Shown here: positions 1 through 64,000 of the stretch, piece by piece
Layout of the letters: the number at the start of each line of letters is the position of its first letter
Position numbering within the stretch: the first letter of the stretch is position 1
Source of the DNA: Cytophagales bacterium
GTDB lineage: Bacteria > Bacteroidota > Bacteroidia > Cytophagales > Spirosomataceae
Assembly: GCA_038235275.1 (NCBI GenBank)
Contig: JBBSUC010000029.1
Span: 4,545-68,544 of the forward strand
Direction of reading: 5' to 3'
DNA: 64,000 nucleotides
Notes under the pieces: model-generated
Database searches by the model: none
What the model was told of the DNA's origin: nothing
What the model saw: the letters and a program-made list of their open reading frames with translations, nothing else
Translations under genes and position numbers: made by a program

Positions 1-9
1 AAAAATATA

Positions 10-231
10 ATGGATCGGATTCGATACTACGTGGAAGATCAGGCGTTTGGCGTGTGTGCTAAACTGGGGGAGAAGCTTAGTTTCTCGGCGAGCAGCATTC
101 GGTTGTACTTCATCTATGCCTCTTTCCTTACTTTCGGCTCGCCCATCATCATTTATTTGGTGCTGGCTTTTTGGATGGAAGTGCGCAAGCATTTGCGCCG
201 CCACCAAAGCCCCACTATTTGGGAATTTTAG
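10..231 (+). CDS. PspC-domain small membrane protein
   Basis: 73 aa. Sequence RIRYYVEDQAFGVCAKLGEKLSFSASSIRLYFIYASFLTFGSPIIIYLVLAFW matches the PspC-domain pattern (R..D..IaGVCgGla.....d...vRl.fvl) followed by a TM helix. Confidence 0.55.
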   Translation: MDRIRYYVEDQAFGVCAKLGEKLSFSASSIRLYFIYASFLTFGSPIIIYLVLAFWMEVRKHLRRHQSPTIWEF

Positions 232-255
232 CAGAAATTCTCTCTCAGGAAGATT

Positions 256-1251
256 TCAGGGTAGTTCGGAAAATTTTCTTTTTCCTTTCACAAAATACTC
301 CCACACCACGCTGTGGCGATAGAGACTGGCCTGCCGGGGTGGACGATTGCCGCGTTCGTTGAGCCGGGGCACCAGGCGATAAAAAGCAAAGTGCGCCCGC
401 ACGATGGCCCACACGTCGGGCCAGGCCCCGGCCATCATAAACCGCACACTCGAAATACCATCCAGTACTAGCCGCGCCAGCAGCACCCGTACCCGCTGCC
501 CGAGGGGCATATTTTTATAAATCATCATCAGGTTATTGCGGTAGTTCAGGAAGGTCTTGCGCGGGTTGGACTTGTGCAGCGTGCCGCCGCCTACGTGGTA
601 CACTTCGCTGCCGCCGCAGCAGACGATCCGCCACTTCCGATTGAGCAGCCGCCAGCAGAGGTCTATTTCCTCCATGTGAGCAAAGTACCGCTCGTCGAAC
701 CCCTTCGCTTCCCAAAAAGCCGTGGCCCGCACAAACAGGCAGGCCCCCGTGGCCCAGAAAACGTCTACGGTGGCGTCATACTGCCCGTGGTCGGCCTCGC
801 AGGTATCGAACAGACGGCCCCGGCTATACGGATAGCCTAAAAAATCCATGTAGCCGCCCGCTGCCCCGGCGTACTCAAAGTGTGTTCGATGGTTGAAGTC
901 CTTGATCTTTGGCTGGCAAGCGGCTACCCTCGGGTTAGCTTCCAGGTAATCCAGCATCGGCTCAACCCAGTTGGACGTCACCTCCACGTCAGAATTTAGT
1001 AGTACGTAGTAATCGGCCTCGATCCGGGAAAGGGCGTAATTGTAGCCTCCCGCATAACCCTTATTATCAGGAATGACCAGCACGCTTACGTCGGGCATTT
1101 CGCGCAACCACGTCAATGACTGGTCAGTAGAAGCGTTGTCGGCCACCCAAATTTTGCAGTTCGGGGAGAACTGCCGCACCGAAGGCAGGAATTGTTCCAG
1201 GTACCTCTGTCCGTTGTAATTGAGGATGACGATAGCAACCTGTTTCATCAA
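256..1251 (-). CDS. family 2 glycosyltransferase (GT-A fold)
   Basis: 331 aa. N-terminus VAIVILNYNGQRYLEQFLPSV and ADNASTDQS are a typical GT2 signature. A DxD-like SDVE motif is present. Confidence 0.85.
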   Translation of the reverse strand: MMKQVAIVILNYNGQRYLEQFLPSVRQFSPNCKIWVADNASTDQSLTWLREMPDVSVLVIPDNKGYAGGYNYALSRIEADYYVLLNSDVEVTSNWVEPMLDYLEANPRVAACQPKIKDFNHRTHFEYAGAAGGYMDFLGYPYSRGRLFDTCEADHGQYDATVDVFWATGACLFVRATAFWEAKGFDERYFAHMEEIDLCWRLLNRKWRIVCCGGSEVYHVGGGTLHKSNPRKTFLNYRNNLMMIYKNMPLGQRVRVLLARLVLDGISSVRFMMAGAWPDVWAIVRAHFAFYRLVPRLNERGNRPPRQASLYRHSVVWEYFVKGKRKFSELP

Positions 1252-1324
1252 AAGTGAAAAATCCGGTTCTATTGGCTGAAACCGGAAGTGGTAGCAAAGA
1301 GGGAAGAGATTTGAAGAAAATAAG

Positions 1325-1669
1325 CTACTTCATCAGGTTACCCAAATCCAGGCCCGGAATATTGGGCAGCATACCCTGCGTTGATTGCTGGAGGTGTTCT
1401 TTGATTTTAGGCTCGATGTTTTCCATAGCCTTGTTCATAGCCGCAACCACCAAATCTTGCAACATTTCCTTGTCCTCCGGTTTGATGAGATCATTATCTA
1501 TCTCTAAACCGATGATTTTTTTCTGACCATTGATGGTCACGCGCACGAGTCCCGCACCTGACTCTGCCGACTCAGTGATATTGCTCAACTGTTCCTGCGC
1601 TTCCTTCATGCGAGCCTGCAAGTCTTTCATCTTACCCATCATGCCCGATAGATCCATGTTTCCTAACAT
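1325..1669 (-). CDS. YbaB/EbfC family nucleoid-associated protein
   Basis: 114 aa. MLGNMDLSGMMGKMKDLQARMKEAQEQL... has the size and N-terminal motif typical of YbaB. Confidence 0.85.
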   Translation of the reverse strand: MLGNMDLSGMMGKMKDLQARMKEAQEQLSNITESAESGAGLVRVTINGQKKIIGLEIDNDLIKPEDKEMLQDLVVAAMNKAMENIEPKIKEHLQQSTQGMLPNIPGLDLGNLMK

Positions 1670-1770
1670 ATTTTTTTAATGGTGAATGGTGACGGGATGG
1701 CCCGTACCATGATGAACGATATTTTAGCCGAAAGCCCAAAGTCCACGGCCGATAGCCAAAGATAGCACCT

Positions 1771-3723
1771 TTACCGCAAAAGCATCACAGTACCCTTCTT
1801 GACAAAGTCCTTACCCGTGTTATCTCGGATGATGACTTTGTATACGTATGGGCCTTGCGGGGCGCGATCGCCGTTAATCGCGCCGTCCCAGCCCGTGCCG
1901 GGATCGGTAGTCTGAAAAATGGACTGCCCCCAGCGATTGTATATAATCATCTGGAAATTATCGTAGAAAGATCCGCTGGGCTTGAAAGTGTCGTTGATGC
2001 CGTCACTGTTGGGTGAAAAAGCATCGGGTAGGAATAGCGCGGCTTCGCGGCGAAAAAGAACCACGTTGGAATAACTTAGAAATGACCCATTTTTAGAACG
2101 TGAACGAATCTGATACTCGAACTCCTGCTCGTTGGGGTCGTCAAATTTCGGGTCGTAAATAAGGTTGGCACCGACGCCCGTCTCCGATGCCGACCCGCCT
2201 TTATTGAGTTTTACCACGAAATACCCGCCTACATCGTCGGTAAAGGGCGGATCTTCCGTCCATTTGATGAGTTGGCCTATATCCTTAAGGAAAATGGTGC
2301 AAATGGGCTTACTGGGTTCGGAGCGGTTTCCGCAGGCGTTTTCGTACAGAATGCGGTAACAGTAGGATCGTTCCGAAGTCTTGGCCTTTACGTCGGAGTA
2401 GCGATTAGTGTTCTCCGTGACGCCCACCTCCTGAAAGCCGGCTGTGACGTTGTCGGCCCGCTCGAAGATCATTTTGTAGGCGGGCGTGGTTCCCTGCGTG
2501 GGCGGAAAGGCCACCAGCGATACGCTGCCGTCCTGTTCCACGCTTACGATCGCCTGAGAAATAGTGCTGGGCTTCAGATCTGACTTGGCTGTGACCTCCA
2601 CTGGTGCCGACCGGGATTCGGCCTTCCCAACCGTGGCCACCAGCTGGTAGCGGTACGACACCCCACATTCGACATCGTTGTCCACATAGGAAATATCCTC
2701 GATTTTGGTAAATCTTTTGATCCGATTGCCATTGCGCAGTAGTTCGTAGCTTTTGAATTCCTGTGGCTGCGGGTACTGATTCCAGGTGAGGATGTTGCGC
2801 TCACTCTCGGCTTTCCCGTTCAGCACTACGGTGCATACTTCGTTGGATTCGGTCACGTTGCCGCAGGCATCGGTCGTACTCAGCTTGAGGCAATGTATTT
2901 GCCTGGGATCCAGAGATTGCAGGGTCAATTCCACATTACCCGTTTGGGAAGATTTTACTCCCGTCCCGACGTAGTTGCCTGACCCGGTTTTGACCATCAC
3001 CTCCACCTCAACTCCCCCCGCACTTTTGAAAGAAAGACCTACGGATCCGTCCGCTCGGGACTCCACCTGGCTAATGCTAATCTGGCTGTTCTGCTTACCG
3101 TTGATGGTCACCCGCAGCAAGGTTTTGTTACTGCCAAAACATCCTCCTGCGTTTTGGGTGTAGATTCCTCGGTAAAAAAGGATGCGGACCCCAGCGCCGA
3201 AGTAGTCGTGTTCTATCTCCAAAGCCCCGCCCTGATTGATGTATTCCGGGGCAGAGCCATCATTCCAGTCTACCTCGATCTGGTCGTATTGCTTGGAAAT
3301 GCTGTCGTCGGCAAAAATGAGCTTGACTTTTCCATCGGAACAGGGGACCGCCGTTATTTTGGGTGGAGTGCGGTCGCGCACGATTACCTCACGACAAAGA
3401 GTGATAGGACCCGCATTACTACTGCCTGCCTGTAGAATACGATATCTCCCGGGCTTATTGTAAGTGAATTGAGTGGCCTGAGGTAGGGATGACAGCGTTT
3501 CACCCTTATAATCGAAAACGAAACCTATATTATCAGCTCCGCTTACTGTATTCGCCACTTCCACTGTAAATGGTGCGCAGCCAATGAGCGGGTCAGTGCC
3601 TGTGGTCCCATTAATGGAGAATCCCCCTCCTCCCGCTTTGCACAAATCCTGCGCCGTAGTCACCGACCCCATTCCGGCAATCATCCACAGTAGCCAGCCC
3701 CAGCGGAATTCGCAATGTAACAT
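1771..3723 (-). CDS. secreted protein with T9SS type-B (gliding motility-associated) C-terminal sorting domain
   Basis: C-terminus LFLPDAFSPNSDGINDTFKP...RWGQSIF...GWDG matches the CHU_C/T9SS C-terminal domain. Start placed at the internal Met (MLHCEFRWGWLLWMIAGMGSVTTAQ) that gives a signal peptide. The ORF extends upstream to 3828. Confidence 0.7.
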   Translation of the reverse strand: MLHCEFRWGWLLWMIAGMGSVTTAQDLCKAGGGGFSINGTTGTDPLIGCAPFTVEVANTVSGADNIGFVFDYKGETLSSLPQATQFTYNKPGRYRILQAGSSNAGPITLCREVIVRDRTPPKITAVPCSDGKVKLIFADDSISKQYDQIEVDWNDGSAPEYINQGGALEIEHDYFGAGVRILFYRGIYTQNAGGCFGSNKTLLRVTINGKQNSQISISQVESRADGSVGLSFKSAGGVEVEVMVKTGSGNYVGTGVKSSQTGNVELTLQSLDPRQIHCLKLSTTDACGNVTESNEVCTVVLNGKAESERNILTWNQYPQPQEFKSYELLRNGNRIKRFTKIEDISYVDNDVECGVSYRYQLVATVGKAESRSAPVEVTAKSDLKPSTISQAIVSVEQDGSVSLVAFPPTQGTTPAYKMIFERADNVTAGFQEVGVTENTNRYSDVKAKTSERSYCYRILYENACGNRSEPSKPICTIFLKDIGQLIKWTEDPPFTDDVGGYFVVKLNKGGSASETGVGANLIYDPKFDDPNEQEFEYQIRSRSKNGSFLSYSNVVLFRREAALFLPDAFSPNSDGINDTFKPSGSFYDNFQMIIYNRWGQSIFQTTDPGTGWDGAINGDRAPQGPYVYKVIIRDNTGKDFVKKGTVMLLR

Positions 3724-3918
3724 TCTTATTCTGAGTAAATTTTGTTTCAAAATCGCCTGAAAAATAATTTGTTGCCGCGCGAAATGGGTTCGGAACGAAA
3801 CGGAAGGTCGTGAACCTTTGTTTCCCAAAGATCGAAGGTAAAGCTTTCCAAAGGAAGGGTTTACCTTTACGACTTACAACGCCCTGAGCGGCGAAACTAT
3901 TTTTCATCGAATGTACTA

Positions 3919-5196
3919 ATGAGCAATAATAATACCAAAATCCGTCTTGACTCCGTCGAAGATGCCATTGCGGATATAAAAGCGGGCAAGTTGATTATCG
4001 TCGTGGACGACGAAGATCGTGAGAATGAAGGCGATATGATCGGTGCCTCCCAAACGATCACTCCCGAACTTGTCAACCTTATGGCCCGCGAAGGGCGTGG
4101 CCTCATCTGCGTGTCGCTGACCGAAGAGCGCTGCCACGAACTGGGTCTCGACATGATGGTGCAGATCAACACGGCGGCCCACGAAACGGCCTTCACCGTG
4201 TCGGTGGATTTATTGGGCCACGGCTGTACGACGGGCATTTCGGCCTCCGACCGCGCCCAAACGATCCGTGCCCTGGTAAATCCCGATACCAAGGCAGAAG
4301 ACTTGGGTCGCCCCGGCCATATTTTCCCCCTGAAAGCCAAGGAGGGCGGCGTGCTGCGTCGCAGCGGCCACACCGAGGCCTCGCTCGACTTTGCCCGACT
4401 GGCCGGATTGACGCCCTCGGGCGTGCTGATCGAAGTCCTGAACGAGGATGGCTCGATGGCCCGGCTGCCCGAATTGCGCGTAATTGCCGACCGCCTGGAT
4501 ATGAAGTTGGTGACGATCAAGGATTTGATAGCCTACCGCTTGCGGGAGGAATCACTCATTAAGCGCGAAATTGGCGTGGATCTGCCTACCGAATGGGGGC
4601 ATTTCGACCTGATCGCTTACCGACAGCTCAACACCAACGAATTGCATCTGGCCCTGGTAAAAGGTACTTGGGAACCGGACGAGCCCGTGCTGGTACGCGT
4701 CCACTCTTCCTGCGTGACGGGCGACATTTTCGGCTCCTGCCGCTGTGACTGCGGTGGCCAACTCCACGCTGCCATGGATATGGTGGACAAAGCCGGGAAA
4801 GGCGTTGTCGTTTATATGAACCAGGAGGGGCGCGGGATCGGTCTTTTGAACAAACTGAAAGCTTACAAATTACAGGAAATGGGCCGCGACACCGTAGAGG
4901 CCAACCTCGAACTGGGCCTACCGATGGACGCCCGCGACTACGGCGTGGGGGCGCAGATTCTGCGGGATTTGGGTGTTTCCAAAATAAAACTGATTTCCAA
5001 TAATCCCAAGAAGCGCGTCGGTTTGATGGGCTACGGGTTGGAAATCGTAGATACGATCGGGATCGAAATTGCTTCCAATCCGTACAATGAAAAGTACCTG
5101 CTTACCAAGCGCGATAAGATGGGGCATAGTCTGCTCAACTTGTCTGCTAACGGGTTCAAAGGTGAGGCGGGACGCCCCGAGGCGTTAAAAGGTTAA
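3919..5196 (+). CDS. ribBA: bifunctional 3,4-dihydroxy-2-butanone-4-phosphate synthase / GTP cyclohydrolase II
   Basis: 425 aa. The N-terminal half is RibB-like ([10 protein letters not shown]...HTEA). The C-terminal half is GTP cyclohydrolase II (CDCGGQL zinc motif, NQEGRGIGL). Confidence 0.9.
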
Positions 5197-5274
5197 AGGT
5201 TAGCGGTAGACGGTTTCAAAATGATTGTCGTATCCGTTACTACCCTTCAAAAAATTTGGATAGTTTTTTTTAAA

Positions 5275-5703
5275 ATGACTTCAATTCAAATTGCTAATTC
5301 TGACGCGGACATTTTGAAATGCCGCCGGGCGGTGCAGGCTTTGCGGCCTTTGCTGGTCGATGCCGTGTATGAGGAAGCAGTGCAGCGGACTTTGGCGGAT
5401 AACCGACAGATGATTTTTGTGGAAGAAAACGGCGAGGCCGTCGCCGTAGCGGTGTTCGAGACGGGCTACAACCTTTACCGGGGCAAATACATCTATGTAG
5501 ACGATCTTTCGACCCTGTCCGAAGCGCGGGGCAAGGGCTACGCCGGGCAACTCCTCGGCTGGATCATCGAATACGCTCGCCTCGAAGGATTCGACGAAGT
5601 GCATCTCGACTCAGGTGTGAGCGAAGCCCGTACCGATGCCCACCGCCTGTACCTCAACAAGCGGATGCAGGTCACGAGCCTGCACTTTGCGCTTAAAGTG
5701 TAA
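5275..5703 (+). CDS. GNAT family N-acetyltransferase
   Basis: Acetyl-CoA binding signature RGKGYAGQLL is present, with GNAT size. Start moved to internal Met MTSIQIAN; the ORF extends upstream to 5221. Confidence 0.7.
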   Translation: MTSIQIANSDADILKCRRAVQALRPLLVDAVYEEAVQRTLADNRQMIFVEENGEAVAVAVFETGYNLYRGKYIYVDDLSTLSEARGKGYAGQLLGWIIEYARLEGFDEVHLDSGVSEARTDAHRLYLNKRMQVTSLHFALKV

Positions 5704-5728
5704 ACTACCTGTCGCCCGTGTTTGATTT

Positions 5729-6559
5729 ATGGCAGAAGTTCTCCTGAACCGCCGCGAAAAATGGATTGAACGCACGGGGCAAATTGGCCTGGTGGCTATC
5801 GGAACGGTGTACGTGCTGGTCGGTACGCTCACTTTTGCCAGCGCGGTCGATTTCAGCGGCGAAGGGAACAAGGGCAAAATCTCCCAAATATTGCAATGGG
5901 TTCAGGACCAGATTTTCGGGCAAATCCTGCTGGCCATCATCACCCTCGGCCTACTTTGTTACACGGTGTGGCGGCTCATCGAGGCTATACTCGATACCGA
6001 TAACAAGGGAAACGGTCTGCATGGCTTGGCGTTGCGGGCTTCGTACCTTTCTTATGGTGGGGTGTACGGGGCGCTGACTTACTACGCCGCCCGCTTATTA
6101 CTCAGTCAGAGCGGGGGCAGCGCACCGCCTCCCGAGAAAGACACCCGTGAAACCGTAGCCCAAAGCTTGCTCGAACTTCCTTATGGACAGTGGTTGGTGG
6201 CGGCTTTCGCACTGGGTACGGCGGGCGTGGGCGTCTTTCAACTTTATCTGGCCCTATCGGGGACCTACCGATCTATAATTGAAGAAGAAAGAATCGACAC
6301 CCGCGCCAAGGAAATCCTGATTCGTTCGGGCCAAATCGGCTACGTGGCCCGCGCCGTGGTGTGGCTCATCATCGGTTATTTTCTGCTGCTGGCCGCCATT
6401 CGTTCCGACTCCCGCGCGGCGGGTAATTCCCAAACCGCCCTCAACTTCCTCGAGTACCAGTACGGTACCTTGACGCTGGCCACCGTGTCGCTCGGCCTGG
6501 TGTGCTACGGAATTTTCCAGTTTGCCAGGGCGAAGTACCAGCCGATTGTGAAGAAATAA
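5729..6559 (+). CDS. DUF1206 domain membrane protein
   Basis: 276 aa. Repeated GxxxKGxVY/GYxARAVVWLIIGY membrane segments are typical of DUF1206. It is a tandem paralog of the next gene. Confidence 0.7.
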   Translation: MAEVLLNRREKWIERTGQIGLVAIGTVYVLVGTLTFASAVDFSGEGNKGKISQILQWVQDQIFGQILLAIITLGLLCYTVWRLIEAILDTDNKGNGLHGLALRASYLSYGGVYGALTYYAARLLLSQSGGSAPPPEKDTRETVAQSLLELPYGQWLVAAFALGTAGVGVFQLYLALSGTYRSIIEEERIDTRAKEILIRSGQIGYVARAVVWLIIGYFLLLAAIRSDSRAAGNSQTALNFLEYQYGTLTLATVSLGLVCYGIFQFARAKYQPIVKK

Positions 6560-6620
6560 CGAGGGGGGTAGGCACAGTTTTAGTACGCTTGAACGGTTAT
6601 TTCAACCGCTTTACACTAAA

Positions 6621-7439
6621 ATGGCTTCTTCTACCTCTGCCAAAGACCGCTGGATCGAAATTGCTGCCCGTGTGGGCCTGACGGCCAAAGGTTTCGTCTA
6701 TTCCCTGATCGGCATCCTTACTTTCATGGCAGCCTTCGAGTTGGGCAGCGGTGACGACAAGGGAGGCAAGTCCCAAGCCCTGCAATGGATCGAAGAGCAG
6801 CCCTTTGGGCAAGTCCTGCTAGGTCTGACTGCCCTCGGGCTGCTATGTTATAGCATCTGGCGATTAATCCAGGCTTTTCTTGATACCGAGGACAAAGGAA
6901 GTGACATGAAAGGTCTGGCCGTACGGGGACGGTACCTATTCAGCGGCTTGGTGTACTGCGCTTCCGCTTTTTACGCTGCTAAGCTACTGTTCGGTAACGG
7001 CTCGGACGAAGGCAGCGGCGACACGCGCGAAACGATCGTCCAAAAATTACTGGAACAGCCCTTCGGCCAATGGCTTGTGGGAGTTGTTGCGGCGGGCGTA
7101 ATGGCCGTCGGAGTGTACCAAATTTACTACGCTCTTTCTGAAAAGCATCGCAAGAAAATTCAGGAGTCGAAGCTGGATAACAGAGTAAGGGAAACACTGC
7201 TGGCGTCTGGCAAAGTGGGCTATATTGCACGAGGTATTGTATGGCTGCTTATCGGCTATTTATTCCTGCAGGCCGCCCTACAGGCTGACTCCGACGAGGC
7301 GGGCGGCTCCAATTCCGCTTTCAGCTTCCTGGAACAGCAGTGGGGTTCATGGGTTTTGGCCGTGGTGGCATTGGGGCTTTTGTGCTACGGAATCTTTACG
7401 TTCCTCCGGGCGCGGTACCAGCCCGTCAGTACGCGTTGA
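6621..7439 (+). CDS. DUF1206 domain membrane protein (tandem paralog)
   Basis: 272 aa. Collinear similarity to 5729..6559 (RWIE..G..A.G.VY.L.G.LTF, ...YQP). Confidence 0.7.
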   Translation: MASSTSAKDRWIEIAARVGLTAKGFVYSLIGILTFMAAFELGSGDDKGGKSQALQWIEEQPFGQVLLGLTALGLLCYSIWRLIQAFLDTEDKGSDMKGLAVRGRYLFSGLVYCASAFYAAKLLFGNGSDEGSGDTRETIVQKLLEQPFGQWLVGVVAAGVMAVGVYQIYYALSEKHRKKIQESKLDNRVRETLLASGKVGYIARGIVWLLIGYLFLQAALQADSDEAGGSNSAFSFLEQQWGSWVLAVVALGLLCYGIFTFLRARYQPVSTR

Positions 7440-7556
7440 TCAGTTCTTCGTTCAGCCGCAGCGACTTATACCATTCGTAGTTGGAAAATAAAAATCTCCG
7501 TGGGCAACCCTGCGGGGATTTTTGGCATTACTGGTGTCGAAGGCGGTCAAAGCCTG

Positions 7557-8144
7557 ATGTCTTTAAATACCATTATCCACCGTCAATTGTCCACTCAAAA
7601 AGAAGTCGTCCGCCAGTGCCAACGGGAAAATCCCTTCGCCCAAAAGCGATTATACGATCGCTACGCGAATCGGCTTTACCGCCTTGTCTGCCGCTACGTG
7701 TCCAACTCGATGGAAACGGAGGAGGTGTTGATGAACGGTTTTTTGAAAATCTTCAAAGCCATTGTCACCTTCGAGTACCGCAGCGACGACGAACTGGAAG
7801 TGTAGATGAAGCGCATCGTGGTCAACGAAGCCTTGATGTACCTGCGGAAGACGAAGAAAGAGCAATGGCTTTTTGCCGATACGGATTTGGAAGAAACTAC
7901 CCTTGCCGCCCAGCCCACCACCGCCGAAGGCGACCTCCACGCCGAGGGAATTCACGAGCTGATTCTGCACTTGCCCGACGGCTATCGGACGGTTTTCTGC
8001 CTCCACGCGCTGGAAGGATACACGCATCAGGAAATAGGGGCGATGCTGAACATCAGCGAGAACACCTCGAAATCACAGCTTAGCAAAGCCCGCGCGGCCT
8101 TGCAGAAATTATTGGTCAAGCACGGATACCATTATGAAAGATAA
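7557..8144 (+). pseudogene. ECF-type RNA polymerase sigma-70 factor interrupted by in-frame TAG
   Basis: Sigma region 2 (FAQKRLYDRYANRLYRLVCRYV) lies in ORF 7500..7805. Region 4 with HTH (GYTHQEIGAMLNISENTSKSQLSKARAALQ) lies in ORF 7806..8144. Both are in the same frame, separated only by TAG at 7803-7805. The junction reads ELEV*MKRIVVNEALMYLRK, where W (TGG) would be expected. Confidence 0.6.
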
Positions 8145-8820
8145 CGAACTGGACGACCTCTTCCGCCACAACGCGGACTACCTCGCCGACGAGCCACCCC
8201 GCGACTTCGACAAGGACGCCTTTTGGCAGCAGTTGCAAACGGAATTACCCAAAAAGGCGGACCACCGGAAAAAACTAGCCGCCTGGTGGTGGGCGGCTGC
8301 TTCGGTGCTACTGGCCGGGATGCTTGGCGGCATCTGGTGGATGCAATCGGGGGGGGTAGAAAAGAAGTTGGCGAATAAAGTCGAAGTAAAAACGTCGCCG
8401 GAACAAATCGCAGAAGATTCAGTGCCGAGAATGGCGATTACTATTCTCCATAAAAAGGACAACCGTAGTCCTATTTCTGAGCGAGGAAACCCAGACAAAA
8501 AACTTCTTGCAAAAAATGAAAAGGTAACGCTTCATTCGCCGCTTCCCGCCATAGAAGAAATCAAGGTACAATTAATAGAAATGACAACTACCGAAAAGCC
8601 ACTCTTACTTGAAAATGAAACGAATTTCCCGGAAGTGATCGCCCCGGCGATTTCCAAAAAGCAAGTGTACCGCGTGGTGCATATTAACGAGATAAGGCAG
8701 CGTAAGCAGCAAGAAGCTAAAGCGCGCTCGCGGGTGGCGTTTCAAATCGGGATACCCGTTCCGCCGGAACCGGAACCGTACGAAGGTGAGTTTTCGCTCT
8801 CTATTTCTATTCCTCATTAA
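8134..8820 (+). CDS. putative anti-sigma factor (single-pass membrane protein)
   Basis: Its start overlaps the stop of the ECF sigma gene. One TM helix (LAAWWWAAASVLLAGMLGGIWW) follows a cytoplasmic N-terminus. The call rests on position and architecture only. Confidence 0.45.
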   Translation: MKDNELDDLFRHNADYLADEPPRDFDKDAFWQQLQTELPKKADHRKKLAAWWWAAASVLLAGMLGGIWWMQSGGVEKKLANKVEVKTSPEQIAEDSVPRMAITILHKKDNRSPISERGNPDKKLLAKNEKVTLHSPLPAIEEIKVQLIEMTTTEKPLLLENETNFPEVIAPAISKKQVYRVVHINEIRQRKQQEAKARSRVAFQIGIPVPPEPEPYEGEFSLSISIPH

Positions 8821-8853
8821 CCTACCCCGTAACCAGCCCCAAAATTTTCTACC

Positions 8854-9918
8854 ATGAAAAAGCTAATTATCTGCACCGCTCTCTTGTGGGGGAGCGTCAC
8901 GGGACTCCTTTTTGCCCAAAAATCGGCTACCTACCCATTTACTGGCAGCTACAAGAGTCTGTTAAAATCGGCCTCTCTGGAAGTCAAACTAGGCAAAGGC
9001 AATGTGCTCCTACTACTCAGCCGGGATTATGAACAGTCAAAAATGCTGCAACAGCCCGACTCGCTGGTGCGAATGTTCTGGAATGAATACGGGGAAATAT
9101 TAAATAATCTGCCGGACAATACCGACGTAACCGCAGTCCATTACGTACTCGGTCGGGAAGAAGAACCTTACATCCTTTGGCGCAAGTACCCGGCATCGGT
9201 CGCGGAGTACGCCGTTCTGGGGCAGGAACTAGTCCGGGTGAAATCAGTGCAGGATACTTTGCATATCACCGTGCAGGAAGCGGACAAACAAGAAGCCGAT
9301 CTGTATCTGCTCATCAACGACTTGCGTGATATACCACTACTGTTTGACGAAATAAATCTCAAAACCGCTTCTCTGCGCATGGCGCTCGAAGAAAAAGTCA
9401 AGGCTCGCAAACTGGCCCGCGCTCCGCAGGTGTTTGCCAGTTATCGCGACGACCGAAATTTGAAGTATGATCTGGGTTCCAATCGGCTCATTATTTCCCT
9501 TGCTATGAGCCTTGGGTATAATTGGGGCGGCTGGTCCACGGCTTATAGCGGCGATTTTACTTACCAAATCGAAGGTTCGCGGCTTGGACCTCGGATCGGG
9601 ATCTCCACTCAGCAATTCTACGGAAAAAATCCCGAGGGTAAGACGCAAGTTTACGAACAGGAATTCTTTCTGCTCGGGGTAACTCAGTTTTCAAGACCTA
9701 AAACAAACGACAACCGAGGCGAACCCACCCGACAGATCAGTCATTTAACAGCAGGTTTTCTGCTCGACCAGAACGGTGGGTACTACGAGCCAAATACTTA
9801 TCGGATAGCGATCGGGTTCAATATCATTCCCAGAATTAGTGTAGAAACGGAATGGTATTATACCGGGTTTTTACAAAATGTAAATTATGGTTTACGCGTA
9901 GCCGTGGGAATCTTCTAA
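8854..9918 (+). CDS. hypothetical secreted/outer-membrane protein
   Basis: Signal peptide MKKLIICTALLWGSVTGLLFAQ. Beta-rich C-terminus ending in aromatic F (VAVGIF), as in OM beta-barrels. Confidence 0.45.
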   Translation: MKKLIICTALLWGSVTGLLFAQKSATYPFTGSYKSLLKSASLEVKLGKGNVLLLLSRDYEQSKMLQQPDSLVRMFWNEYGEILNNLPDNTDVTAVHYVLGREEEPYILWRKYPASVAEYAVLGQELVRVKSVQDTLHITVQEADKQEADLYLLINDLRDIPLLFDEINLKTASLRMALEEKVKARKLARAPQVFASYRDDRNLKYDLGSNRLIISLAMSLGYNWGGWSTAYSGDFTYQIEGSRLGPRIGISTQQFYGKNPEGKTQVYEQEFFLLGVTQFSRPKTNDNRGEPTRQISHLTAGFLLDQNGGYYEPNTYRIAIGFNIIPRISVETEWYYTGFLQNVNYGLRVAVGIF

Positions 9919-9967
9919 CCGATACTGCCACTTCCCGGAAGCTCCAGCCTTTCGGGAAGTTCGCTTA

Positions 9968-10563
9968 CTACGAAGGCGGCAAAATATCCTCCTCCTCCAA
10001 GATAGTTTGCAGACAAAAGCTATACTCCCCAAAAAGTACCGCGTCGTCGGTCCACTCGAAGATTTCCATCCGTCGGTTGGGGCGCAGCAACAGGATTTTG
10101 CGGCTTTCGGTCAGAACCCAGGCGACGCCCTCTACGCCGAACTCGATTAGTTTCTCGGATTTCTGAACGATGTAAGCCATGTCTGATCCGGCGGGTGGAT
10201 TGTAGGTGTAGTTCGTGAGGTCAATTTTTATATTGACTTCGATGATGAAGTTGGGCGGGGTGTGATTATAATCAAGGGAGGGGGATTTAGGATTTTGCTT
10301 TTTTCAACGACAGCAATATCGTTCACCAAGGTTTCATCTTCATTCCCGTATTGTCCGGTCTCGTAGATGGGACACCAATATTTCTTTTTGGACAGGATTG
10401 TTTTTAAATGAAATAAAATCGCCGAAACTATCAGGCCTAGCAGAAAATTATTAGGCAGGATTTCACCCTCATTTCTCAACCCCAGCAGTACGTCGCGGTA
10501 GCCCCGGCGATAGTATTTCCGGCCACCGAACTCTTCGTAGAGCAGCGTCTTAGGAATTTGCAC
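9968..10563 (-). pseudogene. hypothetical protein, apparently frameshifted (two ORFs 9968..10180 and 10228..10563)
   Basis: The reading frame of the downstream ORF (MAYIVQ...) stays open upstream of its ATG, past the stop of the 111-aa ORF. The frame change coincides with a C5/G5 homopolymer near 10265-10275. No family recognised. Confidence 0.3.
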
Positions 10564-10649
10564 GGTGATGGTCTACATGAGCGGGTCTCTTTTTCAAAAA
10601 AACTTTTTTCTCGCTGTACGCTCACGGTTAGACGCAATAAATCGCATCT

Positions 10650-11864
10650 CTACTCCTCCGGTTCGCTGCGTTTGGCGAATTCGGCGTCGATCAAATACGC
10701 GCCTTTCGTTACCAGCTTTTGCCCGGTCAGATCGACGGGGCTTTTGATGGCGATGTTGCCCGAGTCCGCCGTATCGCCGATTTCTACGGGAATGCGTTGG
10801 AATTCATGACTATTTTTTTCGATGTAAACAAACCCGTTCGCGCCCTTCCGTACCAGCGCGTCGGGCGGCACGGTCAGGGCAGTGCGGCTGCCCGTACGGA
10901 TATAGGCAGACACGTACTCGCCGGGAATGAGTTCGCTCTCCCGCTTTTCGTCGCGGACGTGGGCGTGAATGTTCAGGCTGCGGGATTCGCCTTCCAACAT
11001 CCGGCCCACCAAATGTACGTAGGCTTGCATAGGCTGGCCGTTGGCGGGTACGATACGCACTTCCTGGCCCTTTTGAATCAGCGGCGCATCCTGCTCGAAG
11101 ACGTTGAGTTCAATGTGCATGTGACTTTTGTCAATGATTTCCAGCAATTCCTCACCAGCCATCACTTGCTTGCCCAGATTGATGTTGGCTATGGTAATAT
11201 AACCATTGACGGGTGAGACGATCCGCGCCGCCGACGCGATGCCGTCTTTTTCCAACGTACCTACCGATAGCCCCAGCAACTTCATTTTGGCGGCGAGCGA
11301 TTGGGTCAAAGCCTGGGTAGCGGAGTAATCAGCCTGGGCTTTTTCGTAATTTTTCCGAGCACCTACGTTCTCGGCGCTGAGCGTTTTTTGCCGCTCCAGT
11401 TCTTTTTGCAGGAAAGTGAGTTGGCTGCTATTTTGCAGATAATCCTGCTGCAACTGAATAAAGTCGAAGCTTTCCAGCGTCGCCAGCAACTCGCCCCTGC
11501 GGACGCGCTGTCCCGGCAGGGTATTGACGTACTTTATTTTACCGCCGATGGGCAGGCTCACCGTCGCGCGGTTCTCGGGCGGTAAATCTACCCGGCCATT
11601 GGCCTTCACTTCCGAACTCACCGTTTCGTTTTGTGCGCTACCCAGCTGTACGCCGATGGCGCGGTACTGCGGCTCGGTTAGGGTGATTTCGTTGACGGTG
11701 GTGCTGTCGGGCGCTGCCTTTTCGGTAGAGGCCATTTCGTCCGTCGGTTGTGATTCCGTTTGGCAGGAAAGTAGTGCTGCTGACAGGAGCCAGCTGAGGC
11801 CAATGATGTGTTTCCAGTTATTGTTTTTCATAGAAAAATTCTTAATCCTTTGATATTGGGACAA
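10650..11864 (-). CDS. efflux RND transporter periplasmic adaptor subunit (membrane fusion protein, CzcB/CusB-like)
   Basis: 404 aa. Lipoprotein-type N-terminus (LLSAALLSCQ), coiled-coil/lipoyl/beta-barrel MFP architecture, and adjacency to the CusA/CzcA pump. Confidence 0.85.
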   Translation of the reverse strand: MSQYQRIKNFSMKNNNWKHIIGLSWLLSAALLSCQTESQPTDEMASTEKAAPDSTTVNEITLTEPQYRAIGVQLGSAQNETVSSEVKANGRVDLPPENRATVSLPIGGKIKYVNTLPGQRVRRGELLATLESFDFIQLQQDYLQNSSQLTFLQKELERQKTLSAENVGARKNYEKAQADYSATQALTQSLAAKMKLLGLSVGTLEKDGIASAARIVSPVNGYITIANINLGKQVMAGEELLEIIDKSHMHIELNVFEQDAPLIQKGQEVRIVPANGQPMQAYVHLVGRMLEGESRSLNIHAHVRDEKRESELIPGEYVSAYIRTGSRTALTVPPDALVRKGANGFVYIEKNSHEFQRIPVEIGDTADSGNIAIKSPVDLTGQKLVTKGAYLIDAEFAKRSEPEE

Positions 11865-11930
11865 ATGTGGGGTGTCCGATTATTTAGCTATCGGGCGAAC
11901 ACATGGGTTCGCAGGTACGCCTGTCCGACC

Positions 11931-14900
11931 CTACTGTACGCCTAAAATTTCCTCAATTCGAATTAGACTGATGTCGTATTCCAGGACACTATTCAGGTAT
12001 TCCTCTTGTAACAAATACGCCTGCTGGATGGCGGCGAAAAACTCTACGTAGCCGATGTCGCCGCTGGTGTAGGCCGTCAGGGCCGTCTGGCGGATGAGTG
12101 TGGCTTGCGGCAGCGCGGAATTCTCGTAGTATTGCAGTGTGGCGGCAAGGCTTTGCTGCCGGGCTCGGGCCACTTCCAGCTCGGTGGCGAGCTGCCGGAC
12201 GGTGTAGCTAAGTTGCGTTTCCTGAATTTGTTCCTGAATGCGAGCGGCCTGAACGCGGGCCGTTTGGGCTTTGGTAAAAAGCGGAAACGAAGCGCCCAAA
12301 TGCAGGGCGTTGTAGCCGTAAGTGCGCTCGATGGATTGGTTCAAAAAGCCCAGCCGCCACTCGGGCAATCGAGCGCGGGTTTCGAGGGTAGTTTGGCGGC
12401 GGCTGTTTTCAATTTTTTGCTGCAAAACATTCAGTTGCGGGTTGTTTTCCACCGCCACGACCGCCGCCACTTCCGGCCCAAGCGGCCGCCGCAACGCTAT
12501 CAGGGTGTCGATCTGTAAACTATCGTCGGTTTGGAGCAAAAGCCGCAACGAGACATAATGGACATTTCGCTCACGCCGGGCGTTGCGGATGCGCTGGCTC
12601 AGGTATTGCGCGCGACTTTGGGCCGTCACGGCTTCCAGCCGATTCGATTCGCCCGTGCGGAAGCGTACTTCCGCCGCCCGCGCCGCTTCCTGGTAAAGCG
12701 CGTTTTGGGCTTCTAAGATAGTTAAAAACTGCTGATCGAAAAGCAGTTGGTAGTACGTCCGCTTCACCTCATTAGCCAGTCGCACCTGATTGACAACCAA
12801 CTGATAGCGCGCGCTCTGCACGTTGCCCTCGATCACCTCCCGCTGCGCCCGGTACAATCCCGGCGCCGAAAAAGATTGAATAGCCGTCACGGTATAGTCC
12901 AGCGGCCGCGCCTGCGTCTGCCCGTACTGCACATCCACGGCTGTCTTGGGCGGATTGAATGAAGAAGGCAACAAAGCCTGCTGTTGCTGAATGCCTAGCT
13001 GATCGGATTTAATGAGTAAGTTCTGACCAGCCGCCTGCTCAATAGCGTCCGAAAGGGAGATTGCTTTTTGAGCTTGGGTTTTAAGGGGAAGGCACAAAGT
13101 TCCAAAGGCACAAAGCGGTACGGCGATCCGGCACAAAGTGAAGATTTGTAGACCAAGATTTGCATTTCCCTTATTAGGTGTGAATCCTTCATCTTCTCCT
13201 TCCCGCCTTCCTCCTTTCCTCCCCCCTCCTTTGACAAGGCTATACAAAACCGGCAACACCACCAGCGTCAGCAGCGTGGCCGTGATGAGGCCACCGATCA
13301 CGACGGTTGCCAGCGGACGCTGCACCTCTGCGCCCGCCGAAGTGGACAGCGCCATGGGCAGAAAACCCAGCGAGGCCACCGAAGCGGTCATAATCACGGG
13401 CCGGAAACGATCCTGGACGCCGTGCAGGATGCGCTCGCGCAGGTCACGATTGCCTTTTTTGGCCAGTTGGTCGAGGTAGCTGATGAGAACGATGCCGTTG
13501 AGGACCGCCACGCCGAAGAGCGCGATGAAACCTACGCCCGCCGAAATACTGAACGGCATGTCGCGCAGCCACAGCGCCCAGATCCCTCCCGCCGCCGAAA
13601 AGGGTACGGCGGTAAAGATCAGCAATGCCTCCACCAGAGAGCCGAAGGTGAAGTACAACAGCACAAAAATAAGGGCCAAAGCTAGCGGCACGGCGATGAG
13701 CAGCCGATCGGAAGCTTGTTTTAGATTCTCGAATGCCCCGCCGTAGCTGTAATAGTAACCTTCCGGCAGCGGCACGCTCTTTTCGATTTTGGCCTGAATG
13801 TCCTGCACCACGCTCTGCACGTCGCGACCCAGCACGTTGATGCCAATAGTGATGCGCCGCTTGGTGTCGTCGCGCGAGATTTGGGCGGGGGCTTCCTGGT
13901 AGGTGATTTCGGCTAGTTCGCCCAGCGGCACGGCCCCGCCGCGCGGCAGCGGCACGTAGAGGTTGCGCAGGTCGGTCAGGTCGGTGCGATGGGTGCTGTC
14001 GAGCCGCACGACGAGATCGAAGCGACGCTCGCCCTCGAAGACCACGCCTGCCGTCTCGCCCGCGAAGGCGGTGCGAATGAGCTGGTTGACATCGGCCACG
14101 TCGAGTCCGTATTGCGCCAGGCGGTCGCGGTAGTAGGCGGCGTTGATTTGGGGCAATCCCACGATGGGTTCGACGCGGCAACTGGCCACGCCCGCGATGG
14201 GCGTGATGAGGGCGGCGGCGGCGTTGGCGCGTTCAAAAAGTTGGTTCAGATCGTCGCCGTAGATTTTTACGACCACGTCGGAGCGCGCGCCAGTAACCAT
14301 CTCATTGAAGCGCATCTGGATCGGCTGGGTAAATTCGGCCATGACGCCCGGTACTTCGCGCTCCAGTACTTCGGCCATTTTTTTCGACATTTCTTCCCGG
14401 TTGCTGGCCGAGGTCCACTCGCTGCGTGGTTTCATGTTGATCATCTGGTCGGTCATCTCGACGGACATCGGGTCGGTGGGTACTTCCGAAGCCCCAATAC
14501 GGCCCACGACCTGCCGAATCTCGGGAAAGTTTTTGAGCAAGGCGCGTTCGGCTCTCAGCGAGGCTTCGATGGTTTCGGTGAGTGATGTACCTGTGGGCAT
14601 TCGAAAATCGATGGCGATGTCGCCCTCGTCGAGCTGCGGGATAAATTCCCCGCCCAGCGTGCTGAACAGCCACGCGCTGCCCGCCAAAACAACGACTGCC
14701 ACCGTGACCACCGCCCAGCGAAAATTCAGCGCCCGGCGCACGAGCGGTTCGTAGGCGGCGTACATTTTCCCAACTAGTTTGTCGGAGAAATTTTTCTCGT
14801 TTCGTATTTCTTTTTTCAAAAACAAAGCCGTGGCTGCCGGGACGTAGGTCAGCGAGAGCAGCAACGCCCCGACAATGGCAAAACTTACCGCCAACGCCAT

Positions 14901-16364
14901 TGGCTGAAACATCTTGCCCTCAATTCCTGACAAAGAAAGAATGGGAATATAGACGATGAGAATAATGATTTGCCCAAAAACCGCCGATTTCAGAATGCGC
15001 GAGGCGTTGGTCTGAACGGTTTCGTCCATTTGGTCTTGGCTCAATTTGTCGCCCGTTTTCCAATGGCCGTGCAGAAAGTGCAATACGCCCTCGACCACGA
15101 TCACCGAGCCGTCCACGACCAAGCCAAAGTCAATTGCGCCCAAACTCATGAGATTCGCCGATACTCCGAACAACCGCATCATCCCGAAAGTGAAGAGCAT
15201 CGCCAACGGAATCACCGACGCCACGATCAACCCCGCCCGCCAGTTACCCAGCAGCAGCACCAGCACGAAAATCACGATCAACCCGCCTTCCAGCAGGTTT
15301 TTCTCCACCGTCCTGATAGCGCGGTCGATGAGTTCGGTGCGGTCGATGAACGGTACGATGCGGACGCCTTCGGGCAAGGACTTTTGAATACGGGCCACGC
15401 GTTCCTTCACCAGCATGATGGTGCGCTCGGCGTCGGCCCCTTTGAGCATGAGTACCACCGCGCCCACGGCTTCGCTTTGGCCGTCGCGGGTCATGGCACC
15501 GTAGCGGACAGCGGCTCCGTACTTTACGTCGGCTACATTCCGCACCAGCAACGGAACGCCCTCGTTGGTTTTCAGGACGATGTTGCCGATGTCTTCCAGA
15601 CTTTTTACCGCTCCTTCCCCCCGGATGAAGAATGCCTGACTACTTTTCTCGAGGTAACTGCCGCCGGTGTTGCCGTTGTTGTGCTGCACAGCCATGAAGA
15701 GTTCCGCCACCGTGACGCCCGCTGCCCGCAGCCGCTCGGGATTTATGCTGACCTCGTACTGCTTCACGTGACCTCCGAAGCTGCTTACCTCCACCACGCC
15801 GGGAACACCCGCCATTTGGCGCTTCACGATCCAGTCCTGCATGGTGCGGAGTTCGGTGAGGTCGTAGCGGTTTTCGTAACCGGGCTGCGGCACGAGGGTG
15901 TACTGATAAATCTCGCCCAGCCCCGTGGTGATGGGGGCCAGGTAGGGCTTACCGAACTCGGCGGGAATGTCCTGCTCGGCCTGCGCCAGTTGCTCGCCCA
16001 CCAGTTGGCGGGCTTTGAGGATGTCCATGCCATCGTCGAAAACGACCGTAATCACCGACAGCCCCAGCCGCGACACGGAGCGGATTTCGGCCACGCCCTG
16101 CACGTTGGCCAGGCTCAGCTCCACGGGCGTGGTGATGTACTGCTCCATTTCCTGCGCCGCCAGCGCGGGCGACTGCGTGAGTACGACAACCTGATTGGTG
16201 GTGATGTCCGGCACGGCGTCGATGGGGAGCTGCAACAGCGAATAACTGCCCCAGCCGATTAGTCCCAGTATGAGCATCCCAACGATCAGCTTATTCTGGA
16301 CGCTGAACCGGATAATTGATTCAAATGACATACATGGTATTGGATTGCGTCCCGCGCCGGGCAT
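11931..16364 (-). CDS. CusA/CzcA-family heavy-metal efflux RND permease continuous in frame with a TolC-like outer membrane factor (apparent fusion)
   Basis: 1477 aa. The N-terminal ~1040 aa matches CusA/CzcA (SIIRFSVQNKLIVGMLILGLIGWGSYSLLQLPIDAVPDITTNQVVV...). A low-complexity linker GGGRKGGRREGEDEG follows. Next comes a signal-peptide-like segment (CRIAVPLCAFGTLCLPLKTQAQ) and a TolC-family domain (ISLSDAIEQAAGQN...). No stop codon separates the two. Confidence 0.75.
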   Translation of the reverse strand: MPGAGRNPIPCMSFESIIRFSVQNKLIVGMLILGLIGWGSYSLLQLPIDAVPDITTNQVVVLTQSPALAAQEMEQYITTPVELSLANVQGVAEIRSVSRLGLSVITVVFDDGMDILKARQLVGEQLAQAEQDIPAEFGKPYLAPITTGLGEIYQYTLVPQPGYENRYDLTELRTMQDWIVKRQMAGVPGVVEVSSFGGHVKQYEVSINPERLRAAGVTVAELFMAVQHNNGNTGGSYLEKSSQAFFIRGEGAVKSLEDIGNIVLKTNEGVPLLVRNVADVKYGAAVRYGAMTRDGQSEAVGAVVLMLKGADAERTIMLVKERVARIQKSLPEGVRIVPFIDRTELIDRAIRTVEKNLLEGGLIVIFVLVLLLGNWRAGLIVASVIPLAMLFTFGMMRLFGVSANLMSLGAIDFGLVVDGSVIVVEGVLHFLHGHWKTGDKLSQDQMDETVQTNASRILKSAVFGQIIILIVYIPILSLSGIEGKMFQPMALAVSFAIVGALLLSLTYVPAATALFLKKEIRNEKNFSDKLVGKMYAAYEPLVRRALNFRWAVVTVAVVVLAGSAWLFSTLGGEFIPQLDEGDIAIDFRMPTGTSLTETIEASLRAERALLKNFPEIRQVVGRIGASEVPTDPMSVEMTDQMINMKPRSEWTSASNREEMSKKMAEVLEREVPGVMAEFTQPIQMRFNEMVTGARSDVVVKIYGDDLNQLFERANAAAALITPIAGVASCRVEPIVGLPQINAAYYRDRLAQYGLDVADVNQLIRTAFAGETAGVVFEGERRFDLVVRLDSTHRTDLTDLRNLYVPLPRGGAVPLGELAEITYQEAPAQISRDDTKRRITIGINVLGRDVQSVVQDIQAKIEKSVPLPEGYYYSYGGAFENLKQASDRLLIAVPLALALIFVLLYFTFGSLVEALLIFTAVPFSAAGGIWALWLRDMPFSISAGVGFIALFGVAVLNGIVLISYLDQLAKKGNRDLRERILHGVQDRFRPVIMTASVASLGFLPMALSTSAGAEVQRPLATVVIGGLITATLLTLVVLPVLYSLVKGGGRKGGRREGEDEGFTPNKGNANLGLQIFTLCRIAVPLCAFGTLCLPLKTQAQKAISLSDAIEQAAGQNLLIKSDQLGIQQQQALLPSSFNPPKTAVDVQYGQTQARPLDYTVTAIQSFSAPGLYRAQREVIEGNVQSARYQLVVNQVRLANEVKRTYYQLLFDQQFLTILEAQNALYQEAARAAEVRFRTGESNRLEAVTAQSRAQYLSQRIRNARRERNVHYVSLRLLLQTDDSLQIDTLIALRRPLGPEVAAVVAVENNPQLNVLQQKIENSRRQTTLETRARLPEWRLGFLNQSIERTYGYNALHLGASFPLFTKAQTARVQAARIQEQIQETQLSYTVRQLATELEVARARQQSLAATLQYYENSALPQATLIRQTALTAYTSGDIGYVEFFAAIQQAYLLQEEYLNSVLEYDISLIRIEEILGVQ

Positions 16365-16478
16365 TCCACCAAGCGGAATGCTTACCGACTACGGTACGCA
16401 GATAAGGATTTTAGAAAGAAAATTTGATTGGGTCGAACGGATTATTCTCCGTTTAGGGATGCACGTGCCGTACGAAGC

Positions 16479-16865
16479 CTAAAATTTAGGCGGATTGAGC
16501 AGGACGCTCTTGAATTGGAACGAGTAGAGGTTATTCCAAAAGAAATTTTTCAAACGAGAAAAAACGGCTGTTTTTACATCGGCCACCTCCAGCGTAAGCA
16601 GCGTGGGCAGGCATAGTAGCACTGAGGCGTGCAGGTTCAAACAGGGCAGTTTGCTGTGGTCTTCCATGCCTTTATGCTTTGACCCCGCCCCGTAGTGCAT
16701 TTGCAGGAAAGTCAGAAAATTAATCTGGCCGTCGGTTTTTTGGAGATGAAGCTGGTAGTGTTGCACCAAATCGGGAAGCTTGGCCAACTCGTGCCAACCG
16801 TCGCCCGGCAAAAGGCTGCCGATCAACAAGTTAAAGGACAAGAAATAGACAAGGAAACCCTTCAT
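16479..16865 (-). CDS. small secreted His-rich protein leading the czc/cus operon (possible periplasmic metal-binding protein)
   Basis: 128 aa. Signal peptide MKGFLVYFLSFNLLIGSLLPG. His-rich segments (HELAKLPDLVQHYQLHLQ, MHYGAGSKHKGMEDH). Sits immediately upstream of the RND pump on the same strand. Confidence 0.45.
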   Translation of the reverse strand: MKGFLVYFLSFNLLIGSLLPGDGWHELAKLPDLVQHYQLHLQKTDGQINFLTFLQMHYGAGSKHKGMEDHSKLPCLNLHASVLLCLPTLLTLEVADVKTAVFSRLKNFFWNNLYSFQFKSVLLNPPKF

Positions 16866-17048
16866 GAACCAGGAATGGACGAACTAATAGTGCGTTAACG
16901 ACCAAAACTATCCAATTAATTCTGCGGGTCAGGGATTTGTAAAAAATTTAGAACTATTACAAATAGTTTTGAGAGGCGGACCGTCGCGAAGCTGCTATTC
17001 GTCGGTTGTTTTAGATTTAACGGGCGAATGGGTGTCAACGGACTAATA

Positions 17049-17411
17049 CTACACATCAAACCTACTCACAAAACTCTGGTCATTGCCCTCAACCGGATAG
17101 TAGTAGTAGATAATAAATAGCTTCGTTTTGGTCGGTATTCCTTTAATTGTGGTCGTATTAATTCGGGCATTTTCACGCACACATTCCAAAAGTCGGCGGG
17201 CAAGATCGGCATTATCGAATTCCTGACGCGCCTTTATTTTTTCAATGGATAAATCTTCATTTACGTCTAGCTCGTAAACGGCGAACCTGCGTTGATTTTC
17301 AAATCCTCTCATGTTTTCATCGCAGCCACCCAAACTGAATAGCGCCAAGTGATATGGATTGTAAGATTCCATATTATTTTTCTTCAAAAAATCTAGCGTC
17401 GCTAGTTTCAA
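17049..17411 (-). CDS. hypothetical protein
   Basis: 120-aa ORF in a locally lower-GC stretch. No recognised motif. Confidence 0.3.
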   Translation of the reverse strand: MKLATLDFLKKNNMESYNPYHLALFSLGGCDENMRGFENQRRFAVYELDVNEDLSIEKIKARQEFDNADLARRLLECVRENARINTTTIKGIPTKTKLFIIYYYYPVEGNDQSFVSRFDV

Positions 17412-17460
17412 CTCAATGCTTTTTTTGTCATTGCCAGCTGCCTTGGGATGCTGGATAGAA

Positions 17461-17811
17461 TCAAAGCGATTGAGCTCTTGGCTGCCCGAACACGAATGCA
17501 GGGATCTTATTTTGTCCTAATTTGGCAAAAACGAGCCAGGTCGAGCCTTCCGGCATCGTGAACGCACAGGAGGTGTTGGCCATAGTATTTATCCTCATTG
17601 TGGAGGTAGCTTCACCCTTGTATAGGTTCAGCAAGTCAATTTCCAGGATAAGATAGGTGCTGCTCTTAGGATCAGGCGTAGCTTTTGAGATTTTCACCAA
17701 GGCCACAAATTCGGAATCCTGATAATTTTCAGATAAAATAGGGGGGGAACAATGACAGCCCGCCGCCGGTACGGACCAAAGTGCGAGCAGCAGGCATAGT
17801 ATCTTTTTCAT
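17461..17811 (-). CDS. hypothetical secreted protein
   Basis: 116 aa. Signal peptide MKKILCLLLALWSVPAAGC (possible lipoprotein Cys). Confidence 0.35.
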   Translation of the reverse strand: MKKILCLLLALWSVPAAGCHCSPPILSENYQDSEFVALVKISKATPDPKSSTYLILEIDLLNLYKGEATSTMRINTMANTSCAFTMPEGSTWLVFAKLGQNKIPAFVFGQPRAQSL

Positions 17812-17821
17812 GGCTACTTAT

Positions 17822-18370
17822 TTACCTGCCAAAATCGTCCTGTACCCGTACGATGTCGTCCTCGTCGGAAGGATTGGCCGGGTCGGTGTGTTGCCAGATT
17901 TCGGCCACCACGCCGTAGCCGTCGGTGCCGACCAGGCGGTGACGCTCCCCGCATTTGAGGTTTACGAGGTCGCCGATGGCGAGCGTTTGGAGGTCAGTTT
18001 GCTCGTCGGTGTCAGAAATGACTACGCCCGCCACGCCGCCGACAAGTTTCCAAATTTCGGCCCGGCGGTGGTGGTACTGCCACGAAAGCCGCTGATCGGG
18101 GGCTACTACTAAAATTTTAGGACTTAGTTTTTGGCCTTCGGCAAAGTCGTCCAGCGATAGATGCGGAAAAAACTCGGCGATGAACTGCGCGGCCTGCCGT
18201 TCGTCCAGCACAAAAAAGCCGCCCCAGGGACGGTCGAAATCCTGGCTTGCGATGTCGAAGCCCTTACCAGATAGGAAAGTTTGAACGCTGGAAAATATCT
18301 CTTCTTTGGGAGCCGTAGGGTTGAGTTGCATAGGGAAAGCGGCGGGTTGAAAAGTGCACTGTTGCGGCAA
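17822..18370 (-). CDS. cupin-domain protein (mannose-6-phosphate isomerase-like fold)
   Basis: WQYHHRRAEIWKLVGG...GDLVNLKCGERHRL resembles the two cupin motifs G(X)5HXH...G(X)5PXG...H. The true start may be the internal Met MQLNPTAP. Confidence 0.5.
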   Translation of the reverse strand: MPQQCTFQPAAFPMQLNPTAPKEEIFSSVQTFLSGKGFDIASQDFDRPWGGFFVLDERQAAQFIAEFFPHLSLDDFAEGQKLSPKILVVAPDQRLSWQYHHRRAEIWKLVGGVAGVVISDTDEQTDLQTLAIGDLVNLKCGERHRLVGTDGYGVVAEIWQHTDPANPSDEDDIVRVQDDFGR

Positions 18371-18388
18371 AAATAGCGAACAAATTTG

Positions 18389-19840
18389 TTACTTTGGGTA
18401 AATCCCGTCGTAGTTGCTACCCATGTAGCTTCCCCATTTGATGGGTTTTGTAATGGGGATTTTGGTTTTAAGACAATCCACCTGCATGCCATCGAAGACA
18501 TAGGTCTGGAAACGATTGTTGCTGTGGCAAAAAACAATGTCCAGAAACCCGTCGTCGTCGAGGTCGCCCACCCAGGGCGTGGAAGAAATATTGTGGCCCG
18601 ACAATCCTTCTAGTAGCTGGGTTGCTTCATTGGTCGAAAACTCAAAAATCATCAGGGTGTTGTAGAAAGTCGCCAGGTTCAGGGAATCATACGCCTGAAA
18701 ATTAATAGAGAGCAGCGCCTCGTCGCGTCCGTCGCCATTCACATCGACGGCCACGGCCGAGCTGGTCTGGTAGTACCCCAGCGAATCGCTGAACTCGATG
18801 GCGCCGTTGGTGCCATTAAGCATATATTGGCGGGTCCATTCCAGTTTGGGCCAAACCCCTCGCGCGAAAGACACGAAGAAATCCGGCGTGGCATCGTCCG
18901 TGAAGTTTCCGATAGTGACCGAGCTGTACGCCTCGACGCCGGGCATGGGGGTACTCCACAGCGGAGCCAAATTTTTTCCGTCGAAAGCCAGCAGTCGCCC
19001 GTCCACGGCCGCCGCTACCACGTCTGGCTGCCCGTCGGAATTGACATCCACCCAGGCGGGCGGCGCAATAAACCCTTTATTGGGGCTGGTCGCAATTTTT
19101 TTGGCGGTCGAAAGATCGCCCCGAAGCACCTCCTTCAAAGTCCCCACGAAAAGATTCCCGCCGACGGTTTCGCCACCGGTGCCAAAAATAATTTGGTAGT
19201 CGTCTCCGGTTTTCAAAGCTGAAATAGACATGTAAATCTCTTTACCGTCGGGCATGGTCGCCTCGGCCAGGAGCGCCCCCGTGCGGCTACTCAGCACCAC
19301 CAGTCGGCCGGCGGCGCGGTTGGGGTTGTAAGGGGCCACGGCGATATCGCCCCCGTTGGCGATGAGGATATCCTGAACCCCGTCCCCGTCCTGGTCGTCG
19401 ATGAATTGGGGATTATAAAAATTAAACCACCGTTTCTTGCCTCCTTCCCCGTACCTCAGCGTGTCGAACCGCCAGAAAGCCTTCCCGTTGCGCCCGTCGA
19501 GGGCCATGAGTTCGCGAGACCGGCCGCCTACCACAACATCCTGCACGCCATCCTGATTGATGTCGAGCAGTCCGGGTGAAATGAAAAGCTGGTCGCTTGC
19601 CGAATTGCGCCAAAGTAGGTCACCGTTGCGCCCATCCAGCGCGAACACCGCCGTGTCGGAATGCAAAAATTCCTCTTTTCCCGCCCCCAGAATGATATCC
19701 CGAACTCCATCGCCGTTCAAATCGGCCACGCGGGGCGACGAAAACGTACCGATTCCCGGTAAGATTTTGGACCAGTTGGATTGCCCGCGTGCGGCCACGG
19801 TTACCAGCACGACAAGCAGAATGCTAAACGAGGATTTCAA
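18389..19840 (-). CDS. FG-GAP/VCBS repeat beta-propeller protein, secreted
   Basis: Signal peptide. Repeated DxNGDGxxDxxxG motifs (DLNGDGVRDIILGAG, DINQDGVQDVVVGG, DQDGDGVQDILIANGG, DVNSDGQPDVV, DVNGDGRDEALL, DLDDDGFLDIV). Confidence 0.7.
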   Translation of the reverse strand: MKSSFSILLVVLVTVAARGQSNWSKILPGIGTFSSPRVADLNGDGVRDIILGAGKEEFLHSDTAVFALDGRNGDLLWRNSASDQLFISPGLLDINQDGVQDVVVGGRSRELMALDGRNGKAFWRFDTLRYGEGGKKRWFNFYNPQFIDDQDGDGVQDILIANGGDIAVAPYNPNRAAGRLVVLSSRTGALLAEATMPDGKEIYMSISALKTGDDYQIIFGTGGETVGGNLFVGTLKEVLRGDLSTAKKIATSPNKGFIAPPAWVDVNSDGQPDVVAAAVDGRLLAFDGKNLAPLWSTPMPGVEAYSSVTIGNFTDDATPDFFVSFARGVWPKLEWTRQYMLNGTNGAIEFSDSLGYYQTSSAVAVDVNGDGRDEALLSINFQAYDSLNLATFYNTLMIFEFSTNEATQLLEGLSGHNISSTPWVGDLDDDGFLDIVFCHSNNRFQTYVFDGMQVDCLKTKIPITKPIKWGSYMGSNYDGIYPK

Positions 19841-19919
19841 TGGTGTTTTTGCAAAAATTAAAAAAAAGCGGTGATTCTCATTTGAAAATCACCGCATCGG
19901 TACATCGCATAAATCGACT

Positions 19920-20987
<1,068 letters not shown>

Positions 20988-21244
20988 TTTTTTAGTTGAC
21001 AGTGGATGGTGGACCGGTTGACAGTGCCAACTGGCCAACGTCCGGTTTTGAAGTTAGAATCGCAATTTATAGATTATTCATTATTCTTTTAGAAAAATCT
21101 TAGTGTGACAAGTAAAAATTGATTTTCCGGTCGTCTATTCCCTTTCCTTTTTCAAAAACTAAAGGAGCTATTTTTGGGTTAAGATCAGGATACGGTCTTT
21201 CCACCCGCTCTGGCCCTTGTGGGCCACACACCTTAGTCCAACGC

Positions 21245-24106
21245 ATGATTTCCCAATCCGAAACGATTTCCGAAGAAAAGATAGATTTTGCCGACCTGGA
21301 TGCCCGCCGTTTTATCCTGATCAAGGGGGCCAAAGTTCATAATCTCAAAAACATCGACGTCGCCATTCCCCGCAACAAGCTGGTGGTGGTCACCGGGCTT
21401 TCTGGCTCCGGCAAGTCGTCGCTGGCCTTCGATACGCTATTTGCCGAGGGACAGCGTATGTACGTCGAAAGCCTGAGCAGCTACGCGCGGCAGTTTCTGG
21501 GCCGCATGGAAAAGCCCGAGGTAGAGTACATTCGGGGCGTGTCGCCAGCCATCGCCATCGAGCAAAAAGTCAATACACGCAACCCGCGCTCGACGGTTGG
21601 GACCAGTACCGAGATTTATGATTATTTAAAGTTGCTCTTCGCCCGCATCGGCGTCACCTACTCACCCGTGTCGGGTGATGTCGTGCGCAAGGACACCGTC
21701 ACCGACGTAGTGGACTTCATGCTCTCGCACCCCGAGGGCACCCGCGTGCTGGTGATGGCCCCGCTGCTGGTGCGGCCCGGCCGCTCGCTGGCCGAGGAGC
21801 TGAATATCCTGCTTTCCAAAGGCTACAACCGCATCGTGCGTGGCGGCGAAACGCAGTTTATTGAGGAGGTACTGGAAGGCGAAGAACTCGCCGAAATTTC
21901 CGAGGCTGAGGAGCTTTTCATCCTCATCGACCGCGCCACCGTGCAGCCCGACGACGAAGACACGCAATACCGCCTGTCGGACTCGGTGCAGACGGCTTTC
22001 TTCGAGGGCGAAGGCAATTGCGTGGTCGAAATCATGGGACAGGAGCGGCGTATTTTCTCCGACAAGTTCGAGTTGGATGGTATTCTATTTGAAGAGCCGA
22101 GCGTCAATCTGTTCAGTTTCAACAATCCTTACGGAGCCTGCAAGCGTTGCGAGGGTTTCGGCAAAGTGCTGGGCATTGACCCCGATCTGGTAATTCCCGA
22201 CAAAGGGCTTTCCGTTTTTGAGGGAGCCATCGCGCCCTGGCGGACGGAGAAAATGGGCGAGTGGCTGAAACCGCTGCTGCGCAACGGCATCCGCTTCGAC
22301 TTCCCGATTCATCGGCCGTATAAAGATTTAAGTCAAGCCGAAAAAGACCTGCTCTGGACGGGTAACGCACACTTCAAGGGGCTGGATGCTTTTTTTAAAG
22401 AAATCGAAAGACAAACCCACAAAATCCAGTACCGCGTGATGCTCTCGCGTTATCGGGGCCGCACCACCTGTCCTGATTGCCGGGGTTCGCGGCTGCGGAA
22501 AGACGCGGCTTACGTCAAGATTGCGGGTGCATCCATCACGGATTTAGTTTTAAAATCCATCGAAGACGCTTTGGATTTTTTCAAAAACTTGGAACTGGAC
22601 GAACACAGCCAGCAAATCGGCAAGCGTATTTTGACCGAAATCAACAACCGCCTCGAGTACATGGTGCGCGTGGGCCTGGGCTATCTTTCGCTCAACCGTC
22701 TAACTAATTCACTGTCGGGCGGCGAGTTTCAGCGCATCAAGCTGGCTACTTCGCTGGGCAGCGCGCTGGTGGGTTCGATGTACATCCTCGACGAGCCGAG
22801 CATTGGATTGCACCCGCGCGACACGCAGCGACTGGTGGGCGTGCTGGAATCACTGCGCGACCTGGGGAACACGGTCATCGTGGTGGAACACGAGGAGGAA
22901 GTCATGCACGCCGCCGACCAAATCATCGACATTGGCCCCGAAGCTGGTACCAACGGCGGCCATTTGATTTTTCAGGGTGATTGGCAGGAAATAAAGGAAT
23001 ACGGCGAAGACTTAGAAGAAAAAGCCAACGGCCATTCCTACACGCTGGACTTTTTATTGGGCAAAGAATCCATTCCGGTGCCGACGTTCCGCCGGAAATT
23101 CACGCATTTTCTGGAACTGAAAGGGGCGCGGGAAAACAATCTCAAAGACGTGAACGTGAAATTTCCGCTTAACACGCTGACCGTCGTGACGGGCGTGAGC
23201 GGCTCGGGCAAGTCCACGCTGGTGCGCAAGCTGCTGTACCCCGCCCTGATGCGGACCAAGGGCGAATACGGCGAGGATGTGGGCAAGTTCGACGAACTGG
23301 CGGGCAGTTTGAAGCGCATCGAAGCCGTGGAAATGGTGGACCAAAATCCGATTGGCAAGTCGTCGCGCTCCAATCCGGTGACCTACATCAAAGCCTACGA
23401 CTACATGCGGCAGATGATGGCCGACCTGCCGCTGGCCAAGGCGCGGGGCTACAAGCCGTCGCACTTTTCGTTCAACGTGGACGGGGGCCGCTGCGAGGTG
23501 TGCCAGGGCGAAGGGCAGGTGAAGATCGAGATGCAGTTCATGGCCGACATTTACCTCAAATGCGAGGGCTGCAACGGCAAGCGCTTCAAGCAGGAAATCC
23601 TGGAAGTGAAGTACCACGATAAGGACGTGGCCGACATCCTGGACATGACCGTGGACGACGCCATCGACTTTTTCCGGGGTTCCGAGGAGCGACTGGTCGA
23701 GAAGCTGCAACCGTTGCAGGATGTGGGGCTAGGCTACGTCACGCTGGGGCAGTCGTCCAACACGCTATCGGGCGGCGAGGCGCAGCGCGTGAAACTGGCG
23801 TCGTTTTTGGGAAAAGGAAATTCTAACAAAGGCAAAACGCTCTTCATCTTCGACGAACCCACCACGGGTCTGCATTTTCACGATATCAAAAAACTGCTGG
23901 CCGCCATCAATGCGTTGGTTGATCAGGGCGACAGCGTCATCATCATCGAACACAACATGGAGGTCATCAAGTGTGCCGACTGGATCATCGATCTCGGCCC
24001 CGACGGCGGCGAACATGGCGGTTACGTCACCTACGCGGGTACGCCGGAGGACATGGTCGGGCTGGAAGGAAACTACACGGCGGATTTTTTGCGGGGGAAG
24101 CTCTGA
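21245..24106 (+). CDS. uvrA: excinuclease ABC subunit A
   Basis: Two ABC ATPase modules: Walker [13 protein letters not shown] and [11 protein letters not shown], signatures [12 protein letters not shown] and [12 protein letters not shown]. Zinc-finger cysteines are present. Start placed at MISQSE ([14 protein letters not shown] near the N-terminus). The ORF extends upstream to 21119. Confidence 0.95.
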
Positions 24107-24706
24107 GAAAAATGGTTTGGGGAGAATTCCCTGTATTTCGTTGAAATACTAAACATCTAAACACATGAATGCTGTACTGTTAGCGAGCGAATCAAGCCAG
24201 GATATAAAGCTAATGCTCACTTTGGCAAAAAAGATGGGGATGACTACCCGCAAACTGTGCACCCAGCAGTGGGAGGATCATCTATTGGCAGCGGAGATTG
24301 ACAGAGGAGTGGAAACGCCTACGGGTTAGTAAAGAGGAAGTGATGAAGGTGCTTCACGCCAAATGAAAGTGGCTTATAAAGGAACATTTTTGAAAAGCCT
24401 TCATTGATTGAAAGATGTCCGTTATGGTTAAAAATTTTACAAAGCAACCAAAGAAATACAGGGCTTTCTTATAAAAAATAAATACAAAAATAATTATGTA
24501 AATAACAGAAATATTTATAAAGGTGGTTTTGAATTTAGTAACCCTTTTAGTCTGTTGAAACTGAGTTAACACTAAAATAGCCACTTTCTCATCCTCTTAT
24601 TACTGTTAAATGCCCAAATCTGACCCAAGTAAGTTTTTATAAGAAAGCCCCGTAATCAACTGTAAGCAGTTGCCTCTATACACATTACCCTGTAACTCTC
24701 CGTTAA

Positions 24707-25414
24707 TTAAGCCGTCAGCACCCGGAAAATCTCCTCCAAACTTTCCCCACTTTGCCGCAGCGTAGCCAGCGGGCTGTCGGCCACAATCTTTCCTTTACTA
24801 ATGATAATCACCCGGTCGCAGAGGGCTTCGACTTCCTGCATGATGTGGGTGGAAAAAAGAACCGTCTTATCAGCTCCGGCGGTGCGGATCAGGGCGCGGA
24901 TTTCGGTAAGTTGGTTGGGATCGAGGCCCGTGGTGGGTTCGTCCAGAATCAGCACGGCGGGGTCGTGCAGCAGGGCTTGGGCTAAGCCCACACGCTGACG
25001 ATAGCCCTTGGAAAGTTGGCCGATTTTCTTGTGCTGCTCCACGGTCAGGCCGCAGAGTTTCACCATTTCGTCCACGCGCGCATCCAGCGGTTTACCCTTC
25101 ATCCCGTACATTTTCCCCACAAAAAGTAAGAATTCCCGCACGTACATATCCAGGTACAGCGGGTTGTGTTCGGGCAGGTAGCCTATGGCGCGTCGGGCGG
25201 CCATCGCGTCGTCGGCCAGGTCGTGGCCGTTGACCACCGCCCGGCCGGCGGTGGGCGTGAGGTAGCCCGTCAGCAGCTTCATGGTCGTGGATTTTCCGGC
25301 GCCGTTGGGGCCGAGGAAGCCCACGATTTCGCCGGGCCGAAGTGTAAAGTTGAGCGAGTCGATGGCTTTTTGGGAGCCGTACTGCTTGGTAAGTTGCGAA
25401 ACCAGGATAGACAT
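24707..25414 (-). CDS. ABC transporter ATP-binding protein (GldA-like, no adjacent permease)
   Basis: Walker [10 protein letters not shown], signature [12 protein letters not shown], Walker [14 protein letters not shown]-loop STHIM. Confidence 0.85.
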
Positions 25415-25493
25415 TTTTTAATTTTGAATGAGTGAATGATAGAATAATAGAATATTCACCGCTCGGTCGGCCCCGTCATTCTATCATTCAAAA

Positions 25494-28838
<3,345 letters not shown>

Positions 28839-29019
28839 TCAGTTCGGAAACGGGGGGAGTACAAATAAGGTCGAGCATACTGTAGCGTGGTGTGAAAAGA
28901 GGGACTTCCTGCAAAGTAAGGCATTTTTTGGCAAAGGCGGTGGGGTGAAAACGGCTTCTCAAATCAATCTTTTAGCTAAAAAACCACTAATTTGGCGTCA
29001 TCAACGCAACCCTCCCGTT

Positions 29020-29790
29020 ATGCTCCTCGCCGTCGATGCCGGAAACACCGATACCGTATTTGGCCTTTTTGACCAACAAAACAAACTGCACGTATGGCGA
29101 ACCCGCTCACTGTCGCAGGAGTCGGCAGCGCACTACGAGTCGTGGTTGCGGCTGCATTTTCTGGAGGCCGGGATCGCGCTGGATCGCGTGGAAAAAGTAG
29201 TGCTGGGCAGTGTCGTACCGGACTTGACGGCTACGCTGAAAGCCATGCTCATTTCGCTTTTCGGCACCGAGCCGATCGTCGTTGGGCCCGACGTTTATCC
29301 CGGTCTGGAAATTGCCATCGATCACCCGTACGAAATTGGGGCCGACCTGATCGCCAACGCCGTAGCTGCCCACGCCCGTTACCCGCAGAACTGTGTGGTC
29401 GTGGACTTTGGCACCGCGCTTACTTTTACCACCGTTTCGGCCACGGGCAAAATCCTGGGCGTGGCCATTCTGCCAGGGCTGAAAACGGCCGTGAAAGCGC
29501 TCTTCGCCAACACCGCCCAACTCCCCGAAGTACCTTTGGTATTGCCTGCTTCGGCCATTGGCAAAAACACCGTCCACGCCATTCAGGCGGGCATTCTGCT
29601 GGGATACGAGGGACTCGTCAAATCCATGATTCGCCGCATCCGCGCCGAACTTGGCGGCGACTGTGTCGCTGTCGCCACGGGCGGGCTTTCGTCGATCATC
29701 GACACGCTGGAAGGGGAGTTTGTGGAAATAGACCGCGGGCTGACGCTGGACGGACTGCGGTTGATTGCTCTTCGACTCCGCTCGGAGTGA
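29020..29790 (+). CDS. coaX: type III pantothenate kinase
   Basis: MLLAVDAGNTDTVFGLF N-terminus (acetate/sugar kinase fold). Length ~256 aa from the internal start. The ORF extends upstream to 28726, overlapping the beta-galactosidase gene, so the internal start was used. Confidence 0.85.
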   Translation: MLLAVDAGNTDTVFGLFDQQNKLHVWRTRSLSQESAAHYESWLRLHFLEAGIALDRVEKVVLGSVVPDLTATLKAMLISLFGTEPIVVGPDVYPGLEIAIDHPYEIGADLIANAVAAHARYPQNCVVVDFGTALTFTTVSATGKILGVAILPGLKTAVKALFANTAQLPEVPLVLPASAIGKNTVHAIQAGILLGYEGLVKSMIRRIRAELGGDCVAVATGGLSSIIDTLEGEFVEIDRGLTLDGLRLIALRLRSE

Positions 29791-29829
29791 CAGCACTACG
29801 CTCAAAGTCGAAAGTAGGCAGGATTAAGA

Positions 29830-31104
29830 TTATGGGAGAAGGTTTGTGCTGAACTCGGCGAACGACATTAATTTGTACTGACTCTGAATTGCTCGATTGA
29901 GGTTTCGGTAGATTGGGTTGTCCAGATCATGCAGTATTTCCCGCAAATTCTTCTCCGACTCGACGGCATTCTGCGGGGCCAGGTCGATCAGATGTCTGTC
30001 GTTTTGGTACTGGTGAATAAAATTATGGAGACTCAGGCCCTCCGTCGTCTCATACCCAAAATCAAGGATAAAGGAGGGTGTTTCGGTGAAGCACGCTTCC
30101 AGGCCCATTGTCGTACCCAGGTGGAAAAACGCCCTGGCAAAATGAACCTTCTCAAATTTTTCAAAAATAGCGTCTTCGGACACGGAGAGGTCGGCGTTTC
30201 GGAAGTCTTCGTCAAAAATCACGTTGGGCAGTTGACGGATTTGATCGTACAGCGTCCAATCCTTCATCACCGGATAGGGCCGCACGACGAGTTTCAGGTC
30301 GGGACGGTAATCAACCATCACCTGAGCGACGCGCCGGATGACTTCCACTTCCTGCCGAGCCAACTCTGGAATGCCCACCGCGCAGCCTAAATAAACGTAT
30401 TCAAAGGAAAAAGAACGGCTAAGCGGCGGCGGCTTGCGGTTCAGGAATTCGTGAATGTAGCAGAATTGACTGGCCCCCACTACCTCGATTTGCGAAGGAG
30501 AAACCCCGTGCAGTTTAGCTACGTCTTCCTTGATACCCTCCGACCAGCACAGGTACGGGACGCGTTTCGAGAACCGGGGATTTTTACAAGCGTGATCCCA
30601 GCTATAAACATACACGCTGGCCGTCCGATTTTCCGTCAAGAGCCTGGCCAGCAGGTAATCGTCCGCGATGGAAGTGTAGAGAATGAATTGATCGATGTCA
30701 TCCAGCCGGGTTTCGCCGCTATACCGTAATCCATCCAAATAGGTATCGTACGAAAGAACTTTGGGGAGCCGCCTCGTCCATTGCAGAATACGCAGTGCCT
30801 TGCCTTTCTGCGCTTCGGTAGCCGCATTGGAGGCGAGGAAGAGCTGCATCAGGTAGTAGTTGTTCTCGCTCCTGGGTATCTGCTTGTACAGCGCGTACCA
30901 GCGCTCCCAAAGTCGGTTCCAGGCCGTAGCTTTACGCTCGCGGATCACCCTGAATTCGACACCTTTTGGCAAGTGGCTCGCAATCGACTCGACCTGGTCG
31001 GCGCGGCCCAGCACCACGACTTCGTGCCGTTGGGCCACTTCCGCAATCACGCGCCTGACATCGTTGCGGAAGTCGAAGAAGGAAACGACGAAGGCGATTT
31101 TCAT
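29830..31104 (-). CDS. hypothetical protein of the glycan cluster (possible GT-B-like transferase)
   Basis: 424 aa. Its start overlaps the stop of the upstream GT4 gene (operonic). MKIAFVVSFFD resembles GT-B N-termini. No definitive motif recognised. Confidence 0.45.
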   Translation of the reverse strand: MKIAFVVSFFDFRNDVRRVIAEVAQRHEVVVLGRADQVESIASHLPKGVEFRVIRERKATAWNRLWERWYALYKQIPRSENNYYLMQLFLASNAATEAQKGKALRILQWTRRLPKVLSYDTYLDGLRYSGETRLDDIDQFILYTSIADDYLLARLLTENRTASVYVYSWDHACKNPRFSKRVPYLCWSEGIKEDVAKLHGVSPSQIEVVGASQFCYIHEFLNRKPPPLSRSFSFEYVYLGCAVGIPELARQEVEVIRRVAQVMVDYRPDLKLVVRPYPVMKDWTLYDQIRQLPNVIFDEDFRNADLSVSEDAIFEKFEKVHFARAFFHLGTTMGLEACFTETPSFILDFGYETTEGLSLHNFIHQYQNDRHLIDLAPQNAVESEKNLREILHDLDNPIYRNLNRAIQSQYKLMSFAEFSTNLLP

Positions 31105-32258
31105 GAATTATGCAAAATTGTCAGCCATTTGGGTGCTTGTATCTCCGCCTCAAAGTTTTCCAGGACTCGCTGTCTTCCTCGCCGTCCCGCCTCCTTCCGC
31201 CGCTCCTTGCTTCCCAAAAAATATAAAATTCCTTCAGCGAGACCTTCCGGGGTACGGTCTTTGACCAGGTAGCCCGTTTCGAGATCCACCACTTCGCGTA
31301 TTCCCCCGACATCCATTGCTACCACGGGTTTTTCAAAAAGCATGGCTTCCAGAATTGAGAGCGGGAAAGCCTCGGTTCGGGAGGGTAATACAAAGATATC
31401 GATGCCGGAGTAGAATGTGTTCGTCTGGGCTGAGGCTGGCAGAAAACGGATGAAATTTTCGAGCCCTCGTTCTTTTACCAATGCCTGCATCGAAGAAAAA
31501 TAGGGATTGGGCTTAGTTGGTGCACCCAGCCATTCAAATCTAACTTGTTTCGTTCCGGTGTATTTGTTGATCAAAATATACATTGCTTCGATTATTGTGT
31601 CAGGAGCTTTTAGAAACGAAAGGTTGGCTACTGTTCCAATTACTACGGTCTTACCATGGAATCGAGGTAAAAGCGGGAGTTTTTCCGCTTTTTTGAGCAA
31701 TATTTCGCTACTAACCGGGCCATGAATCACGGAGATTTTTGTCGGCGATACGCTATAGGTATGTTCGTAGAACGTAGCAACGGCGTTTGAACAGGCGACT
31801 AGTCGGTCGACGCGATCAAGTACGCTTCGTACCCAGGCATCAGACAGTTTGAAGGTGACTAGAAAATCCATTTCGTGCGCGTGCAGGCACAGGGGAACTG
31901 AGGAGCGCAGCGCAGCGCGGACTGCTGGATTGAAAGCGAGGGAGTTTATATAAAGGAGGTTGGGAGCGTGCGAGATTATAACCCGACGAGCGTACCAGTA
32001 TTTGATGTAATCGTATAAACGCAGCGAGATCCGACGCAAAACCCGGCGTAAGAAAACCCGTTTTTCCAAGCCAAAGACATGAACCGAACCGTGTAGCTGG
32101 TATTCATGGAGGGCGGGCCCCATTTCGTTAAAAAGAAAAATAGCGCTGAATTTTTTGGATTCCCGAGTGACCTGTAAAAGATTGAGCATAGCCTGGGAAG
32201 CACCGCCCAGACTGGGGCGGTGCACTAAAAACAAGACCTTTTTCTCAGGAGCAGCCAT
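31101..32258 (-). CDS. family 4 glycosyltransferase (GT-B)
   Basis: 385 aa. C-terminal EAFPLSILEAMLFEKPVVAMDVGGIREVV is the GT4 EX7E-region signature. Confidence 0.85.
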   Translation of the reverse strand: MAAPEKKVLFLVHRPSLGGASQAMLNLLQVTRESKKFSAIFLFNEMGPALHEYQLHGSVHVFGLEKRVFLRRVLRRISLRLYDYIKYWYARRVIISHAPNLLYINSLAFNPAVRAALRSSVPLCLHAHEMDFLVTFKLSDAWVRSVLDRVDRLVACSNAVATFYEHTYSVSPTKISVIHGPVSSEILLKKAEKLPLLPRFHGKTVVIGTVANLSFLKAPDTIIEAMYILINKYTGTKQVRFEWLGAPTKPNPYFSSMQALVKERGLENFIRFLPASAQTNTFYSGIDIFVLPSRTEAFPLSILEAMLFEKPVVAMDVGGIREVVDLETGYLVKDRTPEGLAEGILYFLGSKERRKEAGRRGRQRVLENFEAEIQAPKWLTILHNS

Positions 32259-32262
32259 TGAC

Positions 32263-33807
32263 TTATTTTTTGGTTTGTCTTTTGAGCGAGATTCCCCACT
32301 GTTTCAGATAGTGAGCTAACAATCCCGAAGCCGTCGCCTGGCTATATTTTCTAACTGTAGGATGAAAGAGGCAACGCAATAGCCCTGACATCCCTAAACA
32401 GTCTATGACTCTGGATTCCCATTCCGTGTAGGCAAGTCGGGCGTAATAATCTTTATCCAATCTTTGGAAAAAAGGGCTTGCCAAAACTTCTTGAATCAGG
32501 CTTTTGCCCGCCTGGAAGGCGGACCGTTTCCTCGAACTCCCAGTAAGATAATCTCTTCTGGTAGTACTTGGCTGCTTTTTTAACAAAAGTTCGTACCACA
32601 ATAAACGAGATCCACCTCGAGCGTCATCCTGCCTAGTAATCGACTGGCTCACGTTCTGGCTGTGCCAGCGGTAGCGCAGTAGCATTGCGGGGAGGGAGGT
32701 GAGGGTCGACACCTGGCCTGTCCGAATCCAGAGCGCGTAGTCTTCGGCGTAAGAATAAGCCTTTTCGTAACGGATGCCATGGCGGTTCAGCACCGACTTG
32801 CGGAGCATGCCCGTTTCCGAATTTACCACTTCCCGGACGCCCCCCACGTCCATCGCCACCATCGGTTTCCCGAACAGCATCGCTTCCAGAATCGTGAGCG
32901 GGAAGCCCTCCATGCGGGACGGAAGAACGAAGATATCTATGCTGGCGTAAAACGCGGCGGTTTGCTCAGAAGCGGGCAGAAAAGAAATCTCTCCGGCCAG
33001 GCCATGTCGATTCACCAGTTGCTCGATGGATTGGAAATACGGATCGGCATGAGCAGGTGCGCCCAGCCACTTCAAAATGTTTTTCTTGCCAAGCTGGTAC
33101 TGATTCCTGACAATCAGGAATGCTTCGATAAGCAGGTCTGGAGCCTTCAAATAGGAGAGATTGGCTACTACGCCCATTACGATGACACCGTTGTCAGACC
33201 GGACAGCGGGCGAACTGCGAGCCACCTCGCCAAACAGCCGCTCCGCACTAACCGGCCCGTAAACAACGGCAGTCCGATGGGGAGGAAAGCCAAATGTTCG
33301 CTCATAGGAATCAGCCACCGCCTTCGCACAAGCGATCAACTGGCTGGTGCGCCGGAAGGCATTTCTTGCCCAACTTTCCGGGAAACTGGAAACCACCAGC
33401 GTATCCATGACATGTGCATGCAGGATAAGTGGAATGGTGGAAGCCGGGGCAGCTTTTGAAGTGGGCTTTAAAGTAAGGGAGTTGAGGTATAAGTACCGGG
33501 GTTTCTGAGTACGGATAATCCACTGTACATACAGATATCGCAAATAATCGTACGTAGGCAGCGCAAGACGCCTGCCCATTTTACGAATAACGGCCTTTTT
33601 TTCCAGGGGGAAAATGAAAACGGAGCCATGCTGACTGTATTCCAACAACAAAGGGCCCGTTTCATCAAAAACGAATACGGCTTCGAACCACCTCAAGTCC
33701 CGGCTGGCGTTCAGGAGATTTAGCAGGACCTGCGATGCGCCGCCGAGATTGGGACGCGGGCAAAGAAAAAGTATTCTCTCGTTGGTTATCGGAGGCTTTT
33801 CTTCCAT
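32263..33807 (-). CDS. family 4 glycosyltransferase fused to a C-terminal module homologous to the C-terminal half of the adjacent GT2 protein
   Basis: 514 aa. Residues ~1-340 are paralogous to 31101..32258 (MEGFPLTILEAMLFGKPMVAMDVGGVREVV). Residues ~345-514 (RKSVLNRHGIRYEKAYSYAEDYALWIR...TFQAGKSL...DKDYYARLAYTEWE...GLLAHYL) align collinearly with residues ~155-331 of the GT2 at 33809..34804. Confidence 0.8.
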   Translation of the reverse strand: MEEKPPITNERILFLCPRPNLGGASQVLLNLLNASRDLRWFEAVFVFDETGPLLLEYSQHGSVFIFPLEKKAVIRKMGRRLALPTYDYLRYLYVQWIIRTQKPRYLYLNSLTLKPTSKAAPASTIPLILHAHVMDTLVVSSFPESWARNAFRRTSQLIACAKAVADSYERTFGFPPHRTAVVYGPVSAERLFGEVARSSPAVRSDNGVIVMGVVANLSYLKAPDLLIEAFLIVRNQYQLGKKNILKWLGAPAHADPYFQSIEQLVNRHGLAGEISFLPASEQTAAFYASIDIFVLPSRMEGFPLTILEAMLFGKPMVAMDVGGVREVVNSETGMLRKSVLNRHGIRYEKAYSYAEDYALWIRTGQVSTLTSLPAMLLRYRWHSQNVSQSITRQDDARGGSRLLWYELLLKKQPSTTRRDYLTGSSRKRSAFQAGKSLIQEVLASPFFQRLDKDYYARLAYTEWESRVIDCLGMSGLLRCLFHPTVRKYSQATASGLLAHYLKQWGISLKRQTKK

Positions 33808-33808
33808 G

Positions 33809-34804
33809 CTATCGCTTGAACTTTACGCCGTATCTGCCCAGATAATGCGCTATCAAGCCAATGGCCGTAGCGCGACTTCTCTTTCGGAAATTGGTTTGTT
33901 GAAAGCATTTTATCAATCCCCACAGGCCAGCATAGTCGATAAACTTCAACTCCCACTCAGTTACGGCTAATTGGCCGAAGTAATCTTTGTCAACGAGCGG
34001 ACTTTCCAGCACCGTAGCCAGCAGTTCCTTTCCTGCTTGAAAAGTAGCCCGATCACGAAAATTCCAGGCCAAATAGGCTTTTTGAAACTCAGAGATTGAA
34101 CCACCGAGTACCAATTCATGCCACAGAATGCGAGCCTTGATTTGAGCCATCACTCGGCTGGGATCGGTTTTGCTCATATTGGCCGAATGCCAGCGGTACA
34201 ACAACAGGGTGTCAGGCAAGGAGGAAATACAGGAAACCCGACTGATTCGGATCCAGAAGGCGTAATCTGCCGCGTAGTGGTATTCTTTTTCGTAGCGGAT
34301 ATCATAACGAGTCAGAATTTCCTTTCGGATCATGGTGGTAGGGTGTCCCAAAGAAGAGTTAACTGAGAGCAAAGTAAAACACTGCTTGTAATCACTCGGA
34401 TGAAATACAATATGGTCGCTGTCTCCAAAAAACTGAAAAGTAGTACCACATGCCCCAACCTCGGGATGTGCGTGCATAAAGTTAACCTGCCGGGCAAATC
34501 GCTCCGATAAGCTGATATCATCGGCGTCCATACGAGCAATATATTCACCCTGAGACAAGTTGATGCCGAGGTTTAGCGTAGCGACCAAGCCAAGGTTTCC
34601 GGCGTTTTTCGTATAAAAAATTCGGGTATCCCCGTATGATTTGATGATTTCCTCACTGGCATCCGTGGAGCCATCGTTGATGATGAGAAACTCAAAATCC
34701 GTGAAAGTTTGGCTCAGTATGCTATCCATCGCCTCCCGTAGATAAGCGGCGGCATTATAAACTGGCATTAACACGCTGACCTTTGGTTTCACATTCGTAT
34801 CCAT
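33809..34804 (-). CDS. family 2 glycosyltransferase
   Basis: VSVLMPVYNAAAYLREAMDSILSQTFTDFEFLIINDGSTD and a DADD motif. The C-terminal ~175 aa is shared with the upstream GT4 fusion. Confidence 0.85.
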   Translation of the reverse strand: MDTNVKPKVSVLMPVYNAAAYLREAMDSILSQTFTDFEFLIINDGSTDASEEIIKSYGDTRIFYTKNAGNLGLVATLNLGINLSQGEYIARMDADDISLSERFARQVNFMHAHPEVGACGTTFQFFGDSDHIVFHPSDYKQCFTLLSVNSSLGHPTTMIRKEILTRYDIRYEKEYHYAADYAFWIRISRVSCISSLPDTLLLYRWHSANMSKTDPSRVMAQIKARILWHELVLGGSISEFQKAYLAWNFRDRATFQAGKELLATVLESPLVDKDYFGQLAVTEWELKFIDYAGLWGLIKCFQQTNFRKRSRATAIGLIAHYLGRYGVKFKR

Positions 34805-35673
34805 GAGGCGGGAATTAAATCATGGGTTTGCTCTTGGGCAGTTTCATCGGCAAACCATTGCTCGGGAGCAATTACTATCTTATCTGGCGCAGGGTTTAAC
34901 CATGCACCCCACCAACTAAAACTACTATTGGCGATGATATGATGGCGGCACTGGCTCATTAACTGCATGTCTTTGTGGCTATCGGCCTCTGCGTGGCATT
35001 CCACAAAGGTAACGGGATAGGGCAAAAGTAAATTTTCACGCGCCCAGGTCAAGTCATCGGAAAACACAAAAAAGTGAATATTGCTGAATCGCTCGGCTAG
35101 GTAATCTGAGGCCTTCTCGTAATAGTCTATCGAACAAAGACCGTGAAACTGCCGGGTCGCCGGGCTGTTTACGTAGTCGCCACGCCGAATGTGCAGGCTC
35201 GCAGAACGAGTCGTGCTGATTGATCCAGCTAATTCACTATTCGGTTCATTGATAAAATTCAATTTTTGTCGAAGCAAATCCTCAATCTTTTTGAAATATA
35301 ATTCCGATTGGAAGTACCCGACCAAATGCGTATTTATGGAGGTAGTTTCGAATAGGTCGGGATCGTAGCGCAGTGATCGCTCGCGGTACTCCGTTACTGG
35401 ATAGCCTCGCCTCGCTAATCGCTGCAGCGTTCCTGTAAGAGGCAGTTTCGTGAGACCCAGAGCAACACGGGCCGTTGGTGGTGGTAGATCAGGCGTTATC
35501 CCAAACGCGCCTAATTCAAAAATACGGGGCGTAACGACACAACCCTTTCCAAGATTTTGGAAAAAACTCAGATCGAAGGCTACGGACGTGCCGTGCCAAT
35601 GCGCCAGGGCGCGAGCCGTCGCGTACTGAAAGAGTTGGTTACCTAAGCCGCCTTGTAGTTTTACTGTAATCAT
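34789..35673 (-). CDS. family 11 glycosyltransferase (alpha-1,2-fucosyltransferase-like)
   Basis: N-terminus MITVKLQGGLGNQLFQYATA is the GT11 hallmark. A HxRRGDY motif (HIRRGDY) is also present. Confidence 0.8.
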   Translation of the reverse strand: MITVKLQGGLGNQLFQYATARALAHWHGTSVAFDLSFFQNLGKGCVVTPRIFELGAFGITPDLPPPTARVALGLTKLPLTGTLQRLARRGYPVTEYRERSLRYDPDLFETTSINTHLVGYFQSELYFKKIEDLLRQKLNFINEPNSELAGSISTTRSASLHIRRGDYVNSPATRQFHGLCSIDYYEKASDYLAERFSNIHFFVFSDDLTWARENLLLPYPVTFVECHAEADSHKDMQLMSQCRHHIIANSSFSWWGAWLNPAPDKIVIAPEQWFADETAQEQTHDLIPASWIRM

Positions 35674-36854
35674 ACTGTATCCAGGGGTTTGTTCGCCAGC
35701 AGGGCCAGGTACAAGCGCTCGTAGCGATCCGTTATTTTTTCCCAGGTAAAACGCTGCTGCCAGGCGGCGCGGGCCGAAGTACCCATTTCCTCTCGCAGAG
35801 TTTTATTTCTCAATAACTCTTCAAGCTGACGACTGGCGGCGTCGATGTCGGCGTAGCCACGCGTGTCGCGGAATTCAGTGGGAATGATTTGGCCCCCGCC
35901 CGTCCATTCGGCAATCTCGCGGGCATTGCCCACCTCGGTGGATAGAAAAGGCGTCCCCGCTGCTGCCGCCTCAAACAAAACGATGGGTGAACACTCGACG
36001 CGGGAAGGGAACAGGAACAAATCGGCTTCCTTGAACGCCTGCACGGTGTCCTCCCGACTCAGAGAACGCGACAGGATTTTCTTGCCTGACAACAGGTACT
36101 GTTTTGGCAGTTCTAGGTAGCGTCGCCGCCGTCCGAGTATTTTGGTAATTTTTGCCGGATTTTGTCCCACAAAAAGCAGCGTGGCGTTTTTGATACGGGC
36201 ATTTAGGAAAATCTGGATGGCCTCGTGATGGCCCTTTTCGCCCGTGAAGGTACCCACGTGCAGAATGAGCTTGGTGCGTATGCCGATACCCCGTTTTTTC
36301 TTGAGAAAAGGTTTAGGCATCGGCCCGAATTCTTCATGGGAAGCGCCGTTTGGAATGAGAATGGTGTTTTTTACTCCGTGCTTTTGGGCAAAAGTCGCGT
36401 CCTGGTAGGTATCTGACAAAAAGACGTTGGCGTCGAATTCGCGCAGCCAGTCGGGCATTTTTTCAAAATAGGCTTGATAAGCAGGGTCATGCAAAGCCGA
36501 GAAGCCCGTTGGCACAAACACTTTCCTGGCGGGAAGCGAGGAAAGATGCGGTAGCAGCAGGTCGGTTGCCCACTGCTGGGCAGCGAAGCAGGTGAAGAGG
36601 TCAAATTTTTCCTGTTGAACAAACTGGACATACTCCTCAGCGGGTCCCTTCGTGCCTCGGATAGCGTTGCCACTAATTGGGAACGAGCGAATACTCACCC
36701 CGTTCAAAGTGTCCAAATCACGATGGTCATCTTCCGAAGTAGCCACCGTCACGTCGTGACCGCGCGCTGCCAAACCCTCCGAAAGCTGCCTCACTACTTC
36801 CGCCATGCCATGCCGGGCGGGCAGGTAGGACTCGACGGTGTGGAGGATTTTCAT
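35670..36854 (-). CDS. family 4 glycosyltransferase
   Basis: MKILHTVESYLPARHGMAEVVRQLSEGLAARGHDVTV (GT4 N-domain) plus a C-terminal E..EAAAAGTP region. Start moved to the Met at MKILHT; the ORF extends upstream to 36887. Confidence 0.85.
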   Translation of the reverse strand: MKILHTVESYLPARHGMAEVVRQLSEGLAARGHDVTVATSEDDHRDLDTLNGVSIRSFPISGNAIRGTKGPAEEYVQFVQQEKFDLFTCFAAQQWATDLLLPHLSSLPARKVFVPTGFSALHDPAYQAYFEKMPDWLREFDANVFLSDTYQDATFAQKHGVKNTILIPNGASHEEFGPMPKPFLKKKRGIGIRTKLILHVGTFTGEKGHHEAIQIFLNARIKNATLLFVGQNPAKITKILGRRRRYLELPKQYLLSGKKILSRSLSREDTVQAFKEADLFLFPSRVECSPIVLFEAAAAGTPFLSTEVGNAREIAEWTGGGQIIPTEFRDTRGYADIDAASRQLEELLRNKTLREEMGTSARAAWQQRFTWEKITDRYERLYLALLANKPLDTV

Positions 36855-37591
36855 AGCTGCTGAGGTTTTGCCGCAATTATTCCACAATACGGTGATAACA
36901 GCCAGCTATCAAAGTTAACCCAGCGCAATAACCTCCAATGGATATGCTTCATGTACTTCTCCCGGTAATGTGTCATTCTTTCAGAGAGTTCACTATCATA
37001 CCAAAAAGCATATTTTCCAAAATACCCTTTATAAATAATTTCATAGCCAGCTTTTTCCAATAATGCTGCCCATTTGTCTGGATTCATGGCCTTAGTATTG
37101 TGTCTTTGCAGATTAGCACCATCGAATAATCTGTGCAACAAGAACTGGAATCCTCTAAAATTCGGCGTCGTTATAATGATTGTTCCATTAATAGAATTCA
37201 ATTCTATGTGCTTCTCGATTATTTCTTGAAAATTTGTAAAATGCTCGATAAAGCCAAAGGAACACACTACGTCAAACTTGTTTTTAGAGTCAAAATTCAG
37301 GACATCCGTTTGATAGAACTCGCCGTACTTTACATTGCGCTCAGCCAGCCAATCAGGTAGTCTGATCAAATGAGGCGTCAAGTCCAGACCATTTAACTTC
37401 ATCCCTCTTTTTCCAAAATGAATCAGATATCGTCCGGGAAAGCAGCCGATTTCTAAGATAGTTTTGCCCGATAACTCTTTATCTTTAAAGTAATAATGGC
37501 AAAGCCACTCGGTGAGCGTATCTTCCTCCTCGTAAAAACGAAAATTGTCATAGCTCCGATCCCAATACTGCTGGTCTAAGTTCATATCCAT
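36851..37591 (-). CDS. class I SAM-dependent methyltransferase
   Basis: ILEIGCFPGRYL motif I (GxGxG-like) and an acidic motif II. Sits between the GT genes and the Wzt-like ATPase. Confidence 0.8.
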   Translation of the reverse strand: MDMNLDQQYWDRSYDNFRFYEEEDTLTEWLCHYYFKDKELSGKTILEIGCFPGRYLIHFGKRGMKLNGLDLTPHLIRLPDWLAERNVKYGEFYQTDVLNFDSKNKFDVVCSFGFIEHFTNFQEIIEKHIELNSINGTIIITTPNFRGFQFLLHRLFDGANLQRHNTKAMNPDKWAALLEKAGYEIIYKGYFGKYAFWYDSELSERMTHYREKYMKHIHWRLLRWVNFDSWLLSPYCGIIAAKPQQL

Positions 37592-37612
37592 TCTTCAAAT
37601 TGACCTTACCCC

Positions 37613-38908
37613 TTACTCTAGTTGAGTTTTCCATTCGAGCATAGGGCGCATATATCCGGCGAGTCCTCCAAAATAATCGCCTCGCACCTCCTTACCATCT
37701 TCGATTGAAATATGAAGCAAGTTTTTCAGGAGCAAAGGATTTCGGTATGCTTCACCAGAAATGTTGAGCGACACATAATAATCACCTTGGTTAAGTAGGT
37801 GTTTCGGTATTTCGCAGCTTGTGAGGAATGACCCACAAGGCAGCGGTTTGCCGTAATACTGGGATTCGTGATTATTGATACTTTGAAAAATAATCTCGTC
37901 CAGATCATTCCATAGGGATAGGGTAAATCCTATTGAATGTCCTTCTTTTACAATCCGATACCTGATATTTATTTTGAAGGAAACATCAGTAGTCAGGACA
38001 TCATCTTCTTCTTCAGAAATGGCCTTTGCGCATATAGACAGCAATTCAATTCCTTGGTATATGGGTCTGTTGGTATCGTCCCATTCATAAGTCGAAATAG
38101 CGCTGTTCTCTACTTGCAGGTACTGATGAACCATCGCTTCGACCAATCCTTGATCTGTAATGCGGCCAAATTGCATAAGCATAGCTTGTTTGCAGAGTGA
38201 CTTCATTGCGCTCATATTATGACTCACAAACAGCACCGTCCGCCCATCGTTCTCGCTGACATCCTTCATTTTCCCCAAACACTTCTTTTGAAATTCGGCA
38301 TCGCCCACGGCCAGCACCTCGTCCACGACCAGGATTTCGGGTTCCAGGTGCGCAGCTACCGCGAAAGCCAGGCGCACGTACATGCCGGAGGAATAGCGCT
38401 TCACGGGCGTGTCGAGGTAGCGCTCCACGCCGGCGAAATCCACGATTTCGTCGAGTTTGCGGCGAATTTCGCCTTTTCTCATCCCGAGAATAGCACCGTT
38501 GAGAAAAATGTTCTCGCGGCCCGTCAGTTCAGGGTGAAAGCCCGTGCCCACTTCCAGCAGCGAAGCCATGCGGCCCCGCACCCGAATGCGCCCGGTGGTG
38601 GGTTTGGTCACGCGCGACAGAATTTTGAGCAGCGTGGATTTTCCGGCCCCGTTACGGCCGATGATACCCAGGATTTCGCCTTTTTTTACCTCGAATGAAA
38701 TATCCTGTAACGCCCACACGAAATCGCTCGTGCCTTTGGTCGCGCGGTCATTGGCCTGGCCTATCTTCTGGTAGGGATCTTCCCGGCCCCGTACGCCCGC
38801 CCACCAGCGCGTCAGGTCGCGGCTGAGCGTCCCCGTCGAGATCTCGCCCAACTGATAGAGTTTGGAAATATTTTCAACTTTGATGGCTACATCCGACATT
38901 TTTGACAT
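37613..38908 (-). CDS. Wzt/TagH-family glycan-export ABC transporter ATP-binding protein with C-terminal carbohydrate-binding domain
   Basis: Walker A GRNGAGKSTLLK, signature YSSGMYVRLAFA, Walker B ILVVDEVLAVGD, H-loop SHNM. An extra ~170-aa C-terminal beta-rich domain is present, as in Wzt C-terminal glycan-binding modules. Confidence 0.85.
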   Translation of the reverse strand: MSKMSDVAIKVENISKLYQLGEISTGTLSRDLTRWWAGVRGREDPYQKIGQANDRATKGTSDFVWALQDISFEVKKGEILGIIGRNGAGKSTLLKILSRVTKPTTGRIRVRGRMASLLEVGTGFHPELTGRENIFLNGAILGMRKGEIRRKLDEIVDFAGVERYLDTPVKRYSSGMYVRLAFAVAAHLEPEILVVDEVLAVGDAEFQKKCLGKMKDVSENDGRTVLFVSHNMSAMKSLCKQAMLMQFGRITDQGLVEAMVHQYLQVENSAISTYEWDDTNRPIYQGIELLSICAKAISEEEDDVLTTDVSFKINIRYRIVKEGHSIGFTLSLWNDLDEIIFQSINNHESQYYGKPLPCGSFLTSCEIPKHLLNQGDYYVSLNISGEAYRNPLLLKNLLHISIEDGKEVRGDYFGGLAGYMRPMLEWKTQLE

Positions 38909-39149
38909 TTAAGCTACGTCGCTCCAGCGCACAATGCGTCCGCTGACAGCATAGTATAACCCGAGTCTAAGACTTGCAAAACTTACTCCTTCATTTTCAC
39001 GCACTTAGCGGAGGACTTTTCCTTGATTAGCTTTAGGAAGTATCGCTTCCAATCACTGGCCTTTTTGAGTGTGATTGTTATGGTTTGTAATTTTACTTGG
39101 CGATGAAGATAGGGAGAATAATTGAATTGCTTGGGCTTCGGGCCGTTCA

Positions 39150-40493
39150 GTGAGACCGACCGTCGACGGCCATTTATTTTTAGTACGCAGTCTCCCTTCG
39201 GAGGACCCCGCACAACGTTCGCGGCGGGGGAAGACTACGAAGTACGGGGGCGAAGACAAAATCGGCCGCATGGCGAAGCTGGAGCAGCTCGAACCGATGG
39301 AGATCGTGCAGCGCTACACCAACGACTTCCACCGGGTCATGGAGGATTTCAACATCCTGCCCCCCAGCATCAAACCCACCGCCACGGGTCACCTCATCGA
39401 GCAGATCGAAGCCGTGCAGGATTTGATCGCGAAGGGTCTGGCCTACCAATCGAACGGCTCGGTTTATTTCGATATAAATGCCTACAACGAGGCGGGTAAC
39501 GACTACGGCAAGCTTTCGGGCCGCATTCTGGAAGACTTGCTGAACGAAACCCGCGAGCTGGACGGTCAGTCCGAGAAGCGCAATCCGTTGGATTGTTCGA
39601 TTTGGAAAAATGCCTCGCCCGAGCACCTTATGCAATGGAATTCGCCCTGGGGACGCGGATTTCCCGGCTGGCACCCCGAATGCACTTGCATGAGCGCCAA
39701 GTACCTGGGCAACCAATTCGATATCCACGGCGGCGGTATGGATCTGAAATTCCCGCACCACGAGTGCGAAATCGCGCAGGCCAAGGGCCTCACGGGTACC
39801 GATCCGGTGCGCTACTGGATGCACACCAATATGCTGACGGTCAACGGCCAGAAGATGTCGAAATCGCTGGGTAATTCGTTCCTGCCCGCCCAGTTATTCA
39901 GCGGCGACCACGAACTGCTCGACCAGGCATACAGCCCCATGACGGTGCGGTTTTTCATGCTGCAAAGCCAGTACCGCAGCACCCTGGATTTCTCGAACGA
40001 CGCCCTGAAGGCCGCCCAAAAAGGCTTTAAGCGGCTGGCTAATGGTCTGCGTATCGTAAAAACGCTGGAATACACCGCCGAGGATGGTATAGCACCGGAT
40101 GAGAAAAAGCGGGTCAACATCGCGCAGTCGTTGCAGGGCTTCTACGACGGCATGAACGACGACCTGAATACTTCCGTCGCCATCGCGCACCTTTTCAATT
40201 TGTTGAAGTATGTGAATATGCTGTACATGAATCAGTCGAAATCGGCGGCCCTGGGCGAGGAGCTTTTCGCCCAATTAAAAGCCAACTTCGTGACTTTCTT
40301 CGAGGACGTCCTCGGTTTGCAGGAAGAAGCCGCCGAAGGTACGGCTGTATTGGCAGGAATGCTAAGCCTTTACCGCGAATACAAAGCCGCGCAGCAGTAC
40401 GACAAAGTCGATGAAGTGCGTTCTTATTTCAAAAATCAGGGATTGGGGATTCGGAACATGAAGCACCGGATCGACTGGGCGTACGAGGAGTGA
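39150..40493 (+). CDS. cysS: cysteine--tRNA ligase, apparently N-terminally truncated/decayed
   Basis: Strong CysRS homology from ~[19 protein letters not shown] onward, including Zn-binding [29 protein letters not shown] and KMSKS. No CGPTVY/HIGH-motif region is recognisable in the upstream ~250 bp in any frame. The ORF starts at GTG, directly preceded by an in-frame TGA. Confidence 0.75.
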
Positions 40494-40775
40494 GTGAGTT
40501 AGTTAAAGCGAGTGATACAGTTCTATTTACACTCCCAAGCTCAAGACCAGGTCCCACGCCGTCAATGTACGATTTGACAATTTCCCTCTGCTATGCTACG
40601 AAACAGGTCATTACGCGCTAATGTCTTCCCGGCTTTTGCGCTTTGCTGCTGATCGTGAAGTTGTCGCTTGCTCCACGTACACGGCCAACTAGTGACAACG
40701 GTCAATCTGCGGCACCAAAAACAAAACGGGCTACCCCTTGATAGCCCGCTACTGTAATTAGGGTATTGGCTAAAA

Positions 40776-42158
40776 TCAGAAACCACTTACATTCAGACGA
40801 CCGCCTGTTACTGTCTTGCCACTTAGCGATGCCGTGGCTACAGCTGTATTCAAGATAGTGGCCTTTAAAGTTGCCCCTCTGTCACCACTATGCGCTGCGC
40901 GAAGAGCAGCACCACCGGTTACGTGGGGTGTAGCCATGGAAGTACCGCTATACGAGCCATAGGTATTTGGAGGCAAGGAGGAATAAATCCCTGAACCGGG
41001 AGCGCCCAGATCAACCGTATTAGCACCGTAATTGGAGAAGCTGGATATAGCACCTGTGCTGGTGATAGAGGCTACAGCAATAATATTAGCGCTTGTATAG
41101 CCAGAAGGATAACTAAGCGTAGCATCATTGTTATTGCCGTCATTACCAGCGGCGGCTATGAACAGGATATTCTGGGTATTTGCCCGATCAATAGCGTCTT
41201 TCAATGCTTGTGAAAAGCCACCGCCTCCCCAGGAGTTGTTACTGGCAACCAGGTCAATACCATGACGCGTTTTCATATCTGTCAAATAATCTACAGCCTT
41301 GATGGCGTTGGCAGTAGTACCACCCCGACGGCCCAGGAATTTGCAGGAGATCATTTTTACGTTCCAAGTCACGCCGGCTACGCCTATTCCATTACCACCT
41401 ACTCCACCAATGGTACCGGCTACGTGTGTCCCGTGCTTATCCACTGATCCTCTTTTACCACCATCATAAACTGAATTGTTGTTACCGTCAAAATCCCAGC
41501 CATTGACATCATCCACGTAGCCATTACCGTCATTATCAATACCATCTTCTTTATCAAAGGGATTGATCCAAATGTTAGCACTCAGATCAGGATGATCTGT
41601 CTGAAAACCTTCATCAATGATTCCTACAATCACGGTTGAAGAACCAGTATGACCAGCTGCCCAGGCTTCACCCGCCTGACTGCCAAATTCGTTTGCCGGA
41701 ATGGTAGCATCGCCGTACATGCCCCACAGCGAACCGTTGGTAAAATACGTATCGTTGGAGGTCGCATCGTAGGTATAGATGTAATTGGGCTCGGCGTATT
41801 CAACATTTTCCAAACCTTTCATGCGTCCCACCGCCTCAGCTGCATCCAGCGGAGTTCTGATCAGGTACAGCCCATCCCGGTCTCCGACTTTTTCCATCAT
41901 TTTGGTCAAGATCCGCTCCGATACCACACCATTGACCCGGCTGAGGGCTCTCTCCCTTCCGGTTTCACTGGTACCGGGCTTGAATTTGACCAAAAATTCA
42001 TTCGGGACTACGTCCTGTGCCCCAACCCGGGCCGAAGAGCGGTCAGGAGTAGGACTTTCGATAAAATCGGGCTCGGTCATACATCCCGTTACCATAAATG
42101 CGACGGCTAATGCTACCCAGCCAGATGGTGTTCCCCATTGTCTACAATTCATTTTCAT
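40776..42158 (-). CDS. S8 family subtilisin-like serine peptidase lipoprotein with I9 propeptide
   Basis: Lipobox AFMVTGC. Catalytic triad contexts: Asp (IIDEG/VGIIDEGF), His (HGTHVAGTIGG), Ser (GTSMATPHVTG). Confidence 0.85.
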   Translation of the reverse strand: MKMNCRQWGTPSGWVALAVAFMVTGCMTEPDFIESPTPDRSSARVGAQDVVPNEFLVKFKPGTSETGRERALSRVNGVVSERILTKMMEKVGDRDGLYLIRTPLDAAEAVGRMKGLENVEYAEPNYIYTYDATSNDTYFTNGSLWGMYGDATIPANEFGSQAGEAWAAGHTGSSTVIVGIIDEGFQTDHPDLSANIWINPFDKEDGIDNDGNGYVDDVNGWDFDGNNNSVYDGGKRGSVDKHGTHVAGTIGGVGGNGIGVAGVTWNVKMISCKFLGRRGGTTANAIKAVDYLTDMKTRHGIDLVASNNSWGGGGFSQALKDAIDRANTQNILFIAAAGNDGNNNDATLSYPSGYTSANIIAVASITSTGAISSFSNYGANTVDLGAPGSGIYSSLPPNTYGSYSGTSMATPHVTGGAALRAAHSGDRGATLKATILNTAVATASLSGKTVTGGRLNVSGF

Positions 42159-42423
42159 ACATTTGATTTAAAGGTGCTTTGAAAACGAAATGTAGAAATT
42201 AATTTTAACATATTTTTCTCCGTTCAAAAAAATTTACAAATTATTTTTTCATGTTTCCAGACGCATCACTTATCGGCCAGTTTTTTGTCGTTTATCAACT
42301 TTCAGTGTCTTATCGTATTCTAAGCCTGTTTTCTGAATTACTTCGGTTACAACGCGCCATCTCCTGCTGCTCCAGTTTCTTAACTGGGGGCTTAACACAA
42401 AACAATTCTGTGACTTCTAAAAT

Positions 42424-45312
42424 CTACCCTTCCGCTTCCTCCGCATACTCCTCCACCGGAATACACGCACAAATCAAATTCCGATCGCCGTAGGCGCTAT
42501 CGACGCGGCTGACGCTGGGCCAGAACTTGTTGAAGCGCAGGGCGGGGAGCGGGAAGGCGGCTTTTTCGCGGGCGTAGGGGCGGGTCCAGTCGTCGGACAG
42601 CACCACGCGGGCGGTGTGGGGGGCGTGTTTCAGGACGTTCTCGGCGCGGTCGGCCTGGCCGGTTTCTACTTCGCGAATTTCCTGGCGGATGGCCAGCATC
42701 GTGTCGCAGAAGCGGTCAAGTTCGGCCTTGGATTCCGATTCGGTGGGTTCGATCATGAGCGTCCCGGCCACCGGGAACGACAGCGTGGGGGCGTGGTAGC
42801 CGTAGTCCATGAGCCGCTTGGCGATGTCCTCGGCCTCGATGCCCGCCGCCTTGAACGGACGGCAGTCAAGGATCATTTCGTGGGCGCAGCGGCCGTTAGC
42901 ACCGGTATAGAGTACCTGGAAATCGTCGCGCAGGCGTTCCTTGATGTAGTTGGCGTTCAGGATCGCCGTTTTGGTGGCGTTGGTCAGGCCCGCGCCGCCC
43001 ATCATGGCGATGTAGGCGTAGGAAATCGTGAGGATGCTCGCGCTGCCGTAGGGCGCCGCCGACACCGCACCCGCCTTGCCGATTTTGCCGCCTTCGAGGC
43101 TGACGTGTTGCGGCAGGAACGGCACCAATTGCGCCGCCACGCCGATGGGCCCCATGCCGGGACCGCCGCCGCCGTGCGGAATGCAGAAGGTTTTGTGCAG
43201 GTTGAGGTGGCAGACGTCCGCCCCGATCAGGCCCGGACTCGTCAGGCCGACTTGCGCGTTCATGTTCGCGCCGTCCATGTACACCTGTCCGCCGTGTTCG
43301 TGGATCAGGCCGCAGATTTCCTTGATGCTTTCTTCAAAAACGCCGTGCGTGGACGGGTAGGTGACCATCAGGCAGGCGAGTTGGTCGCTGTACTGCTCGG
43401 CCTTGGCCCGCAGGTCGGCGACGTCGATGTTGCCGCGCTCGTCGCACTTGGTCACCACGACTTTCATGCCCGCCATCACCGCCGAGGCGGGATTGGTGCC
43501 GTGCGCCGATGACGGAATCAGGGCCACATTGCGGTGGCTGTCGCCCCGGCTTTCGTGGTAGGCGCGGATCACCATCAGGCCCGCGTACTCGCCCTGGGCA
43601 CCGGAGTTGGGTTGCAGCGACATGGCCGCGAAACCCGTAATTTCGCACAACCAGGCGTTCAGTTCCTTAAACATGATCTGGTAGCCACGCGTCTGCGCGA
43701 AGGGCGCGAAGGGGTGAATCGCCCCGAATTCCGGCCAGGTGACGGGAATCATCTCCGCCGTGGCGTTGAGTTTCATCGTGCAACTTCCCAGCGCAATCAT
43801 CGAATGCACCAGCGATAGATCCTTGTTTTCCAGCGATTTGAGGTACCGCAGCATCTCGTGTTCGGTGTGGTTGGTGTTGAACACCGGGTGCGTCAGGTAG
43901 GGCGTGTGGCGAGTCAGGTTCTCGGGAAAAGCGATTTCCATTTCTTCCTCGATTACCATCTCGCCCGCAAAGCCGGAAACCTCAGCGAAGAGGTTCAGCA
44001 GGTTGATGACATCGTCGAAAGTCTTGGCCTCGTCGAACGACACGCTCACGCGGTTATCGGGGAACGGATAATGCCGCAGGTTGACGCCCCACTTGCCCGA
44101 TTCTTCTTTCAGCTTTTTGGCCAAAGCCGTCTGAATCGTGATGGTGTCGAAGTAGTCGTCGGTCGTGACGTGGAAATTGAATTTCTTGATCGTCTCGGCG
44201 AACAGTTTGGCCAGGCCGTGCGTCCGGGCGGCGATGGCTTTCAGTCCGTCGGGACCGTGATAGACGGCGTAGGCCCCGGCCATGACGGCCAGCAGTACCT
44301 GCGCGGTGCAGATGTTGGACGTGGCCTTTTCGCGGCGGATGTGTTGCTCGCGGGTTTGCAGGGCCATGCGCAGGGCGCGGTTGCCCTCGGCGTCCACCGA
44401 CACGCCGATGATGCGTCCCGGCAGTTGGCGTTTGAAGGCGTCTTTGGTGGCAAAAAACGCCGCGTGCGGTCCGCCGTAGCCCATCGGCACGCCAAAGCGC
44501 TGCGCCGAGCCGACGACCACGTCGGCCCCCATTTCGCCGGGGGCTTTGAGCAAAGTCAGGGCCAGCAAATCGGCGGCGACGGCCACGGTGAGGTCGAGTT
44601 CGTGGGCGGCGGCGATGAAGTCGGTGTAGTCGTAGGCCTGTCCGTTGGTGGCGGGGTACTGGACCAGCGCCCCGAACAGGGCCTCCTGCGTGAGGTCGAT
44701 GGTACGGTGGTTGCCGACCAGCAGTTTGATACCCACGGGCTTGGCACGGGTGAAAAGCAGGTCGATGGTCTGCGGGTGGCAGAGGTCGGAGACGAAGAAG
44801 GTATCGGCGGCTTTTTTGCTGGCGGGCCGCGCGGCGTAGAGCATCGTCATGGCTTCGGCGGCGGCGGTGGATTCGTCGAGCAGCGAGGCGTTGGCGATTT
44901 CCATGCCCGTCAGGTCGGTGACGACGGTCTGGAAATTAAGCAGCATTTCGAGCCGTCCCTGCGCGATTTCGGCCTGGTAGGGCGTGTAAGCCGTGTACCA
45001 ACCCGGATTTTCCAGAATATTCCGCAGGATGACGTTGGGCGTGATGGTGTCGTAGTAGCCTTGCCCGATGTAAGTTTTCAGAATAGCATTCTCACTCGCC
45101 ATTCGCTTGAAGCCCCGCAAAAAGGCGCGTTCCGAGCGGGCGGGCGGCAGGTTCAGCGGCTCGGCCATGCGGATGCCCGCCGGGACGGTCTGGTCGATGA
45201 GTTCGTCTAAGGTTTCGACGCCCAGCGTTTGGAGCATTTCGCTGAGTTCGGTTTCGTCTTTGCCGTGGTGGCGGTTTTCAAATTTTTCCTGGGACTGGAG
45301 ATTGATTTTCAT
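42424..45312 (-). CDS. gcvP: glycine dehydrogenase (decarboxylating), P-protein
   Basis: 962-aa single-chain GcvP with the characteristic two PLP-dependent domains. Confidence 0.95.
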
Positions 45313-45455
45313 GCTGGGTATTGGCAGAGTGTTGATTTCGGGAGTGCAAAAATAGGGATTTGAGATGGGCTAACATTTTGTTTTTAAAAGAAGTTTTTAC
45401 AAAAAAAGCCCCGGAAAAAATTCCGGGGCTCAATGCTATTTGTACGAAAGCTGTT

Positions 45456-45704
45456 TCAGGTACCAGGGCAGCCACAGCTACTCTTTCGCTTGAAAATACC
45501 CAGAATTTTCTTGCTGCGGGGCTTCTTGTAGCCTTTATATTTCTTACGTTTCTTCTTTCCATTCTTGCCAAACAAACCCATTTCGGTTTTAGCAATCGTG
45601 ACTTGGGGCGCAGCCACTACCCGCGCTTCTGCTTCGATGCCGAATCCAACCAGCATCCAGCCGGAAAGGAAGAATATAATGAGTTTCTTGTTCATGGTTT
45701 TCAA
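45456..45704 (-). CDS. small secreted lysine-rich protein (hypothetical)
   Basis: 82 aa. Signal peptide MKTMNKKLIIFFLSGWMLVGFG, then a highly basic tail (KNGKKKRKKYKGYKKPRSKK) ending CGCPGT. Confidence 0.3.
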   Translation of the reverse strand: MKTMNKKLIIFFLSGWMLVGFGIEAEARVVAAPQVTIAKTEMGLFGKNGKKKRKKYKGYKKPRSKKILGIFKRKSSCGCPGT

Positions 45705-45869
45705 TATCGTGAAGGTGCAACCTTTTCTTTATGAACGTATTGATTGAAAATTTATTCCTCTCAAATCCAGGCGAAGTATCGATAATCGGCTATACTTATG
45801 GTGCCTTTTTGAAGTCCGGTTGTCGTTAACCTTTGACCGTTAACCTTTTAACCCAAAGGCCTGCGTCGC

Positions 45870-47126
45870 CTACCCCTTCACTAACTCTAATATAGTAATT
45901 TCTGGCAAAATTCCCACCCGACCAGGATAGCCGAGGTACCCGAAACCGCGATTCACGTACAAACGCTGCCCTTCTTCCTCGTACAATCCTGCCCATTCTT
46001 TATAGCGGTACTGCACCGGACTCCATTTGAAGCCCGGCACTTCTATCCCAAACTGCATCCCGTGGGTGTGGCCCGCGAGGGCGAGGTCGATGTCTTTGTA
46101 ATTGGGACGAACTTGCGCCTGCCAGTGGCTGGGGTCGTGCGAGAGCAGGATCTTGACCGGGTAATCCTCTGCCCCCCGGTAGGCTTTTTCAAGATCACCG
46201 TACTTAGCGAAGCCGCCCGCGCCCCAGTTTTGGATGCCGATCAGACCGATTTCGGCCCCGTCCACGCGGATAGGACGGTTTTCATCGAGCATCAGATTCC
46301 AGCCCATTTCTTTGTGGGCGGCGGCGAGGTCTTCGAGATTTTTGCGCTTGGCGGCGGCATTTTCGAAGGGCTGGTAGTCGCCGTAGTCGTGGTTGCCGAA
46401 AATGGAGTGAACGCCCAGCGGGGCTTTGACTTTACTGAACACATCGATGTAGTCTTTTACTTCGTAGGCGCGGTCGTTGACGAGGTCGCCGGTGAAGAAA
46501 GCGATATCGGGTTTTTCTTTGAGCAGCATGTCCACGCCGCCCTGCACCGCCGTTTTGTTGAAAAAACTACCCGAGTGTATGTCTGAGAGTTGCGCGATGC
46601 GGATGCCGTCGAACTCTTTGGGCAGATTTTTCAAAACCACCTTGACCCGGCGAATCCGGTAGTCGTGCGCTCCCGAAATGATGCCGTAGGCGAAAGTACC
46701 CAATAAACCACCGCCCGCGATGAGGGCGGTGGTGGACAAAAACTCCGAACGTGGGATGCGAGGCAGCGAAGGGTCGGCGGGCGCTGGGGCCACGGAGGGT
46801 ACAAACTGGCTGATGATCCATTGCAACAGGCGGCGAACGTCGTCGATGAGCAGGAAAAGTACGGCGAACAGTTTGGCGAAATAGGGAATGGCGATGCCCG
46901 CGAAGACAAAGTTGCGGACAGTTTTGTTGAAATAATCCGGCGGCAGGAGTTGCACGATGATATACGCGCCCAGCGTCAGAATGGAAAAACCCCAGTAAAC
47001 GCCCGTCACCCAGCGTTGGGTACTTTCGGAGGAAGTGCGGATGAGGGTGCGAACGGCTTGCCAGACGTACCAGTCGATGGCGAAGAAAATAAAGGTAAGT
47101 ATGAGAAAGAAAAAAGAGCGGTTCAT
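45870..47126 (-). CDS. membrane-anchored metallophosphoesterase (YkuE-like)
   Basis: N-terminal TM helices. Motifs DIHSG, GDLVND, GNHDY, GHTH. Start moved to Met MNRSFFFLILTF; the ORF extends upstream to 47261. Confidence 0.8.
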   Translation of the reverse strand: MNRSFFFLILTFIFFAIDWYVWQAVRTLIRTSSESTQRWVTGVYWGFSILTLGAYIIVQLLPPDYFNKTVRNFVFAGIAIPYFAKLFAVLFLLIDDVRRLLQWIISQFVPSVAPAPADPSLPRIPRSEFLSTTALIAGGGLLGTFAYGIISGAHDYRIRRVKVVLKNLPKEFDGIRIAQLSDIHSGSFFNKTAVQGGVDMLLKEKPDIAFFTGDLVNDRAYEVKDYIDVFSKVKAPLGVHSIFGNHDYGDYQPFENAAAKRKNLEDLAAAHKEMGWNLMLDENRPIRVDGAEIGLIGIQNWGAGGFAKYGDLEKAYRGAEDYPVKILLSHDPSHWQAQVRPNYKDIDLALAGHTHGMQFGIEVPGFKWSPVQYRYKEWAGLYEEEGQRLYVNRGFGYLGYPGRVGILPEITILELVKG

Positions 47127-47220
47127 TGAAATCAAAAAATGGATAGGATACACCGGAATTTCGGCACGTTTCTGTAAACGCGGGAATCTTTTTTCTTGTT
47201 CAGTTGGTTGATTCTGTCTT

Positions 47221-47463
47221 TTGCAAAAACCACCGACCGATATGCCTACCTTCGATTTCAAACGCTACCATATCCGCTCAAGCAATGCTGCCTCCGGCGA
47301 AGAACGCGCCGCCATCAATCAGGAACTGAAAGACTTGTACGCGTCGCTTTCGGCGGAGAATCAAAAGGATTTTAACGAGCAGTTGCAGAAATTCCTGTCG
47401 GCCGAACGAGCGCGGCTAAAAAGCGATATGAATGCGATAAAAGGGCTGGATAACGCCAATTGA
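47221..47463 (+). CDS. hypothetical small protein
   Basis: 80-aa ORF with plausible composition and helical sequence (NQELKDLYASLSAENQKDFNEQLQKFL). No homology recognised. Confidence 0.3.
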   Translation: MQKPPTDMPTFDFKRYHIRSSNAASGEERAAINQELKDLYASLSAENQKDFNEQLQKFLSAERARLKSDMNAIKGLDNAN

Positions 47464-47535
47464 TTAATTGACGGGGAGACAATTTCAACAAAATTTTGAT
47501 TTCGCATGACGCAGACCGAATCAGGATTTGGAAAA

Positions 47536-48549
47536 TCACTGCTCATAAACTGCCAAAGCCTCCTTCATCCGCCTTTTAATAATTTGTCGGAGCTTCTCAG
47601 GCTCCAGTACGGTCACGCCTTCGCCAAAGCCGAGTATTTCTTTTTCAAGCTCGAAGTTATGCTGCACTTTCAGCTTAATGACCATGCCGTCGGGACCACG
47701 CTCCACGACCTGCTGCGAAGGGTGGAGCGGCTTGGTTTCGACGTAGGGCGCATGAAGCGCGGTGACGAATAACTTCACTTTGATGGGCCGCAAATTCCCA
47801 CTCACCGTAACCCCAATGACATCGCGATAATACAGTTCAGGATCAATTAGTTGATTGGGAATGTACTCGACGTCGGGCGCGGGTTTGAGGGCCATGATTC
47901 TGTCCAGGGCCAGATTTGTAACGTTCCGCTGGTCGGTGCGAACGCCCACCGCGAACCAGCGGTTTTTGAATTCTTTCAGCCACCAGACGTGAAACGTAAA
48001 CGTCTGCGAGTTGCGGGCCGAAAAAGACTGATACGTTAATTGAATCGCTTTCTTCTGAACCACGGCCTGGTACAGGTCGTCCAGGAAGTGCAGCCCTTTC
48101 AGGTTATCGTTTTTCTCAAAATCAATCACCGGAGCCACCTTTCGGGCCGACGAAAAAACGTGGTCTTCCAGCTTCTGCACCACTTCATTGAGGGCTGTAA
48201 AGTGCGAAAAACTCTTGAACTGTTTCAAAACCTCCACCGCTTCGTTCATCCGCGCCAAGTCGCCGTCCGAGAGCGGAATGTTGGTGATGCTGTAATTGGG
48301 ATCTTCGTAGGTGTAGTACTTCTTCTCCCGGATGATGATGGGCGCAAAATACCCCAGCTTGTCGCTCCGCATCATCTGCAAATCGGCCTGCACCGTGCGG
48401 CGGCTAATGCCTTTGTCGATGCCCTCGTATTCGTAGAGCGATTCCGAAACCTTTTCCATCAGATCTTCGAGCGTCCAGTTGCGCTGCCGGTTGCGCAGAC
48501 AGGCGTCGATGGTTTTGTAGCGGACGAGGGCGTTGCGGTTGGCGGGCAT
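47536..48549 (-). CDS. WYL-domain transcriptional regulator (HTH-WYL-C-terminal extension)
   Basis: N-terminal HTH (LVRYKTIDACLRNRQRNWTLEDLMEKV...ISRRTVQADLQMMR). Central WYL-type domain (FTFHVWWLKEFKNRWFAVG). Start moved to Met MPANRN; the ORF extends upstream to 48648. Confidence 0.75.
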   Translation of the reverse strand: MPANRNALVRYKTIDACLRNRQRNWTLEDLMEKVSESLYEYEGIDKGISRRTVQADLQMMRSDKLGYFAPIIIREKKYYTYEDPNYSITNIPLSDGDLARMNEAVEVLKQFKSFSHFTALNEVVQKLEDHVFSSARKVAPVIDFEKNDNLKGLHFLDDLYQAVVQKKAIQLTYQSFSARNSQTFTFHVWWLKEFKNRWFAVGVRTDQRNVTNLALDRIMALKPAPDVEYIPNQLIDPELYYRDVIGVTVSGNLRPIKVKLFVTALHAPYVETKPLHPSQQVVERGPDGMVIKLKVQHNFELEKEILGFGEGVTVLEPEKLRQIIKRRMKEALAVYEQ

Positions 48550-48783
48550 GAGCAGGAAAGAAAAAATATTTTCAGAAAAATAGAAAGTTTTTTCATCTGC
48601 GCAAAAACACTGCGCACTAGCCACTAACCTTTGTAGCGACGAAAGCAACGTAGTCGAACCTGATGCGGGTTTCTTTATAGCCCCATAGTGTCGGTAGTCG
48701 CTGACTGCCGATATGCTGTCGGCTGCGCCCTGTTTTTCGTCATTTGATCTGTCGGTCAGAGGTTCAATTCCTCTTCCTGCTTC

Positions 48784-48840
48784 GGCAGGATAGCTCAGTG
48801 GTTAGAGCAACAGTAAATGCGGGTTCGAGTCCTGCTACCA
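48784..48840 (+). ncRNA. truncated tRNA-like element (acceptor stem + D-arm + T-loop-like segment, no anticodon arm)
   Basis: GGCAGGA-TA-GCTCAGTGGTTAGAGC gives perfect tRNA 5' acceptor and D-arm consensus. The 3' TCCTGCT-A-CCA pairs with the 5' acceptor, and GGTTCGAGTCC is the T-loop consensus. Only ~20 nt separate D-arm and 3' acceptor, so total length is ~57 nt. Confidence 0.4.
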
Positions 48841-49183
48841 CCCGAAAGGGTGGTCCGTTGGTGGAAGGCGAAGCAGACCACTTCATAAAAAAGGTCACCT
48901 TGAAAAACCAGTAGAGACGCTGCCCCGTGAACTATTCGGCTTGCCGGATACGCCACAATTGAGTCGATGCCAGCGGGCAGACCAGGGGACAGCCGGGCCG
49001 GAAGGCCGCTTCTGGAAGAGCATTCAGTATTGATTCTGCCAACGATTTCCCTGTTGGCACCCGGTGCTGAACCCTTTTTCCGAACCGCCTTCCCGAAGGT
49101 CGTCGCCACCTGCCTCCGCGTGGGCTGAATGGGTAGCGGCTCGCTGGTTTATATTTAGCAACCACTTTTTATCAAAAATAACC

Positions 49184-50290
49184 ATGAAAACCGTACGCAT
49201 CCAGACCCAGGAAATTGGATTGTTATTCAAGAACGGCGATTTCCACAAAGTACTTACACCCGGCAAGCACTGGATTTGGCCCAACGAAACGCTGTATTTC
49301 TACAAGCGCAGGGATTTGCTGCAAAACCCACCCCGTGATTTGACGATACTGCTTTCGTATCCCGAAATCGCCGCCGAACTGGATGTGGTCGAAGTAAAAG
49401 ATAACGAAATTGCGATACAGTACGAAGACAACCTGTTCCGGGCCGTGCTGCCTAAAGGGCGCTGGGCCTACTGGAAAGGCGTGAAAAACTACCATTACCA
49501 GATTCTGGACATCACGCAACTGGCGATTCCGGCGGAAGTTGATTTAGCCTCGCTGATGCCGCAGCCCCTGGGTGCCTACGTGCGGACGACAACCGTCGAA
49601 GGCCACGAAAAAGGTACACTGTTCATCGACTGGAAATTCGAGAGCGTGCTGGAACCCGGCGTCTATCACTGGTGGAAAAACAACACGCCCGTCCACGTGC
49701 TGAAAGTGGACACGCGCCGCCAGCAAATGGAAATTTCGGGCCAGGAAATTTTGACTAAGGACAAAGCCACCATTCGGCTAAGCTTCTACGTGCAGTACCA
49801 CGTTCGGGATGTGATCAAGGCGTTGGTCGAAAACAAAGACTACGACAAGCAACTGTACGTACAAATGCAGTTGGCCCTGCGGGCCTACATCGGCGGCTTG
49901 ACGCTGGACGAGTTGTTGGATAAGAAAGCTGACATGACGGATGCCATCCTGCAAGCTACGGCTGCAAAAGCCGGAGAACTGGGCGTCGAGTTGAGCGGTG
50001 GCGGGGTGCGCGACATCATCCTGCCGGGCGATATGCGCGACATCATGAACCAGGTGTTGACGGCCGAAAAGAAAGCCCAGGCCAACATCATCATGCGTCG
50101 GGAAGAAACCGCCTCGACCCGCAGCTTGTTGAACACGGCCAAGCTGATGGAGGATAACGAGATGCTGTGGAAATTGAAAGAAATGGAGTACGTCGAGAAA
50201 ATCGCCGAAAAAATGAACACCATTTCCGTCTCCGGCAGCGGTCAAGTCATTGACCAGTTGAAGCAGATTTTTGTTTCTTCTAAAAATTGA
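49184..50290 (+). CDS. SPFH/band-7 domain protein
   Basis: 368 aa from MKTVRIQTQEIGLLFKNGDF. The SPFH core is followed by a coiled-coil region (AEKKAQANIIMRREETAS...). Upstream part of the ORF (49064..49183) rejected. Confidence 0.8.
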   Translation: MKTVRIQTQEIGLLFKNGDFHKVLTPGKHWIWPNETLYFYKRRDLLQNPPRDLTILLSYPEIAAELDVVEVKDNEIAIQYEDNLFRAVLPKGRWAYWKGVKNYHYQILDITQLAIPAEVDLASLMPQPLGAYVRTTTVEGHEKGTLFIDWKFESVLEPGVYHWWKNNTPVHVLKVDTRRQQMEISGQEILTKDKATIRLSFYVQYHVRDVIKALVENKDYDKQLYVQMQLALRAYIGGLTLDELLDKKADMTDAILQATAAKAGELGVELSGGGVRDIILPGDMRDIMNQVLTAEKKAQANIIMRREETASTRSLLNTAKLMEDNEMLWKLKEMEYVEKIAEKMNTISVSGSGQVIDQLKQIFVSSKN

Positions 50291-50394
50291 ACCCCACCGT
50301 AATGAACTCCCCCCTCTCCCCTTTTCAGGAGAGGGGGTCAGGGGGTGAGGTGAAAACGAACACGATACATTTGAATTAGTAAACAATCCCAATC

Positions 50395-51930
50395 ATGGAA
50401 ACTGACTTGATTACCATCGAAGACATTTTGGTGCTTGCTCCCATCCCCACCGACCTGCACACGCCTTTCCTGCGGGTGGCCAATGGCTTGACGCAGCGGG
50501 CCAAATATCCCAAAGAAAAAGTTCTGGGCTTGCTGGCGCAGATGTTCCAAAACCCAAAAAAATACGCCTACTCCAAAAACAAGGTCACCAATCTGGCCCG
50601 CACCATTTACGCCCTCAACAAGCAAGGCATCTCCGTCCCGTTGAGCGAAGCCGGGGCTGCTTACCTGCTGCCAGAACCGACGCCCTACGCCATTCAGGCC
50701 GAGGGAAAGCAGCAGGCCACGGCCTTCGACCTGCGAACGGAGCGGCTGCCCTACGCTATTTTTGGTCGCGAACACATCGAAGACGGCGCCTTGCAGCAAA
50801 TGGAAACCGCCGCCAGTCTACCCATTGCGGTGGCCGGGGCGCTCATGCCTGACGCGCATCAGGGCTACGGCCTGCCCATCGGTGGGGTACTGGCCACGGA
50901 GCCGAACACCATCATTCCGTTTGCCGTCGGTGTCGATATCGCCTGCCGAATGTGCCTGTCGGTTTTTGACCTGCCGCCGGATTACTTGAAGCGCGAGCCG
51001 CATTTGCTCAAAAAGACTTTGGTCGAAAAAACCAAATTCGGGATGGGCGGCGAAGTGCGCGAGAAGTTCGACGAGAGCGTCATGGACTTGCCTGAGTGGC
51101 AGGCGACCAAGGTCATTCGCGATCTGAAAGACAAGGCATACCGGCAATTGGGAACGTCCGGTACGGGCAATCACTTCGCGGAGTGGGGCATCATGGACGT
51201 GTACGCCCAAGACGAAGCCAACGGCCTCGACCTGCCGCCGGGCCAATACATGGCGCTGCTGACGCATTCGGGTTCGCGGGGTTTTGGCGGGACGGTGGCG
51301 AATTATTACTCCAAACTCGCCATGCAGAAAACCCGCCTGCCCAAACAAGCCGCGCACCTGGCCTGGCTCGACCTGAACACCGAAGAAGGGCAGGAATACT
51401 GGATTGCCATGAACCTGGCGGGCGAATACGCCTCGGCCAATCACCACGAAATCCATAATAAAATAGCCAAAGCCCTGCGCGAAAAACCACAGCTGATGAT
51501 TGAAAACCATCATAACTTCGCCTGGAAAGAGCAACTGGCCGACGGCCGCGAGGTGATGGTGCACCGCAAGGGTGCTACCCCCGCCGGACCCGGCGTGCTG
51601 GGCATCATTCCGGGTTCGATGACCAAACCCGGCTTCGTGGTGCGGGGTCGCGGCCACGCCGATTCCATTAATTCGGCTTCGCACGGGGCCGGGCGGCTGA
51701 TGTCGCGGACGAAAGCCCTCAACAGCATCACGCAGTCGCAGTTGAACAAGGCGTTGCAGGAAGCCGACATTCAGCTCATCGGCGGTGATCTGGACGAGGC
51801 CCCGATGGTGTACAAAGACATCGACACCGTCATTGACGCCCAGCGCGAATTGGTGGAGGTACTGGCGAAGTTTACGCCGAAAATTGTGAGGATGGCGGAT
51901 GCTAATCGGAAGGAGGGGCGGGAGGATTGA
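50395..51930 (+). CDS. rtcB: RtcB-family RNA ligase with ~110-aa N-terminal extension
   Basis: Metal-binding MPDAHQGYGLPIGGV, GTSGTGNHF, HSGSRGFG, and the C-terminal NHHNFAW motif characteristic of RtcB. At 511 aa it is longer than the ~400-aa canonical enzyme. Confidence 0.85.
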   Translation: METDLITIEDILVLAPIPTDLHTPFLRVANGLTQRAKYPKEKVLGLLAQMFQNPKKYAYSKNKVTNLARTIYALNKQGISVPLSEAGAAYLLPEPTPYAIQAEGKQQATAFDLRTERLPYAIFGREHIEDGALQQMETAASLPIAVAGALMPDAHQGYGLPIGGVLATEPNTIIPFAVGVDIACRMCLSVFDLPPDYLKREPHLLKKTLVEKTKFGMGGEVREKFDESVMDLPEWQATKVIRDLKDKAYRQLGTSGTGNHFAEWGIMDVYAQDEANGLDLPPGQYMALLTHSGSRGFGGTVANYYSKLAMQKTRLPKQAAHLAWLDLNTEEGQEYWIAMNLAGEYASANHHEIHNKIAKALREKPQLMIENHHNFAWKEQLADGREVMVHRKGATPAGPGVLGIIPGSMTKPGFVVRGRGHADSINSASHGAGRLMSRTKALNSITQSQLNKALQEADIQLIGGDLDEAPMVYKDIDTVIDAQRELVEVLAKFTPKIVRMADANRKEGRED

Positions 51931-51968
51931 GTTTACAGGCGCATTGTGGCGGGGAGTGGGGAAAAACT

Positions 51969-52853
51969 CTACCTCTCGTTGAGTTTTCGTTTTAGTTCTT
52001 CGATTTCCTTTTGAGCGTCGGTCAGTGCTGATTTGGTGTCCGTTAATTCGGATTTGGTTTCTGTCAATTCCGATTCTGCCTCCGACAGTTTTGCTTTCAG
52101 TTTTCCAGCCCGCTCATCGAACATCGCCTCGACGCTCCGCCAGGCTTCTTGCTCGGTTTCGATTCTTCGCTTTTCTTCCGGGTCAGTTCCGGTATGGTGC
52201 AAGAGGTCGGTCATAATTTTCACTTCTTCAAGGTCAGCGTCGTGGTTGAACTGCTTGATGATCTGAGCATTATCAACGAAGTTCCCCTGTTCGAAGACAC
52301 TCAGCAGTTTATCGAGCCGGGTTTGGTACTTCGACTCGATCCTCGGCAACTGAATCACAAAACAGTCGTGGGTCAGTCTTTCGATGAATTCGCTCTTTTT
52401 CTCGATGATTTGGTCGGCGATCATATCCATGTATTGCCGCTGTACCCGTACCGCCGAGGTTTCGATTTCGGGCAGTGTGAAACCGAGCAGATAGATCGTT
52501 ACGATGGGCAGCGGCTCTTTCTTTTTCCCGGTTGAGGTCTCCACCTCGTCCTCCTTTTTGTACTGCTCAGCCAGGTAGTTGCGGAAACGCATGAGGTCGA
52601 TCTGATTCTTGGCCTTCTGAATCTCGATCAGCACTTTCTTGAATTCCCCGTCCTGGTTTTTGATCGTGGCGATGAAGTCCAGGCGAAAGACCGCCAACCC
52701 GGCCATTTGGTCGGTATAAGTAAATTCCTGCGGCTTTACCTGTACGTGTTCAATAGTCTCGTCCAGCAGCGTACCGATGAAGAATTTCGCAATGCGCTCG
52801 TCTTCCATGAGCCGCTTGAAGACTACGTCGTAGATGGGGTTGGCGATGATCAT
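51969..52853 (-). CDS. PD-(D/E)xK nuclease family (Rpn/YhgA-like putative recombination-promoting nuclease/transposase) with C-terminal coiled coil
   Basis: N-terminal NPIYDVVFKRLMEDERIAKFFIGTLLDETIEHV resembles the Rpn-family N-terminus. Acidic/basic core (FRLDFIA...VLIEIQKAK). C-terminal heptad-like LSEAESELTETKSELTDTKSALTDAQKEIEELKRKL. Confidence 0.45.
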   Translation of the reverse strand: MIIANPIYDVVFKRLMEDERIAKFFIGTLLDETIEHVQVKPQEFTYTDQMAGLAVFRLDFIATIKNQDGEFKKVLIEIQKAKNQIDLMRFRNYLAEQYKKEDEVETSTGKKKEPLPIVTIYLLGFTLPEIETSAVRVQRQYMDMIADQIIEKKSEFIERLTHDCFVIQLPRIESKYQTRLDKLLSVFEQGNFVDNAQIIKQFNHDADLEEVKIMTDLLHHTGTDPEEKRRIETEQEAWRSVEAMFDERAGKLKAKLSEAESELTETKSELTDTKSALTDAQKEIEELKRKLNER

Positions 52854-53281
52854 GAGCGGCGGGGTGAGTTTTTGGTAAAGTTAGGGAATAGTTGGGGATG
52901 TGTAATGGTGCCATTGCTGACGTGCGTTGGGTGAACACGGCCCGCTCCTACCTGGGTCTGGTCTCTTCGGCCTGGCAGTTCTCACGCCGTTGTGCGCTCT
53001 CATGGAGTGAAAGTTTCGTTCCTTGTTTGCAAATCGCGAACAAAGAACAGACTAGCGTCCTAGCGACTTGGGATTGTTCAGATGGTTGGTACGAATTGAA
53101 AGGAAGGGAAGATTGAGAATACTTAGTGGCTTCGGCCTTCGTCGCGTTGCAAACGCGAGGTGATGCAACGCCCGATTGTAAATCGGGGTTAGCGGGGGAG
53201 ATACATACATAAACGGCTGGTGCTAAATCAAAAAAAAGTCGCCAAATTGTGACCCACTACACAGAATGAACACGTAAGCGT

Positions 53282-54094
53282 ATGCCAACTCCCTATCTTA
53301 GATGGACTGGATCGAAAAGATGGCTAATAAAAGATCACATAAAAGATTATCTACCAGTAAGTTTTAATAATTATCATGAACCATTCCTAGGGGGAGGGGC
53401 TATGTTTTTCTATTTAATAACAAACAACCCCAATAGTATTAAGAAATTTAATCTTTCCGATGTAAATGAGGAGTTGATCAACTGCTACATTCAGGTACGC
53501 GATAAGCCGAAAGATTTAGTTAACACGTTAAAATCTTTCAACAATACTAAACAGCACTACTACTACATTAGAGATAAAATGTTTAGAGATGATATTAGTA
53601 GGGCTGCGAGATTTATTTTTCTAAACCGTACTTCCTTCAATGGTATTTATCGTGTTAATAATCAAGGAAAGTATAATGTACCTTACGGATATAGACAAAA
53701 AGTTGATTTTGTTACTGAGGACCTAATTCTTTCTGTTAGCAACTCATTAAAGTCAGTTGAGTTAAATTGTCGGAGTTTTGAAGAATCCATAGAACAAATC
53801 CAAAGAAAAGACCTTGTTTTTATTGATCCACCTTATACAGTAGCGCATGAAAATAATGGATTTATAGAGTATAACCAAAAATTATTTTCTTGGGAAGATC
53901 AGATAAGACTCCGAGATTTTATTGAAAAAGTTAAATTGAAGGGAGCACATTTTATTCTCACTAATGCTAGTCATCCATCAATTTCAGAATTATACGCTGG
54001 TATTGGTGCGTCTAAAACATTAAGTCGTATATGTAAAGTTGGCGGCAGAAACAAGACTCGTGGAGATTTCAATGAACTATTAATATATGGTTAA
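53282..54094 (+). CDS. Dam-family (alpha-class) DNA N6-adenine methyltransferase
   Basis: N-terminal YLRWTGSKRWL (Dam RxxKWAGGK-like SAM motif). FLGGGAM. Catalytic DPPY in FIDPPYTVAH. AT-rich coding sequence. Confidence 0.85.
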   Translation: MPTPYLRWTGSKRWLIKDHIKDYLPVSFNNYHEPFLGGGAMFFYLITNNPNSIKKFNLSDVNEELINCYIQVRDKPKDLVNTLKSFNNTKQHYYYIRDKMFRDDISRAARFIFLNRTSFNGIYRVNNQGKYNVPYGYRQKVDFVTEDLILSVSNSLKSVELNCRSFEESIEQIQRKDLVFIDPPYTVAHENNGFIEYNQKLFSWEDQIRLRDFIEKVKLKGAHFILTNASHPSISELYAGIGASKTLSRICKVGGRNKTRGDFNELLIYG

Positions 54095-55044
54095 AATTTT
54101 ACCTTGTTCTTTAAATAAAGAATTTTATTACAGACTATTTGGCCAGAAGGTTGAATATTGATAGAAGGATTTTTAGGTTGCTTCAAATATAAACAGGTTA
54201 CAGATTCGAATCTTTGGCTTATGAGAATTGAAGCAATTGTAAAAATTTTGGGCCCAAGAGACAAAAATAAGATATCCCTTTTGTAGATATTATTACTCAC
54301 AATCTCGGCATAAGTTCTGAAAATATATTCAAGATCTTGAATTGGGCATTTGACCCAATGGTTTATATCCCCCTTCAATATAGTTTTAATGTCACTCATA
54401 TTATTTGGTGAATAGTTTGGATCCAAAGAACTCGCAATAATTCCCAACGTAGAGTTCGGTTCGATATCCTCTATCACGGCCTTGACCAGATATGGAGAAT
54501 ATCCCACGCCTAATACTAATAAGGTACGAACATTTGCACTCAAAGACCCTTCATGAGAAGGAAGTGAACTAATTTCGCTATATGTGTAGTCTAGGAATTT
54601 TGCCTTCTCGTATATCCCAATCGAATAAGTTAAGTATACTTCAATGTCCTTTTCTTGTTGAAAACGAAGAAAATTTAGAATACCAGAATACCATAGTCGT
54701 GCCATTGAGGTGTAGTCAACTAAAATACGAACGGTAGCAGTATCATCGAGTTTCGTAAAGATAGTAATCAACTCACTGTAAATACCCTTTTCCTCTGCGG
54801 AAGAAATTAGCACTGCCTTGGAGCCCTTTTCTGAATAGAATAAATCATTTTGCTTTCTAACAGGGTTGTGTTCAAACTCCTTAAAACCTAAGACTAATGG
54901 ATAATGAATTTGCTCAAAATCAATACTTTTTGCGACAAAAGTGGCGCGACTTTCATAACCTGACGCAAATATTCCAATATCGAAAGCAATATCTTTAATT
55001 TCAGATATTGCTATGTTACGTACGCTAATAAGATTAAGCATCAA
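54091..55044 (-). CDS. hypothetical protein, third gene of phosphoesterase-ATPase operon
   Basis: 317 aa. Its start overlaps the ATPase stop by 11 nt. AT-rich. No motif recognised. Confidence 0.5.
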   Translation of the reverse strand: MMLNLISVRNIAISEIKDIAFDIGIFASGYESRATFVAKSIDFEQIHYPLVLGFKEFEHNPVRKQNDLFYSEKGSKAVLISSAEEKGIYSELITIFTKLDDTATVRILVDYTSMARLWYSGILNFLRFQQEKDIEVYLTYSIGIYEKAKFLDYTYSEISSLPSHEGSLSANVRTLLVLGVGYSPYLVKAVIEDIEPNSTLGIIASSLDPNYSPNNMSDIKTILKGDINHWVKCPIQDLEYIFRTYAEIVSNNIYKRDILFLSLGPKIFTIASILISQRFESVTCLYLKQPKNPSINIQPSGQIVCNKILYLKNKVKF

Positions 55045-56869
55045 AATTTATAGATAATTGTTGGAAATTTGGAATACTTGAAAGACGTCGGGAATCACCT
55101 TTCCTAGGTAGAAGCTTAAATCTTGGAGAAAGTATAAAGGCCAAATGAAATACTCCTTCCATTGTTGGCATATAGTCCGGATTTTGCGAGTTTATGTTTG
55201 GATAAATTAATCCTCGTTGAACAGCTCTTTCGATTAACTTCCACTCAATATCGCCAATTGTATTTGTTATCTCAATTGATGATATCTGTTCTAAATTGAG
55301 TTTGTTATTATGGATATGATCGTACATAAAATTTCCAATTGACAAAATAAATTCATGCAATCCCGTTCCAAAGTTTTTTTCGATTCGATAACGATTCAGT
55401 TCACGCTCGGAAATTGACGTGAGAACCATGTTCTGATTGCTGTATGATATTACTGGCTGTGGTAACTCAATATGGATTGGTGATTTTTGCTTGTTATACT
55501 TACCTGATTCGACAACTGATAACATTTCGCTGAATATATCAATCAGCTTCCGAGGGTTAGCATCACCAACATTGATGACAGTTTTTGCACCACAGTACAA
55601 TTCCATATTTGATTTACCCGTTCGTGTTGCCTCATACTCTTTTAAATATAATAAAGCTCTTAATTTTCTCCCGAATTGATTACCAAATTTACCTATTTCT
55701 TTGCTAGCCAATAACTCAACACCCCGTCGCTTGGTAGCTTCGTTGGTATGCTTAAGAAAAAGCGAAAGCGTTTCATTTCCTATCACTAATTCCTCAATAT
55801 TTGCTAAGGTCAGCTTTTTCTTATTAGAATTCAAAATTTCATCATAGGAAATCATTTTATTATCCAATAGATATGATTTTCCGAACAAATCCTGAAAAGT
55901 ATAGTCAGCAAACTCTGGCTTCGACAATTGAGCTCGTTTCTTAAATAACTTGTAAGCGTTACTATTATTAGGAATTGCTCTGTATCCGAAAGAAACATCC
56001 TGATCAATGTATACGTATTCTACATCATGTCGAATATCTAGCGGTACGTTTAAGTTCGTTTCCAGAGTGTAGTGACAATAAGGTAACGTTGTAAATTTAA
56101 AGAAAATATTCCCCATATTCGCTCTCATATAGGAATTCAAGATTCTATGATGAAATTCGTCAAGCATCTCGATTTCGTCAATGCAGACAAACCAGGAAGT
56201 ATAGTCAGGAAATTGAAGTCCCCTACTAATAATCTTTATGCCATCGATAAGCGGATCATAAAGGTCAAGCTCAAAGGTAAGGCCGATCGGCTCTTCGTCA
56301 CGAACGATATTATATATTTTCTTTTCGAGATTACGCTTTGATCGGAGAGTAACAATTCGTTCCAGTTCTAATAGAATATCATCTATTGAAACTATTTTTG
56401 TGGCCTCAGGAAACCAAGTTCTCGAAAGGTTGCGTACTATTTCAACCTCCTTTACAACACGCTCTTCATCCACTTCAATGTAAGCAGAAAGGCAACTCCT
56501 AAATGTTTCAAGCAAAGCGATGCAAGAAGCAATATTCATTAGCCAACGAAAATGATATTCTTTTTCTTGATCATTCTGCCAGTCTTTGTTTTTTAGCCCC
56601 CCTACAAACTTTGTTTTTGTCGATATGTGAATCCCAATGTAAGTCTTATTTAGGATAATATCTTTGGCAATTACATTTTCCAATAAAGACAGATGATCAT
56701 GAGAAAGTACTTTAAGAAGTGCAGTCTTGCCTGAACCCCTAGATCCAATAATAATCTGGTTTTTAGGAGATAATAGTCTTTCAAATGAATGGGTCACTAC
56801 AAAAGTATCAACCAACTCCCTTTTGAGTAGGTAACGCGCATTATGTAGTGCAAACAAATTTCTATTCAT
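55034..56869 (-). CDS. P-loop NTPase (Walker A/B ATPase) of unassigned family
   Basis: 611 aa. Walker A IIIGSRGSGKTALLKVL. Putative Walker B FVCIDEIEMLDEFHH ~180 aa downstream (ABC/AAA_21-like spacing). Overlaps flanking genes by 4 and 11 nt. Confidence 0.65.
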   Translation of the reverse strand: MNRNLFALHNARYLLKRELVDTFVVTHSFERLLSPKNQIIIGSRGSGKTALLKVLSHDHLSLLENVIAKDIILNKTYIGIHISTKTKFVGGLKNKDWQNDQEKEYHFRWLMNIASCIALLETFRSCLSAYIEVDEERVVKEVEIVRNLSRTWFPEATKIVSIDDILLELERIVTLRSKRNLEKKIYNIVRDEEPIGLTFELDLYDPLIDGIKIISRGLQFPDYTSWFVCIDEIEMLDEFHHRILNSYMRANMGNIFFKFTTLPYCHYTLETNLNVPLDIRHDVEYVYIDQDVSFGYRAIPNNSNAYKLFKKRAQLSKPEFADYTFQDLFGKSYLLDNKMISYDEILNSNKKKLTLANIEELVIGNETLSLFLKHTNEATKRRGVELLASKEIGKFGNQFGRKLRALLYLKEYEATRTGKSNMELYCGAKTVINVGDANPRKLIDIFSEMLSVVESGKYNKQKSPIHIELPQPVISYSNQNMVLTSISERELNRYRIEKNFGTGLHEFILSIGNFMYDHIHNNKLNLEQISSIEITNTIGDIEWKLIERAVQRGLIYPNINSQNPDYMPTMEGVFHLAFILSPRFKLLPRKGDSRRLSSIPNFQQLSINFDA

Positions 56870-58074
56870 TCTTGCTCATTTACAAATATGATTCTATTTC
56901 CAACTGTTCCTCTACTGAGATTGTATCTGTCTTCAATGTCTTTCAGCAGCTTTTCTTGTTTTGTATTCGGTAAGTATTCCATATCTGCAATTCCTGAGAC
57001 TACATTATCAAAAAAAATAACTTTTTCACCTAGCCCAATTCTCTCAATATTTTGGGAACATTGATCCAAAATCTTTTCAACAGGTGTTTCATTACCGAAG
57101 GGATTTATAAAGTAAATCCCATGATTATCTCGACTCTCTATCCACTCATATAACGTAGGATCATAGGCAAATGACAAAACTTTTCCCTTACATGGCTTTT
57201 CATTAACTTCAATAATGTGGAACAGGTTACCAACGGCCCCTGCAATTTCGGAAGGGACTTCGCAAGAATAACTGCCTGAACATAAAATGTTGATAGTTGA
57301 AGTGCCATTTGGATTGATTACTGAAAAAAAAGGCACGTGTCGGTGTCCATGAATGACGAAGTGAAAATCGAATTCTGATAACAGATCCAACAAAGCCTGA
57401 GCATTCTGTATACAAGAGAATTCACGCCATGTCGGATGTGGATTAGTATATTGATACACATGGTGATGAACTACAAAGACTTTAAGTTTGTCTTCAAAAA
57501 CAGTCAATTCTAACATTTCTCTAAGCTTTGCCACTTGACTTAGCTCAATTAGACCGTAGTGACTTTTTTGTAATGGATCGTCATGCCAAGACGAATTGAA
57601 ACCGAAATACACCACATCATTAAATTCCCACTTCTCAATATATGGTTCTGCCACTAATGCAGATGATGAAAGTCTTGAGAAAATATGTTCAGGATCTTTT
57701 AAAGTATTGTATTTGTGTCGCTTTCTAAGTTCTCGCTCATTTTCTTGAATTGTTGAACCATTTAATACTGACCAATCTACGTCATGATTACCAGGGACAA
57801 AAATTACTTTCGTGTCTTCCATGTGAAGTTCAGAAAGCACCTTGCGCAAGAATACTTCTCCACAATCATATTCAACGAGATTGGATTGATGAGTAACATC
57901 TCCTGGAATTACTAGATAATCAATATTTCCGTTGCTATCCTGATAGATTTTCAGCGCTCTAAGAAATGAACTTACTTGCTTATCATCTTTGCTGTTTCCC
58001 TCTGGATAGGGACAAAGTTCTTTCGTTCTAGCGCGTACCCCAATGTGAAGGTCACTAATTACCAATATTTTCAT
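56866..58074 (-). CDS. calcineurin-like metallophosphoesterase (Mre11/SbcD-like fold) with C-terminal extension
   Basis: 402 aa. Motifs ISDLHIG, IPGDVTH, VPGNHD, VVHHH, HGHRH. First gene of the three-gene operon. Confidence 0.8.
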   Translation of the reverse strand: MKILVISDLHIGVRARTKELCPYPEGNSKDDKQVSSFLRALKIYQDSNGNIDYLVIPGDVTHQSNLVEYDCGEVFLRKVLSELHMEDTKVIFVPGNHDVDWSVLNGSTIQENERELRKRHKYNTLKDPEHIFSRLSSSALVAEPYIEKWEFNDVVYFGFNSSWHDDPLQKSHYGLIELSQVAKLREMLELTVFEDKLKVFVVHHHVYQYTNPHPTWREFSCIQNAQALLDLLSEFDFHFVIHGHRHVPFFSVINPNGTSTINILCSGSYSCEVPSEIAGAVGNLFHIIEVNEKPCKGKVLSFAYDPTLYEWIESRDNHGIYFINPFGNETPVEKILDQCSQNIERIGLGEKVIFFDNVVSGIADMEYLPNTKQEKLLKDIEDRYNLSRGTVGNRIIFVNEQE

Positions 58075-58524
58075 TTATCTTAAAAGGTAAAGCCTGACAA
58101 GTGTCTTATGATCTTGCCACCGCCTACTTAGAATGTGTCTGATTTGAGAAGATAAAAGAGTCCATTTTTGTACATTATAAGTGCCAGATCGAAAGTAATG
58201 ATACAATTTTGTCTCTGCCATCTTCCCGTATCTCGTAGTTTTCCCAGGTATTAAGTTGTGCGTATGTCTTCCGAAGGGAGACTGCATACTAAAATAAGAG
58301 GCCACTGATGGTCGGCCCCGTTCAACGGCCACCGTCGTCAAAAGCCGCATACTCCGCTAATCCTAATTTAATGGCGAGCCAGTTATATCGTGGCTGTTTT
58401 TTTCAAATATACTTTTTTTTGCGAGAGATTTTAAATATTTAACCATTTAGCTCTTTACACGCAAGAATCCACTTTTCCTCGTCCGTAGGCTTTACGGGAA
58501 CTCGCTTCACTAAATCCCTCCCCC

Positions 58525-60600
58525 TCACTTCCCCCGCGCAATCTCCACATCATGCTCCACCTCCGCCAGCTTCCCCGCAAAGGAAAACGGCTCAGCGGTG
58601 TGGAACAGAAAAGACGGTTGGTTGTACTGTTCGATGGCCGCCGCGTAGTTTTTCCAGTGCGTCACGCACTTTTCCAGCAGGGTGATCGCTTCTTTTTGGT
58701 AAGCCTTTTGGCCGTTTTGGCGATACTTCGCCAGGGCCACGCCCGCCCGCAGCTTGTCGGCAAAGTAGCGCGCGAAGTACGACCAGGCTGCCAGATCGGC
58801 CAATTCGGCGTCCAGCGTGGGCGTTCCTTTGCCCGTCCATTTTTGGGCGATGCCCAGGGAACGCTGCGCAATCCGGTCGAGGCTGTCGGCCAGTTGGGGC
58901 GGCGACAGGATGCCCGGCGCTACCTTTTCCCCATCGGCGAGGTAGGTTTTGATATTGACGAAGCGCAGCGTGTCTAGTACGGGATGGTCGATGATGTTAT
59001 TGATGTCGAAGAGAAAGTGCTTCCCTGCCCCAATCCAATTTCCGAAACTCTCGGTGTAGAGCGACAGGTCGTTTTGGCCCTTGTGGTAGGAAGCAAACAG
59101 CAGCGGCACCCGACTGGCATTTTTCCATCCGACCAGCAAATCTTTGGCTTTATCGGTCCCAAAGCGGTCGGCCAGCAGGTTTTGAAAAACGGTGTCCGGC
59201 GTGGTGTCGTCGTACAGCAACCGCCCCCACGACGCGTACCATAGCCATTGCCGCTGGAAATGCCAGTTCCAGGTCCGGTGCGGACCGTCTTTGCTGATAT
59301 AATCCTTAGCGGGGATTAGCCCCTCCGACCCCACGAAGCAGCCGCCCACGTAGTCGGCGCCGTTGTTGGTGATGAATTCCCGGATGAAATCGGGCTGTCC
59401 CCAGCGCAGCACGAAAAAGTCCTCGTTGCGCAGCGTCCAGACCACCTTGAACTTATCCGACACCGGGTTCCAGTAGGCATCCGACAGCTTGCCGCCGTGG
59501 ACCTGGAACAGGTTGGGCGACGAATGCCCGTGCGACCAGTTATACTTGAATTCCACGTAAGCCTCCGTCACGTCCAGTTCCTCGACCTGCTGTCGGCTGC
59601 GCAAGTCGTTCTCGGCACTGGTGGTGCCGCCCGATTTTTCGTTGGCGGAGAGCGGGGCGCGGTACACGAATTTGATCTTGCGCTTGGCGTCGCGCATCCC
59701 GGCCAGGATGGTGCGGTCGAGCCAGGCGCGGCGCTCGTTGGGGTTTTGGCCGCCCATGCGCTCGCCCAGCGTGATGCCCAGCCCGTCGAGGTCGTCGTAT
59801 TCGTCGATGACCTGCCGGATGATCTCGCGGGTGTAGCGCTCGGTGATTTGGGTCGTGTCGCCCGCGCCGATGTGCGCCCCCTCGTAGTTGCCCACGTTAT
59901 GGGCCCGCGCGAAGGAGGGCGACACGAAAATGTTCCAATTGATGATGTAGGTCTCGATGCCCCGCTCGTGCGCCATGCGGAAAAGCGCCTTCCAGAACAT
60001 TTGCCACTCACCCATCTCGAACTCGTTGAATTGCGTGGCCTCGGGGAAGTTCTTGGGAATGACCATGTAGTGAAACAAATGCTGCGACCACAGCGACAGC
60101 ACGTTGAAGCGGTTTTGGGCCATATTGTCGAGGTAGGCTTCCCAGAAATTCAGGTCGCGGCAGGTCCAGTCGTGCTGAGTCAGGGAGGGGCCATTGCGGT
60201 AGGCCATGTAGGGAAGATTGAACTTGACCGCCCGGAAACTCAGGCGGGGCCGCACGGTTTTGGCCGTGACCTGGGCCAGGCTTTTGCCCCAGCGCAACTG
60301 CTCACCCACGTCCAGCAAGCCGTACAGGGTGCCGTTGTCGTCGCCCGTTTGGAGGAGGAGTTGGTTGCCCCGCCGCTCGATTCGGTAGCTTTCTTTGCCT
60401 AAAGACACCTCGGTCGAAACCACCACGTACGCCGTGGTTGGGGCGGTTTCTTTGACCACGAAGCCTGCTATTTCCACCGATTGCCGGAACTGCCGCAGGG
60501 CGTAGTCTATTACGGGCGATTTGTTGGCCACGGCGATGGTAAGATCCTTGGAGAAAGCCGAAAACGGAAGCAACCAAAAAAGCAGGGCGAGTTTTTTCAT
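58525..60600 (-). CDS. secreted glycoside hydrolase-like protein (GH20-type N-terminal zincin-like domain + TIM-barrel suspected)
   Basis: Signal peptide MKKLALLFWLLPFSAFS. DDNGTLYGLLDVGEQL resembles the N-terminal domain of GH20-like hydrolases. 691 aa with no other firm motif. Confidence 0.45.
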   Translation of the reverse strand: MKKLALLFWLLPFSAFSKDLTIAVANKSPVIDYALRQFRQSVEIAGFVVKETAPTTAYVVVSTEVSLGKESYRIERRGNQLLLQTGDDNGTLYGLLDVGEQLRWGKSLAQVTAKTVRPRLSFRAVKFNLPYMAYRNGPSLTQHDWTCRDLNFWEAYLDNMAQNRFNVLSLWSQHLFHYMVIPKNFPEATQFNEFEMGEWQMFWKALFRMAHERGIETYIINWNIFVSPSFARAHNVGNYEGAHIGAGDTTQITERYTREIIRQVIDEYDDLDGLGITLGERMGGQNPNERRAWLDRTILAGMRDAKRKIKFVYRAPLSANEKSGGTTSAENDLRSRQQVEELDVTEAYVEFKYNWSHGHSSPNLFQVHGGKLSDAYWNPVSDKFKVVWTLRNEDFFVLRWGQPDFIREFITNNGADYVGGCFVGSEGLIPAKDYISKDGPHRTWNWHFQRQWLWYASWGRLLYDDTTPDTVFQNLLADRFGTDKAKDLLVGWKNASRVPLLFASYHKGQNDLSLYTESFGNWIGAGKHFLFDINNIIDHPVLDTLRFVNIKTYLADGEKVAPGILSPPQLADSLDRIAQRSLGIAQKWTGKGTPTLDAELADLAAWSYFARYFADKLRAGVALAKYRQNGQKAYQKEAITLLEKCVTHWKNYAAAIEQYNQPSFLFHTAEPFSFAGKLAEVEHDVEIARGK

Positions 60601-60717
60601 TTTGTTTATTGACTTGTTATTGGTAAAAAAGAGCGGACGACGGCTTCTTATATTTAACCTGCCGCCGAGTAATAATCAACCTGCTATTCTCCCTACGATC
60701 CTACTCCCGAAGTCTGC

Positions 60718-62442
60718 ATGAATGCCTGCAAAATCCTGCCATTTTTAGCGCTGTTCTTCCTTTCGCTGGTCAGTAAAGGACAGGTTCCGGCTTATTCTAC
60801 CGACCAGGAAGTCATCCAGCGGGGCAAAAAAACATTCGAGGCGAACTGTCTTTCCTGCCACGGAATCGAGGAAGGTGCCTTTGGGCCGAAGCTGGGCGGG
60901 GTAACGACCGTCAGGCCGTTGTCTGAGTTACTGGACTTTACCAGAAATCCTCAGAAGTACGTCGATCGAGCCGACGTACGAACGGTTGCTTTGGTTTCGG
61001 AATACAAATCCGTGATGCCCGCCTTTGAACAACTCCCGATGGCGGACCTGGAAGCGATATTTGCCTTTATAGACAATGAGACGAAGAAAAAGAATAGTCA
61101 ACCCAAAATAGTAAAGGCGTTCTCCGGCAAGAATAACGATCTGAGTTTTTGCCCGCCCGTTGCGCTGTCCAATCTGTGGATCGAGCTGGAAGATTTCGCT
61201 CAAATACCCCGACAGCAAAATGCTCCCGACGACAAAGGAGTGGCCACCTTACGCACCGACCCAAACGGCGGCGGCGATTTATTTGCGAGCGATCAAATCG
61301 GCCTCGTCTACCGAATTCACGACAGAGTACCACTGGTGTACCTTGACATTCGACAAGAACTGGACGATTTCATTTTCTCACCCGGCATCGGCACCGGACT
61401 GGGTAGTTTCGACTTTCACCCGAGATTCGGACAAAACGGTTTGCTGTACACCACTCACGCCGAAAAATATGCCGGAAGAGCGGCCCTGAATGACAACAAT
61501 TGGAGCGACACGATCGGGGTCGGTCTGCAATGGGTGGTGACCGAATGGAAGACTAGTACGCCAGAAGCGCCGGTTTTTCGAGGGAATAAACGGGAGGTGC
61601 TGAGGATTAACACGCCGACCACCGCCCACGGAATGCAGGACCTCGCTTTTGCCCCCGGATTAAGTGCCGATAATCCTGATTTCGGGTTGTTGTACCTCGG
61701 CGTTGGTGATGGCGGTTCCAACAACATCCGACATCCTGAGCTTTCCCATGATCCGGCCTCGCTGCTGGGTACCATTCTCCGCATCGACCCCTTAGCGAGA
61801 GACGCGCCGACCAAAACCTATGGCTACCCAGCCGACAATCCCTTCGTAAAACGCAAGGTACCGGACGCACGAAAGGAAATTTACGCCTATGGCTTTCGAA
61901 ATCCGCACCGGCTGGCCTGGGACGAGGCAAACGGAAATCGAATGCTGGTGGCCGACATTGGTGAGGCCAACGTGGAGGAAGTCGATGTGGTCGTGAATGG
62001 GGGCGATTACGGTTGGAGCAATCAGGAAGGTTTGTACGGAGTAAATACCAGAATCGACAAGACCGTCCTGTTTGAGTTGAGCGATTCGCAAAAACAAAAA
62101 ATCAACCTGCCGTTCGGGCAATACGACCACAGCGACGGCAATGCGATCAGCGGTGGTTTTATTTACGAAGGCCCGCTTCCGGCTCTGGCGGGTAAGTACG
62201 TTTTTGGGGACATTGTCACGGGCCGGTTATTTTATATGAATATCGACCCGGCTCTGTCCGATTCGACCATTTATGCCATCAATCTGGCCAACGAAGGCAG
62301 AGAATCGTCCATGCGGGAGTTGAGTGGACAGAAGAGAGTACACCTCAGAGTCGGCTATGACCGGGCGACGAAAGAACTCTTTTTGACGACCAAAAAAGAC
62401 GGCATGATTAGGAAAGTGGGTAAAGCTTATCTGAAAAATTGA
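60718..62442 (+). CDS. cytochrome c domain fused to PQQ-dependent soluble sugar (glucose/sorbosone) dehydrogenase beta-propeller
   Basis: Signal peptide. Heme-binding CLSCHG. The downstream beta-propeller has SGDH-like motifs (GLLYLGVGDGGS, YAYGFRNPHRLAWD, GGDYGW). Confidence 0.8.
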   Translation: MNACKILPFLALFFLSLVSKGQVPAYSTDQEVIQRGKKTFEANCLSCHGIEEGAFGPKLGGVTTVRPLSELLDFTRNPQKYVDRADVRTVALVSEYKSVMPAFEQLPMADLEAIFAFIDNETKKKNSQPKIVKAFSGKNNDLSFCPPVALSNLWIELEDFAQIPRQQNAPDDKGVATLRTDPNGGGDLFASDQIGLVYRIHDRVPLVYLDIRQELDDFIFSPGIGTGLGSFDFHPRFGQNGLLYTTHAEKYAGRAALNDNNWSDTIGVGLQWVVTEWKTSTPEAPVFRGNKREVLRINTPTTAHGMQDLAFAPGLSADNPDFGLLYLGVGDGGSNNIRHPELSHDPASLLGTILRIDPLARDAPTKTYGYPADNPFVKRKVPDARKEIYAYGFRNPHRLAWDEANGNRMLVADIGEANVEEVDVVVNGGDYGWSNQEGLYGVNTRIDKTVLFELSDSQKQKINLPFGQYDHSDGNAISGGFIYEGPLPALAGKYVFGDIVTGRLFYMNIDPALSDSTIYAINLANEGRESSMRELSGQKRVHLRVGYDRATKELFLTTKKDGMIRKVGKAYLKN

Positions 62443-62451
62443 GTAATTGAA

Positions 62452-63108
62452 ATGAAAAAGTGCTTCGTTTTACTTCTGCTGTTTATTCTCTGCCAAAACG
62501 CTCAGGCCCAGGAATCGGGAGGTTGGGTGTCGTTGTTTAATGGCAAAAATTTGGCCGGATGGTCCGTAGTGGGCGACTCAGCCACTTTCACGGTCGAGGA
62601 AGGGGCTATCAGAATGCACCGCAAGGCCAACACCCGCGAACACACCTTCCTGCGAACGGACAAAAAATACCGCGACTTCATCTTAGAGCTGGAATGCAAG
62701 CAAGAGGAGCGATTTCAGTACGGAATTCTGGTACGCGCCATCCCGGCTCCCGACACGGCGCACGTCCGCTTGTACGGGTATCAGCTCAAATTTGATCAAA
62801 ACAAAAATCGCCGGTGGACGGGAGCTATTTTCGACGATTTCGGCAATACCTGGCAATGGCTATCGACCCTTACCGACAACCCCGAAGCCCAAAATGCCCT
62901 TAAAGAAGCGGGGCAGTGGGATCATTACCGATTTGAATTGCTTGACGATACTATCAAAGTCTGGGTAAACGGCGTGGCGGCCAGTAACCTCGTCAATGGT
63001 AAATATCAAGAAGGGTACATTGCGCTGAAAATTCATTCTTTGGGCAACAATCCAGCGCTCGAAAAGCCAACGGCCTGGGTTAGAAATATCAGGATCATTG
63101 AAAAATGA
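62452..63108 (+). CDS. DUF1080 (3-keto-disaccharide hydrolase-like) secreted protein
   Basis: Signal peptide. WVSLFNGKNLAGWSVVGDSATFTVEEGAIRMH...GYIALKIHS is the DUF1080 LamG-like pattern. Confidence 0.8.
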   Translation: MKKCFVLLLLFILCQNAQAQESGGWVSLFNGKNLAGWSVVGDSATFTVEEGAIRMHRKANTREHTFLRTDKKYRDFILELECKQEERFQYGILVRAIPAPDTAHVRLYGYQLKFDQNKNRRWTGAIFDDFGNTWQWLSTLTDNPEAQNALKEAGQWDHYRFELLDDTIKVWVNGVAASNLVNGKYQEGYIALKIHSLGNNPALEKPTAWVRNIRIIEK

Positions 63109-63111
63109 TTC

Positions 63112-63831
63112 TCACCCTTTTTTCCGCCCCGCCGTACTGCTCAGCACCATCTTCCCGCCCGACTGATAATAATCGCACATCGTTTGCAGGACGCACTCGC
63201 TGCATTTCGGGTCGTACCAGGTACACACCCGCTGTCCGTGCCAGTAGAAGTGCTTGTGAAAATTGAAAAGTACCGTGGCGTCGGCGGGCAAATAGCTCAG
63301 CAAAATGTCGTGTGCTTTATTCGCGCTCACCTTCGGGCCAATCAGCCCCACGCGCTGCGTGACGCGGTACACGTGCGTATCGACGGGCAGCAGAGGCTTT
63401 TTGAAATTGAAGAGTAGCAAAAGCGTCGCCGTTTTGGGCCCGACGCCCGGCAGGTCGGTGAGCCATTTCAGGGCGGATTCGGTAGAGAGGTCATGCAGAA
63501 AGTCGATATTGGCTTCTCCTTTTTCCTCAAACAGTCGAGTAAGCACCTGCTGAATGTAGGGCGCTTTCACTTCGGGATAGGTGGCCATGCGGATGGCGTC
63601 AATAAGCTCGGGCAACGGGGCATCGCGGATGGCTTCCCAGGACGGAAAGCGCGCCCGCATGGTTTTGTAGGCTATTTCTTCGTTGGCGTGAGTGGTACGA
63701 TGCGAAAGGATGGTGGTAATCAGTTCGTGCATGGGGTCGGCGCGGCCGTAGATTTCCTGCACGCCGTAGACTTCGTTTAGCCGCTCGTGGGCCAGGATGG
63801 TTTTTGCGGCTAAATCGGGCAAGGCATTCAT
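63112..63831 (-). CDS. nth: endonuclease III-like HhH-GPD DNA glycosylase
   Basis: HhH motif LPGVGPKTA, a catalytic Lys/Asp region, and the C-terminal 4Fe-4S cysteine cluster CTWYDPKCSECVLQTMC. Confidence 0.85.
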   Translation of the reverse strand: MNALPDLAAKTILAHERLNEVYGVQEIYGRADPMHELITTILSHRTTHANEEIAYKTMRARFPSWEAIRDAPLPELIDAIRMATYPEVKAPYIQQVLTRLFEEKGEANIDFLHDLSTESALKWLTDLPGVGPKTATLLLLFNFKKPLLPVDTHVYRVTQRVGLIGPKVSANKAHDILLSYLPADATVLFNFHKHFYWHGQRVCTWYDPKCSECVLQTMCDYYQSGGKMVLSSTAGRKKG

Positions 63832-64000
63832 GCAGATAGTAGTCGGAGTGATGATGGAAGCCTTGAGTAGTTTCTGAGAGCCGATAGAATCAAAAAGACT
63901 GTTCCAGTAAACTCAAACCAAAAAAGCGCCGAACGGAAATACATACCGTAGGCGCTTTTGTTAATTTTTAAAGTTTTTTTCACAGTGTAATATTTTCGGA

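Follow-up and report, generated by a model that had tools for sequence, protein, structure and literature searches.

A 5′-truncated cysteine-tRNA ligase gene abutting a dispersed repeat element in a Cytophagales contig

Cysteine-tRNA ligase (CysRS) is a class I synthetase, and a CysRS that lacks the HIGH motif and is also missing one of its zinc ligands cannot charge tRNA. In the Escherichia coli enzyme these ligands are C28, C209, H234 and E238 (numbering of 1li5). Paralogues of CysRS with functions of their own have been described, namely CysRS* of the Desulfobacterales and MshC of the Actinobacteria, and these keep the catalytic core (PMC9437257). The CysRS-derived gene described here, which we call cysS′, lies in a window of 64 kb, the whole stretch of DNA that was analysed, and it lacks the codons for the first 80 residues and begins at the end of a short dispersed repeat. 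We consider that the segment 39248–40493 is probably a recently inactivated, non-functional remnant of cysS, produced by an element-associated rearrangement in a genome that has an intact cysS elsewhere. The features of the locus are listed in Table 1.

Table 1. Position, strand and basis of assignment of the features at the cysS′ locus and of the second copy of the repeat
Feature	Position in window	Strand	Description
cysS′	39248..40493	+	3′ 84 % of a cysteine-tRNA ligase gene; orthologue codons 81–494 plus stop
Full ORF holding cysS′	39150..40493	+	447 aa, GTG start
5′ extension of the ORF	39150..39247	+	33 codons, non-homologous; repeat element read through, not CysRS
Alternative 407-aa form (MAKLEQ...)	39270..40493	+	Internal ATG; public record P0121
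Element copy A	39128..39250	+	About 75 % identity to copy B; nhmmer E = 2.5e-21 against the family model
Element copy B	58207..58329	-	Opposite orientation to copy A; nhmmer E = 5.3e-20
AT-rich spacer, wzt start to element	38909..39127		Base composition; homology to L084 ends at 38912
Wzt-type ABC ATPase, first gene of the glycan operon	37613..38908	-	Pfam ABC_tran
Glycan operon, ABC-transporter-type	29830..38908	-	424-aa protein (function unassigned), GT4, GT4, GT2, GT11, GT4, methyltransferase, Wzt-type ATPase

The truncated reading frame

When the 447-aa ORF was used in a protein search, cysteine-tRNA ligases exclusively were found, the best of them 90–93 % identical and covering 93 % of the query. 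The closest relatives are the CysRS proteins of Persicitalea jodogahamensis, Salmonirosea aquatica and metagenomic relatives, each of about 494 aa; identity to the CysRS of the Persicitalea clade is 90–93.5 % over residues 34–447, and the best full-length match is P0001 (93.5 % identical). Alignment with eight close orthologues of 493–498 aa, and with five others, shows that cysS′ matches them from ORF residue G34, which corresponds to orthologue residue 81, and continues to the C-terminus without a gap, whereas orthologue residues 1–80 have no counterpart in the ORF. The missing segment includes VRYVRNITDVGHLVGDGDE, VCGPTVY, HLGN (the HIGH-type motif of this clade), the first Rossmann strands and a zinc-ligand cysteine. 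The Pfam tRNA-synt_1e profile likewise matches ORF residues 35–290 with its positions 58–300 of 301 and leaves its N-terminus unmatched. The remainder of the enzyme is recognizable, with the KMSKS motif retained at ORF residues 235–239, the anticodon-binding DALR_2 domain (PF09190) at 331–389 (E = 9e-9) and three of the four zinc ligands (C178, H203 and E207), the equivalent of C28 falling within the lost 80 residues. Since the full-length relatives align to the solved CysRS structures 6ujd and 1li5 from residue 1, the loss affects a structured part of the catalytic core rather than an extension that varies.

The break is equally sharp in the DNA. By blastn, identity does not exceed the random level as far as window position 39247 and then rises to 88 % (L001) and 85 % (L002) from 39248/39249, which is nt 240 of cysS; it stops at 40491–40504, about 13 nt beyond the stop codon. 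The initial annotation had reported that the gene lacks its N-terminal HIGH region and had allowed for a mistake in its own alignment; the loss is borne out at both levels and cannot be put down to alignment, and every one of the comparable homologues (119/119) is full-length, at about 494 aa. Some details given there require adjustment. The number of absent residues is 80 and not about 85, the match to CysRS does extend through the C-terminal part but begins at ORF residue 34 and not near residue 30, and the GTG start at 39150 and an in-frame TGA are both present, although they are not adjacent, the nearest in-frame stop 5′ of the GTG being a TGA at 39123–39125, eight codons away.

A tblastn search of the 64 kb in all frames found no N-terminal CysRS fragment, the best E-value with E. 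coli residues 1–75 as probe being 0.17, and a hidden remnant immediately 5′ of cysS′ was seen neither in the tblastn search of the window nor by in-register DNA comparison nor in a six-frame translation of 38890–39300. An E. coli CysRS probe does find the body of cysS′ (E = 2e-63), beginning at E. coli residue 71. The 33 codons that precede cysS′ in the ORF have no in-register identity to the orthologues when compared as DNA; they align with copies of the repeat element that differ from one another by 1-nt indels, and this stretch is therefore not conserved as coding sequence. A faint residual similarity to CysRS (RPTV..HL..VR) had earlier been read from it as a trace of the gene, but that stretch is part of the non-coding repeat, whose copies differ by indels. 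An exact look-up in the public protein collection finds the 407-aa form and does not find the 447-aa form.

Constraint on cysS′ and signals upstream of it

Constraint was assessed at 237 alignment columns with at least 97 % conservation across the 119 full-length homologues. At these columns cysS′ carries seven private substitutions (E75K, E100Q, F149C, A150S, L176P, G211A and D436N), whereas the orthologues (n=119) average 0.69 each and have at most 5. L176P is two residues ahead of a zinc-ligand cysteine, G211A follows the HHxxE ligand motif and F149C replaces an invariant Phe. The private codon changes comprise 20 nonsynonymous and 42 synonymous on the window branch, compared with 12/57 and 19/90 in two relatives (N/S 0.48 versus 0.21; Fisher p = 0.019), and the terminal branch of cysS′ is among the longest in the clade. 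Selection on the cysS′ lineage is relaxed, and the effect is modest. The 414 homologous codons, which are gapless against L001, L002, L003 and L009, are free of stops and frameshifts, and pairwise dN/dS against relatives is low (0.045–0.06), so that the decay would be recent, or selection may have continued. The simplest reconciliation of these values, by our own arithmetic from the codon counts, would be about 16 neutral substitutions after the release from constraint.

The 340 bp between the wzt start (38908) and the beginning of cysS homology consist of the AT-rich spacer, 38909–39127, and a more G+C-rich segment from about 39128 to 39250. The region upstream had been described as low in G+C and free of CGPTVY or HIGH coding potential in any frame, and this agrees with a G+C content of 33–47 % over 38909–39139 and with the six-frame and tblastn searches. 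The sole σ70-like promoter match (38980–38953) is on the minus strand and is directed to wzt, and no exact promoter of either the Bacteroidota type or the σ70 type was found on the plus strand 5′ of the ORF. A Bacteroidota-type promoter with one mismatch (TTTG-N20-TAATTTTA) is present on the plus strand at 39064–39095, and the terminator-like stem and T-run of the element sit between it and the cysS′ ORF. The junction was also considered as the site of a structured RNA, a riboswitch or an intron, and this was rejected (best Rfam E = 0.78, with 18.9 bits against a cut-off of 45 bits); ARAGORN finds no gene in the junction region and the fold z-score is −0.13.

These observations bear on whether cysS′ could encode a functional HIGH-less protein, started at GTG 39150 or ATG 39270, either as one part of a split synthetase whose N-terminal piece is encoded elsewhere or in a non-canonical role, tRNA-Cys binding for instance, that requires the KMSKS half and the anticodon-binding domain only. 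The 414 open codons and low overall dN/dS would suit such a protein, as would the retention of KMSKS, three zinc ligands and DALR_2, but the private changes near the zinc ligands and at the invariant Phe would not, nor would a terminator-like hairpin upstream of an ORF for which no promoter was found. Moreover, no CysRS of the same HIGH-less architecture occurs among 8000 scored homologues, contig-edge fragments aside, and the known CysRS paralogues keep the catalytic core that is lost here (PMC9437257). We thus regard a functional product of this kind as very improbable. Three short CysRS entries that might have passed for parallels (P0026, P0035 and P0032) start at an internal Met on contigs of 1.4–4 kb and are thus fragments.

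Gene neighbourhood and the repeat at the junction

The native arrangement of the gene is cysS-(DUF192)-M28. An M28 peptidase gene is immediately downstream of cysS in 45 of 82 loci from the Cytophagales and neighbouring orders, including Persicitalea, Dyadobacter, Cyclobacteriaceae and Chitinophagales, and a further locus, L104, is likewise cysS-M28; a conserved 394-aa gene is found upstream of cysS in a further 21 loci. Neither M28 nor DUF192 nor a homologue of the upstream 394-aa gene is present anywhere in the window, in which cysS′ is followed on its right by S8 peptidase and gcvP genes on the minus strand, and none of the 82 loci has a flanking gene in common with it. On neither side, then, does cysS′ have the native neighbours of cysS, and to this we attach moderate weight. 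Synteny is fluid in this clade, with different S8 neighbours in the relative L102, which weakens the argument from context and does not remove it. Comparison of the S8/gcvP side with relatives was uninformative, since the S8 neighbours in L102 are unrelated, although it revealed another copy of the repeat element there.

On the left, cysS′ faces the divergently oriented glycan operon, beyond which coaX is located; a GH2 gene and a UvrA-like gene are also on this side, and all three are ordinary core-type genes. The nearest relative with the operon, L084, whose Wzt is 88 % identical, has a wzm permease gene (ABC2_membrane) 63 nt upstream of wzt. Because wzm is absent from the entire window and the homology to L084 ends at 38912, the glycan operon is cut at the same place as cysS. 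A remnant of wzm in the 340-bp gap was also sought, and is discounted by the end of the L084 homology and by minus-strand frames that show no permease-like sequence.

The initial annotation had correctly placed the break at the edge of the glycan operon and had suggested that insertion of this cluster truncated the gene. In its full form this would have the glycan island inserted into a native cysS, with the 5′ 240 nt of the gene now at the far end of the island. The proximity of the break to an operon with parts of lower G+C, and the coincidence of the operon edge with the synteny breakpoint against L084, are what such an event would leave. However, no cysS 5′ fragment is found in the leftward 39 kb or elsewhere in the window, the downstream side is non-native too and has no M28 gene, the genes to the left of the operon are of the core type, and the operon has itself been cut. 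Finally, cysS nt 240 abuts the dispersed repeat and not island DNA. Insertion of the cluster is accordingly unsupported as the cause, and we judge a disruption in situ to be improbable.

The repeat is present twice in the window. By self-comparison copies A and B are about 75 % identical over about 125 nt and share an identical 16-nt core, GCAGTCTCCCTTCGGA. Copy A can be divided into a stem (39141–39146/39166–39171), a T-run (39172–39181), a core (39182–39216, AGTACGCAGTCTCCCTTCGGAGGAC..CACAAC), a G+C-rich spacer and a terminal unit, GGGGGAAGACTACGAAGTACGGGGG, at 39226–39250. Copy B is about 130 nt upstream of a metallophosphatase gene, at the border of a defence-like island of 35 % G+C that encodes a type II methyltransferase, a CARF-like protein, an ORC/CDC6-like ATPase and the metallophosphatase. 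Further members of the family were collected by one scan of public metagenome contigs with a 25-nt conserved block, which gave 16 contigs from which a profile was built. This profile recognizes about 45 copies in the 16 contigs and the two in the window, and in the complete 6.6-Mb genome of L102 it finds one full copy together with weaker partial matches; it finds none in about 1.7 Mb of sequence surrounding cysS in other Cytophagales.

The element is about 110–150 nt long and modular. The first module is a stem followed directly by a T-run, the stem ending 2–4 nt ahead of TTTATTTTT in 37 copies, and its arms covary between copies (GGCCGTT/AACGGCC, GGCCATT/AATGGCC, GGCCTTT/AAAGGCC and AACCGTC/GACGGTT); in sequence, this 5′ module has the architecture of an intrinsic (Rho-independent) terminator, a G+C-rich stem and a T-run directly after it. 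It is followed by a near-invariant core, AGTACGCAGTCTCCCTTCGGAAGACATACGCACAAC, that forms an imperfect hairpin, by a variable G+C-rich spacer, and by one or more units of the form GGAAGACTACGA(A/C)G(A/T)AC(G/T)GGGG. Convincing covariation was not seen beyond the first stem, and a long-range helix that two copies hinted at is not kept across 34 copies. No Rfam family matches the element, an attC-like model included, and no occurrence of the core sequence was found in the literature searched. The metagenomic copies are intergenic and often tandem, and they bracket cassettes of toxin–antitoxin genes (HigB/HigA, UPF0175, DUF433 and RES-Xre) as well as genes for an HNH nuclease, a HIRAN protein, a deaminase, a reverse-transcriptase fragment and many orphan ORFs. 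Neither an integrase nor a transposase was seen beside the copies, and no integrase was seen in the window or on the short metagenome contigs.

We note that this uncharacterized repeat family is the most interesting by-product of the analysis. It is conceivable, if rather doubtful, that in Persicitalea-like Spirosomataceae it serves in recombination or marks cassette boundaries, as an undescribed, integron-like element with no recognized integrase, the 3′ end of which would recombine with sequences like GAAGA.GGC..AGACAAAAT. Such an element could assemble arrays of toxin–antitoxin and defence cassettes, mark the edges of islands, such as the one that copy B borders, and occasionally capture or truncate housekeeping genes, cysS being the case in point.

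Conservation across the family ends after the final GGGG (...AC(G/T)GGGG). In copy A this 3′ end overlaps the first bases of cysS in the G-run at 39246–39250, and since family conservation ends just where cysS begins, the point of joining is the very 3′ terminus of the element and lies in a short sequence common to both. The junction reads ...GAAGTACGGGGG followed directly by CGAAGACAAAATCGG, where native cysS has GAAGAGGGCGAAGACAAAATCGG. The 3′ flank of copy B, GAAGATGGCAGAGACAAAAT, is identical to the cysS breakpoint site at 17 of 20 positions, which is its best match anywhere in the gene, and a score as high was reached by none of 300 shuffles. This match could reflect either the native ending of the element, with 12–17 nt of microhomology, or a preferred target sequence. 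An inversion between the inverted copies A and B that would restore cysS was considered and rejected, as there is no cysS 5′ sequence past copy B.

The independent Logan assembly of SRR24807090 reproduces window positions 27634–39195 and 40412–42967 at 100 % identity, but its contigs end inside the element core (39195) and restart inside cysS′ (40412), and the join itself, in the stretch 39196–40411, therefore rests on one metagenome-type assembly. Both assemblies lack wzm within 290 nt upstream of wzt and link the 3′ end of cysS′ to S8. The junction might then be a chimeric join at a multi-copy repeat, made either between element and cysS or between the glycan side and the cysS′ side, in a genome whose cysS is intact. 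The nature of the contig, the coverage of 39196–40411 by one assembly and the multi-copy character of the element are all compatible with such an artefact, and a glycan operon without wzm at the same point resembles a second broken gene set. Against this, a mis-join at the repeat core would leave the 3′ half of the element (39196–39247) on cysS nt 240, and the gene would still be truncated. For the gene to be intact the false join must lie exactly at 39246–39262, where the shared sequence is at most about 15 nt, imperfect and below the k-mers used by assemblers. The absence of wzm is common to both assemblies, and an excess of private substitutions is not expected of a healthy gene that has been mis-joined. 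An artefact seems unlikely on these grounds, though it deserves to be kept in mind.

Origin of cysS′ and comparison with known systems

The course of events that would best account for a genuine cysS remnant is as follows. A rearrangement would have joined nt 240 of a copy of cysS to the 3′ terminus of the small dispersed intergenic repeat, within a short similarity consisting of the G-run and GAAGAC and possibly extending to ...GACAAAAT. The resulting remnant would now lie between the 5′-cut glycan operon and the S8 peptidase gene, outside its native neighbourhood. Its product, with a Rossmann fold that has lost its first two strands and its first helix, and with neither HLGN nor the first zinc-ligand cysteine, would be unable to make Cys-tRNA, and damaging substitutions would be starting to accumulate in the remnant.

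An intact second cysS is to be expected, since a HIGH-less CysRS without the first zinc ligand cannot charge tRNA, and such a gene, probably at the conserved cysS-M28 locus elsewhere in the genome, would supply the essential activity. The data would allow P0001 to be the product of an intact cysS in the same assembly, which we infer as a possibility only; in that case cysS′ would not have arisen by a recent duplication within the genome but would be a diverged fragment, possibly acquired from a related species. P0122, which belongs to the same 90 % cluster, was also considered as the intact copy and set aside, being just about 91 % identical, with nothing that ties it to the host genome.

For annotation, the ORF should not count as the CysRS of this organism; automated pipelines and the 407-aa public record would score cysS as present, in estimates of completeness and in metabolic reconstruction, despite the absence of the catalytic motif. 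It would be remarkable if cysS′ were the sole cysS, or functional, but the evidence points the opposite way, and we view it as real and of a fairly ordinary kind of gene remnant. It is nevertheless a clear case of a piece of an essential gene joined to a dispersed repeat, and it draws attention to a repeat family that brackets toxin–antitoxin and defence cassettes in a group of soil and freshwater Bacteroidota.

With the bacterial class I CysRS (6ujd, 1li5/1u0b) cysS′ shares KMSKS, the zinc-ligand positions of WH.EC and HHxxE, and DALR_2. It differs from them in having no residues 1–80, and hence neither the first Rossmann strands nor the CGPTVY cysteine nor HLGN, in its position outside the cysS-M28 neighbourhood and in its substitutions at near-invariant sites. 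It resembles CysRS* and MshC in that they are likewise additional genes derived from CysRS, but those proteins keep the HIGH-bearing Rossmann fold and lose or alter the anticodon-binding part, and cysS′ is the reverse case. There is a likeness also to truncated remnants and pseudogenes left by rearrangements at repeats, with which it has in common a 5′-deleted essential gene in a non-native context, fusion to a repeat, relaxed constraint and no recognizable promoter; unlike these, cysS′ is still free of stops and frameshifts, and its intact partner is one that we infer. The repeat, for its part, is comparable to integron attC arrays, REP/BIME-type elements and MITEs, being short, modular, hairpin-bearing, multi-copy, often tandem, intergenic and found bracketing cassettes, although its stem and T-run resemble an intrinsic terminator rather than the bottom-strand fold of attC.

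A dispersed repeat family and the low-G+C island

The repeat element belongs to a modular family whose members carry, in order, a terminator-like stem with a T-run, the core AGTACGCAGTCTCCCTTCGGAAGACATACGCACAAC, which is invariant, a spacer rich in GC, and units that read GGAAGACTACGAAGTACGGGG. Some 45 copies, frequently in tandem, are spread over 16 metagenome contigs, where they flank cassettes of toxin-antitoxin, HNH, HIRAN, deaminase and orphan genes; the family matched nothing in Rfam or in a literature search.

Copy B, the second copy in the window, marks the right edge of an island of 35 % GC set in a background of about 53 %, which looks like a horizontally acquired, defence-type segment. 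The 3′ flank of copy B, GAAGATGGCAGAGACAAAAT (58206-58225, −), is identical at 17 of 20 positions to the site at which cysS is broken (nt 234-253 of the orthologous gene), a score reached by none of 300 shuffled controls. Despite this match, no cysS sequence lies beyond the flank, which could be either the native terminus of the element or else a preferred target site.

Features of the window, with repeat copies elsewhere (window positions unless a locus is named)
Feature	Location	Strand	Remarks
AcrB-type RND transporter + OEP	11931-16364	−	single ORF, 1477 aa
UvrA-like ABC ATPase	21119-24106	+	995 aa; UvrA interaction and DNA-binding domains
Additional small ABC ATPase	24707-25414		adjoins UvrA-like ATPase
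WYL-domain regulator	47536-48648	−	one side of Y-RNA-like RNA
Y-RNA-like/tRNA-like RNA	48750-48843	+	Rfam matches
SPFH/Band7	49064-50290		other side of RNA
RtcB	50395-51930		same side as SPFH/Band7
D12-class type II DNA methyltransferase	island, ~53000-58100		
317-aa protein	island, ~53000-58100		matches PADLOC CARF models
ORC/CDC6-like ATPase	island, ~53000-58100		611 aa
Metallophosphatase	island, ~53000-58100		402 aa
Modular repeat element	58207-58329	−	copy B; dispersed family
Modular repeat element	L085-L100		metagenome contigs
Modular repeat element	L102:11574-11658		complete relative

Transporters and a UvrA-like ATPase

When the wzt side of the glycan ABC-transporter operon (37613-38912) is compared with the nearest relative locus (L084:9086-10000), the Wzm permease gene, immediately upstream of wzt in the relative, is missing. 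Since no ABC-2 permease is found anywhere in the window, the glycan export system appears to be incomplete in this contig. The 1477-aa ORF encodes an entire RND transporter of the AcrB type (Pfam ACR_tran, residues 17-1044) followed at its C-terminus by an outer-membrane-factor domain (OEP, residues 1304-1475). Provided that the fused frame was not created by a sequencing artefact, it would join an inner-membrane pump to a TolC-like protein, an unusual fusion. The UvrA-like ATPase is possibly a UvrA paralogue of the class II type.

A Y-RNA-like RNA near RtcB

The RNA matches the Rfam YrlA model with 34.6 bits (E=7e-6), under the 69-bit cut-off, and an overlapping match to the tRNA model (34.5 bits) exceeds its 29-bit cut-off; ARAGORN called no tRNA in this interval. 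Although no Ro protein was seen, the arrangement, with the RNA between the WYL-domain regulator on one side and SPFH/Band7 and RtcB on the other, resembles the Rsr/Y-RNA/RtcB RNA-repair modules.

Follow-up and report, generated by a model that had tools for sequence, protein, structure and literature searches.

A conserved structured RNA with permuted tRNA-like modules in a predicted WYL-controlled RNA-repair locus of a Cytophagales bacterium

Background

Operons combining a Band-7 gene, a tRNA-like RNA and RtcB form a class predicted by Burroughs and Aravind in 2016 (cited in bioRxiv 10.1101/312249), for which, according to the citing text, a scaffold or cofactor role in RNA repair was proposed, and YrlA-like RNAs were described as sometimes accompanying Band-7. 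No experimental validation of this class was found in the literature searched. The rtc locus of P. aeruginosa also contains an SPFH gene (PMC13086221).

Here, we analyzed a 64,000-nucleotide stretch of a Cytophagales genome (GCA_038235275.1, contig JBBSUC010000029.1, positions 4,545 to 68,544; hereafter the window), in which genes for a WYL-domain regulator, an SPFH/Band-7 protein and RtcB lie side by side. The reading that we favor, and consider reasonably probable, is that of an RNA-repair operon under WYL control, a member of the Band-7/tRNA-like-RNA/RtcB class, whose RNA would be the subunit of a ribonucleoprotein (RNP). The operon class itself was already predicted and, judged from the sequence, the novel part of the locus is its large RNA, a fold of approximately 500 nt composed of rearranged tRNA look-alikes that makes the puzzling RNA-RtcB partnership directly testable. 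The initial annotation had regarded SPFH proteins as less expected partners, an impression corrected by the Band-7, b7a-tRNA and RtcB operons described in 2016 by Burroughs and Aravind, as far as these are reported in the citing text.

Results

Locus layout and protein-coding genes

Pfam matches bore out the gene placement and identities initially assigned: the WYL/WCX regulator is encoded on the minus strand (47536-48549), and the SPFH/Band-7 gene (ATG at 49184, to 50290) and rtcB (50395-51930) follow on the plus strand. The gap between the first two (48550-49183, 634 bp) had been described as 630 bp of noncoding DNA; it is indeed a noncoding gap, but one nearly filled by a conserved structured RNA (~48640-49150). 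The locus had also been said to directly abut an AT-rich island. Such an island exists (GC 0.34-0.36 across about 53.0-58.0 kb, with flanks at 0.5-0.6), although the contact is only approximate, as a single gene (51969-52853) lies between it and rtcB.

The regulator (337 aa) is an HTH-WYL-WCX transcription regulator of PafBC-like architecture (Pfam WYL at aa 155-222, E 3.8e-10; WCX at aa 255-332, E 8e-15; PADLOC WYL model, E 6e-26), and among solved structures PafBC (entry 7p5x, E 3e-5) is nearest to it. The soluble SPFH/Band-7 or "slipin family" protein (368 aa; Pfam Band_7, E 4.6e-31) carries at its N-terminus an internal repeat that is a partial duplication of the SPFH start, and no transmembrane segment was found in it (maximum Kyte-Doolittle(19) score 1.2). 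More than 7900 homologs and 547 genome loci were retrieved for this protein. The perfect 10-bp GC hairpin reported between SPFH and rtcB is present on the plus strand at 50310-50337 (arms CCCCCTCTCC, 50310-50319, and GGAGAGGGGG, 50328-50337; 8-nt loop); it has no U tract and is unique in the window, and the corresponding spacer of 7/8 close relatives also holds strong hairpins, unrelated to it in sequence.

RtcB RNA ligase (511 aa; Pfam RtcB at aa 135-498, E 6.5e-88) has a helical domain at its N-terminus (aa ~8-88), joined through a linker to the catalytic core (aa ~95-500). Its motifs MPDAHQGYG, DIAC, GTGNHF, HSGSRG, NHHN and HGAGR align with those of solved RtcBs, and on this sequence basis the enzyme is taken to be catalytically intact. 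An N-terminal extension of ~110 aa had been proposed; the extension stands, while its length does not, since query aa 95 aligns to chain aa 19 of the solved Thermus and Pyrococcus RtcBs, which leaves about 75-90 aa as the real surplus. This N-domain was modeled by AlphaFold2 with a pLDDT of 87, and 33 related loci have an N-terminal region that can be aligned.

The suggested co-occurrence of WYL, SPFH and RtcB was recovered for a part of the set. RtcB lies downstream on the matching strand in 54 of the 70 loci with enough flank and the RNA is found in 70/80 loci, but a divergent WYL homolog accompanies only 25/74, and since this is about one third of the related loci, regulation varies among them. 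Where RtcB is missing, other repair enzymes trail SPFH, namely a PNKP phosphatase domain (Runella) or RlaP (Citrobacter). No prior mention of WYL-RtcB links was found in the literature searched.

Operator and promoter

The palindrome TGCGCA-AAAACAC-TGCGCA (TGCGCA-N7-TGCGCA; 48598-48616) is conserved across loci with the consensus TRCGCA-N7-TGCGYA. It lies 40-50 nt from the WYL start codon in 26/27 WYL loci and also upstream of the RNA in about 9 loci without a nearby WYL match, against a background of only 11 matches in 445 kb of non-WYL loci, mostly at the equivalent position. This palindrome is probably the WYL operator, common to both divergent promoters. Downstream of it, on the plus strand, is the candidate -7 promoter box TAACCTTTG (48625-48633), comparable to TAnnTTTG, the Bacteroidetes -7 consensus; in every WYL locus inspected, the operator is succeeded by a conserved nnCTTTG box at a constant spacing of 8 nt. 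From this arrangement, transcription is predicted to start at about 48638-48645.

A structured RNA of approximately 500 nt

The RNA (~48640-49150) opens the predicted rightward transcription unit and comprises, in order, a 5' hairpin domain, a first tRNA mimic, a truncated second mimic, an H-type pseudoknot and a domain of ~245 nt, with every element backed by covariation in 70+ Bacteroidota genomes. Rfam contains no family for it. It is present in 67-70/80 loci, 250-450 nt upstream of SPFH, at a position and strand that are fixed across several Bacteroidota orders (70 genomes). The aligned sequences have a mean column identity of 57-61%, which excludes an alignment artefact from recent duplication.

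The 5' domain (48660-48718, plus strand), kept in all lineages, contains the hairpin GGGUU-UCUUUAU-AGCCC (48667-48683), followed by the conserved CAUAGUGU, a variable hairpin (48692-48710) and the conserved AUAUGCUG. The stems covary among GGGUU/AGCCC, GCGUU/AGCGC, CAGUU/AACUG, GGAUU/AAUCC and GUGUU/AGCAC. The pseudoknot (48869-48896, plus strand) is formed by the stem GAAG/CUUC (48870-73 with 48881-84; loop CAGACCA), the A-rich linker AUAAAAAA (48885-92) and the tail GGUC (48893-96), which pairs with GACC of the loop (48876-79). Loop and tail covary: across 46 loci, cognate pairs reach a mean of 4.85 bp vs. 3.31 bp for non-cognate ones, and 0/5000 permutations attained the observed pairing total.

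The 3' domain (48906-49150, plus strand, about 245 nt; RNAalifold, model R2) is enclosed by a long-range closing helix (about 48906-48925 with 49131-49150) and holds a hairpin that varies and a long arm whose internal loops are conserved (...GCCAGCGGGCAG ... CUGCCUCCGC...GGCUGAAUGGG). RNAalifold gave 45 pairs, 38 of them with compensatory changes, and 86% of the cells were paired vs. 67% in shuffled and 35-48% in slid alignments. Model R2 matches 47 loci; it was built from Chitinophagaceae and fits the window only weakly (48899-49150, 25.3 bits, E 0.002), and an alignment of Spirosomataceae alone returned the identical topology with 29 compensatory pairs.

These elements bear on an alternative that we regard as possible but rather unlikely, namely that the RNA is a cis-acting leader (riboswitch- or attenuator-like) and not an RNP subunit. 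The pseudoknot and the 245-nt domain would then sense a ligand, RNA or protein (e.g., damaged or uncharged tRNA, or RtcB) and thereby determine how well the SPFH-rtcB message is translated or how stable it is. The RNA adjoins the SPFH ORF, with no recognizable terminator in the sequence between them, the closing helix stops about 33 nt short of the ATG and is followed by the conserved CUUUAUUAAAA and an A/U-rich stretch, and the pseudoknot resembles small ligand-binding ones (5-bp stem, A-rich linker, loop-tail pairing). Yet the start codon is located outside the closing helix, no Rfam riboswitch family matched the RNA even at E up to 10, and tRNA-shaped modules that keep all tertiary-contact bases typify trans-acting mimics such as YrlA. 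The two roles, cis leader and RNP subunit, are compatible with each other.

The tRNA-like modules

Covariance-model searches, proposed at the outset, recovered this part of the RNA with the Rfam YrlA model (48750-48812, covering positions 23-85 of the model; 34.6 bits, short of its gathering score of 69), with the Rfam tRNA model (48784-48843; 34.5 bits, gathering score 29; anticodon arm absent and acceptor stem poor) and with model R1, built from the relatives (48747-48918; 98 bits, E 1e-33). The tRNA-like part has 9 helices with a total of 44 pairs. Across 30 sequences aligned by MAFFT without fitting, 95.5% of the cells were paired vs. 74% shuffled and about 44% slid, with double changes in 32 pairs, and with 71 sequences the pairing was 96.4% and double changes were found in 38/44 pairs. 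The element had been called a tRNA-like remnant: its likeness to tRNA goes well beyond chance, but instead of a remnant it is a part of the ~500-nt conserved RNA.

Module 1 (48749-48813, plus strand) mimics a tRNA in the circularly permuted order of the YrlA type. Its closing stem CUGU/ACAG (48749-52 paired with 48810-13) leads into the variable-loop-like CGGUC, the T arm (48758-48774), a closed acceptor hairpin with a UUCG loop (48775-48790), U8-A9 and the D arm (48793-48808). All four helices covary in both the unfitted 30-sequence and the 71-sequence alignments, and the invariant bases are the tRNA tertiary nucleotides U8, A14, G18, G19, A21, T54, T55, C56 and A58. Module 2 (48819-48868, plus strand), by comparison with relatives a truncated tRNA mimic in this lineage, retains the T arm (48819-48835), the closed acceptor hairpin ACCACCC-GAAA-GGGUGGU (48837-48854) and the D-loop-like remnant CCGUUGGUGGAAGG (48855-48868), and has no anticodon arm. 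In most relatives, module 2 additionally has a complete D arm and an anticodon arm (5-bp stem, 7-nt loop); both arms are missing in the window, whose RNA is thus a reduced form, and in L001, and nothing but the same T-arm, hairpin and GGUUG unit is left in L003-L006 and in Citrobacter/E. coli. Of the two modules in the window, the Rfam YrlA model, an independent one, recognizes module 1; in L039, a relative with the full form, it recognizes both.

The anticodon loop of the full form (71 sequences) is 7 nt long in 63/71, with U33 in 56/63 and a purine at position 37 in 60/63 of those; at least 18 anticodon identities occur, and the D arm is at times of the Leu type, coinciding with Leu anticodons. 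This retained loop shape and varying anticodon would suit a decoy or bait role against nucleases that target tRNA (anticodon nucleases, colicin-like toxins), with the mimics absorbing the attack or yielding a cleaved-RNA signal that induces the operon, as would the closed acceptor ends, which make the mimics useless in translation, and the arrays of 8-14 spare tRNA genes just upstream in many loci. We consider this role improbable, as the locus has no linked toxin gene and the anticodon arm is absent from the RNA of the window, L001-L006 and L010; the conserved core function is therefore independent of the anticodon loop.

It is very unlikely that the permuted modules are precursors of real tRNAs, as in Cyanidioschyzon merolae, whose permuted tRNA genes have an equal order of parts (PMC3978253). 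Maturation would proceed by cleavage, joining of the outer ends by RtcB and opening of the acceptor loop by RNase P/Z, but the acceptor stems are just 5-6 bp long and have no discriminator/CCA context, and bulge-helix-bulge or other cleavage motifs are missing. The ligase gene is indeed a neighbor, and module 2 places its parts exactly as a permuted tRNA gene does (T arm, acceptor 3' strand, short loop, acceptor 5' strand, D arm, anticodon arm). The anticodon variation resembles that of real tRNAs, but a few of the triplets (CUA, UUA, AGG) are nonsense or unused, module 1 has no anticodon loop, and module 2 of the window has neither D nor anticodon arm; to our knowledge, bacteria also have no splicing endonuclease. 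Finally, a functionless decayed tRNA gene, or a chance juxtaposition of T and D arms from a tandem tRNA pair, is scarcely credible: tandem tRNAs are a false-positive class known to mimic YrlA (Chen et al. 2014, PMC4201824), real tRNA arrays match R1 weakly (below 62 bits) and the Rfam tRNA score exceeds gathering with the anticodon arm missing, but this reading is contradicted by the covariation, with the ordinary-tRNA acceptor stem paired in only 55.7% of the cells vs. 93% and 98% for the local closed hairpins, which have compensatory changes at every position, as well as by the constant place and strand in 70 genomes of several Bacteroidota orders, and ARAGORN calls no tRNA at the element or anywhere else in the window.

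Proposed mechanism

Under the favored reading of an RNP-forming RNA, products of nucleic-acid damage would induce the operon by binding to the WYL domain, with the regulator acting either as a repressor that leaves the operator or as an activator of the PafBC kind, bound immediately 5' of the -7 box. The rightward unit would then be read through the structured RNA into SPFH and on into RtcB with its extra helical N-domain. The tRNA mimics would retain the tRNA elbow and the acceptor/T minihelix, and as their acceptor end is closed, they could not be charged. The RNA may be the RNA component of an RNP that is probably built on an oligomer of SPFH, with RtcB in contact, and that would gather or position RtcB on broken tRNA-shaped substrates carrying 2',3'-cyclic-phosphate and 5'-OH ends. 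By analogy, we infer a scaffold role akin to that of Y RNA/YrlA with Ro60.

Comparison with known systems

The Band-7/b7a-tRNA/RtcB operons, as reported in the citing text, share with this locus a Band-7 gene adjoining RtcB and a predicted tRNA-like noncoding RNA. [quoted passage not shown] Genuine-looking tRNA-Tyr genes, not present in the window, occur in relatives L012, L020, L049, L028 and L061 and may be the b7a-tRNA. The pseudoknot has the small A-rich H-type topology of class I preQ1 riboswitches with a shorter loop, and the Rfam preQ1 models did not match it.

The regulator shares its domain order with PafBC-type HTH-WYL-WCX proteins (and the WYL regulators BrxR, CapW, and DriD) and, like these, would control a damage or defence response. 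PafBC promoters carry the operator at a fixed 8-nt distance upstream of a -10-equivalent box, as the probable operator lies here; the similarity to PafBC is weak (E 3e-5), and there is a single gene in place of a PafB/PafC pair.

In the enterobacterial rtcR/slipin/RlaP unit (Citrobacter freundii NZ_CP151862, E. coli STEC639), the slipin shows full-length homology to the SPFH protein (36-37% identity), and both loci have a T-arm and closed acceptor hairpin followed by GGUUG upstream, a divergent ligand-sensing regulator and a downstream repair enzyme. They differ in the regulator (RtcR, with CARF and a sigma-54 promoter, vs. WYL) and in the enzyme (RlaP nucleotidyltransferase vs. RtcB), and the enterobacterial RNA is seemingly the minimal unit, as neither pseudoknot nor large domain was detected and R1 scored only 13 bits. 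The initial analogy to an rtcR-divergent layout holds in Citrobacter, where RtcR is divergent from the equivalent T-arm hairpin-slipin-RlaP unit.

Compared with YrlA (RF02553; rsr-yrlBA-rtcBA of Salmonella and others), our RNA lacks the Ro-binding helix (no match to positions 1-22 and 86-114 of the model), no TROVE gene is adjacent, the partner protein being SPFH, the regulator is WYL instead of RtcR, and the modules are in tandem within a far larger RNA. Shared are the permuted order of stem, T arm, closed acceptor and D arm, the conserved tertiary bases and a location beside RtcB and divergent from a ligand-sensing regulator. The YrlA match, the co-conservation, the operator and the Citrobacter locus support the original proposal of RNA repair, with WYL in the place of RtcR and a tRNA mimic in that of the Y RNA.

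Gene content of the locus

The locus comprises a WYL/WCX regulator on the minus strand (47536–48549; Pfam WYL and WCX; the start is an internal Met of a longer ORF) and, across a divergent-gene gap of 634 bp, a plus-strand SPFH/Band-7 gene (ATG at 49184, end at 50290; Pfam Band_7, E 4.6e−31) followed by a plus-strand gene for an RtcB RNA ligase (50395–51930; Pfam RtcB, E 6.5e−88, core at aa 135–498), so that the three genes proposed in the initial annotation were borne out by Pfam at these positions. By the homologs of its proteins, the window falls within Spirosomataceae, close to Salmonirosea and Persicitalea. The SPFH protein has a duplicated N-terminal piece and no hydrophobic segment (maximum Kyte-Doolittle 1.2), and is predicted to be soluble; its relatives were not found in viral contigs or phage records. 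In RtcB, the metal-binding and GMP-histidine motifs are kept and the catalytic motifs align with those of solved RtcBs, which by this comparison leaves the catalytic residues intact. The N-terminal extension noticed earlier is present, its size being ~75–90 aa relative to the Thermus and Pyrococcus enzymes instead of the ~110 aa initially proposed. AlphaFold2 folded aa 8–88 as a confident helical bundle (pLDDT 87), and the region could be aligned in 33 related loci. A word-index search whose query was limited to the first 134 aa retrieved only 8 RtcB fragments.

The 10-bp GC hairpin reported between SPFH and rtcB (50310–50337) is exact and was found nowhere else in the window. Strong GC-rich hairpins of unrelated sequence, without a U tract, were also observed in the SPFH–rtcB spacers of seven fetched relatives (L001, L003, L004, L005, L006, L007, and L015), and the spacer of L002 is only 13 nt long. 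As the hairpin recurs and its sequence does not, selection for structure is suggested, for example one that stabilises the mRNA, serves in its processing or terminates transcription in part. Short palindromes CCCCUCC...GGAGGGG, of similar flavour to the window hairpin (50305–50350), are inserted at varying points in other loci (L059 ~3895–3990, L017 ~1040–1085, and upstream in L046), including the AU-rich stretch directly before the SPFH start codon, and possibly represent a REP-like mobile repeat of Bacteroidota.

No rtcA was found in the ORF listing of the window operon, and TROVE (rsr) was not among the locus neighbours, the genes flanking the RNA and the operon being those for WYL, SPFH, RtcB, and a 294-aa ORF. 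The latter (51969–52853, minus strand), convergent with rtcB and with a coiled-coil C-terminus, gave no significant match in Pfam, NCBIfam or PADLOC; it lies between the operon and an AT-rich stretch (~53–58 kb, GC ~0.35), so that the island described initially does exist, its direct contact with the locus being interrupted by this one gene. The stretch (~53000–58000) looks like a defence island, encoding a Dam-family type II methyltransferase (53282–54094), a CARF-family protein (54091–55044; PADLOC CARF6, E 2e−49) and a Sll1717-family P-loop ATPase (55034–56869), and its composition is unrelated to that of the repair operon.

Tandem tRNA-like modules

Homologous loci were sampled as the best 80 of 547 genome loci with SPFH homologs, nearly all of them from Bacteroidota. 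A single-sequence nhmmer search (query 48740–48900) detected a homologous element in 67 of these 80, on the same strand and 250–450 nt upstream of SPFH. In the window, Rfam YrlA matches 48750–48812 (model positions 23–85) at 34.6 bits and E 2.8e−5, below the RF02553 gathering score of 69, and Rfam tRNA matches 48784–48843 at 34.5 bits, with the anticodon arm absent and the acceptor stem mismatched. ARAGORN predicted no tRNA genes across the whole window and none at the element in any locus.

The alignment resolves two consecutive units. Module 1 (window 48749–48813) begins with a 4–5-bp stem enclosing a 5-nt variable-loop-like spacer (NGGUC), followed by a T arm, a closed acceptor-like hairpin with a short loop, U8-A9, and a D arm; this order of parts is that of YrlA and corresponds to a tRNA cut open in its anticodon loop, with the acceptor end closed. 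After a short linker, module 2 (48819–48868 in the window) consists, in its full form, of a T arm, a closed acceptor hairpin, a D arm, a 5-bp anticodon stem, and a 7-nt loop. The invariant alignment columns are the bases of tRNA tertiary contacts. With its acceptor end closed, such a tRNA mimic could not be charged. In a 30-sequence alignment made with MAFFT, and thus not fitted to structure, 95.5% of cells were paired compared with 74% after shuffling and ~44% after sliding, with double-sided changes in 32 of 44 pairs. A covariance-model search across homologous loci, suggested as a check by the initial annotation, succeeded: the model of the tRNA-like part built from this alignment (R1) detected the element in 70 loci as well as in the window (48747–48918; 98.2 bits, E 1e−33), and in the resulting 71-sequence alignment 96.4% of cells were paired and double changes occurred in 38 of the 44 pairs. 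Two further isolated matches to module 1 were seen in L019, ~2–2.7 kb downstream of SPFH (7292–7351 and 7726–7787; R1 positions 5–66, 43 and 36 bits), and may be free-standing YrlA-like units.

Reading the element as an ordinary cloverleaf tRNA was rejected: the acceptor stem that it requires, between hairpin 1 (3′ strand) and hairpin 2 (5′ strand), is paired in only 55.7% of cells versus 93–98% for the closed hairpins. What defines a tRNA (RF00005), namely an acceptor stem formed by the ends, an anticodon arm in the Rfam alignment and detection by tRNA finders, is lacking; the parts of the YrlA tRNA-like domain (enclosing stem, T arm, closed acceptor stem, and D arm) are all present and their helices covary. 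In L039, a relative with the full form, Rfam YrlA recognises both modules (33.1 and 32.0 bits). The Ro-binding helix is absent, as YrlA model positions 1–22 and 86–114 were unmatched in every case (window and L039). Tandem tRNAs can mimic YrlA (Chen et al., PMC4201824); the real tRNA arrays in the sampled loci do give R1 matches, all below 62 bits and without the closed hairpins.

Pseudoknot and flanking domains

Downstream of the modules, a conserved hairpin (AGAAG-loop-CUUCU) has a loop that pairs with bases after an A-rich linker, forming an H-type pseudoknot (window 48869–48896). The window pair is GACC/GGUC, and elsewhere GGCC/GGCC, CAUCG/UGAUG, CACCG/UGGUG, UUCAGC/GCUGAG, and GACUUG/CGAGUC are found. 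Because MAFFT placed tails with differing linker lengths out of register, loop-tail covariation was assessed by permutation: cognate loops and tails formed 4.85 bp on average versus 3.31 bp for non-cognate ones, and the observed total was reached in none of 5000 permutations. No Rfam match to the preQ1-I riboswitch was obtained at E up to 10 (window 48400–50500; L039 3350–4050).

The ~290 nt between the pseudoknot and the SPFH ATG are not a spacer: their length is constant, and the folds predicted for individual sequences share a long-range closing helix, a variable hairpin, and a long arm whose internal loops are conserved. RNAalifold returned almost no structure on a gappy 36-sequence leader alignment, and a structure was obtained once the input was restricted to one family (21 sequences): 45 pairs, among which 38 showed compensatory changes, and 86% of cells paired compared with 67% when shuffled and 35–48% when slid. 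The covariance model of this 3′ domain (R2) found it in 47 loci, the match in the window (48899–49150; 25.3 bits, E 0.002) being weak since R2 was built from Chitinophagaceae; an alignment of Spirosomataceae only gave the same topology with 29 compensatory pairs. Upstream of module 1, a 5′ domain contributes two covarying hairpins and the conserved single-stranded motifs CAUAGUGU and AUAUGCUG. The structured RNA thus extends over ~48640–49150 in the window and over more than 600 nt in Chitinophagaceae, and, at the level of sequence alignment, every helix of it is defined by covariation. Beyond the two partial matches (YrlA and tRNA), Rfam release 15 holds no family for it.

Regulatory elements

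A palindrome, TRCGCA-N7-TGCGYA, was present 40–50 nt from the WYL start codon in 26 of the 27 loci with a divergent WYL homolog and likewise in the window (48598–48616), as well as upstream of the RNA in ~9 loci without a nearby WYL match, and is a candidate operator in the regulator's own divergent promoter region. At a fixed 8 nt after it stands a CTTTG box resembling the Bacteroidetes −7 element; sigma-70 promoter scans carry no information for genomes of Bacteroidetes. The WYL domain of the regulator was found by PADLOC as well as by Pfam, and the WCX domain by Pfam. No HTH model matched its N-terminus, for which reason DNA binding was assigned to this part by position and by alignment with PafBC, the closest solved relative. 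PafBC itself is activated by single-stranded DNA, and its binding site directly precedes the −10 box. Given this likeness, the regulator could act as a repressor or as an activator.

Variation between lineages

The window and L001 have module 1 and a module 2 reduced to its T arm, closed hairpin, and D-loop-like CCGUUGGUGGAAGG; L002 and L010 have module 1 alone, and L003–L006 keep only a T arm, a closed hairpin, and a GGUUGG motif. This minimal unit also occurs upstream of a slipin gene in Citrobacter and E. coli, which suggests that what is conserved at the core is an acceptor/T minihelix together with an elbow. In full forms, the anticodon loop of module 2 has 7 nt in 63 of 71 sequences; of these 63 loops, 56 have U33 and 60 a purine at position 37, and at least 18 anticodon identities were counted, i.e., loop shape is kept while identity varies.

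Genuine tRNA genes accompany the RNA in other relatives. Arrays of 8–14 tRNA genes, all on the operon strand, lie ~2 kb upstream of the structured RNA in many Chitinophagaceae and related loci (L013, L022, L027, L035, L036, L038, L039, L045, L052, L062, L067, and L078, upstream at ~0–1800; L042 and L056, on both sides). Between array and RNA lie genes for an AAA ATPase and for an RNase H-like protein (PF04308), and a 430–520-aa protein is encoded between SPFH and RtcB, so that these loci look like islands of spare tRNAs plus repair; at the window locus, neither the tRNA array nor any of these three proteins was found. A genuine-looking class II tRNA-Tyr(GUA) gene stands between operator/promoter and structured RNA in L012 (3259–3344), L020 (3121–3205), L049 (~3251–3335), L053, L058, L063, and L068, and 30 nt upstream of SPFH, without permuted modules, in L028 and L061 (3887–3971). 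It may be the 'b7a-tRNA' of Burroughs & Aravind 2016.

Association with RNA repair and possible functions

In 54 of the 70 loci whose flanks are long enough, an RtcB gene lies after SPFH in the same orientation, and where it is missing another repair enzyme takes its place, e.g., a PNKP phosphatase-domain protein in Runella or, in Citrobacter and E. coli, an RlaP nucleotidyltransferase after the slipin-type SPFH gene. The comparative-genomics check for co-occurrence was accordingly positive for RNA, SPFH, and repair enzymes, which are co-conserved. The Citrobacter slipin unit is moreover divergent from rtcR, behind a sigma-54-type promoter. In Citrobacter freundii NZ_CP151862 (L082, 2960–6913), it runs from rtcR through the promoter TGGCAC-N5-TGGCA, a T arm with closed hairpin and ACUGGUUGUUAA, to slipin and RlaP, inserted between yjbD (DUF3811) and lysC; no rtcR is annotated in the stretch shown of E. 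coli STEC639 (L081). With this arrangement and the co-conservation, the initial interpretation as an RNA-repair locus analogous to RtcR and Y RNA proved essentially right.

In the mechanism that we propose, damage-derived nucleic acid would act on the WYL protein and the operon would be induced, and the RNA would be the RNA subunit of a SPFH–RtcB particle that, on the model of Ro60–YrlA, would guide the ligase to substrates shaped like tRNA. Among the alternatives, the RNA could be a purely cis-acting leader or, as a further rival, a decoy or bait for tRNA nucleases. That the modules are a permuted pre-tRNA is unlikely. A dead tRNA remnant is excluded: of the 'tRNA-like remnant' of the initial annotation, the tRNA likeness stood (Rfam YrlA and tRNA matches, R1 at 98.2 bits), and the remnant was refuted by the covarying helices of a conserved structured RNA. 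A bolder version of the particle, which we consider improbable, would make the ~500–650-nt RNA a hitherto undescribed class of large, structured RNA in bacteria, at the core of a soluble, vault-like SPFH cage for repair, its tandem closed-acceptor mimics docking the particle to the tRNA-handling machinery or baiting tRNA-cleaving toxins; cleavage of the RNA would yield 2′,3′-cyclic-phosphate fragments sensed by WYL, and RtcB would reseal the bait as well as the tRNAs of the cell.

The locus family addresses which substrates bacterial RtcBs have and why RtcB so often accompanies tRNA-shaped RNAs (Y RNAs, YrlA, 'b7a-tRNA'). It is a compact and very widespread test case (547 genome loci, the inspected ones almost all from Bacteroidota, with relatives in Enterobacteria), and its parts are defined well enough for testing: promoter and operator, RNA, soluble SPFH, and RtcB with its extra domain. 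Among conserved structured RNAs for which Rfam has no family, this one, which combines two permuted tRNA mimics, a pseudoknot, and a closed domain of 245 nt, ranks with the larger. If the idea of a ribonucleoprotein particle were true, SPFH scaffolds would be linked to RNA repair, and the same problem would have been solved a second time, independently of Ro.

Comparison with known systems

Loci of this type had been described before by comparative genomics; apparently new are how far the RNA really extends and how it is built, as well as the operator and the additional domain of RtcB. The available text of bioRxiv 10.1101/312249 credits the Band-7/'b7a-tRNA'/RtcB class and its modular 'syntax' to Burroughs & Aravind 2016, and describes the existence of the b7a-tRNA as not validated experimentally as of 2018; our literature search found the name 'b7a-tRNA' in this preprint only. 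In Pseudomonas aeruginosa, a SPFH gene lies inside the rtc locus (PMC13086221). Among the available papers, those naming both WYL and RtcB document no association between them.

The SPFH protein differs from stomatin or HflK/C in being predicted soluble. The regulator shares WYL and WCX domains after an N-terminal region with WYL regulators of the PafBC/BrxR/CapW type, in contrast to RtcR of the Rtc system (RtcR-RtcA-RtcB), which is a CARF and sigma-54 AAA+ activator where the window has an HTH-WYL-WCX protein; judged by its parts, the locus would work like the Rtc system without being a member of it. With YrlA (RF02553) the RNA shares the tRNA-like domain, without the Ro60/Rsr-binding helix, the gathering score or an adjoining rsr. 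The Band-7/tRNA-like RNA/RtcB operon class is matched by the Band-7 gene with a conserved tRNA-like ncRNA beside it and by the adjacent co-oriented RtcB; the RNA of the window is, in form, YrlA-like and permuted, not a cloverleaf.

Follow-up and report, generated by a model that had tools for sequence, protein, structure and literature searches.

Directly upstream of a slipin gene and an rtcB gene, a contig of a Cytophagales bacterium carries 71 nucleotides (positions 48784-48854) that resemble a tRNA without an anticodon arm, joined to a short perfect hairpin. What is this element, and what might it do beside an RNA ligase gene? An initial annotation of the 64,000-nt stretch of DNA analysed here (the window) drew it as a 57-nt tRNA-like unit with its own acceptor stem and encoded CCA, and offered two readings, namely a scar left where a tRNA gene had served for integration or excision, or a functional tRNA-mimic non-coding RNA. 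We find that the 71 nt are not a stand-alone tRNA-like gene but a slice through the tRNA-like domain of a larger RNA. The genes and the repeat that surround this RNA are as follows.

47536-48551, minus strand: WYL/WCX-domain transcription regulator (ATG at 48551), divergent from the structured RNA and the slipin-rtcB operon
48597-48616, plus strand: direct repeat CTGCGCA-AAAACA-CTGCGCA, between the regulator gene and the RNA
49184-50290, plus strand: slipin (SPFH/Band-7) protein, 368 aa from M41 of the open reading frame
50395-51930, plus strand: RtcB RNA ligase, 511 aa

Pfam matches identify the regulator (WYL, 4.5e-10; WCX, 9.8e-15), the slipin (Band_7, 6.8e-31), whose homologs carry the name 'slipin family protein', and RtcB (6.5e-88, matching from residue 135). 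The divergent arrangement of the WYL regulator recurs in the related loci L001-L005 and in Spirosoma linguale, and the CTGCGCA repeat, kept with small changes in L001-L006, is a putative operator. A scan for sigma-70 promoters found none; the promoter consensus of Bacteroidetes is a different one. Near 48627-48634 lies a conserved AAYCTTTG box that may represent a -7 element or else belong to the first hairpin. Pfam searches of all large open reading frames between 37.6 and 62.4 kb, and of two TROVE-sized ones elsewhere in the window, found no Ro60/TROVE domain, and ARAGORN found no tRNA gene in the 64 kb.

Permuted tRNA-like modules

RNAalifold, applied to an unbiased MAFFT alignment of 58 homologous Bacteroidota loci, gives exactly a permuted tRNA structure, with compensatory changes in 24 of its 28 pairs. 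This structure is 94.6% paired, compared with 72.4% in shuffles (none of 500 reach the observed value), and its covariation of 0.666 compares with 0.10-0.18 for slid partners. A covariance model, R1, built from the 57 other loci with the window excluded, matches the window at 48744-48859 over model positions 1-120 of 120 (89.4 bits, E ~1.5e-17), and this match is the only one in the 64 kb. True members score 56-114 bits with R1 in 68 of 80 slipin loci, while tandem canonical tRNAs score 30-51. The element lies far beyond chance, and its parts are listed here in order.

48749-48752, plus strand: 5' strand of the closing helix, CTGT, paired with 48810-48813 and replacing the anticodon stem
48753-48757, plus strand: variable-loop equivalent CGGTC, with G46 and C48
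48758-48774, plus strand: T-arm 1, AGAGG-TTCAATT-CCTCT
48775-48790, plus strand: closed acceptor hairpin 1, TCCTGC-TTCG-GCAGGA
48791-48808, plus strand: U8-A9 and D-arm, GCTC-AGTGGTTA-GAGC
48810-48813, plus strand: 3' strand of the closing helix, ACAG, partner of 48749-48752
48819-48835, plus strand: T-arm 2, GCGGG-TTCGAGT-CCTGC, with T-loop GGTTCGAGTCC
48837-48854, plus strand: closed acceptor-like hairpin 2, ACCACCC-GAAA-GGGTGGT, a perfect 7 bp

The first module (48749-48813) mimics a tRNA in circularly permuted form, as YrlA does, running from the closing helix through a 5-nt variable-loop equivalent, the T-arm, a TTCG-closed acceptor stem and U8-A9 to the D-arm. Its helices are paired across the alignment and change in compensatory fashion: the closing helix (columns 6-9 and 74-77 of alignment A2) is 94% paired with compensatory changes in all four pairs, T-arm 1 is 100% paired with three of five pairs covarying, and the acceptor hairpin, whose loop spans 3-7 nt across the relatives, is 94.7% paired with compensatory changes in five of five pairs. 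The D-stem is 99.6% paired. Nucleotides of the tRNA core and elbow are held as firmly. U8, A9 and A14, like T54, C56 and A58, are invariant in 58 of 58 loci, the D-loop GG is present in 56, G46 in 53 and a pyrimidine at position 48 in all 58, and the Levitt pair itself covaries, occurring as G15:C48 in 49 loci and as A15:U48 in five. The YrlA model aligns the hairpin at 48775-48790 as an acceptor stem-loop.

In the second module another T-arm stacks on a closed acceptor-like hairpin, and the two form an acceptor/T 'minihelix'. T-arm 2 is 100% paired with three of five pairs covarying, and five of five aligned pairs covary in the hairpin that follows it. A hairpin of 4-8 bp with a loop of 3-11 nt stands at this position in 56 of the 58 loci, with a GAAA loop in three of these 56; the GAAA hairpin of the window is the acceptor stem of module 2. 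Most relatives have, after these two parts, a D-arm and an anticodon-like arm, both of which are missing in the window and have been lost in its lineage. The last module of the relatives holds all tRNA parts in permuted order, with tRNA-like anticodon loops that are exposed and highly variable. The anticodon-like triplets differ even among close relatives, with no sign of a requirement for decoding.

Much of what was first seen in the 71 nt holds within this anatomy. Direct reading bears out the UA and D-arm at 48791-48808 and the perfect 7-bp GAAA hairpin at 48837-48854, the T-loop consensus lies within T-arm 2, and the D-arm and the downstream T-arm are indeed separated by no anticodon arm, only 10 nt lying between them.

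The larger RNA and its distribution

The tRNA-like modules belong to a covariation-supported RNA of ~500 nt that comprises a 5' domain, the modules, an H-type pseudoknot ('K') and a 3' domain.

48656-48722, plus strand: 5' domain, phylum-wide conserved blocks with compensatory changes
48663-48686, plus strand: bulged hairpin ATG[C]GGG...CCCCAT of the 5' domain
48689-48713, plus strand: helix TGTCGG/CCGATA of the 5' domain, enclosing AGTC-GCT-GACT
48713-48722, plus strand: conserved ATGCTGTCGG of the 5' domain
48870-48896, plus strand: pseudoknot K, with P1 GAAG (48870-48873)/CTTC (48881-48884) and loop CAGACCA, A-rich strand ATAAAAAA (48885-48892), and P2 GACC (48876-48879)/GGTC (48893-48896)
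48905-49150, plus strand: 3' domain, closed by a long-range helix of 48905-48929 with 49117-49150

The 5' domain, aligned in 28 relatives, is 90% paired, with a covariation of 0.48 compared with 0.07-0.16 for slid partners, and none of 200 shuffles reach it. The 3' domain is 82% paired, with a covariation of 0.55 compared with 0.12-0.18; because both structures were derived from and scored on one alignment, these values of support are inflated. The closing duplex of the 3' domain (-32.9 kcal/mol) also appears in the minimum free energy fold of the window, and in the homologous helix, UAAAGCCGG.../...CCGGCUUUA, compensatory changes affect 16 of 19 bp.

Pseudoknot K was followed through 73 loci by explicit enumeration of pairings. 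The loop pairs with its own tail over a mean of 4.97 bp, compared with 3.67 +/- 0.10 with permuted tails (0 of 2000 reach the observed mean), and this pairing is kept through ~50 different P2 sequences, while P1 has a conserved sequence of its own, AGAAG/CUUCU. In preQ1-I-type pseudoknots P1 is short, the 3' strand is rich in A, and P2 arises when the loop pairs with the bases that follow the A-run. K has a similar layout, but its gene context is unrelated to queuosine, and identity with preQ1 or another riboswitch was rejected after Rfam gave no match, including none to PreQ1 at E<=10 in the window region or E<=5 in the related locus L048. A long closing stem like that of Y RNAs, which the minimum free energy fold draws between 48730-48755 and 48855-48880, was also considered. 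It clashes with the covarying pseudoknot, and the 5' flank pairs with the 3' region no better than with permuted partners (79 of 300), and the stem was therefore rejected.

This RNA is tied to slipin across Bacteroidota, usually with RtcB downstream. In 68 of 80 loci, drawn from many genera, the position of the element relative to slipin is unchanged; it always has the orientation of slipin and stands at a fixed distance, and RtcB follows on the same strand in 61 of the 80. Spirosoma linguale has the same cassette and the same RNA among different flanking genes. Reduced versions stand before slipin orthologs in a Firmicute, in Citrobacter and in ~30% of E. coli genomes. The two enterobacteria have the T-loop and closed hairpin in the leader of an rtcR-slipin-nucleotidyltransferase operon, with a sigma-54-type promoter on one side and slipin on the other. 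From Bacteroidota to E. coli, what is shared is the acceptor/T minihelix. Subdoligranulum gives a weak match. Many related loci have tRNA arrays just upstream or nearby, and in 10 loci a canonical tRNA-Tyr-like gene lies upstream; at the homologous position itself, ARAGORN finds no tRNA in 60 loci. Annotated phage genomes yielded no slipin homologs, and a pattern scan of viral contigs gave ~12 genuine permuted modules among 140 matches. Spirosoma linguale DSM 74, and E. coli strains in which the reduced version is unannotated, offer handles for experiment. In the former (CP001769) the element lies at 6486-6597 of locus L204; among the latter, O145 RM9872 has the slipin-nucleotidyltransferase operon, at L203:4480-4810.

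Possible roles and competing explanations

For the window we consider it likely that the 71 nt are a slice of the tRNA-like domain of the ~500-nt structured RNA before slipin-rtcB, which would act as an RNA cofactor, scaffold or decoy of the repair system. The RNA would be co-transcribed with slipin and rtcB. Its closed acceptor would keep the tRNA 'top-half' mimic from being aminoacylated, and the version in the window would offer no anticodon loop to cut; the mimic may instead engage the protein surfaces that recognise damaged tRNAs, be they those of RtcB, slipin or tRNA-binding enzymes. By analogy with Y RNA and Ro60, the RNA could then serve slipin-RtcB repair as cofactor, scaffold or decoy. 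Whether as partner, decoy or leader, its function in the repair system is inferred, and the cofactor or decoy role in particular draws on that analogy.

More tentatively, the RNA may represent a hitherto undefined class, in which a 5' domain, between one and three circularly permuted 'top-half' mimics in tandem, an H-type pseudoknot and a 3' domain make up a three-domain structure of ~500 nt. Such RNAs would be dedicated to slipin-RtcB (or slipin-nucleotidyltransferase) cassettes throughout Bacteroidota, as their partner or sensor, and would have reduced forms in Firmicutes and ~30% of E. coli genomes. The mimic, unchargeable and in the window also lacking an anticodon loop to cleave, would control RtcB/slipin activity, or else expression of the operon, in answer to damaged tRNAs, and the variable anticodon-like loop of the relatives would be bait for anticodon nucleases.

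Of the alternatives, the one that fares best keeps the same anatomy and changes the mode of action, making the RNA the 5' untranslated region of slipin-rtcB and a cis-regulatory leader, which we regard as possible though the less favoured reading. The mimic might bind an operon product, in thrS-type autoregulation by molecular mimicry, or tRNA-directed nucleases might cut or process it, so that tRNA damage or free RtcB would set operon expression. The RNA, whose 3' end is formed by the 3' strands of nested long-range helices, stops 33 nt before the slipin ATG, and no terminator-like hairpin lies between the two; the RNA may therefore be a cis-acting leader and not a trans-acting molecule. The fixed distance and constant co-orientation, the place of the enterobacterial version behind its promoter, the riboswitch-like layout of K and the exposed, highly variable anticodon-like loop on the last module of the relatives point the same way. 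However, three elaborate domains over ~500 nt are large for a leader, the window version lacks a cleavable anticodon loop, no Rfam riboswitch matches, and Salmonella Y RNAs are encoded in an operon and yet act as stable RNAs.

The remaining alternatives concern what the element is. Permuted tRNA genes are known in the red alga Cyanidioschyzon, and the transcript of a genuine gene of this kind could be matured here if RtcB joined its ends and the acceptor loop were opened (by RNase P, RNase Z and CCA addition). The last module of the relatives does have every tRNA part, an RNA ligase is encoded next door, and the YrlA of M. smegmatis is cut by RNase P and CCA-tailed. Yet the window modules have no anticodon loop, the acceptor loops are as short as 3-7 nt, the anticodon-like triplets vary among close relatives, and we know of no bacterial precedent, all of which makes such a gene very improbable.

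Just as improbable, and refuted by the comparison of loci, is the anatomy first proposed, a 57-nt tRNA-like RNA with its own acceptor stem, an encoded CCA and a separate hairpin. Its pairing can be drawn, and the Rfam tRNA model does match 48784-48843 with 34.5 bits, above its gathering threshold of 29, but the alignment deletes the anticodon arm, replacing 13 model positions by 1 nt, and contains three non-standard acceptor pairs. The same match recurs in L048 with the acceptor again mismatched, and ARAGORN calls nothing. Across the 58 loci the proposed acceptor stem GGCAGGA:TCCTGCT is 64.5% paired, compared with 63.2% in shuffles (62 of 500 reach it), showing no covariation beyond composition, and to form it would destroy the fully paired and covarying T-arm 2. 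GGCAGGA is instead the 3' strand of the upstream hairpin at 48775-48790 and TCCTGC(T) the 3' strand of T-arm 2, while the supposed CCA belongs to the beginning of the GAAA hairpin and is found in 8 of the 58 loci only. The 57-nt unit is a frame-shifted reading over two permuted modules, composed of the 3' half of acceptor hairpin 1, D-arm 1 and T-arm 2, and the Rfam match is an artefact of the same frame shift. For annotation this is a pitfall, as a pseudo-tRNA spanning two modules scores above the threshold of the Rfam tRNA model. What survives of the suggestion of a functional tRNA-mimic RNA by an RNA-ligase locus is its essence, borne by the covariation, the tertiary nucleotides and the slipin-rtcB context, and not the anatomy drawn for it.

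The scar of a tRNA gene once used for integration or excision, at the edge of an accessory island, is less probable still, and we reject it. The element does contain tRNA-derived sequence, and a low-GC island lies at 53-58 kb. That island begins ~4 kb from the element, past slipin, rtcB and a peptidase gene, and S. linguale has the same RNA beside other neighbours. There is no integrase among the open reading frames that were annotated and no intact or partial tRNA partner in the window, and the permuted fold has been kept by purifying selection in 68 loci of many genera at a constant position before slipin. An artefact of tandem or degenerate tRNA genes, one T-arm followed by the next D-arm, is a confusion that Chen et al. 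flagged for YrlA searches and that the tRNA arrays of related loci and 103 of the 140 viral matches, being tandem tRNAs, make pertinent, but here the acceptor strands pair through a loop of 3-7 nt with five of five pairs covarying, the closing helix covaries, the R1 score is far above that of tandem tRNAs and the window has no tRNA genes, which refutes this reading and leaves it the least credible of all.

Relation to known tRNA-like RNAs

With canonical tRNA (RF00005) the element shares the D-arm, the T-arm, U8, A14, G18-G19, T54-Psi55-C56, A58 and the G15:C48 Levitt pair. A canonical tRNA, however, ends in its acceptor stem, whereas the acceptor in the window is closed by a loop, no anticodon arm is present and ARAGORN rejects the element. 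In Anabaena under translational stress, rtcB and slipin are regulated together with a tRNA array. L-arrays of tRNA genes share with our locus a physical and regulatory link of extra tRNA-type RNAs to RtcB and slipin. The L-arrays are canonical tRNA genes, of which the window has none, its element being a structured non-tRNA RNA. Moreover, TrcR of Anabaena is an RHH protein and not a WYL protein, and the link of the window regulator to TrcR is therefore one of analogy only.

A close anatomical counterpart is YrlA (Y RNA-like A; RF02553), a permuted tRNA with a closed acceptor stem whose structure has been solved and whose function is not established. Both RNAs have a T-arm, a closed acceptor stem-loop, U8-A9, a D-arm and an enclosing helix in place of the anticodon stem, both conserve the elbow and core nucleotides, and both come from RNA-repair operons that also include RtcB. 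Positions 48750-48812 align with the tRNA-like module of the YrlA model, but the score is 34.6 bits in the window and 39.7 bits in L048, compared with a gathering threshold of 69. The Ro60-binding stem (model positions 1-22 and 86-114) is unmatched in the window, where the match is confined to the tRNA-like module. Chen et al. (2014) took as their criterion a YrlA encoded within ~4 kb of a Ro60 (Rsr/TROVE) gene. The window RNA has neither a conserved long closing stem nor a Ro60/TROVE gene nearby; it has instead a slipin/Band-7 partner, a second T-arm/acceptor unit, a pseudoknot and large flanking domains.

The context is that of b7a-tRNA (band 7-associated tRNA), which Wang et al. (2018) credit to Burroughs & Aravind (2016) as a predicted tRNA-like non-coding RNA beside a Band-7 protein and RtcB and which, by their account, has never been validated experimentally. 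As at the window locus, a Band-7 gene is adjacent and RtcB is in the neighbourhood. Compared by description, b7a-tRNA is one 'strongly resembling an authentic tRNA' in that account, while the window element has tRNA-like arms and tertiary nucleotides in permuted order, without an anticodon arm. The same source notes that YrlA occasionally adjoins a Band-7 gene, which is exactly the situation in the window. Going by that source, the RNA described here is of the kind predicted in 2016 ('b7a-tRNA'; YrlA next to Band-7), a type absent from Rfam, whose models were scanned on the window and L048. The permuted tRNA mimic thus occurs also without Ro60, paired with slipin inside a much larger, covariation-supported RNA that includes a pseudoknot.

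A permuted tRNA mimic upstream of slipin

The initial annotation described 48784-48854 as a tRNA-like element lacking an anticodon arm, followed by a hairpin, and this observation is partly confirmed. The D-arm, the T-loop, the perfect 7-bp hairpin and the missing anticodon arm between D-arm (48791-48808) and T-arm (48819-48835) were all read as described. The proposed acceptor stem does not hold: pairing between GGCAGGA and TCCTGCT further downstream simply reflects the conservation of GGA and TCC, stands at 64.5% versus 63.2% in shuffles (62/500 shuffles reach this value), and would abolish T-arm 2. The ‘encoded CCA’ occurs in only 8/58 relatives and a GAAA loop at the hairpin 2 position in 3/56 loci, indicating that both are incidental. 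GGCAGGA instead lies in the 3′ strand of a closed hairpin directly 3′ of a further T-arm.

Structural elements of the RNA
48749-48752 / 48810-48813, closing helix, 4 bp (CTGT/ACAG; RNAalifold consensus)
48758-48774, T-arm 1 (AGAGG-TTCAATT-CCTCT), just 5′ of the element initially annotated
48775-48790, acceptor hairpin 1 (TCCTGC-TTCG-GCAGGA)
48791-48808, UA and D-arm (GCTC-AGTGGTTA-GAGC)
48819-48835, T-arm 2 (GCGGG-TTCGAGT-CCTGC, containing GGTTCGAGTCC)
48837-48854, hairpin 2 (ACCACCC-GAAA-GGGTGGT)
48870-48873 / 48881-48884, P1 of an H-type pseudoknot 3′ of the modules (GAAG/CTTC)
48876-48879 / 48893-48896, P2 of the pseudoknot (GACC/GGTC)
48885-48892, A-rich strand of the pseudoknot
48905-48929 / 49117-49150, closing helix of the 3′ domain (-32.9 kcal/mol)

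An nhmmer search of 80 Bacteroidota loci, fetched via the neighbouring slipin protein, located the element in 67, at 300-500 nt upstream of the slipin gene. Fifty-eight cores were aligned with MAFFT, and an independent RNAalifold fold of this alignment yields six consensus helices (closing helix, T-arm 1, acceptor hairpin 1, D-arm, T-arm 2 and hairpin 2) with compensatory changes in 24/28 consensus pairs. In these cores the permuted structure is 94.6% paired versus 72.4% in shuffles (0/500 reach this value), and its covariation score is 0.666 versus 0.10-0.18 with partners slid. The tRNA core and elbow nucleotides of module 1, the permuted mimic at 48749-48813, are essentially invariant among the 58 loci (U8, A14, T54, C56 and A58 each 58/58; G46 53/58; D-loop GG 56/58), and its Levitt pair covaries (G15:C48 in 49, A15:U48 in five). 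Hairpin 2, which abuts T-arm 2 in the manner of an acceptor stem against a T-arm, is conserved in position with 4-8 bp and a 3-11 nt loop, and all five aligned pairs covary. At a relaxed threshold, the model of YrlA, a bacterial Y RNA-like family (Rfam RF02553), aligns 48750-48812 to its own tRNA-like module with 34.6 bits: the T-arm comes first, then the closed acceptor stem-loop and the D-arm, and a short helix encloses all three.

A covariance model of the modules, R1, trained on the 57 other loci only, returns a single, full-length match in the 64-kb window (48744-48859, 89.4 bits, E about 1.5e-17). Of the 80 loci, 68 carry true members, at 56-114 bits, and 11 of these loci were outside the training set. 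Tandem canonical tRNAs of nearby arrays reach at most 30-51 bits, and we therefore reject a tandem-tRNA artefact.

A covariance-model check, as initially proposed, does match the Rfam tRNA model to 48784-48843 (34.5 bits versus a gathering score of 29), but with the anticodon arm deleted and three non-standard acceptor pairs. As ARAGORN also finds zero tRNA genes across the whole window, canonical tRNA identity is rejected. The match combines the 3′ half of acceptor hairpin 1, D-arm 1 and T-arm 2, and the same frame-shifted call is made across two modules of a related locus (L048:5524-5585), identifying it as an artefact of the tandem arrangement and as an annotation pitfall, in that such a pseudo-tRNA passes the gathering score. 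Of the two readings initially offered, the tRNA-gene integration scar is rejected, as annotated ORFs include no integrase and the window no tRNA, and the supposed accessory-region edge lies ~4 kb off, past three genes. The tRNA-mimic ncRNA is correct in essence, given the conserved fold and slipin/RtcB linkage, with its anatomy needing correction.

A ~500-nt RNA in a slipin-RtcB cassette

The modules form part of a larger RNA. Pairing of the pseudoknot loop with its own tail averages 4.97 bp across 73 loci, versus 3.67 +/- 0.10 for permuted tails (0/2000), and these loci hold ~50 distinct P2 sequences. The 5′ flank (~48656-48722) and the 3′ flank to 49150 are conserved phylum-wide. The consensus fold of 28 full-length leaders comprises a 5′ domain of several helices and a 3′ domain of ~300 nt, the latter closed by a 19-bp long-range helix. 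The 5′ domain, modules and 3′ domain are 90%, 94% and 82% paired with covariation of 0.48, 0.61 and 0.55, respectively, as scored on the same alignment from which the structure was derived; covariation falls to 0.07-0.18 when partners are slid, and the observed values are attained by 0/200 shuffles. The long closing stem of the window's MFE fold is not conserved among relatives and was rejected. Beyond the sub-threshold match to YrlA and the artefactual one to tRNA, no family in Rfam 15 corresponds to the RNA.

Genomic context of the RNA
47536-48551, minus strand, WYL/WCX regulator, divergent
48597-48616, direct repeat CTGCGCA-AAAACA-CTGCGCA (N6 spacer) between the WYL gene and the RNA
49184-50290, slipin/Band-7, 368 aa
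50395-51930, RtcB, 511 aa
53000-58100, low-GC island (GC about 0.35 versus about 0.53)
53282-54094, D12-class Dam methylase, in the island
55034-56869, ORC/CDC6-like STAND NTPase, in the island
56866-58074, metallophosphoesterase, in the island
In the island besides these, an unassigned 317-aa ORF

Between the end of the RNA structure and the slipin ATG lie 33 nt. In 61/80 loci RtcB is encoded downstream of slipin and co-oriented with it. The WYL regulator can be recognised only in the five closest loci. The same WYL-RNA-slipin-RtcB cassette is present in Spirosoma linguale DSM 74 among different neighbours (RNA 89.4 bits), with a 512-aa RtcB in the same position. The direct repeat is conserved in the slipin loci L001-L006 and is a candidate operator. 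The RtcB Pfam match begins at residue 135, leaving an N-terminal extension of ~134 aa without Pfam assignment. The Band_7 match of slipin starts after ~150 residues, and inspection of the sequence by eye shows no evident hydrophobic membrane segment; if this holds, slipin may be a soluble SPFH protein, in contrast to the membrane-anchored stomatins. Annotated ORFs of the window include no TROVE/Ro60 gene, and those of the low-GC island no integrase; the island looks defence-type and is unrelated to the RNA.

Variation across the family and neighbouring tRNA genes

A grammar parse of 78 loci, with a full module defined as T, closed acceptor and D, finds two full modules in 35, one in 15, one full and one T + acceptor-only module in 13, including the window, and the T + acceptor unit alone in four. 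The last module runs into a 5-bp/7-nt anticodon-like arm in most loci; the window lineage lost the D-arm and anticodon arm of this module. The arm's loop retains U33 and a purine at 37, and its conserved stem is often CTACA/TGTAG. Across 51 cases its ‘anticodon’ triplet takes 22 values, and even close relatives differ in it (for example L036 versus L038, L042 versus L056 and L063 versus L068; GTT/GAT, GTA/GTT, TGG/TAG). This variation could stem from diversifying selection or from gene conversion involving tRNA arrays.

Such arrays lie directly upstream in about 20/60 related loci (among them L013, L015, L019, L022, L023, L027, L029, L030, L035, L036, L038, L039, L042, L045, L048, L052, L056 and L062), each with 9-20 canonical tRNA genes on the strand of the RNA and slipin, about 2-4 kb upstream of slipin; L042 and L056 have a second array downstream. 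They resemble the ‘L-arrays’ known beside rtcB and co-regulated with it; the window itself has none. Under translational stress, Anabaena co-regulates rtcB with a slipin gene and a long tRNA array, which fits this placement. A canonical tRNA-Tyr(GTA) gene also recurs directly 5′ of the structured RNA (L012:5259-5344, L020:5121-5205, L042:5238-5320, L043:5037-5121, L049:5250-5335, L053:5219-5302, L056:5235-5317, L058:5318-5402); in L028 and L061 (both 5887-5971), which lack permuted modules, it lies ~30 nt upstream of slipin.

Full-length slipin orthologs are present in other phyla. The Citrobacter freundii operon comprises divergent rtcR, a sigma-54-type promoter, the leader (region L201:4680-4995), slipin and a nucleotidyltransferase, and the leader carries TGGG-TTCGATT-CCCA followed directly by a closed 6-bp hairpin. 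E. coli has the same T-loop and closed hairpin, the latter with a compensatory change, in 1,632/5,426 complete genomes (O145 RM9872, L203:4480-4810); slipin and nucleotidyltransferase again follow a sigma-54-type promoter and a ~300-nt leader, for which RefSeq annotates no RNA feature. Subdoligranulum gives a weak R1 match (27 bits) in the right place. Across these cases, the core with the widest distribution is therefore the acceptor/T ‘minihelix’, in the window T-arm 2 with the GAAA hairpin. Viral contigs of IMG/VR also contain about a dozen permuted modules of the YrlA type (L119, L127, L134, L138, L142, L151, L154, L167, L171, L175, L186), with a closed acceptor hairpin of 5-9 bp, a closing helix and no ARAGORN call.

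Proposed role and relation to known families

The RNA has a conserved fold and is linked to slipin and RtcB. It is probably transcribed together with the operon from a promoter beside the WYL gene; module 1 would take a tRNA-like L shape and module 2 (T-arm 2 and hairpin 2) would contribute a second acceptor/T helix. The mimic would display the tRNA top half, the portion left intact by anticodon-loop cleavage; with its acceptor closed it is not chargeable, and that of the window would not be cleavable at an anticodon. In the most economical reading, the mimic may occupy the surfaces with which RtcB, slipin or associated enzymes recognise tRNA, and by analogy with Y RNA for Ro60, the RNA may serve as cofactor, scaffold or decoy. 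Burroughs and Aravind reportedly proposed the same kind of role for Band-7 with its tRNA-like RNA. A cis-regulatory leader of slipin is a serious alternative, as no terminator separates RNA and slipin and the pseudoknot layout is riboswitch-like; it is also compatible with a cofactor or decoy role.

As far as we could find, the tandem modules, D-less minihelix, covarying pseudoknot, ~500-nt multi-domain RNA, Ro60 absence and reduced enterobacterial version are undescribed, and Rfam includes none of them. The element works like YrlA but scores below that family's gathering score, lacks the Ro60-binding stem and has no rsr gene among the annotated ORFs around it. As described by Wang et al. 2018, the predicted b7a-tRNA is defined by a context that the element shares, and the element fits more specifically their observation that YrlA occasionally adjoins a Band-7 gene. 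The kind itself, be it a Band-7 + RtcB tRNA-like RNA or a YrlA-type permuted mimic, is already known as a prediction since 2014-2016.

What the first reader, a model, noticed from the sequence alone, without database searches (positions are those of the whole stretch)
53282..58074. AT-rich island: Dam-family methyltransferase coupled tail-to-tail to a phosphoesterase-ATPase-unknown operon (candidate novel restriction/defence system)
DNA from ~53.2 to ~58.5 kb is conspicuously AT-rich relative to the GC-rich flanks, which suggests horizontal acquisition. An adenine MTase with DPPY (53282..54094, +) ends inside the stop of a minus-strand operon: the convergent genes overlap by 4 nt at 54091-54094. 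That operon has three genes with overlapping start/stop codons (translational coupling). They are a calcineurin-like metallophosphoesterase with intact DxH/GD/GNHD/GHxH motifs (Mre11/SbcD-like, a fold used by nucleases), a 611-aa P-loop ATPase (GSRGSGKT ... CIDEIE), and a 317-aa protein with no recognisable motif. This methyltransferase + ATPase + phosphoesterase + unknown architecture is analogous in logic to BREX (PglX MTase, BrxC ATPase, PglZ phosphatase) or to ATP-dependent restriction. The folds differ, though: a small Dam-like MTase, a calcineurin phosphoesterase and a short ATPase. I do not recognise it as any named system (Septu, Gabija, PARIS, Lamassu, Wadjet, Zorya, Kiwa, Druantia, AVAST etc. 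have different effector domains). A PD-(D/E)xK Rpn-like nuclease gene and a WYL/RtcB locus lie immediately upstream, which is typical of a defence-island neighbourhood.
Basis: partly seen in the sequence, partly recalled or inferred. Interest (0 to 1): 0.85.

Follow-up and report, generated by a model that had tools for sequence, protein, structure and literature searches.

The report
Dam-linked CARF–ATPase–phosphoesterase defence cassette
The AT-rich island is a horizontally moving four-gene cassette (a Dam-type DNA methylase, a phosphoesterase, an ORC/Cdc6-like ATPase and a nucleotide-sensor-like protein) that recurs in many bacterial phyla and in a prophage defence hotspot, so it is very probably an unnamed, untested anti-phage system tied to adenine methylation.

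Summary
All four ORFs, their overlaps, their motifs and the GC drop (0.35 against 0.53) are as described.

- **The "unknown" protein.** The 317-aa protein has a tandem CARF/SAVED-like fold, the kind of fold that senses nucleotide ligands.
- **The ATPase.** It is a full-length PF24389 ORC/Cdc6-like AAA+ protein, with BrxC and STAND proteins as fold neighbours.
- **The phosphoesterase.** It scores far closer to the nucleotide-degrading Calcineurin-CE domain of the validated DS-9/PUA-Cal-HAD system, and to cyclic-nucleotide phosphodiesterases, than to Mre11/SbcD.
- **Conservation.** In more than 100 loci from at least 12 phyla the order phosphoesterase-ATPase-CARF is invariant and the three genes co-evolve. 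A Dam-family methylase is adjacent in 76 of 85 decidable loci. Its position and subtype vary, so it has been swapped.
- **Where the methylase is missing.** It is absent from one whole clade, members of which sit in mobile elements with Enterobacterales or E. coli affinity, hosts that generally carry their own Dam. One of these is a P2-like prophage, where the three genes lie in the gpA–portal defence hotspot.

Dam-type methylation therefore appears to be needed but acts in trans. My preferred mechanism (about 0.4) is an abortive-infection alarm: the CARF protein senses m6A-bearing breakdown products of host DNA, the ATPase assembles, and the phosphoesterase depletes nucleotides. The main rival (about 0.3) is restriction of unmethylated DNA, as in R-M or BREX. 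The cassette matches none of the named systems checked here. I could not read two comparative-genomics papers that may already describe it.

The parts
53282..54094 (+). Dam-family (D12 class, alpha-type) N6-adenine DNA methyltransferase, 270 aa. FLGGGA is the SAM motif and DPPY lies at 53825-53836. It probably recognises GATC.
   Evidence: Pfam PF02086 at 1.2e-47 and TIGR00571 'dam' at 216.8 bits against a cut-off of 114.85. The closest solved structure is DpnM (M.DpnII 1, a GATC methylase) at 2.5e-51, followed by E. coli Dam at 1.9e-24. The positions I recall as Dam's GATC-contacting hairpin residues (119, 120, 122, 124, 134) are conserved in all 24 system methylases aligned.
54091..55041 (-). 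Tandem CARF / SAVED-like sensor protein, 316 aa from the ATG at 55041 (an alternative TTG lies at 55044). The conserved loops are FASGYESR (54946-54969), DYTSMARLWY (54688-54717), GVGYSP and LGPK (GPK at 54247-54255).
55034..56869 (-). ORC/Cdc6-like (STAND-like) AAA+ ATPase, 611 aa. Walker A GSRGSGKT is at 56723-56746 and Walker B CIDEIE at 56168-56185. The C-terminal half is helical and ends in a small alpha/beta module.
56866..58074 (-). Calcineurin-like metallophosphoesterase, 402 aa, first gene of the operon and the predicted effector. All metal-binding motifs are intact. The core is conserved to about residue 327 and the tail is variable.
   Evidence: Pfam PF00149 at 1e-16. NCBIfam DS9_1 anti-phage phosphoesterase (its Calcineurin-CE part, profile positions 196-449) at 2.1e-27, DS8 at 5.4e-9, SbcD at only 1.5e-4. 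PADLOC PDC-S60 at 1.4e-11. A family profile against PDB sequences gives Lmo2642 at 2.6e-12, GpdQ, LpxH and Rv0805 at 1e-4 to 1e-3, and Mre11/SbcD at 0.006-0.04. Motif coordinates were checked and conservation.
58075..58524 (-). AT-rich non-coding leader upstream of the operon, probably the promoter region. The 91-aa ORF at 58075-58350 is probably spurious.
   Evidence: GC is 0.41. The 91-aa ORF matches nothing in Pfam, PADLOC, NCBIfam or PHROGs. A weak sigma-70-like match lies at 58435-58406. Homology to the closest fetched relative stops inside the coding block, at 53292-57923.

Best explanation
The island is a self-contained, horizontally mobile defence cassette. Its three-gene core is phosphoesterase → ORC/Cdc6-type AAA+ ATPase → tandem-CARF sensor. 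The core depends on Dam-type N6-adenine methylation, which is supplied by a linked and exchangeable Dam-family methylase, or apparently by the host's own Dam where there is one.

Proposed mechanism (inferred, not shown):
1. The methylase marks the host chromosome with m6A.
2. A phage degrades host DNA, releasing m6A-bearing mono- or oligonucleotides.
3. These bind the composite pocket of the tandem-CARF protein.
4. The CARF protein then switches on the ATPase, which assembles in the manner of STAND or ORC proteins.
5. The assembled ATPase activates the calcineurin-like phosphoesterase, a relative of Calcineurin-CE.
6. The phosphoesterase hydrolyses nucleotides (dNTP, NTP or NAD+), or possibly nucleic acid. 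This stops phage replication at the cost of the cell, which is abortive infection.

Shown here: the gene identities, the folds, the conservation, the linkage to Dam, the loss of the methylase in one clade, and the residence in mobile elements. Inferred: the ligand, the order of events and the substrate.
For: **One unit.**
- The order phosphoesterase-ATPase-CARF is invariant, the genes mostly overlap, and no fifth gene is conserved.
- Pairwise identities of the three core proteins correlate at r = 0.89-0.93.
- Homology to a relative ends at the gene borders.
- The cassette has lower GC than its flanks in 25 of the 26 fetched loci compared, and in the window.

**A sensor with no signal synthase.**
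- The CARF/SAVED fold is well supported.
- The four strand-to-helix loops, which in CARF proteins form the ligand site (general knowledge of the family), carry the family's most conserved residues. They are conserved in all 92 homologues, including the clade without a methylase.
- The only modifying enzyme in the cassette is the methylase.

**Effector class.**
- The phosphoesterase scores 96 bits (2e-27) on the Calcineurin-CE part of DS-9A, against 21.7 bits on SbcD.
- Its profile is nearest to the Listeria protein Lmo2642, which I recall is a cyclic-nucleotide phosphodiesterase.

**Precedents.**
- DS-9/PUA-Cal-HAD uses a homologous Calcineurin-CE domain. It is triggered by Dam-derived m6-dAMP released when a phage degrades the chromosome, and it depletes dNTPs. 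Its authors also note relatives linked to N6-adenine methylases without any restriction enzyme (bioRxiv 10.64898/2026.01.15.699771).
- DS-8 is a validated fusion of a metallophosphatase with a NACHT STAND NTPase, and it needs both activities (PMC13092281).

**The methylase acts in trans.**
- It occurs upstream, downstream or convergent to the operon, and in at least three subtypes.
- It tracks the core less closely (r = 0.65), with clear swaps.
- It is absent from an entire ATPase clade of 11 loci. At least four of these have Enterobacterales or E. coli affinities: a P2-like prophage, a P4-like element, and two loci whose flanks or tex gene match E. coli. Such hosts have housekeeping Dam (established knowledge).
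- A mark shared by every cell in a Dam+ population discriminates poorly between self and phage, but it makes a good alarm substrate (inference).

**Defence context.** One copy lies in the P2 gpA–portal hotspot. Other copies lie next to integrases, a reverse transcriptase, a type IIG R-M enzyme and a relaxase.
Against: - No experiment exists for any member of this family.
- Neither the ligand nor the substrate is known.
- No CARF protein is known to bind m6A nucleotides. The precedent system uses a PUA-like domain, which is unrelated.
- ORC/Cdc6-type ATPases, BrxC among them, typically work on DNA. Tight linkage to a methylase is the classical signature of restriction-modification.
- Loss of the methylase in Dam+ hosts fits a restriction model equally well.
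- GATC specificity is inferred from similarity to DpnM and Dam and from conserved hairpin residues. It has not been measured.
- Host assignment for the methylase-less clade rests on 4 of 11 loci.
Confidence: 0.4

Rival explanations
1. An ATP-dependent restriction-modification or BREX-like system. The Dam-type methylase protects self DNA. The ORC/Cdc6-like ATPase loads on unmethylated foreign DNA. The metallophosphoesterase acts as the nuclease, or blocks replication as proposed for PglZ. The CARF-like protein is an adaptor or allosteric regulator, analogous to BrxB.
For: - The methylase is adjacent in 76 of 85 decidable loci and is often translationally coupled as the first gene of the operon.
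- The ATPase's fold neighbours include Cdc6/Orc1, BrxC, TnsC and MuB, all of which act on DNA.
- A solved BrxC-BrxB-PglZ complex provides a formal analogue of ATPase plus small partner plus phosphoesterase (PDB titles; PMC12839542).
- The MANTIS system shows that AAA+ ATPases can control methylation-based discrimination.
- The calcineurin-like fold includes the nucleases Mre11 and SbcD (weak hits).
- Loss of the methylase in Dam+ hosts is compatible with restriction of unmethylated GATC DNA.
Against: - There is no PglZ, no PglX-type methylase and no recognisable restriction nuclease. PADLOC gives no BREX or R-M effector hit for the three core proteins.
- The phosphoesterase is 20 or more orders of magnitude closer to the nucleotide-targeting Calcineurin-CE domain than to SbcD.
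- A strictly conserved ligand-type pocket in a CARF/SAVED fold has no known role in R-M.
- The methylase hairpin looks uniform rather than diversified across phyla, unlike Type I, Type III or BREX target recognition.
- The methylase is swapped freely, so it is not a co-evolving subunit.
- In Enterobacterales, phages emerging from neighbouring cells already carry Dam marks, so such a system would give weak discrimination (inference).
- Two intact core operons outside the methylase-less clade also lack a D12 methylase: L006 and L106.
Confidence: 0.3
2. The three-gene core is a stand-alone receiver of cyclic oligonucleotides made elsewhere in the cell by type III CRISPR or CBASS. It would act as an accessory CARF effector module, or the phosphoesterase would act as a signal-degrading ring-nuclease-like enzyme. 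Under this reading the Dam methylase is an unrelated passenger.
For: - The fold neighbours are receptors for cA4, cA6 or CBASS signals: Can1, Can2, Csm6, Cam1, Cap4 and Cap5.
- PADLOC files the family among CRISPR-associated CARF models.
- The nearest solved relatives of the phosphoesterase by sequence are phosphodiesterases: Lmo2642, GpdQ, LpxH, and Rv0805 and Icc, which are cyclic-nucleotide phosphodiesterases.
Against: - No conserved neighbour of any kind beyond the four genes, and therefore no shared cas10, CD-NTase or other cyclase, in the loci compared. The flanks were not scanned with cyclase profiles.
- An 89% adjacency to Dam-family methylases across at least 12 phyla, with at least three methylase subtypes and variable positions, cannot be a passenger effect.
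- The cassette moves as a unit.
Confidence: 0.07
3. A housekeeping or repair module, such as an SbcCD/Mre11-Rad50-like DNA-end processor or a replication-linked ORC-like factor, that merely lies next to an orphan Dam.
For: There are superfamily-level hits to SbcD and Mre11, and the ATPase has an ORC/Cdc6-like fold.
Against: - The ATPase is not an ABC/SMC protein.
- The phosphoesterase falls below the SbcD cut-off, at 21.7 against 77.65 bits.
- Distribution is patchy, with only a few hundred sequence clusters among billions of proteins.
- GC is foreign to the host and the flanks differ everywhere.
- Copies reside in a prophage hotspot, a satellite-like element and integrative elements.
Confidence: 0.03

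Closest known systems
PUA-Cal-HAD / DS-9 (DefensePredictor system; Zhang et al., bioRxiv 10.64898/2026.01.15.699771)
   Same: Its effector is a homologous calcineurin-like 'Calcineurin-CE' phosphoesterase (NCBIfam DS9_1 at 2.1e-27). It depends on Dam-type m6A: host-DNA breakdown yields the trigger m6-dAMP. Its relatives are reported to be linked to N6-adenine methylases without restriction enzymes.
   Different: The cassette has no PUA-like sensor domain, since the phosphoesterase starts directly at its catalytic D8. It has no HAD partner. Instead it has a separate tandem-CARF protein and a 611-aa AAA+ ATPase, and it usually carries its own methylase. Its score is far below the equivalog cut-off (96 against 420 bits).
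DS-8 / PADLOC PDC-S60 (single-protein fusion of a metallophosphatase with a NACHT domain)
   Same: A metallophosphatase effector is governed by a STAND-type P-loop NTPase, and both activities are required for defence (PMC13092281). The phosphoesterase gives weak N-terminal hits to both models: DS8 at 5.4e-9 and PDC-S60 at 1.4e-11.
   Different: DS-8 is one polypeptide with a NACHT domain. It has no CARF domain and no methylase. The ATPase here belongs to the ORC/Cdc6-like family PF24389, not to NACHT.
BREX (BrxC ATPase, PglX methylase, PglZ phosphatase, BrxB)
   Different: The cassette has no PglZ (alkaline-phosphatase fold), no PglX-type methylase, no BrxA or BrxL, and its ATPase is half the size of BrxC. 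There are no PADLOC BREX hits. The methylase is exchangeable and dispensable in trans, unlike PglX.
CARF and SAVED receptors of type III CRISPR and CBASS (Can1, Can2/Card1, Csm6, Cap4, Cap5)
   Same: The fold is shared, and so is the single-chain two-domain arrangement seen in Can1 and SAVED proteins. The conserved residues lie in the loops that form the ligand site in CARF proteins.
   Different: The CARF protein has no fused effector domain. No gene beyond the four is shared between loci, hence no conserved cas10 or CD-NTase. It works with a separate ATPase and phosphoesterase and is linked to a DNA methylase.
DpnII/MboI-type GATC restriction-modification
   Same: The methylase is most similar to DpnM, at 2.5e-51.
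   Different: There is no DpnII/MboI-type endonuclease or any other recognisable restriction nuclease. Three unrelated partner proteins take that place.

Membership tests
D12-class (Dam family) N6-adenine DNA methyltransferase | A PF02086 / TIGR00571 match above the cut-off, with the FxGxG SAM motif and the DPPY catalytic motif | tested here: met
   PF02086 at 163 bits (cut-off 22). TIGR00571 at 216.8 bits (cut-off 114.85). FLGGGA and DPPY verified.
D12-class (Dam family) N6-adenine DNA methyltransferase | GATC target specificity | tested here: inconclusive
   The best solved relative is the GATC methylase DpnM. The positions I recall as Dam's GATC-contacting hairpin residues are conserved in 24 system methylases. 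The clade that lost the methylase appears to live in Dam+ hosts. No methylome data exist.
CARF/SAVED superfamily | A Rossmann-like CARF fold with conserved ligand loops after the first and fourth strands, and a two-domain single chain for the SAVED/Can1 type | tested here: met
CARF/SAVED superfamily | Binds a (cyclic) oligonucleotide or nucleotide ligand | not testable with these tools
   Needs binding assays or a co-structure. Only pocket conservation is shown.
PF24389 ORC-CDC6-like AAA+ ATPase | A full-length Pfam match, intact Walker A and B motifs, and an ORC/Cdc6-STAND-type fold | tested here: met
Calcineurin-CE effector phosphoesterases (Aravind group; DS-9A) | A calcineurin-like fold with all metal ligands, specific similarity to the Cal domain of PUA-Cal, and an effector position in a conflict system | tested here: inconclusive
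   All motifs are intact. DS9_1 scores 96 bits over profile positions 196-449 against about 30 bits for the next calcineurin-like family, but this is below the equivalog cut-off of 420. The paper that defines the family (PMC10681802) is not held. No structure model was made.
BREX | PglZ alkaline-phosphatase-fold protein, PglX-type methylase and BrxC of about 1200 aa | tested here: not met
   The phosphoesterase is calcineurin-like (PF00149), the methylase is D12 class, and the ATPase is 611 aa in PF24389. There are no BREX models among the PADLOC hits.
SbcCD / Mre11-Rad50 | An SbcD/Mre11 nuclease above the family cut-off, paired with an ABC/SMC-type SbcC/Rad50 ATPase that has a coiled coil | tested here: not met
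   TIGR00619 scores 21.7 bits against a cut-off of 77.65. Mre11 and SbcD reach only E 0.006-0.04 with the family profile. The ATPase is AAA+ with no coiled coil.
PUA-Cal-HAD (DS-9) | An N-terminal PUA-like sensor fused to the Cal domain, and an adjacent HAD phosphatase gene | tested here: not met
   The phosphoesterase begins at its catalytic D8 with no N-terminal domain. No gene beyond the four is conserved, so no HAD gene is conserved nearby.
CBASS / type III CRISPR signalling | A linked cyclase (CD-NTase or Cas10) that makes the CARF/SAVED ligand | tested here: not met
   No gene beyond the four is shared between loci within about 5 kb. The flanks examined by Pfam contain no cyclase.
Classical Type II R-M (DpnII/MboI-like) | A cognate restriction endonuclease next to the methylase | tested here: not met
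   None of the three partner proteins matches a restriction-enzyme family in Pfam, PADLOC or NCBIfam.

The most novel reading that the evidence does not exclude
This would be a portable "methylome alarm". The defence cassette brings its own Dam methylase so that the host chromosome becomes a store of m6A-tagged danger signal. It reads that signal with a non-CRISPR tandem-CARF receptor. It then answers through an ORC/Cdc6-type ATPase that switches on a Calcineurin-CE-like, nucleotide-destroying phosphoesterase. Lineages that settled in Dam+ Gammaproteobacteria dropped the methylase and rely on the host's Dam. If true, this would be the first CARF-family receptor for a modified deoxynucleotide, and the first immune system that installs its own trigger precursor.
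Probability: 0.33. Interest if true: 0.85.

Novelty: new variant of a known kind. Interest (0 to 1): 0.72.

Why it matters
If it is a defence system, this is an unnamed and experimentally untouched one. It is found across at least 12 phyla and combines three modules never characterised together: a CARF/SAVED-type sensor with no cyclase, an ORC/Cdc6-type ATPase, and a calcineurin-like effector. All three are tied to Dam methylation.

The family also offers a natural experiment. The methylase was lost in a clade whose sampled members sit in hosts expected to have their own Dam. That turns a hard question, what the methyl mark is for (a shield for self DNA, or the source of a danger signal), into one that can be answered with a few clones:
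- the core with and without its methylase;
- dam+ against dam- E. coli;
- CARF-loop, Walker and metal-site mutants.

The result would also show what non-CRISPR CARF domains sense. It would indicate whether the recently reported m6-dAMP alarm of PUA-Cal-HAD is one example of a general strategy.

Tried and rejected
**Papers I could not obtain.**
- Makarova et al. 2020, the source of the 'CARF6' model names.
- Nicastro et al. 2023, which defines Calcineurin-CE.
- Burroughs et al. 2015.

I therefore cannot exclude that this operon is already drawn in one of them. Searches for 'CARF6' and 'Sll1717' found nothing useful.

**Named systems checked and rejected.**
- MADS: a different system. The preprint text has no ATPase or phosphoesterase mention, and its methylated target is TCAGNNNNTCC.
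- MANTIS/Gao_RL: uses MtsA-D and a helicase-nuclease.
- BREX and BREX-related systems.
- The new P2/P4 hotspot systems Bandua, Aernus, Toga, Reve, Crouga and Hailong.
- The Domainator examples.

**Sequence searches that found nothing.**
- PDB with the ATPase profile: no hit.
- PDB with the single phosphoesterase sequence: one weak hit.
- 50,697 phage records: no copy. 72,556 plasmids: only remote partial ATPase hits. 5,426 complete E. coli genomes: no copy by DNA search.
- A viral-contig scan with the CARF alignment.

**Island borders.** There are no flanking direct repeats, no tRNA and no Rfam hit. The promoter and terminator scan is uninformative in AT-rich DNA.

**Other dead ends.**
- The source organism could not be named.
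- The AlphaFold database library was unavailable.
- My family HMM missed a third, longer methylase subtype, so L024 and L070 first looked methylase-less. Pfam corrected this.
- The first word-indexed search suggested a very rare family of 62 clusters. The exhaustive search showed 370 representatives at E<1e-30.

Full report
**1. The observation**

- a 270-aa methylase at 53282-54094 (+);
- a 317-aa ORF at 54091-55044 (-);
- a 611-aa ORF at 55034-56869 (-);
- a 402-aa ORF at 56866-58074 (-).

The convergent genes share the four bases TTAA at 54091-54094, and each strand reads a TAA stop there. The minus-strand genes overlap at ATGA (56866-56869) and over 8-11 nt at 55034-55044.

GC falls to 0.31-0.41 between 53.0 and 58.5 kb, against 0.49-0.63 on either side. 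It is 0.35 for the cassette and 0.53 for the rest of the window.

An identical 5.1-kb contig exists in a public sequencing-run assembly. There the third gene is called from the ATG at 55041, which gives 316 aa.

**2. What the four proteins are**

*Methylase.* It is a D12-class Dam-family enzyme (PF02086 at 1.2e-47; TIGR00571 at 216.8 bits against a cut-off of 114.85). Its closest solved relative is the GATC methylase DpnM at 2.5e-51, followed by E. coli Dam.

*The 402-aa protein.* It is a calcineurin-like metallophosphoesterase with every metal ligand intact. Its affinities are informative:
- NCBIfam's model for the anti-phage phosphoesterase DS-9A matches it at 2.1e-27, over that protein's calcineurin domain.
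- The SbcD model reaches only 1.5e-4, at 21.7 bits against a cut-off of 77.65.
- A profile of 24 family members finds the Listeria protein Lmo2642 at 2.6e-12, which I recall is a cyclic-nucleotide phosphodiesterase. It then finds GpdQ, LpxH and Rv0805/Icc.
- Mre11 and SbcD score only 0.006-0.04 with that profile.

The "Mre11/SbcD-like" label is thus true only at superfamily level.

*The 317-aa "no motif" protein.* This is the most informative of the four. PADLOC's model 'CARF6--CARF_CARF_CARF' covers it fully at 2.1e-49. Its AlphaFold2 model is confident (pLDDT 92.3, pTM 0.91) and shows two Rossmann-like halves.
- Foldseek independently ranks the Cap4 SAVED receptor first, at 8.9e-5.
- The most conserved residues of the family sit in the four strand-to-helix loops: GYExR, DY[ST]SMxRxWY, GxG[YF] and GPK. 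In CARF proteins these loops form the ligand site (general knowledge of the family). They are conserved in all 92 homologues I collected.

**3. Conservation and anatomy of the system**

Using an alignment of the CARF-like protein, a scan of one genome per prokaryotic species returned 29 loci. They span Bacteroidota, Chloroflexota, Acidobacteriota, Planctomycetota, Nitrospirota, Verrucomicrobiota, Gemmatimonadota, Spirochaetota, Desulfobacterota, Alpha- and Betaproteobacteria and others. Further loci came from contig look-ups of ATPase and CARF-like homologues, from viral contigs and from metagenomes.

- Wherever two or more of the genes are visible, the order is phosphoesterase → ATPase → CARF, usually with overlapping stop and start codons.
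- No other gene is shared between loci, and the flanks are unrelated.
- Nucleotide similarity between the window and its closest fetched relative ends at the coding block, 53292-57923.
- The cassette has lower GC than its flanks in 25 of the 26 fetched loci compared, and in the window.
- Pairwise identities of the three core proteins correlate at r = 0.89-0.93.
- The family is not tiny. An exhaustive profile search finds 370 representatives (50% identity clusters) at E<1e-30 and 2,203 at E<1e-3.
- It is absent from 50,697 phage records and, by DNA search, from 5,426 complete E. coli genomes. In 72,556 plasmids there are only remote partial ATPase hits.

**4. The methylase link**

A D12 methylase is adjacent in 76 of the 85 loci where this can be decided. 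It behaves differently from the core in four ways.

- *Position varies.* It is usually the first gene of the operon. In some loci it lies downstream in the same direction, and in a few, including the window, it is convergent.
- *There are at least three subtypes.* One carries 'YRTN…NVPYA/S', one carries 'YRVN…NVPYG', and a third is a 411-416-aa form.
- *It has been swapped.* Its pairwise identities track the core only loosely (r = 0.65). L017 and L038 have ATPases 39-40% identical to the window's but methylases 52-53% identical. L005 and L007 show the reverse pattern.
- *The recognition hairpin is conserved.* All subtypes keep the positions that I recall contact GATC in E. coli Dam (119, 120, 122, 124 and 134).

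Seven of the nine methylase-less loci fall in a single ATPase clade of eleven members, none of which has a methylase. Four members of that clade can be placed:
- L041 is a P2-like prophage. The three genes lie between the replication gene A homologue and the portal gene. That is the tin/old defence hotspot defined by Rousset et al. (PMC9122126).
- L042 lies next to a P4-family primase 88% identical to E. coli and Klebsiella sequences.
- L098 has flanks 75-90% identical to E. coli DNA.
- L099 has a tex gene 68% identical to E. coli yhgF.

Enterobacterales and their relatives have a housekeeping Dam (established knowledge). The simplest reading is that the core needs Dam-type methylation, that the methylase works in trans, and that it became redundant in Dam+ hosts.

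The two remaining exceptions are L006 and L106. L006 has a type IIG N6-adenine methylase/endonuclease immediately upstream. L106 has a transposase immediately upstream.

**5. How it most likely works**

I consider it very likely that this is one functional unit, and likely that it is a defence system. The grounds are:
- mobility and patchy distribution;
- foreign GC content;
- a prophage hotspot location;
- neighbours such as integrases, a reverse transcriptase, R-M genes and relaxases;
- homology of two parts to validated defence proteins.

The mechanism is inferred. Two recent precedents shape my preferred model.

- *DS-9/PUA-Cal-HAD* uses a homologous Calcineurin-CE phosphoesterase. It is switched on by m6-dAMP released from Dam-methylated host DNA when phages degrade the chromosome, and it then collapses dNTP pools. 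Its authors also report relatives linked to N6-adenine methylases with no restriction enzyme.
- *DS-8* fuses a related metallophosphatase to a NACHT STAND NTPase and needs both activities.

The present cassette has the same logical parts as separate proteins: a ligand sensor (the tandem CARF protein), a STAND/ORC-type switch, and a calcineurin-like effector. It has no enzyme that could synthesise a signal other than the methylase.

I therefore propose the following sequence:
1. Host DNA carrying m6A is the precursor of the signal.
2. Phage-induced DNA breakdown releases m6A nucleotides or short oligonucleotides.
3. The CARF pocket binds them.
4. The ATPase assembles.
5. The phosphoesterase destroys nucleotides.

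An argument from ecology supports this. In a Dam+ population every phage leaving a neighbouring cell already carries the mark. Host Dam is therefore a poor label for telling self from non-self, but a good source of alarm signal. I give this model about 0.4.

**6. The main rival**

*In favour:* methylase linkage is the classical R-M signature. The ATPase's relatives act on DNA. A BrxC–BrxB–PglZ complex has been solved, which makes 'ATPase plus small partner plus phosphoesterase' a real architecture. MANTIS shows that AAA+ ATPases can govern discrimination based on methylation.

*Against:*
- the CARF-type pocket is strictly conserved;
- the phosphoesterase is much closer to nucleotide-targeting enzymes than to nucleases;
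- there is no recognisable nuclease, PglZ or PglX;
- the methylase specificity looks uniform rather than diversified;
- the methylase is freely exchanged.

Two further readings are poorly supported:
- *A receiver for cyclic oligonucleotides made elsewhere.* No gene beyond the four is conserved, so there is no conserved cyclase, and this reading leaves the Dam link unexplained.
- *A housekeeping SbcCD-like role.* The ATPase class is wrong, the SbcD score is below threshold, and the cassette is mobile.

**7. Comparison with known systems, and novelty**

The cassette fails the membership tests for BREX, SbcCD, classical Type II R-M, CBASS/type III signalling, PUA-Cal-HAD and DS-8. It shares individual folds or logic with each of them.

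PADLOC v2 recognises only the methylase (generic) and the CARF-like protein (as a CRISPR-associated CARF family). The ATPase and phosphoesterase give only marginal hits. None of the named systems I checked matches: MADS, MANTIS, BREX-related systems, or the new P2/P4 hotspot systems.

One caveat matters. I could not read the two comparative-genomics papers most likely to have drawn this operon, Makarova 2020 on CARF families and Nicastro 2023 on Calcineurin-CE. The existence of the 'CARF6' models and of Pfam PF24389 shows that the individual families have been catalogued.

I therefore rate the finding as a new variant of a known kind: a nucleotide-sensing immune module with a Calcineurin-CE-like effector, linked to methylation. 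It is not categorically new, and nothing about its function has been tested experimentally.

**8. Limits**

- GATC specificity and the Dam+ status of hosts are inferred.
- Host assignment of the methylase-less clade rests on four of eleven loci.
- Most loci come from metagenome-assembled genomes or short contigs.
- The source organism of the window could not be named.

Noticed in passing
window 47536-51930: A WYL-WCX regulator (-), an SPFH/Band7 protein (49064-50290, +) and RtcB (50395-51930, +) sit just left of the island and look like an RNA-repair or stress cluster. They are not found next to the cassette at other loci.
   Followed up: partly
Its only hit is a weak one to the DUF31 peptidase family (5.5e-4). 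PADLOC and NCBIfam find nothing.
   Followed up: partly
window 58525-60600 (-): This 691-aa protein has no Pfam domain. It has a sub-threshold NCBIfam match to alpha-D-galacturonidase (1.4e-34). Together with the cytochrome-c/GSDH and 3-keto-disaccharide hydrolase genes beyond it, the right flank looks like housekeeping genes rather than a defence island.
   Followed up: partly
window 52900-53280: A GC-rich non-coding stretch of about 380 bp, with several short hairpins, lies between the 294-aa ORF and the methylase. It has no tRNA and no Rfam match.
   Followed up: partly
L041 10662-12280: In the P2-like prophage hotspot, between gpA and the portal gene, a 242-aa unknown gene and a 297-aa radical-SAM gene sit beside the three-gene core. 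They may be a second defence cargo.
   Followed up: no
L006 / L002 2694-6276: A 969-aa type IIG N6_Mtase/Eco57I enzyme and a 226-aa gene lie directly upstream of a cassette that lacks a D12 methylase. The element also carries integrases and a NikA/relaxase pair. This could be a substitute source of m6A, or simply a neighbouring system.
   Followed up: partly
L120 10020-11771; L097 3047-5245 and 10021-10803; L106 3855-4898 and 10073-10831: The methylase-less copies have these neighbours: a reverse transcriptase (L120), a DEAD/ResIII helicase and a DUF3800 protein (L097), and a DDE transposase and an HNH protein (L106). These are typical surroundings for defence islands or mobile elements.
   Followed up: no
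L024 10923-12173; L070 4401-5636: A third, longer (411-416 aa) and divergent D12 methylase subtype accompanies the cassette. It lies downstream in L024 and upstream in L070. My family HMM missed it and only Pfam found it.
   Followed up: partly
L103: This locus has two partial copies in opposite orientation (phosphoesterase and ATPase forward, then phosphoesterase and methylase reversed). That suggests tandem insertion or rearrangement of two cassettes.
   Followed up: no
window 45000-46000: A second, smaller GC dip (0.45-0.50, against about 0.6 nearby) lies upstream of the WYL gene. I did not examine it.
   Followed up: no
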